Source: an uncultured virus (IMG/VR IMGVR_UViG_3300044630_001076) (taxonomy: Duplodnaviria; Heunggongvirae; Uroviricota; Caudoviricetes; Crassvirales). From it: a stretch of DNA of 20,000 bases. Positions 1-20,000 of this stretch are shown here, piece by piece. The stretch lies in IMG/VR virus record IMGVR_UViG_3300044630_001076. One strand, 5' to 3'. A program made the position numbers and the translations under genes. Under the pieces are notes generated by a model that did no database searches, was not told the DNA's origin, and was given only the letters and a program-made list of their open reading frames with translations. Positions within the stretch are counted from its first letter, which is position 1. Every line of letters begins with the position of its first letter.

Positions 1-2
1 TA

Positions 3-248
3 TTGATGCTTGCACTTATTAGTCCAATGATGAAGATTATTGATAATGCAGGTGGATGGTCAGGAGAGATGAAAGATTATCGCAAAAATGGCATTGGTGT
101 AAACGTAGTCAATATGACCATTTGTAATATGATGGACATGGGCATCATCGACCCGACTAAGGTGACAAAAGAGGCTGTGCGAAATGCGGTATCAGTTGCT
201 ACAACTTTATTATCTACAGACACAGTTATAACTAATATCAGAGCTTAA
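3..248 (+). CDS. groEL: Chaperonin GroEL (Cpn60), C-terminal fragment; gene starts before the window
   Basis: Translation contains ALISPMMKIIDNAG and MGIIDPTKVTKEAVRNAVSVATTLLSTDTVIT, matching the GroEL C-terminal motifs (AL.aPl.qIa.NAG; GIiDPtKVtr.AlqnAaSvA.l.ltTe..i). It lacks the GGM tail and sits next to groES. Confidence 0.92.
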   Translation: MMLALISPMMKIIDNAGGWSGEMKDYRKNGIGVNVVNMTICNMMDMGIIDPTKVTKEAVRNAVSVATTLLSTDTVITNIRA

Positions 249-249
249 T

Positions 250-507
250 ATGAAAGTAATAGGAAATAATATTTTAATCGTACCTCAAGAAGAGGAGACA
301 AAATCAAAAGGGGGCTTATTAATGTCAGCATCTGACACAAAAGAGCTACGCTATAAGAAGGCAACTGTGGCAGCCGTTGGCAATGCGGTCGAAGGGGTCA
401 TGCCAGGTAACTTTATCTACTTCGATAAAGCGGCAGGTCACGGGATCCGGGTGAACGAGGACATTTACACGGTGATAAGGGTTCAAGACGTGGTGGTGGT
501 GCTATAG
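250..507 (+). CDS. groES: Co-chaperonin GroES (Cpn10)
   Basis: 85 aa. MKVIGNNILIVP..EETKSKGGLLM (mobile loop), ATVAAVG, GVMPGNFIYF, IRVNEDIYTVIRVQDVVVVL follow the Cpn10 pattern. Confidence 0.92.
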   Translation: MKVIGNNILIVPQEEETKSKGGLLMSASDTKELRYKKATVAAVGNAVEGVMPGNFIYFDKAAGHGIRVNEDIYTVIRVQDVVVVL

Positions 508-990
508 TTCCACCTTAGGCTTGGACTGTTGCTTTTTAAAGTCCTCATTGGCCCGCTTTGCTACTCTATTGAACTGACGTTCGGAGTACTTAGTGGGCCT
601 TTTTATTTCTGTAATGGGCTTCTCGCCTAAAAGTCTAGCGTAAACATCACGCATAATGGCTCGGCCCTTGGCAGAAAGCTCATACATGGGCACAGTTCGG
701 TACGATCCTGGTCTAAAAATGCTGATGAGTCCCATATCAATCATATCTTTACGTTTTTTTGGGGCAAATCCTAGGATTTGGTTGTACTTCTCGATGGACT
801 TGACGTTAAATATGCCTTCCGAGTGGAGAAAACAGAGCATTTGGAAGTAAGGAGCCGAGAGTCCGTAGTGACGAAGGACATATTTCTGCACGAGACCTAT
901 GTATTTTAGGAAGTCGTGTTGTATCTCCATCCGTGTAACTGGAGGGTATTTTTTTGGTCGGTACACTTTTGGTACCATATATGTTTTCAT
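502..990 (-). CDS. Putative winged helix-turn-helix (MarR-like) DNA-binding protein
   Basis: 162 aa, basic. YGLSAPYFQMLCFLH...DMIDMGLISIFR...MYELSAKGRAIM resembles the MarR/wHTH pattern (gLs..qf..L..L ... L...GlI ... y.Lt.kG). Has its own minus-strand promoter box. Confidence 0.6.
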   Translation of the reverse strand: MKTYMVPKVYRPKKYPPVTRMEIQHDFLKYIGLVQKYVLRHYGLSAPYFQMLCFLHSEGIFNVKSIEKYNQILGFAPKKRKDMIDMGLISIFRPGSYRTVPMYELSAKGRAIMRDVYARLLGEKPITEIKRPTKYSERQFNRVAKRANEDFKKQQSKPKVEL

Positions 991-1023
991 TTGATTTTAT
1001 TTTTAACAAATTTACTATCTTTG
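990..1023 (+). promoter_or_regulatory. Bacteroidota sigma-A promoter (-33 TTTG, -7 TATCTTTG) for the small-ORF cluster
   Basis: TTTG at 990-993 and TATCTTTG at 1016-1023, a 22-nt spacer; ATG at 1047. Confidence 0.7.
1007..1014 (-). promoter_or_regulatory. Bacteroidota sigma-A -7 element (TAAATTTG on the minus strand) for the wHTH gene
   Basis: CAAATTTA at 1007-1014 reads TAAATTTG on the minus strand, an exact TAnnTTTG match 16 nt upstream of the ATG at 990. Confidence 0.6.
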
Positions 1024-1046
1024 CTTGATTTTTAATAACAATAAAA

Positions 1047-1256
1047 ATGGCAAAGCAAAAAAGACCAGATACCCCATTAGCTTCAACACCTATGGTGCGT
1101 TGGGTTGATAATATAAAGAATCCTGAGAATGCGGAGTTTGTTACAGAAACAGGGTATAATTTAAGAAAACCAAATAGCCAAGTAACTCAACAAGAGTTTA
1201 ATATACGCTATAATATTAAACCAGATTCCATTCCAGTAATTAAAAGAAAAAAATAA
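1047..1256 (+). CDS. Small hypothetical protein (69 aa) with degenerate PLA-x-T motif and basic C-terminus
   Basis: First ORF after the promoter, A-rich leader, N-terminal RPDTPLASTPM, ends IKRKK; TAATG coupling to the next ORF. Confidence 0.7.
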   Translation: MAKQKRPDTPLASTPMVRWVDNIKNPENAEFVTETGYNLRKPNSQVTQQEFNIRYNIKPDSIPVIKRKK

Positions 1257-1435
1257 TGAAAGGTAAACACCCAGGCTTTAAAGCAGTAGCTGCTGGCATA
1301 GCCAAAAAACAAGGAATCCCAGTAGAGCGTGCAAATGCTATTTTAGCAGCAGGTGCTCGTAAGGCAGGAGCAAAAGCTGTTAAGGCTAACCCTGCATTAA
1401 AGAAAGTATCAGGCGTAATGAAAAAGAAAAAATAA
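1256..1435 (+). CDS. Small Lys/Ala-rich basic protein (59 aa), missing from the ORF track
   Basis: My translation: MKGKHPGFKAVAAGIAKKQGIPVERANAILAAGARKAGAKAVKANPALKKVSGVMKKKK*. The ATG overlaps the previous TAA (TAATG) and the ORF fills the gap exactly. Confidence 0.8.
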   Translation: MKGKHPGFKAVAAGIAKKQGIPVERANAILAAGARKAGAKAVKANPALKKVSGVMKKKK

Positions 1436-1436
1436 C

Positions 1437-1877
1437 ATGGCAACTAAGAAAGAAAAAGACAAAGATATTATCATGAGAAGTGCGAAGCCTGGTCTTCCGG
1501 TAAACATCTCTAAGCCAAGCATCCCTCAGAGTTCAAATGCTATGGGTGCTAGTGGCACGATCCTTAACAATGTTAATGTTCGTCCAACAAGAATGCAGAC
1601 AGCAAAGTATGATGCTACTTATTTGACAAGAGATTTAGGTGGTGCTTTAAAAAAATCAATTAAAAGTCCCAATTTAGTTGAAAAAGCTAAAGGTGTTTTA
1701 GGTACTGCAATAATGGGGGCAACTATCCCAGTTAATGCAGGAGTTTCTCTATTTAACGTAATTAGTGGTCAAGCAAGATATAATAAAAATAAAAGAGCAG
1801 GATTAGAGCGTGGAGATAAAGACTTTAAAGTTCGCAACTCATCTATTCCATTAGCAGAAACAGAGTTTAACAATTAA
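1437..1877 (+). CDS. Hypothetical basic protein (146 aa) with C-terminal VRNSSIPLAETEF motif
   Basis: Tightly packed ORF; Gly-rich, mildly hydrophobic segment GVLGTAIMGATIPVNAGVSLF; shared motif at 1830-1868. Confidence 0.75.
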   Translation: MATKKEKDKDIIMRSAKPGLPVNISKPSIPQSSNAMGASGTILNNVNVRPTRMQTAKYDATYLTRDLGGALKKSIKSPNLVEKAKGVLGTAIMGATIPVNAGVSLFNVISGQARYNKNKRAGLERGDKDFKVRNSSIPLAETEFNN

Positions 1878-1884
1878 AATAATT

Positions 1885-2103
1885 ATGGCAAAGGTTAAGT
1901 CAGATTCAACAACAGTTACTCAGGAAGCAAGAATGCGTATTTCTGAATTAATAAATCAAAAAAGAAAGCAAGAGGATGCACAAAAAGCAGCTGAACGAGC
2001 TAAAGCTAATTTTGATTCTGTTAGATTAAAAGATATGCAAAGAGGATATAAACTTCGTGATTCATCAATGCCTTTAGCACCAACACAATTTAACGATATG
2101 TAA
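1885..2103 (+). CDS. Hypothetical protein (72 aa) with C-terminal LRDSSMPLAPTQF motif
   Basis: Helical, charged ORF; shared motif at 2053-2091. Confidence 0.75.
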   Translation: MAKVKSDSTTVTQEARMRISELINQKRKQEDAQKAAERAKANFDSVRLKDMQRGYKLRDSSMPLAPTQFNDM

Positions 2104-2105
2104 TT

Positions 2106-2246
2106 ATGGCAAAGCAAGAACAAACACCAATGACACGTAAGATGCCTCCTCAAATGATGGGCATTAGCAAGATTGTCGCAGCATCTAAGATGATTGACTT
2201 AGTTAAGCAAGTAGCCGTTAAAAAGATGGCTAAAAAAATGCGTTAA
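2106..2246 (+). CDS. Small Met/Lys-rich protein (46 aa), missing from the ORF track
   Basis: My translation: MAKQEQTPMTRKMPPQMMGISKIVAASKMIDLVKQVAVKKMAKKMR*. Fills the gap between 2103 and 2248 with 2-nt and 1-nt spacers. Confidence 0.7.
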   Translation: MAKQEQTPMTRKMPPQMMGISKIVAASKMIDLVKQVAVKKMAKKMR

Positions 2247-2247
2247 T

Positions 2248-2436
2248 ATGGAAGGCTTAGGAGATTTGGTTGCTAAGGTAACTGAGACTACTGGCATCAA
2301 GAAAGTTGTAGAGGCTGCATTCCCAAATGGGGGCTGTGGCTGTGCACAACGTCAGCAGAAATTAAATGAAATGTTTCCATTCGGTTCTCCGAAGGATCAA
2401 TACAATATTGATAAAATAAATGAAAGCAACCGCTAA
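2248..2436 (+). CDS. Small phage hypothetical protein with GLGD...TGIK...CGC..R..KLN motif
   Basis: 62 aa. I recall the GLGDLVAKVTETTGIKKVV...GCGCAQRQQKLNEMFP pattern from uncultured aquatic phage proteins; function unknown. Confidence 0.75.
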   Translation: MEGLGDLVAKVTETTGIKKVVEAAFPNGGCGCAQRQQKLNEMFPFGSPKDQYNIDKINESNR

Positions 2437-2698
2437 ATATTACGCATCAAATCCGGAGGCTCGCAAAAAACGCTTAGAATATCAAGCTGAGTATAACAAG
2501 CGACCTGAGCAGTTAAAGAGACGTGCTGAATTGAATAAAATCAACAGAGATCGTGGACAATATGCTGACAAGGATGGCAAAGATATGAGCCACAAAAAGA
2601 ACGGCAGAGTTGTTGAAGAATCTGCTAGTAAAAATAGAGGCTCAAAAAGTAATTCAGCTGGTGACGTGCGTGCTCGAGGAACTAAAAAGAAAAAATAA
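2420..2698 (+). CDS. Small basic protein with a degenerate HNH-like (DGKD.sH...NR) motif
   Basis: 92 aa. KRRAELNK..R..G...DGKDMSHKKNGRVVEESASKNR resembles minimal phage HNH-type proteins (gDGkDvdH...s.NR) with a shortened loop. Confidence 0.5.
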   Translation: MKATAKYYASNPEARKKRLEYQAEYNKRPEQLKRRAELNKINRDRGQYADKDGKDMSHKKNGRVVEESASKNRGSKSNSAGDVRARGTKKKK

Positions 2699-3159
2699 TG
2701 GCTAAACAAAAACCATTTGTTAGAAACTCAAGTATCCCGTTGGCTGAAACTCAGTTTGAGCCAGATGCTACTCGTGTTAAAGAAACATATACAGCTTTTA
2801 TGCCTGCTGATCCAACAAAAATTGTTGTTAAGCGTTGGGCTGATGGAGAGTATAGACAAAATCCTGATGGATCAACTAGCACACACAAGATGGCTAGTTT
2901 TGAGGCAGATGGTAAGCATTACGCAGCTCCAACAGTTTATCCAAAAGATAGAAAAGGTACTAAGTCTCGTAATCCAAAAGATTGGTATGAAGCCCCTAAA
3001 AAGGGATGGGCATTTGCTGATACTGCAGAGGCACGTGGAGAAATGTATGGACCATTTAAAAATGCTAAAATTGCAAAAGATTTTGCGGCTAATGGATATA
3101 AAAATCAAGCAACACAAAAAGCAGCATTAGCAAAACTAAATGCTAAAAAGAAAAAGTAA
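2698..3159 (+). CDS. Hypothetical protein (153 aa) with N-terminal VRNSSIPLAETQF motif
   Basis: TAATG-coupled at both ends; motif at 2719-2757; core NPDGSTSTHKMASFEADGKHYAAPTVYP; ends AKKKK. Confidence 0.8.
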   Translation: MAKQKPFVRNSSIPLAETQFEPDATRVKETYTAFMPADPTKIVVKRWADGEYRQNPDGSTSTHKMASFEADGKHYAAPTVYPKDRKGTKSRNPKDWYEAPKKGWAFADTAEARGEMYGPFKNAKIAKDFAANGYKNQATQKAALAKLNAKKKK

Positions 3160-3464
3160 TGGCTGATATTAAGAATATGTTGGACCGATATGGTTTGGCT
3201 GGTGTTAACAAGCCTAAACGCCAAACTTCAGGTGGAAAGTCACACGTAGTTCTTGCTAAAGAAGGAGACCAAGTTAAGTTGATACGATTTGGCCAAGCAG
3301 GTGTAAAGACTAATCAAACTGTTGGTCAGCGTGAGGCATTTAAGTCTCGTCACGCAAAGAACATTTCAAAAGGCAAGATGTCAGCTGCGTGGTGGGCCGA
3401 TAAAGTTAAGTGGTCACCAAGTAAGACAGAATCTCCATCTAAAAAGTGGGTTAAAGGATCATAA
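3159..3464 (+). CDS. Basic viral hypothetical protein (K.iRFGq.G...R..F..RH...SA.wW...W type)
   Basis: 101 aa. KSHVVLAKEGDQVKLIRFGQAG...REAFKSRH...MSAAWWADKVKW is a pattern I recall from small proteins of aquatic phages and large DNA viruses (DUF5754-like, from memory, unverified). Confidence 0.7.
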   Translation: MADIKNMLDRYGLAGVNKPKRQTSGGKSHVVLAKEGDQVKLIRFGQAGVKTNQTVGQREAFKSRHAKNISKGKMSAAWWADKVKWSPSKTESPSKKWVKGS

Positions 3465-3465
3465 T

Positions 3466-3603
3466 ATGAAAAAGCTAAACAAATTAGGAGTGGAGAACTC
3501 TTTGTGGAATAACATTAGAGCGAGCAAAGGGTCAGGCAAAAAGCCCACTAAAGAAATGCTTAAGCAGGAGAAGAAGATAAAAAAGCAAGAGAAAAAAAAG
3601 TAA
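3466..3603 (+). CDS. Small Lys-rich protein (45 aa); true start is probably the ATG at 3466, not 3322
   Basis: MKKLNKLGVENSLWNNIRASKGSGKKPTKEMLKQEKKIKKQEKKK*. The ATG is 1 nt after the previous stop, whereas the 3322 start would overlap the upstream gene by 143 nt. Confidence 0.75.
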   Translation: MKKLNKLGVENSLWNNIRASKGSGKKPTKEMLKQEKKIKKQEKKK

Positions 3604-3611
3604 TATCTTTG
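3604..3611 (+). promoter_or_regulatory. Bacteroidota -7 element TATCTTTG
   Basis: Exact TAnnTTTG in the intergenic gap, 17 nt upstream of the ATG at 3629; identical to the box at 1016. Confidence 0.65.
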
Positions 3612-3628
3612 TAACATAAATAATAGTC

Positions 3629-3760
3629 ATGAAAAAAGTAACTAAAAAAACAGCGTTTGATATCAAAGAGGCAAGCAACCAAAAGTTGAAGCCAGGAGCA
3701 CGTAAGCACTATGCTGAGAATGCACAAGCTGCGATGAAGAACCAAAAGAAAAAGAAATAA
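3629..3760 (+). CDS. Small Lys-rich protein (43 aa), missing from the ORF track
   Basis: My translation: MKKVTKKTAFDIKEASNQKLKPGARKHYAENAQAAMKNQKKKK*. Follows the promoter box; next ATG is 1 nt after the stop. Confidence 0.72.
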   Translation: MKKVTKKTAFDIKEASNQKLKPGARKHYAENAQAAMKNQKKKK

Positions 3761-3761
3761 T

Positions 3762-4025
3762 ATGGGAGTTTTAAATTACACACAAGCAGGTCGTGCTGCT
3801 GCGGTAACCCCTTCTAACACGGTTAATATTCCTAGCGTATCAGGAGGAGATAACACCCAAGGGTGTACTCTTTACTCAGGATCGGGAGGAATCATTAAGG
3901 TGATGACAATTGGTGGTGACATTGTTACGTTTAACGCTGTTCCTGCTGGCACAATTTTGCAGGTAAAAGTTTTGCGTGTTTACGCTGAGGTAACAACTGC
4001 AACTGGAATTGTAGCTCTTTGGTAA
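3762..4025 (+). CDS. Head spike base protein-like (RcGTA Rcc01079 family)
   Basis: 87 aa, beta-rich. AAAVTPSNT...LYSGSGGIIKV...GDIVTFNAVPAGTILQVKVLRVYAEVTTATGIVALW matches the family pattern (A.avTPsD...lYvG.gG.l.v...g..vtf..vpaG.ilpv.v.rV.atgTtAt.ival). Confidence 0.75.
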   Translation: MGVLNYTQAGRAAAVTPSNTVNIPSVSGGDNTQGCTLYSGSGGIIKVMTIGGDIVTFNAVPAGTILQVKVLRVYAEVTTATGIVALW

Positions 4026-4026
4026 A

Positions 4027-4191
4027 ATGACAGAAGAGGACTTGAAGATAGGAATATTAAATAGCATCGTATTGGCGATTTCTTTCACCAATATAGAAAC
4101 GTCCCTTCGCCTATTTTTACTTGTTGTATCAATCGGATACACGTGCCTTAAAATTTACAAGTTATTAAAAGATAAACGTAATGGGCTTTAA
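4027..4191 (+). CDS. Small membrane protein, holin/antiholin-like (54 aa), missing from the ORF track
   Basis: My translation: MTEEDLKIGILNSIVLAISFTNIETSLRLFLLVVSIGYTCLKIYKLLKDKRNGL*. Two hydrophobic segments and a basic tail; first gene of the membrane/lysis block. Confidence 0.65.
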   Translation: MTEEDLKIGILNSIVLAISFTNIETSLRLFLLVVSIGYTCLKIYKLLKDKRNGL

Positions 4192-4438
4192 AAATATTTT
4201 TAAAGATTCAAACGATATTAATGAGCAATCAGTTGCTGCGTTTGTTTCTCTTACACTAGTTATAATTATCACTATTTGTGATGTTGTAACTGGTTTGTTA
4301 GGGATGGAACTTATTGTTAAAGAATTTATTTTTGTTTCGCTTTTGGCTTTTACTGCGGCAGCTTTAGGAATTGCTGGATACAAAACATTAAACAATAAAG
4401 AAGAAAACAATAAACAAGATGGCGAAACGAGAGAGTAA
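4181..4438 (+). CDS. Two-TM membrane protein, putative class II holin
   Basis: 85 aa. TM1 VAAFVSLTLVIIITICDVVTGLL, TM2 FIFVSLLAFTAAALGIAGY, charged C-terminus; upstream of the endolysin. Confidence 0.6.
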   Translation: MGFKNIFKDSNDINEQSVAAFVSLTLVIIITICDVVTGLLGMELIVKEFIFVSLLAFTAAALGIAGYKTLNNKEENNKQDGETRE

Positions 4439-4736
4439 TTTAACAGAGAAGGTTACAGAAAAAGCAATTGATTCAATCAAAATGCCTGTGACATTTAAAG
4501 AGTTTAGTAAAGAGCCTGTTAAAGCAATGTTGTTTATTGTTACATTAGCCATTGGTTATTTATACGTTGACATGAAAATGATGTATGCAAAAAACATCGA
4601 TGGTCAATCAGCTAAATTAGATAAAGTGGAAATGAAAATTGATGCATTAACAAATCAATTACGCAAGTCCGATTCCCTATTATCTGCAAGTTCAACAAAA
4701 TTAATGGTTTTATCTGAACTAGGTCATATTAAATGA
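4419..4736 (+). CDS. Single-TM protein with C-terminal coiled coil (lysis-associated, i-spanin/holin-like)
   Basis: TM AMLFIVTLAIGYLYV followed by heptad-like KLDKVEMKIDALTNQLRK. Confidence 0.5.
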   Translation: MAKRESNLTEKVTEKAIDSIKMPVTFKEFSKEPVKAMLFIVTLAIGYLYVDMKMMYAKNIDGQSAKLDKVEMKIDALTNQLRKSDSLLSASSTKLMVLSELGHIK

Positions 4737-5104
4737 TTTATTGGGTTTACGCATTTATTATTGTGGTAATGGGTGGATGTGTTTCTGCCGTAGCAGAAGA
4801 TGATGCCGAAACAAGAGATAAAAAAGTATTGGTAAAAGTCGATGACTTTACTGCCATAATAGAACGTGCAAAAAAGAATCAGGCAATGGCATTCCAAGTT
4901 GGAGCAAAAGCCGATGGTGCAATGGTTAATAAGGTTGAAGCAGTCGCACAAAAAATCAACACATTAGAATCAACGATTGAAAAGTTAGAGGAAAAAAATG
5001 AAAAACTGCAAGAACAAATTAAGACTACTCCTAGTTTGGATATTCCTTTTTCCCTTGACCCAATCATTGACAGCACAGAACTACCCGAAGAAAAAGATAA
5101 TTAA
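4733..5104 (+). CDS. Putative lipoprotein or membrane-anchored coiled-coil protein (spanin-like)
   Basis: Hydrophobic N-terminus ending in MGG-C (possible lipobox); coiled coil VAQKINTLESTIEKLEEKNEKLQEQIK; ATGA overlap with the previous gene. Confidence 0.5.
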   Translation: MIYWVYAFIIVVMGGCVSAVAEDDAETRDKKVLVKVDDFTAIIERAKKNQAMAFQVGAKADGAMVNKVEAVAQKINTLESTIEKLEEKNEKLQEQIKTTPSLDIPFSLDPIIDSTELPEEKDN

Positions 5105-5426
5105 CGGTGATACGGTAGTCGTAATGACTGAAAACCAAGCAAATAGCATTAATACATTGTTTCGAAATTTAAAAAAAGATAACAAGAAACAATTAGCTAC
5201 AACGGATTCATTAAAGTCAATTGTTAAGGTATTTGATCAGGATAGAGTAAATTATGTGCAATCGTTAGATAAATCACAGAAGTTATATATGTTAAGTGAA
5301 GAAGAAAACAAAATTTTACTTCAAACACAACAATCATTAAAAATAGGTAGATTTGCACAAGATATTAGTGTTATCACGCTTATGTTTACAGTTGTAATAT
5401 TATTAAAAACATCATTCGATAGATAA
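4998..5426 (+). CDS. Exported coiled-coil protein with C-terminal TM anchor (spanin-like)
   Basis: Signal peptide MKNCKNKLRLLLVWIFLFPLTQSLTA|Q (Gln at +1 is typical of Bacteroidota SPI substrates); helical body; C-terminal hydrophobic ISVITLMFTVVILL; overlaps the upstream gene by 107 nt. Confidence 0.5.
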   Translation: MKNCKNKLRLLLVWIFLFPLTQSLTAQNYPKKKIINGDTVVVMTENQANSINTLFRNLKKDNKKQLATTDSLKSIVKVFDQDRVNYVQSLDKSQKLYMLSEEENKILLQTQQSLKIGRFAQDISVITLMFTVVILLKTSFDR

Positions 5427-5428
5427 AA

Positions 5429-5935
5429 ATGAAAGATCAAAAAACAATTGAAAGAATTGCATTATTGCATCCAAAAGTAAAAGATGAAGCAATTCAAATT
5501 TATGATGAAATTGTAGCAGCGTTGACAGGGTCAGCAATGTGTCGATTTGCATTTACATTAAGAACGATTGCAGAACAAGATGCATTATATGCACAAGGTC
5601 GTACAAAACCTGGAGCAAAAGTTACAAACGCAAAGGGTGGTCAATCATACCATAACTATGGTCTTGCAATTGACATTGTTTTATTAATTGATAAAGACAA
5701 AAACGGAACATTTGAAACAGCAAGCTGGGATTTAAAAACAGATTTTGATGGCGATGGCAAAAGCGATTGGCAAGAAATCGTGGCAATCTTTAAACGTCAT
5801 GGATGGGATTGGGGAGGAGATTGGAAATTTTTTGATGCACCACATTTCCAAAAAACATATGGAAAATCTATTTCTGAATTATTAGCATTGCACAAAGCTA
5901 AAAAAGTAGATGCAAAAGGGTATGTTTTAATTTAA
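5429..5935 (+). CDS. Endolysin, peptidase M15 family (L-Ala-D-Glu endopeptidase, CwlK/Ply500-like)
   Basis: LRTIAEQDALYAQGRTKPG.KVTNAKGGQSYHNYGLAID (SxHxxGxAxD zinc motif) and WGGDW..FDAPHFQ (DxxH). Confidence 0.93.
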   Translation: MKDQKTIERIALLHPKVKDEAIQIYDEIVAALTGSAMCRFAFTLRTIAEQDALYAQGRTKPGAKVTNAKGGQSYHNYGLAIDIVLLIDKDKNGTFETASWDLKTDFDGDGKSDWQEIVAIFKRHGWDWGGDWKFFDAPHFQKTYGKSISELLALHKAKKVDAKGYVLI

Positions 5936-5949
5936 TATGCCCCATACAA

Positions 5950-6411
5950 ATGAAAAATCTTATTTATTTATTCGGCATTTTGTCGATGTATCTTACAATC
6001 TCTTGTAAGCCGGCACAAACTGTAACGGTTTATAGAGATGTAATAAAAACAGACACGCTTCGTGACATTAGAACTATTACAAAGTTTCAAGCTGTACATG
6101 ATACATTAACAATTGACAACCCCTGCGATTCTTCAGGCATTTTAACGAACTTTTATACTAAGATTAAGGTACCACAAGGGAAGATAATAATTCGTTCAGT
6201 ACAGGGCAAGATTCAGGCCACAGTAGACATTGATTCTATTGAGTCTGTGTACCGAGATAAATATAAATCTCAAGCTACAACTAGCACGTACAAAAGCGAG
6301 AAAGTTATACGTACAAATGAAATTCCTAAGTGGGCTATTTGGTTTATGGCTATTAGTAGTGTTTTGTCGTTTTTATATATTAGAGATAAAGTTAGTATTT
6401 TTGTAAAATAA
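5950..6411 (+). CDS. Lipoprotein with C-terminal TM helix, unimolecular spanin (u-spanin) architecture
   Basis: N-terminal MKNLIYLFGILSMYLTIS-C lipobox; beta-rich Thr/Val/Ile middle; C-terminal TM WAIWFMAISSVLSFLYI followed by RDK; directly after the endolysin. Confidence 0.65.
   Translation: MKNLIYLFGILSMYLTISCKPAQTVTVYRDVIKTDTLRDIRTITKFQAVHDTLTIDNPCDSSGILTNFYTKIKVPQGKIIIRSVQGKIQATVDIDSIESVYRDKYKSQATTSTYKSEKVIRTNEIPKWAIWFMAISSVLSFLYIRDKVSIFVK
6396..6403 (+). promoter_or_regulatory. Bacteroidota -7 element TATTTTTG upstream of the fibre/sulfotransferase operon
   Basis: Exact TAnnTTTG match 26 nt before the ATG at 6430. Confidence 0.55.
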
Positions 6412-6429
6412 CTAGCAAACAAAAAGCCA

Positions 6430-8979
6430 ATGGCAAGAATTAGTACATATCCAAACGACACTAATGTTATAGGTGCAGATAAATGGATTGGTTCAGATGC
6501 AAATAATAACAATCAAACCAAGAACTTTACAGCCGATGCAGTAGCCGCCTATTTTAACAGAGCAAGTGTTATTGACACAGGTCAGTTCTCTTGGAATTTT
6601 GTTCCATATTCAACTACAACTGTTCAGTCTGATAAAACATTTTCTTTAGTTGGATATACTAACACTAGTATTAATGTTAATCAGTTAGAAGGTATTTTAA
6701 AAGTATCTTTCTTAACTCTTGCTAATACAACTCCAGGAACATTTATTCAAGAGCAATGGTTAAACAAAATCATTCTTGTTCATATTCCTAATTCACCTAG
6801 TGCATACGGTTTATATAAGATTACAAACATTACCTTAACTGGTAATTTCTATTATTTAACTACTGATTTACAGCAAGCAAATACAGGAAATATTTTAGCT
6901 AATAATCCTGTTGCTTTTGGTCTTTTTGAAGGGGTATCAGGAACTAGTGGTATCTCAGGATCATCAGGTACATCGGGAACTAGTGGTATCAATGGAACCA
7001 TGGGTACTTCTGGAACAAGTGGTACGACAGGTACTTCTGGATCGTCTGGATTTACAGGAACATCAGGTACATCAGGTACGACAGGTACGTCAGGCACAAC
7101 AGGTACAAGTGGTATATCAGGTGATAGATATCGTGGAACATCAACAACTTCGTTTACATTAGGAACAGCAGGTACTATTACAACGCAGACTGGTTTGTCG
7201 TTTACTACTGCTCAATCTATTATTATTGTTTACAATGCTAGTAATTACCAAGAATCAGAGATTATATCTTATGATCCAGGTAATGGACTATTAACATTTG
7301 CGGCACCTAATAGAACAGTTGGTTCAGGAACATATAGTTCTTGGACAATAAACTTGGATGGTGCAAGTGGTGGTGATGGATCATCAGGTACTTCAGGTAC
7401 AAGTGGATTAAATGGTACAAGCGGTGTAAACGGAACTAGTGGTATTACAGGAACTTCGGGTACTACAGGTACGTCAGGGTCTTCGGGTACTACAGGTACA
7501 TCGGGTACATCAGGTGCAACAGGAACTTCGGGAACAACAGGAACCTCAGGTATTAATGGTACAAGTGGGTCAAGTGGTTTTAATGGGTCAAGTGGTACAT
7601 CAGGTTCTAGTGGACTTACAGGAACATCAGGTATCTCCGGATCTTCAGGAACCTCAGGTGCAAATGGTATAGCAGCTGGTAGAACTTATTATTTCAACCA
7701 ATCTCAAAACTCAGATGTATCACCATATAAGGTGTTATCAACTGATCCATCAGGAGCAGCACAGCAAACTATTACCAAGACATTAACTAATACACAGCAA
7801 AATGTATTAGTTCAGCAGTTTTTGACTCCTTCATTAGGATTTTCTGTTATTCCAGGTGGTGTACAGCGTTTTCATTGTCATTTCTTAAAACCAGCATCTA
7901 ATGATAATATTCAAACATATGTAACTATTGAACTTGCAAATTCAGCAGGAGTAGGATATGGAACGATATTAAGTACAGGTAATTCTGAAGTTGGATGGGT
8001 AGATGCATCAACTCCTGTTGAAACAACAGTTGATTTAACATTACCAACAACAACCATTCTGACTACAGATAGAATGATTGTTAAGATTTACCTTAATAAT
8101 GATGATAGCACAACACATAATGTAACTTGGTATACAGAAGGTACATCTTATTATTCATTTGTAATTACATCTGTTGGTGCAACTGCTGGTACATCTGGAG
8201 TAAATGGTACATCAGGTACTAGCGGAGTTAGTGGAACAACAGGCACAAGTGGAACGTCTGGATTAACAGGAACATCAGGTGTTAATGGAACGAGTGGTAC
8301 AGATGGTACGTCTGGTACAAGTGGTGCTACAGGAATTAGTGGAACTAGTGGTAGTAGTGGGACATCTGGAATAAGTGGAACAAGTGGTACTTCTGGAGTA
8401 AATGGAACATCAGGAGTAAGTGGTACATCTGGAGTAAGCGGAACATCTGGTGTTAATGGGGCGAACGGAACAAGTGGTGTTAGCGGAACATCAGGAGTTA
8501 ATGGGGCGAACGGAACATCGGGCGTTAATGGAACTTCAGGCGTCAACGGTGCAAATGGAACATCGGGCGTTAATGGTGCTAATGGTACTTCAGGAACATC
8601 AGGTTTGAATGGTGCAGGAGCAACCATATTTTATAGTACCTCAGGAACAGGATATACCCCTGGAGCTCAAGGTATTAGAGTTGTACCTGTTGGTATTTTA
8701 AGCATCAATACAACATATATTATTAGTGTTACTATTACCGGATCATCAAGATGGGCATCAGGTGCCTTTTTATGGAGGCCAATTGCTAATAGTCAACTTA
8801 GTAACTATGGAGTTGCAGCAGTATATTTCCCAACAAACACAAACATTAACGGACTTGCTTTATACGCAGTATCTACAACAGGTGGTGGTGGCGGAGCTAG
8901 TGATGTAGTTGTTAACTCAAATGCATTTGACATGACCGGTGCCAACTGGAGCTCCACAGTTAGAACAATAGGTAATTAA
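6430..8979 (+). CDS. Putative virion fibre/adhesin with three Gly-X-Y (Gly-Thr-Ser) repeat tracts
   Basis: 849 aa. N-terminal MARISTY...DKWIGSD...TKNFT segment (seen in structural proteins of Bacteroidota phages, from memory); three uninterrupted G-X-Y tracts separated by beta-rich globular domains; beta-rich C-terminal domain. Confidence 0.7.
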   Translation: MARISTYPNDTNVIGADKWIGSDANNNNQTKNFTADAVAAYFNRASVIDTGQFSWNFVPYSTTTVQSDKTFSLVGYTNTSINVNQLEGILKVSFLTLANTTPGTFIQEQWLNKIILVHIPNSPSAYGLYKITNITLTGNFYYLTTDLQQANTGNILANNPVAFGLFEGVSGTSGISGSSGTSGTSGINGTMGTSGTSGTTGTSGSSGFTGTSGTSGTTGTSGTTGTSGISGDRYRGTSTTSFTLGTAGTITTQTGLSFTTAQSIIIVYNASNYQESEIISYDPGNGLLTFAAPNRTVGSGTYSSWTINLDGASGGDGSSGTSGTSGLNGTSGVNGTSGITGTSGTTGTSGSSGTTGTSGTSGATGTSGTTGTSGINGTSGSSGFNGSSGTSGSSGLTGTSGISGSSGTSGANGIAAGRTYYFNQSQNSDVSPYKVLSTDPSGAAQQTITKTLTNTQQNVLVQQFLTPSLGFSVIPGGVQRFHCHFLKPASNDNIQTYVTIELANSAGVGYGTILSTGNSEVGWVDASTPVETTVDLTLPTTTILTTDRMIVKIYLNNDDSTTHNVTWYTEGTSYYSFVITSVGATAGTSGVNGTSGTSGVSGTTGTSGTSGLTGTSGVNGTSGTDGTSGTSGATGISGTSGSSGTSGISGTSGTSGVNGTSGVSGTSGVSGTSGVNGANGTSGVSGTSGVNGANGTSGVNGTSGVNGANGTSGVNGANGTSGTSGLNGAGATIFYSTSGTGYTPGAQGIRVVPVGILSINTTYIISVTITGSSRWASGAFLWRPIANSQLSNYGVAAVYFPTNTNINGLALYAVSTTGGGGGASDVVVNSNAFDMTGANWSSTVRTIGN
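6931..7122 (+). repeat. G-X-Y coding repeat tract 1 (about 21 triplets, GTS/GTT/GSS)
   Basis: 9-nt periodic GGN-ACN-TCN/AGT units; translation GVSGTSGISGSSGTS...GISG. Confidence 0.95.
7360..7668 (+). repeat. G-X-Y coding repeat tract 2 (about 34 triplets)
   Basis: Translation GASGGDGSSGTSGTSGLNGTS...GANG. Confidence 0.95.
8188..8613 (+). repeat. G-X-Y coding repeat tract 3 (about 47 triplets, including GVNGANGTS super-repeats)
   Basis: Translation GTSGVNGTS...GLNG; exact 21-nt duplicate gttaatggggcgaacggaaca at 8452-8472 and 8497-8517. Confidence 0.95.
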
Positions 8980-8990
8980 AAAATAAAAAT

Positions 8991-9326
8991 ATGTATCCGA
9001 TATATACTTGGACAGTTACAAGAATGCAAGTTTTGCTTGATATTGACTCAATGCTTGATGTTGTATATAATGTAGATTTTATTGTTACGGCTGAAAAGGA
9101 AGGAATAAAACTTTATTCTAAAGACTTTAGCGTATATCTTCCACAACCATTAGTTGGCACAGATTACATTGCATATGATGATTTAACTAATGACATTGTT
9201 ATTGGTTGGTGTCAGCAAGTTCTTGGACCTGAATTTACAGAAGGTGTTTATACTAGGTTAAATGATAGAATTGATTTAATTTTGTCTAGCCAAGACCCAA
9301 TAGCAAAACCTTTGCCTTGGTCATAA
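8991..9326 (+). CDS. Small acidic fibre-associated protein (possible fibre assembly chaperone)
   Basis: 111 aa. YTWTV..M...DVVYNV.F...YIAYDDLT.D.VIGW....LG...PLPW is a pattern I recall directly downstream of tail-fibre genes in aquatic phages. Confidence 0.6.
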   Translation: MYPIYTWTVTRMQVLLDIDSMLDVVYNVDFIVTAEKEGIKLYSKDFSVYLPQPLVGTDYIAYDDLTNDIVIGWCQQVLGPEFTEGVYTRLNDRIDLILSSQDPIAKPLPWS

Positions 9327-9332
9327 AATCCA

Positions 9333-10184
9333 ATGGAAAGACTTTTTTTTCAGAGCTCAATGCCAAGAGCAGGTAGTACTGTTCTTCAAAATATATTGGC
9401 TCAAAATCCTGATATATACGCCACCCCAACAAGTGGCGTATTTGATTTACTTCAATCAGCGAAGTTTACTTATAGCACAGCTAGAGAGTTCTTAGCACAA
9501 GATCCAATTTTAATGAATAAGGCTTTCTTATCTTTCTGCAGAGGAGGGATAGAAAACTTTTATACTCCACTTACAGATAAAAAGTATGTCATAGATAAAT
9601 GTCGTGGGTGGGGACTTTCTTATGAGTTTATTAACAAGATACAAGACGATCCTAAAATTATTTGTATTGTAAGGGACTTGCGTGATATATTCGCATCATT
9701 AGAGAAGAAATATAGGCAGTATCCTGAGATGCACAACCCCATGGTTAATTGGCATAATCTAGAAGGAACGACAACACAGAAGCGTGTTGAGCTGTGGGAG
9801 AAAACTGTTCCACTTGGAATATCCTTAGATAGTCTTAGTGAAGTGTTTAGAATGGGTCTAAATAATAATATTCATTTTATAAAATATGAGGACTTATGCA
9901 ATGACCCATCATTAGAGATGACTAAGATATATCAATTCTTTGGTATACCATATTACCAACACGACTTTGATAATATTGAACAGATTACACAAGAGGATGA
10001 TTCTTTGTATGGGCCATTTGGTGACCACAAAATACAACGCAAATTAGAAAAAGTTTCTTCTCGTGCTGAAGATATTTTGGGTAAAGACGTTTGCAATTAT
10101 ATCTACAATAAGCATAACTGGTATTTTAATAAATTTAATTATACTCATGATAATAGCTTTGATCGGACAGCCTGGGGCAGGTAA
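9333..10184 (+). CDS. PAPS-dependent sulfotransferase
   Basis: 5'-PSB loop SSMPRAGSTVLQNIL; IDKCR; 3'-PB motif IICIVRDLRDIFAS; FIKYEDLCNDP...KIYQFFG. Confidence 0.9.
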   Translation: MERLFFQSSMPRAGSTVLQNILAQNPDIYATPTSGVFDLLQSAKFTYSTAREFLAQDPILMNKAFLSFCRGGIENFYTPLTDKKYVIDKCRGWGLSYEFINKIQDDPKIICIVRDLRDIFASLEKKYRQYPEMHNPMVNWHNLEGTTTQKRVELWEKTVPLGISLDSLSEVFRMGLNNNIHFIKYEDLCNDPSLEMTKIYQFFGIPYYQHDFDNIEQITQEDDSLYGPFGDHKIQRKLEKVSSRAEDILGKDVCNYIYNKHNWYFNKFNYTHDNSFDRTAWGR

Positions 10185-10572
10185 AACTACGCTTGCTAAA
10201 GAATTATTAAAACACAAAGATTATTATCACATCGATGGTGATGATCTTCGTGAGTTATTTAATAATAAAGATTATAGCAGAGAAGGTAGATTAAAAAATC
10301 TAAACAGAGCTAGTGACATAGCCCACTATCTTAGTAGAGAAAAGCCTGTTATACTTTCCTTGATTTATCCTTATCAAGAAGCAAGAGACTATTTAAATGC
10401 ATTGCATAGCGATGTCAAATGGTGCTGGCTTAAAACAGATGAGCAAAGAAAAAATCCAGAACTTCAGGTTGATGATTTCGAGAACCCTACAAACTCTATA
10501 AACTCTATAGAGATTAATACTAGCGAATCAATCCGTTCTTGTTTATTACATCTATTACTTTTTGTGCCTTAA
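10147..10572 (+). CDS. cysC: Adenylyl-sulfate (APS) kinase-like P-loop kinase, compact 141-aa form; true start at 10147
   Basis: MIIALIGQPGAGKTTLA (P-loop) and HIDGDDLRELFNNKDYSREGRLKNL..A..IA (CysC LDGD.lR...dlgfs.edR.eN pattern), SLIYPY..AR. Start overlaps the sulfotransferase end. Confidence 0.8.
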   Translation: MIIALIGQPGAGKTTLAKELLKHKDYYHIDGDDLRELFNNKDYSREGRLKNLNRASDIAHYLSREKPVILSLIYPYQEARDYLNALHSDVKWCWLKTDEQRKNPELQVDDFENPTNSINSIEINTSESIRSCLLHLLLFVP

Positions 10573-12562
10573 TGGATGTCTGACATTCAAACATTCGATC
10601 AGTATCTTTGTGAGCTGGGCACCAATTCCAATCGCCTTTATCAAATGTTAAATTAGGATCGTTCCAACATCCGTTGCATACTGATTTATTTTCGACACGA
10701 AAACATTGAAATTCGTGCCATTGCACGGAAAAGTTTGCAATCATAACCACAGGTTTCCCTAATCCCCAAGCAAGCCAGCTAACTCCACTACCAAGTCCAA
10801 TAAAGAAATCACTATTGTCTATGTAGCACATTGTATCCTGAATATTAGGACTGATTATCTGCTCGCAATTATCGAATGGGTTTTCTTCTAATGATACATT
10901 AATTACCTTGTACCCTTTCTCGTGCAGATAGTTAATAACTTCTTGCCATCCTTCTTTGGTCCAAAACTTACATCCGGCTGTTGAGTTAGTTGCAATAGTA
11001 ACTGTCTTCTGCAGTATCAATTTTACATTAGTAGGTTTCCATTTAAGATTAGGCTTAATCTCCTCATACTCTAATCCAAGAATGTTAGTCGCAGCTTGTT
11101 GTAATGGTATGGTATTTGGCAATACAGGCTCCTTGTTTGAATCGTAGAACCAACCTATGTTATATTGTGCATGAATATTCTCAACTGTTGATCCGGGCTC
11201 TACTATTTCTATCTCAGGATAGTCAAGTATACTGTTCCAAAAACTTGACAAAATTACTTTGCAGTTATGCTTTTTCTGAAACTCTAAAGCGTAAGGTGCC
11301 CAAGCAATATTGTCACCAAGTGATTTGCTGTCGATACAAATCAAAACACGCTTTCCTTCTAAATTAAGCGTACTTTCATATATCTTCTTCCCATGTTCGT
11401 ATACTTCAAGCGACCATTTCTCGTAGTATTGTCTGTTTAATTTTGCCCATGAATTGTTTTGAATTGTGTCCTCATAAACAACTTCACCTGTACCTGTTTT
11501 CCATACTAGGTGGAACCAAGATTTGACAGCAGATTTTATTTCAAAATAAGGGCCGTTGACATTATGTTCTATTATCTGAACGTCTTGATCTTCGATTGGA
11601 TTTGATAAGCAATCTATGTAAGTAGTACATAGTTGATTTGCAAATTCCTCTGAATCATCATAAGTAGGTGTTATATAATTTGCCTTGATTGTATTTAAGT
11701 CTGTATCAATAGGCTGTATGTAAGCCGCATATCTTCCGTGATACTGTGGTAGGTTGTGAGCAATGATTGGCAAGTTGTATGCAATAGCTTCACGCAATGC
11801 AAGTGGATTGCATTCAATTGTGCTATTAAACATAAATACGTTAGCCTCCTTTAAAAATGAGTCCACATCATCACGCTCTCCTAATACTCTAACATTTGGT
11901 GGCAAATCATTCATCAAAGGCTCCCAATAGTGTTGGAAATTACCAGCTTGATTTCCAATAAAATAAAATGTCCAATCAGGATTCTTTCTTGCAATCTCTA
12001 TGCCCTCAGCTTGATTCTTTCCTGGTGTCCACAAACCAACATTAACGACATACTTTGTGTCTTCTTGTTTTTCAGATTCTTTAGGGTCAATAGGGAATTC
12101 AATAACATACTTTAACTTTGTAGGCATATTCTTAAATGTAACCTCTTTATGATAACTAGAGCAGAATGCATATGCATCAGGATGAAACTTTCTTTCTTTA
12201 TCCGGATTAAAAAATACATCGTGACAAGTCTCAATAATTCTATATACTCTATTGGTATTATAGAGTTCACTCATCACCTCGTTGTCGAATCTCTCAGCCA
12301 CATCATGTAGGTGAATGATATCAGGTTTAATATTTGCTACTATGTCAAGTAGTTCTGATTTGGTATCACCAAGAGTATATACTTTGTTACCAAGTATTTC
12401 TTTTATCGCATTACGATGCACTACGAAATCAGCTGTGTAGAACTGATATTCTACTACGTGTATATCGTACATTTCGTCTAGTAATTGTATCTGCTTAAGA
12501 AGAAAAGATGGCATCCCTCCTGTAGATAAGTGAGGGGCTAAGTATAAAATCTTGGATTTCAT
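10520..12562 (-). CDS. Fusion of an N-terminal GT4 (GT-B) glycosyltransferase and a C-terminal TibC/Aah-like autotransporter O-heptosyltransferase
   Basis: N-half: PHLSTGGMP, NVGLWTPGKNQ, VLGERDDV, S.IECNPLALRE (E-x7-E). C-half: YYEKWSLEVY..G..IY...L.LEGKRVLI...SKSLGDNIAW, STAGCKFW, FFIGLGSGVSWLAWGLGKPVVMI, and the four-Cys motif CNGCWND...WCP.H.....FEC characteristic of TibC/Aah. Confidence 0.85.
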   Translation of the reverse strand: MKSKILYLAPHLSTGGMPSFLLKQIQLLDEMYDIHVVEYQFYTADFVVHRNAIKEILGNKVYTLGDTKSELLDIVANIKPDIIHLHDVAERFDNEVMSELYNTNRVYRIIETCHDVFFNPDKERKFHPDAYAFCSSYHKEVTFKNMPTKLKYVIEFPIDPKESEKQEDTKYVVNVGLWTPGKNQAEGIEIARKNPDWTFYFIGNQAGNFQHYWEPLMNDLPPNVRVLGERDDVDSFLKEANVFMFNSTIECNPLALREAIAYNLPIIAHNLPQYHGRYAAYIQPIDTDLNTIKANYITPTYDDSEEFANQLCTTYIDCLSNPIEDQDVQIIEHNVNGPYFEIKSAVKSWFHLVWKTGTGEVVYEDTIQNNSWAKLNRQYYEKWSLEVYEHGKKIYESTLNLEGKRVLICIDSKSLGDNIAWAPYALEFQKKHNCKVILSSFWNSILDYPEIEIVEPGSTVENIHAQYNIGWFYDSNKEPVLPNTIPLQQAATNILGLEYEEIKPNLKWKPTNVKLILQKTVTIATNSTAGCKFWTKEGWQEVINYLHEKGYKVINVSLEENPFDNCEQIISPNIQDTMCYIDNSDFFIGLGSGVSWLAWGLGKPVVMIANFSVQWHEFQCFRVENKSVCNGCWNDPNLTFDKGDWNWCPAHKDTDRMFECQTSIKAQKVIDVINKNGLIR

Positions 12563-12606
12563 TTTTGAATTAATTAGATTAGCAGTAAATATAAAAGGAA
12601 AAATGC

Positions 12607-12614
12607 TAAATTTG
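12607..12614 (+). promoter_or_regulatory. Bacteroidota -7 element TAAATTTG upstream of the packaging/head operon
   Basis: Exact TAnnTTTG in the divergent intergenic region 12563-12637, 23 nt before the ATG at 12638. A one-mismatch box (TATATTTA, minus strand, 12586-12593) faces the glycosyltransferase. Confidence 0.65.
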
Positions 12615-12637
12615 CATATTACTTTAATAAAATAACA

Positions 12638-12892
12638 ATGAAAAAATTAGAAGAACAAGAATTAGCTCGCTTGAACGAAACGACAAAAGGTCTTCGTGAA
12701 GCACGCACAACAATCGCAGATATTGAGATTTCTTTAAATCGATTAGGGACTCAAAAAAAATCAGTATTATTTAATGCTGAGAAATTCGCTGAAGAATTAA
12801 ACAACATCCAGGAAGAACTTCAACAAAAATACGGCAACGTATTGATTGATACCGTAACTGGAGAAATCAAAGAACAAAATGCTGATTCGTAA
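12638..12892 (+). CDS. Small coiled-coil hypothetical protein
   Basis: 84 aa, all-helical heptads, ending in EELQQKYGNVLIDTVTGEI. Confidence 0.8.
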   Translation: MKKLEEQELARLNETTKGLREARTTIADIEISLNRLGTQKKSVLFNAEKFAEELNNIQEELQQKYGNVLIDTVTGEIKEQNADS

Positions 12893-13097
12893 AATATCTA
12901 TTGGACCTGATTACAAGAATGCAATGAACTATACTCATGGGCAAGAAGTCCTTGATAAGTCATATCGTATTCATTTGATCACACAAAAGGATGATGGTAC
13001 AGTTAGTATTTTTATTGAGAAGAATACTGAAGTTATTCTTTGGAAATCAATTGCATCAACTACACCATTTGTCCTCGAGTATAATATCGAGTTCTAA
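12879..13097 (+). CDS. Small beta-rich hypothetical protein
   Basis: 72 aa, MLIRKISIGPDYKNAMNY..GQEV...LWK....P..LEYNIEF; overlaps both neighbours in operon fashion. Confidence 0.8.
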   Translation: MLIRKISIGPDYKNAMNYTHGQEVLDKSYRIHLITQKDDGTVSIFIEKNTEVILWKSIASTTPFVLEYNIEF

Positions 13098-13681
13098 TGA
13101 AATCTCCATTTTATTTTATCGTAAAGCCAAAAGATGGTAAGCGATATGATGATGAGCGTAATGGCATCATTATATCTACGTCTAAGGAAGATTATAAAGC
13201 CTCCACTCGTGAGGCTGTTGTAATTGAAACGCCTATTGGATACGATGGTCCTGTTCAGATTGGCGATACAGTCATCGTTCACCACAACACATTTAAGTAC
13301 TACTACGATATGCGTGGTCGAGAGAAGTCATCGTGGAATTATTTCCGTGATGATTTATTTTTTATCGATGATCCATACGCATACAAGCATGAGTGTGATA
13401 CATGGAAAGGAATTGGCCGGTATGTGTTTGTTTCTCCTGTCGAGAACGACCATACTGGCATCACTACCATTGATGCAGAAAAGCCCCTTGTTGGCAAGAT
13501 AAAGTATGCGAATGATGAAGTACTTGACCTTGGTCTTAAAGTGGGCGATATGGTCACGTTTGAGCCTGAATCAGAGTATCCATTTTGGATTGATGGCGAG
13601 AAGGTTTACCGTATGTACACAAAGAACTTAACAATCATATTAGATGAGCAAGATAACAGAGTTAAAGAAGCGAATAATTGA
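13097..13681 (+). CDS. Protein with two tandem GroES-like (Cpn10-fold) domains
   Basis: Domain 1: FIVKP...NGIII...EAVVIETP....PVQIGDTVIVHH. Domain 2: GIGRYVFVSPVE...GI...GKIKY......LKVGDMVTF...SEY...IDGEKVYRM...LTIIL. Confidence 0.65.
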   Translation: MKSPFYFIVKPKDGKRYDDERNGIIISTSKEDYKASTREAVVIETPIGYDGPVQIGDTVIVHHNTFKYYYDMRGREKSSWNYFRDDLFFIDDPYAYKHECDTWKGIGRYVFVSPVENDHTGITTIDAEKPLVGKIKYANDEVLDLGLKVGDMVTFEPESEYPFWIDGEKVYRMYTKNLTIILDEQDNRVKEANN

Positions 13682-13925
13682 TTCAGGATACAAAGCTGTA
13701 GAAGAGTTAATTAAGGTTGCAGAAGAAAGAATCGTTACTCACGCTGAGGATGACTTAAGTGCAGATAAACTAAAGAATGCAGCTCAGGCTAAGAAGTTAG
13801 CTATTATGGATGCATTTGAGATTCTTAAGCGTGTAGAGGAGGAAAGCAACATCATTGATGGTGTTGTAAATAATCAGGTTAATACTAATCGTGGATTTGC
13901 TGAATCTAGAGCAAAAACAAAATGA
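13644..13925 (+). CDS. Putative terminase small subunit
   Basis: 93-aa helical protein directly upstream of, and ATGA-coupled to, the large terminase. Assignment is by position only. Confidence 0.5.
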   Translation: MSKITELKKRIIDSGYKAVEELIKVAEERIVTHAEDDLSADKLKNAAQAKKLAIMDAFEILKRVEEESNIIDGVVNNQVNTNRGFAESRAKTK

Positions 13926-16135
13926 GTTTATACAAAATAGTAGATAATGTTGTTCCCCAAAAAATACTTGACAAGAAAAATGCCAAGAAAGAATGGGAGT
14001 ATGGCTATAACCCTGAGTTTGATATTGTCATTATATCTAAAGATGGAACTTTGGGTGATATATATGATATTCAAAATCTTAGAGTAGGATTGCCAAAGAC
14101 TCCCGAAAAGGTATCATATAAATCTGATAAGTGGGAGCCAATCATATTACCTAAGGAATTGTCACGCATTAAAACAATCTTTGATTGGAATAGGCGTGAT
14201 AACTCTTTTAAGAACCAATGGGTAGATTTTATTGAACAAGAGTTTGACCGAAGGGAGTATGGATATTGGTTTATTAATAATGGTGTGAAGACTTATATGT
14301 CAGGTCATCATTATATGTACCTCACATGGTCTAAGACTGATGTTGGTCATCCAGACTTTCGTGAGTCAAACAGAATATTCTTTTTATTCTTTGAAGCCTG
14401 CAAAGCAGACACAAGATGCTTTGGGATGTGCTATCTAAAAAATAGACGTTCTGGTTTTTCTTTTATGGCCTCCTCTGTTTCCGTAGATATTGCTACCTTA
14501 GCAAAAGATGCTCGTATTGGTATGGTCTCTAAAACAGGACCTGATGCTAAAAAGATGTTTACGGATAAGGTTGTACCTATTGCCAACAACTATCCATTCT
14601 TTTTCCAGCCTGTGCGTGATGGTATGACCACACCAAAGACTGAACTTGCATTCCGTGTTCCTGCAGAAAAGATTACACGCAAGAATATGGATCAGGAGAA
14701 AGATGAAGCGATGGATGGGTTAGATACATCTATTGACTGGCGTAACACAGCAGACAACTCGTACGATGGTGAGAAGCTTCGTTTCTTGATTGAGGATGAG
14801 GCTGCTAAGTTAGAAAAGCCAATGAACATTGAAAATGGTTGGCGTATTCGTAAGACTTGTCTTCGTCTAGGTGCCAGGATCATTGGTAAGTGTATGATGG
14901 GTTCTACATCGAACGCATTAGATAAAGGTGGAGAAAACTATAAAAAATTATATTATGACTCAGACGTCACAAAAAGAAACAAGAACGGTCAGACTATATC
15001 GGGTCTTTATTCGCTCTTTATACCGATGGAGTATAACTTTGAGGGATACATTGATCAATACGGTCACGCAGTATTAGAGAAACCTGAAAAGCCGGTAAAG
15101 TCAGCAGAAGGAACTTGGATAACAGAAGGTGTTATTGAGTATTGGAATAATGAGGTATCCTCATTAAAAGCAAATCCCGATGCACTTAATGAATTCTATC
15201 GACAGTTCCCAAGAACAGAGTCTCATGCATTCCGTGATGAGACTAAATCATCTTTGTATAATTTAACTAAAATCTATCAGCAGATTGATTATAACGATGG
15301 GCTAATACAGGATCACGTATTAACTCGTGGATTCTTTCATTGGAAAAATGGGGAGAAAGATACAGAGGTTATTTGGACACCAGATAAGAATGGTAGATTC
15401 TTGGTATCATGGATACCTGAAATTGCATTGCGTAATAATTTTATAACTAAAAATGGAACACGTTATCCTCTCAACGAACACATCGGGGCATTTGGATGTG
15501 ACCCTTACGATATTTCGGGTGCTACTTTTGGTGGGTCGAATGGCTCTCTTCACGGTCTTACTAAGTTCAATATGGCGAATGCTCCGTCAAATGCGTTCTT
15601 CTTAGAATACATTGCTCGTCCACAGACAGCTGAGACATTCTTTGAAGAAGTACTGATGGCTTGTGTATTTTATGGTATGCCAATACTTGCCGAGAATAAC
15701 AAAGCTCGTTTGCTGTACCACTTTAAGAATAGAGGCTATAGAGGATTCTCAATGAACAGACCTGACAAGCACAAAACTAAATTGTCATTTACTGAGATTG
15801 AGATTGGCGGTATACCATCCTCGAGTGAGGATATGAAACAAGCACACGCAGCTGGGATTGGAACTTACATTGAGAAGTATGTAGGATATGACCTAGAAGG
15901 AACATACAGGAATCCTGACGAAATTGGCGATATGCCATTTACTAGAACTCTATTGGATTGGTCTAAATTTAATGTGAACGATAGAACAAAGTATGATGCT
16001 TCTATCAGTTCAGGATTAGCGATTATGGCTAACCAAAAGCATATTTACCTGCCCGAGAAAAAAGAGTCAAAAATTAGCATTAAATTTGCAAGATACGATA
16101 ACAGCGGTTCAGCGAGTAGACTGAAAAATATATGA
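13922..16135 (+). CDS. terL: Terminase large subunit
   Basis: 737 aa. Walker A variant YLKNRRSGFS, Walker B FLIEDEAAK, coupling motif MMGST, RNase H-like nuclease motifs FGCDPYD, LAENN and KYDASISSGLA. Confidence 0.9.
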   Translation: MSLYKIVDNVVPQKILDKKNAKKEWEYGYNPEFDIVIISKDGTLGDIYDIQNLRVGLPKTPEKVSYKSDKWEPIILPKELSRIKTIFDWNRRDNSFKNQWVDFIEQEFDRREYGYWFINNGVKTYMSGHHYMYLTWSKTDVGHPDFRESNRIFFLFFEACKADTRCFGMCYLKNRRSGFSFMASSVSVDIATLAKDARIGMVSKTGPDAKKMFTDKVVPIANNYPFFFQPVRDGMTTPKTELAFRVPAEKITRKNMDQEKDEAMDGLDTSIDWRNTADNSYDGEKLRFLIEDEAAKLEKPMNIENGWRIRKTCLRLGARIIGKCMMGSTSNALDKGGENYKKLYYDSDVTKRNKNGQTISGLYSLFIPMEYNFEGYIDQYGHAVLEKPEKPVKSAEGTWITEGVIEYWNNEVSSLKANPDALNEFYRQFPRTESHAFRDETKSSLYNLTKIYQQIDYNDGLIQDHVLTRGFFHWKNGEKDTEVIWTPDKNGRFLVSWIPEIALRNNFITKNGTRYPLNEHIGAFGCDPYDISGATFGGSNGSLHGLTKFNMANAPSNAFFLEYIARPQTAETFFEEVLMACVFYGMPILAENNKARLLYHFKNRGYRGFSMNRPDKHKTKLSFTEIEIGGIPSSSEDMKQAHAAGIGTYIEKYVGYDLEGTYRNPDEIGDMPFTRTLLDWSKFNVNDRTKYDASISSGLAIMANQKHIYLPEKKESKISIKFARYDNSGSASRLKNI

Positions 16136-18561
16136 ACGACCCTTTAATAATGATTAATCCGACCAACTTCCCAACACAGTTGGCAACGGATGCAGAGAAA
16201 GCATCTCAAGAGTTTGGATTAAAAGTAGGACAAAGTATCATGTGGGAATGGTTTGCCAAGACAGGCAACAATTGTCGCTACTATTCTCAATGGATTGACT
16301 TTCACCGCATTAGGCTATATGCTCGTGGTGAACAATCAATCGCAAAATATAAAAGTCAATTCGAAGTTGATGGCGATATGTCGCATATTAACTTAGACTG
16401 GACTCCTGTGCCCATTATTCCTAAGTTTGTTGATATCGTAGTTAATGGAATGAATGACCGCCTTTTTGAGGTAAAAACATATGCACAGGATTCTATGTCT
16501 ATGGAAAGAAGAACTCAATTCCAAGAGATGGTTGAGGCTGATATGGTGTCAAAAGAATTTTTAATTCAGACACAGCAAGAGTTTGGTATTGATGCATTTA
16601 ATGTTCCTCTTCAAGATTTACCTGAAAATGATCAAGAATTAAATCTTTATATGCAACTTAGATATAAGCCTGCTATTGAGATTGCAGAAGAGGAGGCAAT
16701 AAATACAATTTTAGATGTTAACCATTATAGCGATATAAGAAAACGAGTTGATTATGATATTACTACTATTGGTATTGGGATGGTCAAACATTCTTTTGTT
16801 CCAGGAACAGGAGTTAGGGTAGAATATGTTGACCCTGCTAATATGGTATATAGTTACACGGAATCGCCAACATTTGACGATTGTTTCTATTTTGGTGAAG
16901 TTAAGCAAGTACCGATTACTGAACTTATTAAAATCAAGCCAGATATTACTAATGAAGAGTTGGCAGAAATTCAACAACTTGGTACAGCTTGGTATAATTA
17001 TTATGGTGTACTTCGTCCTTATCGTAGTGATTTATTTAATCGTGATGTTGTTACGCTTATGTATTTCAATTACAAAACCGATAAGACATATGTTTATAAA
17101 AAGAAATACACAGACAACGGAGGAACAAGAGTAATTGAGAAGGATGAAAACTTCCAAGTTCCGGAAGGGATGGAGGAGCGTTTTGAACGTATAGAAAAAC
17201 GTATCGATGTTTGGTACGAAGGTGTAATGGTTATGGGATCAAGTTACTTGCTTAAGTGGGAACTTGCTAAGAACATGGTTCGTCCTAAGTCTGCATCTCA
17301 ATATGCATTGCCTCAGTACATTGCTGTAGCACCACGTATGTATAAAGGAGTTATTGAGTCATTGACTCGTAGAATGATTCCTTTTGCAGACTTAATTCAA
17401 TTGACCCATTTAAAGTTGCAACAAGTATTACAGCGTGTTGTACCTGATGGTGTTTACATTGATGCAGATGGTATCAATGAAGTTGACTTGGGTACAGGTG
17501 CTGCCTACAATCCAGAAGATGCCTTGCGTTTATACTTCCAAACAGGTAGTGTTATTGGTAGAAGTATGACCGTAGATGGTGATCTTAACCATGGGAAAAT
17601 ACCGATTCAAGAACTTAATACTAATAGCGGACAAGGAAAAATTACTGCATTGATTAATGCATACAATCAGTACCTATCAATGATCAGGGATGTTACCGGG
17701 TTAAATGAAGCTAGAGATGCATCAACTCCAAACCCTGATGCATTGGTAGGTGTACAAAAACTTGCAGCTCTTAATTCAAACACAGCTACTCGCCATATAT
17801 TGGAGGGAAGTTTATTTATTACTAAGCGTTTATCGGAAGCATTATCTTGCCGTATTGCTGATATTTTAGAATACTCTGATTTTAAAGAAGAGTTTACTAT
17901 GCAAATTGGTAAGTATGCAGTTGGTGTTTTAGATGAAATCAAGCATTTGTATTTACATGATTTTGGTGTGTTTATCGAAGTAGCACCTGATGAAGAAGAA
18001 AAGGCTCAATTAGAGGCTAATATTCAAGTTGCCATGCAACGTGACCAAATTAGTTTAGAAGATGCTATTGATATTCGTCAGATGAAGAATCTTAAGTTGG
18101 CTAATGAATTGCTTAAGCTAAAGCGTAAGAAGAAGCAACAAGAAGACATGAAGAATGAGCAAGCTAAAATTCAAATGCAAACTCAAGGAAACATTCAGTC
18201 ATCTCAAGCATCTGCTCAGGCTACACTACAAAAGGTTCAAGCAGAGTCACAAGCTAAAGCACAACTTGCTCAAGCTCAAATGCAGTTTGATATTCAACGT
18301 ATGCAGGCAGAGGCTCAGATTAAAGAGCAATTAATGCAAGTTGAATTTTCTTATAATATGCAACTTAAAGGAATGGAGGTAGATAAGATTAAGCAGTTGG
18401 AGACAGACAGGGAAAAAGCTAAGGATAATAGAACTAAATTACAAGCAACACAGCAGTCTAAGTTAATTGAGCAACGCCAAAAAGACTTACCTGCTATGAA
18501 CTTTGAGTCTGAGGAAGATTCATTAGATGGCTTTGATTTAGAGCAGTTTAATCCAAGATAA
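16132..18561 (+). CDS. Portal protein
   Basis: 809 aa immediately after terL (ATGA overlap). RLYARGEQ, PIIPKFVDIVVNG, VEYVDPAN, IRDVTGLNEARD and a long Gln/Ala-rich C-terminal helix typical of podovirus-type portals. Confidence 0.85.
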   Translation: MNDPLIMINPTNFPTQLATDAEKASQEFGLKVGQSIMWEWFAKTGNNCRYYSQWIDFHRIRLYARGEQSIAKYKSQFEVDGDMSHINLDWTPVPIIPKFVDIVVNGMNDRLFEVKTYAQDSMSMERRTQFQEMVEADMVSKEFLIQTQQEFGIDAFNVPLQDLPENDQELNLYMQLRYKPAIEIAEEEAINTILDVNHYSDIRKRVDYDITTIGIGMVKHSFVPGTGVRVEYVDPANMVYSYTESPTFDDCFYFGEVKQVPITELIKIKPDITNEELAEIQQLGTAWYNYYGVLRPYRSDLFNRDVVTLMYFNYKTDKTYVYKKKYTDNGGTRVIEKDENFQVPEGMEERFERIEKRIDVWYEGVMVMGSSYLLKWELAKNMVRPKSASQYALPQYIAVAPRMYKGVIESLTRRMIPFADLIQLTHLKLQQVLQRVVPDGVYIDADGINEVDLGTGAAYNPEDALRLYFQTGSVIGRSMTVDGDLNHGKIPIQELNTNSGQGKITALINAYNQYLSMIRDVTGLNEARDASTPNPDALVGVQKLAALNSNTATRHILEGSLFITKRLSEALSCRIADILEYSDFKEEFTMQIGKYAVGVLDEIKHLYLHDFGVFIEVAPDEEEKAQLEANIQVAMQRDQISLEDAIDIRQMKNLKLANELLKLKRKKKQQEDMKNEQAKIQMQTQGNIQSSQASAQATLQKVQAESQAKAQLAQAQMQFDIQRMQAEAQIKEQLMQVEFSYNMQLKGMEVDKIKQLETDREKAKDNRTKLQATQQSKLIEQRQKDLPAMNFESEEDSLDGFDLEQFNPR

Positions 18562-18571
18562 AATTTATTAC

Positions 18572-18579
18572 TACTTTTG
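18572..18579 (+). promoter_or_regulatory. Bacteroidota -7 element TACTTTTG upstream of scaffold/capsid genes
   Basis: Exact TAnnTTTG in the 39-nt gap between portal and scaffold, 21 nt before the ATG at 18601. Confidence 0.65.
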
Positions 18580-18600
18580 TGCAAATTAAATTAAATAATA

Positions 18601-19722
18601 ATGGAAAATTTTCAAGTAAAACTGGTAGACTTTGAGGAAAAGTCTGTCCAAGAAGTAGAAGAGACTCTACTTAAAGTACATGAGGAAAAAACAGGTATCG
18701 AGCAGTTCGAAACATCTGAAGAAGTTAAAGTTGATCTATCTGCTGAACCCGACACAGCATTAGGATCAGGAGAAGAGCAATCAACTCCGCAGTCATCATT
18801 TGGCGATGAAGACGTTCTTTCATATTTGAAAAGCAAGTATAATAGAGAGGTTAACTCTTTAGATGATTTGTTTACACCTGTTGAGCCTCAAAAGGAATTA
18901 CTTCCTGAGGATGTTGAAGCATTTTATCGCTTCAAAAAAGAGACAGGGCGTGGACTAGAAGACTTCTATCGTGTTAATCAGGATTATTCATCAGAGCAAC
19001 CTGAGCGTTTGTTAGCTACATATTTTAAGGAGATGAATCCTGAGTTGGATGACGATGACATCCAATATGAAATGGCTGATAAATTCGGATATGACGAAGA
19101 CCTTGATGACGAACGTGACATCAAGAAGAAAAAACTTGCATTTAAAAAAGAACTTACTAAGGCAACAAAGTATTTCGAGGAACAAAAAGAAAAGTACAGA
19201 GCACCACTCGAGTCGATTGGTACATCTTCTGTCTCTTCTGAAGACCAAGAGGCTTTGCGATCTTATAAGGAATACATGAGTACGCTTTCTGCTCAACAGC
19301 AGGAGCAAGCAAAGAAATCCGAATTCTTTGTGCAAAAGACTAATGAATTATTCTCTAATGAATTTGAAGGTTTCAAGTTCGGTATTGGAGATAAGGATGT
19401 GTCTTGGAAACCAGCTAATGCGGATGACTTAAAAAACAAACAAATGGATATTTCCAAATTCTTCACAAATTTTGTTGATGATAATGGATATATCAAGGAT
19501 GCCAAAGCCTATCACAAGACGATAGCAGTAGCTATGAATCCCGATTCATTTGCTAAATTCTTTTACGAACAAGGTAAAGCTGATGCGATTGACCAATCTG
19601 CTAAACAAAGCAAGAATATCGACATGGGCTCTGTTCGTACAACAGGACAACCACTTGATAAAGGTGGATTTAAAGTTACCGCTTTGGATAATGATCATGG
19701 GAATAGGCTCCGGATTAAATAA
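18601..19722 (+). CDS. Putative capsid scaffolding/assembly protein
   Basis: 373 aa, very acidic N-terminus and helical body, ending FAKFFYEQGKADA...RLRIK; lies between portal and capsid. Confidence 0.65.
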   Translation: MENFQVKLVDFEEKSVQEVEETLLKVHEEKTGIEQFETSEEVKVDLSAEPDTALGSGEEQSTPQSSFGDEDVLSYLKSKYNREVNSLDDLFTPVEPQKELLPEDVEAFYRFKKETGRGLEDFYRVNQDYSSEQPERLLATYFKEMNPELDDDDIQYEMADKFGYDEDLDDERDIKKKKLAFKKELTKATKYFEEQKEKYRAPLESIGTSSVSSEDQEALRSYKEYMSTLSAQQQEQAKKSEFFVQKTNELFSNEFEGFKFGIGDKDVSWKPANADDLKNKQMDISKFFTNFVDDNGYIKDAKAYHKTIAVAMNPDSFAKFFYEQGKADAIDQSAKQSKNIDMGSVRTTGQPLDKGGFKVTALDNDHGNRLRIK

Positions 19723-19752
19723 TTTTAAAACCAAAAAAACTAATTTTTTAAA

Positions 19753-20000
19753 ATGGCTGGATCAGTTCAAAGTACCCCGGGTTTTCAATTACAACCCTCA
19801 GCGGTAAAGGCAACATTGCCTACAAACTACATTACCAACTTCGACTTCATGAATCAGTATCTTCCAGATACTTATGAGAAAGAATTCGAGCGTTATGGTA
19901 ATCGCTCTATTGCATCTTTCTTACGTTTAGTAGGAGCTGAGATGCCGTCTAACTCTGACTTAATTAAGTGGGCAGAGCAAGGACGTTTACACACAAAATA
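19753..20000 (+). CDS. Major capsid protein, N-terminal part (runs off the window; missing from the ORF track)
   Basis: Open to the end of the window: MAGSVQSTPGFQLQPSAVKATLPTNYITNFDFMNQYLPDTYEKEFERYGNRSIASFLRLVGAEMPSNSDLIKWAEQGRLHTK. Position after the scaffold and the QYLP..YE.E.ERYGNR...FLR.VGAE.P..SD...W.EQGRLH pattern fit capsid proteins of aquatic Bacteroidota phages. Confidence 0.8.
   Translation, partial: MAGSVQSTPGFQLQPSAVKATLPTNYITNFDFMNQYLPDTYEKEFERYGNRSIASFLRLVGAEMPSNSDLIKWAEQGRLHTK

Follow-up and report, generated by a model that had tools for sequence, protein, structure and literature searches.

A short peptide tag, V/L-R-[ND]-S-S-[IM]-P-L-A-x-T-x-F in its full form, lies at the ends of otherwise unrelated small basic proteins of an uncultured freshwater phage and its relatives, where it is restricted to one gene cluster in one phage lineage. 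The tag is terminal, is portable between unrelated protein bodies, and is under purifying selection as a peptide and not as DNA. We tentatively read it as a portable virion-loading label carried by a polymorphic set of internal proteins. The phage, whose host is probably a member of the Bacteroidota, is represented by IMG/VR record IMGVR_UViG_3300044630_001076, of which a stretch of 20,000 nucleotides (the window) was analyzed together with related uncultured phage contigs.

Three ORFs of the window carry the full form of the tag, which is C-terminal in two and N-terminal in the third, and a fourth bears the short form KRPDTPLASTP. They lie among the following features.

502 to 990, minus strand: divergent repressor-like gene, 162 aa, which bounds the tagged cluster on the left in every relative.
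990 to 1023, plus strand: promoter-like element resembling Bacteroidota promoters (TTTG-N22-TAnnTTTG); the first tagged ORF starts 24 nt further on.
1047 to 1256, plus strand: ORF of 69 aa, pI 10.0, which opens the rightward operon; N-terminal short tag KRPDTPLASTPM, with RPDTPLASTPM at nt 1062-1094.
1256 to 1435, plus strand: basic, untagged ORF of 59 aa, pI 11.5, with KKKK at its end.
1437 to 1877, plus strand: ORF of 146 aa (pI 10.2) with a C-terminal tag, VRNSSIPLAETEF (nt 1830-1868), that ends two residues short of the stop.
1885 to 2103, plus strand: ORF of 72 aa, pI 9.9; tag LRDSSMPLAPTQF at nt 2053-2091, close to the C-terminus; its body is a singleton in body-only BLAST.
2106 to 2246, plus strand: ORF of 46 aa, pI 10.8, with the N-terminus MAKQEQTPMTRKMPP.
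2248 to 2436, plus strand: untagged ORF of 62 aa, pI 6.1, with a GGCGC motif; widespread in unrelated marine phages.
2420 to 2698, plus strand: very basic, untagged ORF of 92 aa, matching phrog_6437 (E 3e-24).
2698 to 3159, plus strand: ORF of 153 aa, pI 9.8; tag VRNSSIPLAETQF at nt 2719-2757, close to the N-terminus, followed by a variable linker and a predicted folded body.
3159 to 3464, plus strand: basic, untagged ORF of 101 aa, matching phrog_7595.
3469 to 3603 and 3629 to 3760, plus strand: two lysine-rich, untagged ORFs of 43-44 aa.

The ORFs and all four motif copies lie where an earlier note on this DNA had placed them. Six-frame scanning of the window with the regular expression of that note returned the three strong copies and no other match, and the simpler pattern PLA.T was found in these and in ORF 1047-1256 only. 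The fourth copy, described previously as weak, is genuine: KRPDTPLA.TP also opens two homologues of ORF 2698 (P0020 and P0021). The tags of ORFs 1437 and 2698 are identical at 12 of 13 residues and differ at seven synonymous codons, exactly as had been claimed; one non-synonymous codon difference stands beside these seven, and 29 of the 39 nucleotides are shared. The bodies of the four window ORFs belong to four different families in body-only BLAST. The N-terminus MAKQEQTPMTRKMPP of ORF 2106-2246 may, we infer, be a degenerate tag. Ten of the 11 small ORFs from 1047 to 3760 have a pI of 9.8-11.5, and the four tagged ones fall at 9.8-10.2.

A census of related uncultured phage contigs identified 48 distinct tagged proteins, in which the tag was C-terminal (38), N-terminal (10) and never internal; the sole mid-protein match to the regular expression was an unrelated sulfotransferase. 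The bodies of these proteins form 16 unrelated families by body-only BLAST, so that the portability proposed in the earlier note holds well beyond the window, and no Pfam or PHROG match was obtained for any of 21 representatives. The tagged proteins are 57-175 aa long, the tag is their only defining feature, and their bodies are mostly not common to the complete genomes compared. Three subtypes of the tag, VR[ND]SSIPLAxTxF, RDYPLSxTF, and GRD[ITMV]PLPx[TS], occur on homologous bodies; judged by sequence, they interconvert within single body families and constitute one tag system, with the overall consensus [RK]-[ND]-(S-S)-hydrophobic-P-L-[ASP]-x-[TS]-x-[FW]. The family of ORF 1437, for example, comprises nine tagged homologues, one of them with the RDYPLS subtype, and 22 of the 27 database matches of ORF 2698 are tagged, the other five being short homologues without the tag. 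A profile built from 16 tag sequences and run over ~300 kb of related phage DNA scored the known tags at 16.7-41.3 bits and everything else at 5.0 bits or less, a separation far beyond chance.

Conservation at the peptide level, the other central claim of the earlier note, is likewise upheld by the synonymous codon differences described above and by comparison of the tag with the remainder of the protein. Mean pairwise identities of tag versus rest in four families were 0.83 versus 0.43, 0.95 versus 0.50, 0.80 versus 0.74, and 0.87 versus 0.78. In a structural model of ORF 2698, the body reached a pLDDT of 66-88, whereas the tag region stayed at ~50 and lacked secondary structure; the model gave no match in the PDB at E<=0.001, and a protein-atlas look-up returned only viral hypothetical clusters with scores of at most 0.82. 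The model of the ORF 1437 family (pLDDT 48.7, 6-row alignment) had a confidence too low to read. A tblastn search of ORF 2698 against 50,697 phage records gave zero matches, and a literature search on the tag strings retrieved unrelated text only, with no printed description of the tag.

The tagged genes always lead the rightward operon, beyond GroEL/GroES and the divergent repressor-like gene. In all tagged genomes seen, the cluster comes right after GroEL/GroES, and wherever a relative was anchored on the repressor-like gene (8 of 8), one to three tagged ORFs are the first genes downstream of it. The cluster shares its strand with the lysis, tail-fibre, terminase, portal, scaffold, and capsid genes, although the tagged ORFs (1047-3159) are ~15 kb from the start of the capsid gene at 19753. 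The element ahead of the first tagged ORF follows the Bacteroidota promoter consensus and is not significant by itself because the window contains two matches versus 1.36 expected. Contigs from the RNA libraries of three studies match parts of 1433-3818 at 96-100% identity, a finding that does not prove transcription, as DNA may be present in the libraries. Some parts of the window had no contig cover in those libraries. Parts of the region are present in lake-water runs of many studies, and metagenomes very commonly contain the capsid family of the lineage (8000 candidates scored, 8000 significant).

The two nearest annotated relatives lack the tags; these are MW202828.1, whose portal is 65% identical, and the Flavobacterium elemo phages (47%). 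Both keep the same head module and GroEL/GroES, and the tags are therefore accessory. Comparison with these phages revealed no head protein that stands out as specific to tagged phages. The genes found in three tagged and not in the two untagged genomes include small early ORFs, a lipoprotein, tail fibres, a glycosyltransferase, and the 46-aa ORF 2106-2246, a list that cannot point to a reader of the tag because only three genomes are compared with two.

In the virion-loading reading, the tag would sit on the disordered end of polymorphic, small, very basic proteins, made from the start of an operon shared with lysis, tail-fibre, and head genes. It would bind one conserved component of the assembling head, such as the inner surface of the capsid, the scaffold, or the portal; this shared docking would allow unrelated bodies to be packaged together, and the packaged proteins would probably be delivered with the DNA to the next host. 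Binding by the tag, a head component as its partner, and packaging with injection are all steps that we infer. The capsid-targeting idea of the earlier note accords with the small, basic, polymorphic character of the proteins, with an operon on the structural and lysis strand, and with the 'structural' homologue of an untagged neighbor. This neighbor, ORF 2420, is 38% identical over 78 aa (E 7e-7, small database) to gp080 of Cellulophaga phage phi38:1, which is itself untagged and is annotated 'structural protein', a label that is the depositor's annotation. The accessions sought for phi38:1 proteomics were absent from the searched passages and four supplements of PMC13288928. ORF 3159 also aligns to an internal stretch of phrog_220, 'minor head protein and DNA pilot', and is counted with ORF 2420 as a link to the virion. 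Counted against a virion role are the ~15 kb gap to the capsid gene and the GroEL/GroES and lysis neighbors, which would also suit a non-virion role.

A maturation-protease site, also suggested previously, has lost ground, as the residue following P-L-A is not fixed and none of 26 proteins of the complete tagged relative G005 matches a protease. Among these 26 proteins (the head/tail module and some others), no head protease to free cargo from the scaffold was found. Cofolding of the G005 capsid protein (54-row alignment) with residues 1-40 of ORF 2698 scored 0.00 twice, a run that had no controls and gives no answer, neither for nor against binding. In its most specific and more doubtful form, the virion-loading reading holds that a protease-independent cargo-loading peptide, usable at either terminus, might fill an HK97-fold head with interchangeable basic proteins, possibly anti-defence or DNA-organizing, that reach the next host together with the genome; it might then hint at a general rule, so far undescribed, by which cargo is addressed to phage heads.

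A different role during infection is conceivable, though on balance we consider it unlikely: the tag could be a short linear motif that docks on a non-virion hub, either a conserved host protein (of the replication, transcription, proteolysis, or envelope machinery) or the phage GroEL-type chaperonin, with the bodies acting on or through this hub. A terminal, disordered, extremely conserved peptide on variable bodies is typical of hub-binding motifs, and untagged relatives build the same heads, so that the tags are dispensable for the head module. GroEL/GroES lies immediately upstream of the cluster in every tagged genome seen, but it is present in the untagged relatives too; a canonical-looking, host-type promoter element ahead of the cluster lends weak support. 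Against a hub, the tagged genes are on the same strand as the lysis and structural genes, and the tag is not known to resemble clamp-binding, SSB-tail, or GroES mobile-loop motifs. When the back-translated long tag was run against 185,579 bacterial and archaeal genomes, six matches were obtained, about the number that we reason chance would give at this degeneracy of the pattern, and none fell at the end of a protein of a Bacteroidota genome; this argues that no host protein carries the long form, while a shorter core may be shared.

It is improbable that the tag is an enzyme recognition site, whether for an end-trimming protease or for a phage glycosyltransferase or sulfotransferase with APS-kinase that would modify its conserved Ser/Thr (Tyr in the RDYPLS subtype). 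All subtypes keep a hydroxyl residue four positions past the proline, and genes for a sulfotransferase, an APS-kinase-like protein, and a two-domain glycosyltransferase lie in the window. The residue ahead of P-L varies, however (I, M, F, V, Y, T), which means that sulfation of Tyr cannot be the general rule; the N-x-S/T sequon is not fitted, with Asp often in place of Asn, nor is the D-[ST]-[AILVMT] motif of Bacteroidota, and no protease family is represented among the 26 proteins examined. The large glycosyltransferase does have homologues in all three complete tagged genomes and none in the two untagged ones, but these three and two genomes differ in many other genes. Least probable is that the tags bind each other or a cluster protein to form a hetero-oligomer, e.g., a DNA-condensing or membrane-active complex needing no outside reader: several tagged proteins are encoded side by side per genome by genes whose stop and start codons overlap, an arrangement suggestive of matched stoichiometry, and N- and C-terminal copies occur together in the same genome, but some relatives have a single regex-detectable tagged ORF (L071) and the models of ORF 2698 and the ORF 1437 family suggest no folded tag-tag unit.

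How tailed phages choose the accessory proteins borne in their heads has been worked out in detail for only a handful of systems, foremost T4. If the virion-loading reading is true, the tag, which marks fast-evolving orphan proteins at either end, would provide a sequence rule for spotting injected cargo, i.e., candidate anti-defence factors, in uncultured phages. It would also offer a way to load foreign proteins into phages whose hosts are probably Bacteroidota, and peptide pull-down would be a direct experimental route to the reader of the tag.

Several known systems resemble the proposed one in part. The P22 proteins gp7, gp16, and gp20 and the crAss001 proteins gp45 and gp46 are likewise phage-encoded, stored in the head, and delivered to the host, which for crAss001 is a member of the Bacteroidota (passages of PMC10172136); these ejection proteins are large and have no known shared terminal tag, whereas the proteins described here are 57-175 aa and defined by their tag. 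The 80alpha scaffolding protein and SaPI1 CpmB offer a second likeness, in that unrelated proteins bearing the short capsid-binding end of the scaffold are reported to enter the procapsid (PMC5644958). The scaffold of the window ends in ...VRTTGQPLDKGGFKVTALDNDHGNRLRIK, and its tail VRTTGQPLDKGGF matches the tag register at V1, R2, P7, L8, and F13 (5 of 13). P-L is, however, not conserved in the 146 other aligned scaffolds, and the tag profile does not detect VRTTGQPLDKGGF; scaffold mimicry by the tag would be a weak lead at most.

The capsid-targeting sequence (CTS) of T4 is directed to the scaffolding core and removed by the prohead protease; here, none of the 26 G005 proteins matches a protease PHROG. 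The T4 sequence is only N-terminal, while the tag occurs at either end and is C-terminal in 38 of 48 proteins, and the two are not known to be alike in sequence. What the systems have in common is the sharing of a tag by otherwise unrelated, polymorphic, small basic proteins, here of 16 body families: the T4 internal proteins are a diverse set in which the CTS alone is common, and in IPI, IPII, IPIII, and Alt a short conserved terminal peptide is the sole feature shared by diverse, polymorphic, small basic phage proteins (passages of PMC3012670). The cargo-loading peptides (CLPs) of encapsulins differ from the tag in consensus, and encapsulin cargo genes adjoin the shell gene, whereas the tagged genes lie ~15 kb from the capsid gene. 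Encapsulin CLPs function at either end of a gene, and a short N- or C-terminal peptide on unrelated cargo suffices for loading into an HK97-fold shell (passages of PMC7355545). The same use of either terminus by unrelated proteins is present here (10 N-terminal, 38 C-terminal), and the tag, if it does load virions, would be a phage counterpart of the encapsulin CLP in an abundant freshwater phage lineage.

The tag of about 13 residues reported in the earlier note was recovered at all four places named there: the C-termini of ORF 1437-1877 (copy 1) and ORF 1885-2103, the N-terminus of ORF 2698-3159 (copy 3) and, in a short and seemingly weak form, the N-terminus of ORF 1047-1256. With the window read in all six frames, the note's regular expression matches the three strong copies only, and PLA.T matches these and ORF 1047 only. 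Copies 1 and 3 are identical at 12 of 13 residues, as had been claimed, yet share 29 of 39 nucleotides and differ at seven synonymous codons, which excludes a recent DNA duplication. The four bodies (proteins minus the tag) have no mutual BLAST match. No cluster protein of the window matched Pfam, and such PHROG matches as exist are of unknown function, the exception being ORF 3159, which also aligns to part of the PHROG ‘minor head protein and DNA pilot’. The 20-kb window comes from the genome of a short-tailed phage with cultured relatives that infect Bacteroidota, and has the following layout:

3-507, end of a GroEL homologue, and GroES
502-990, minus strand, divergent repressor-like gene
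1047-4025, run of small ORFs
After the small ORFs, membrane proteins and M15 endolysin (endolysin 5429-5935)
6430-8979, collagen-like tail fibre
9333-12562, sulfotransferase, APS-kinase-like protein and glycosyltransferase
13922-16135, large terminase
16132-18561, portal
18601-19722, scaffold-like acidic protein
19753 onward, capsid protein, start only

By portal identity, the nearest annotated records are uncultured podovirus MW202828.1 (65%), Maribacter phage Panino (49%), Flavobacterium ‘elemo’ phages (47%) and Cellulophaga phage phi38:1 (35%), and lake-water and freshwater runs from many studies contain parts of the region. The 849-aa tail-fibre-like protein has four long collagen-like G-T-S/G-x-S repeat blocks, within which RNA-library contigs show numerous length variants and rearrangements. 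Between tail fibre and terminase lie the sulfotransferase (9333-10184), the APS-kinase-like P-loop protein (10180-10572) and, on the minus strand, a 680-aa two-domain glycosyltransferase (GT4 and GT9; 10520-12562) with homologues in three complete tagged genomes and none in two untagged relatives; virion proteins or glycans on the host surface are possible targets of modification by this module. A second GroES-like protein (194 aa, phrog_13932, 13097-13681), kept by all relatives, untagged ones too, is encoded two genes upstream of the large terminase, with a 93-aa ORF (13644-13925) in between.

A motif search of related phages found terminal tags on many of their ORFs. Among homologues of ORF 2698, 22 of 27 database hits carry an N-terminal tag, 16 in the long form and 5 in the short form (GRDIPLANT, RKDTPLAST, RPDTPLANT); recurrence of the short form validates the ORF 1047 copy. 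One of the 22, P0027, joins the same tag to a different body, and the 5 untagged homologues are shorter, lacking the entire N-terminal extension. The long tag, back-translated to a DNA pattern, was scanned over viral contigs, metagenome contigs and 185,579 bacterial and archaeal genomes. Viral contigs gave nine loci, with an in-frame terminal tag in 7 of 7 examined and the remaining two in contigs with tags seen earlier; metagenome contigs gave 25, comprising 18 with in-frame terminal tags (GC 0.35-0.39) and seven without an in-frame ORF match. The bacterial and archaeal genomes yielded six, roughly our own estimate of the chance level, and of the two inside an ORF neither is a terminal tag with phage-like surroundings. 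A relaxed expression applied to all low-GC loci matched 49 distinct ORFs, 38 with the tag no more than 24 residues from the C-terminus and 10 with it starting at residues 6-10; one mid-protein match, the window’s sulfotransferase, was rejected as chance. After tag removal, 48 bodies form 16 families by single-linkage BLAST, and 0 of 21 tagged representatives matched Pfam or PHROGs. The tag takes three forms:

Form A, VR[ND]SSIPLAxT[QE]F, then [PN][DE]
Form B, [NK]RDYPLSx(SPxP)TF
Form C, GRD[ITMV]PLPx[TS]..[FW]

Since the ORF 1437 family bears forms A and B and another body family B and C, different forms occur on homologous bodies and are variants of one tag, the core of which is a basic residue, Asp/Asn, a hydrophobic residue, Pro-Leu, a small residue, any residue, Ser/Thr and an aromatic a few residues later. 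A profile built from 16 A-type tags and scored on the window, the three complete genomes and the two untagged relatives gave 16.7-41.3 bits for true tags and at most 5.0 bits for all else. Its best non-tag match (4 bits) is MNKSIPLA[NS]LTS, located mid-protein in a conserved 200-aa early-region protein of the complete genome G005 (L028:6098-6700; G005 26098-26700, minus strand) with homologues in G004 and G006, a resemblance probably due to chance.

In four body families, conservation is higher in the tag than elsewhere in the protein, with mean pairwise identities (tag vs. rest) of 0.83 vs. 0.43, 0.95 vs. 0.50, 0.80 vs. 0.74 and 0.87 vs. 0.78. Residues 1-30 of the ORF 2698 model, including the tag, have pLDDT of about 50 and lack secondary structure, and the body has block pLDDT 66-88, with no match to the model in the PDB; the ORF 1437 model is of low confidence throughout. 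Being disordered, terminal, portable and strongly selected, the peptide has the anatomy of a docking tag, so far in support of the earlier proposal; a role in the virion and a protein that recognizes the tag are putative.

In 8 of 8 relatives found via the repressor-like gene, the first genes after the divergent intergenic region are one to three tagged ORFs, and in the complete relatives G004, G005 and G006 the order runs from GroEL, GroES and the repressor-like gene through tagged and untagged small basic ORFs to lysis genes and tail fibre. Of the 11 small ORFs that the window has between 1047 and 3760, 10 have a predicted pI of 9.8-11.5. The set of tagged bodies is polymorphic, with little sharing even between complete genomes that have capsid proteins 88-94% identical. 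The tagged proteins are variable, small and basic, and are transcribed together with virion and lysis genes. Neither MW202828.1 nor the elemo phages have tagged ORFs, although the head module and GroEL/GroES are shared. For ORF 2420, an untagged cluster member, the homologue in phi38:1 is gp080, labelled ‘structural protein’ by its depositors.

Lysine-rich C-termini (KKKK; RKK on ORF 1047) derive from A-runs at 1240-1256, 1420-1437, 2683-2700, 3144-3161 and 3745-3764, immediately 5' of the next start codon and often with a TAATG stop/start overlap; C-terminally tagged ORFs have no such tail. Translation starts in Bacteroidota are A-rich and Shine-Dalgarno-free, and the poly-lysine tails may partly reflect such starts of the downstream gene. 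The untagged ORFs 2248-2436 and 3159-3464, both of the cluster, occur widely among unrelated marine phages (Roseobacter CRP and SIO1 phages, cyanophages, Vibrio ICP1); a 76-nt stretch of ORF 2248 is 82% identical as DNA to Roseobacter phage CRP-9, at a site overlapping the CRP-9 match to ORF 3159.

The best-supported mechanism, still a tentative one, is head loading followed by delivery with the DNA: the tag would bind one conserved head-assembly component, and the tagged proteins would be packaged into the head and injected into the host together with the DNA. Somewhat less probable is a motif by which the proteins bind a hub, either a host protein or the adjacent phage chaperonin. Table 3 of one study places methylated phi38:1 GroEL in free-virion preparations (PMC13288928); a phage chaperonin travelling with particles, if real, would bear on the chaperonin version. 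An enzyme recognition site is unlikely, and a self-assembly motif more unlikely still.

Head loading has parallels in the T4 capsid-targeting sequence (CTS), described in PMC3012670 as loading diverse internal proteins into the head, and in encapsulin cargo-loading peptides (CLPs), which act from either end to load an HK97-fold shell (PMC7355545). The tag, a putative one for packaging, is likened to both and is a member of neither; its consensus is unlike either. It is mostly C-terminal, whereas the CTS never is; no protease family match was found among 26 G005 proteins scanned; and, unlike CLP cargo genes, the tagged genes do not adjoin the shell gene. Scaffold mimicry of the 80alpha/CpmB kind, suggested by sequence resemblance, is only a lead: the scaffold tail ‘VRTTGQPLDKGGF...NRLRIK’ (19593-19631, scaffold residues 331-343 region) shares the tag register at V1, R2, P7, L8 and F13, but its Pro-Leu is not conserved in the other sequences of a 147-row scaffold alignment and the tag profile does not detect it. 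This tail has a basic hook, R-L-R-I-K, at its end that recalls the end of the 80alpha scaffold.
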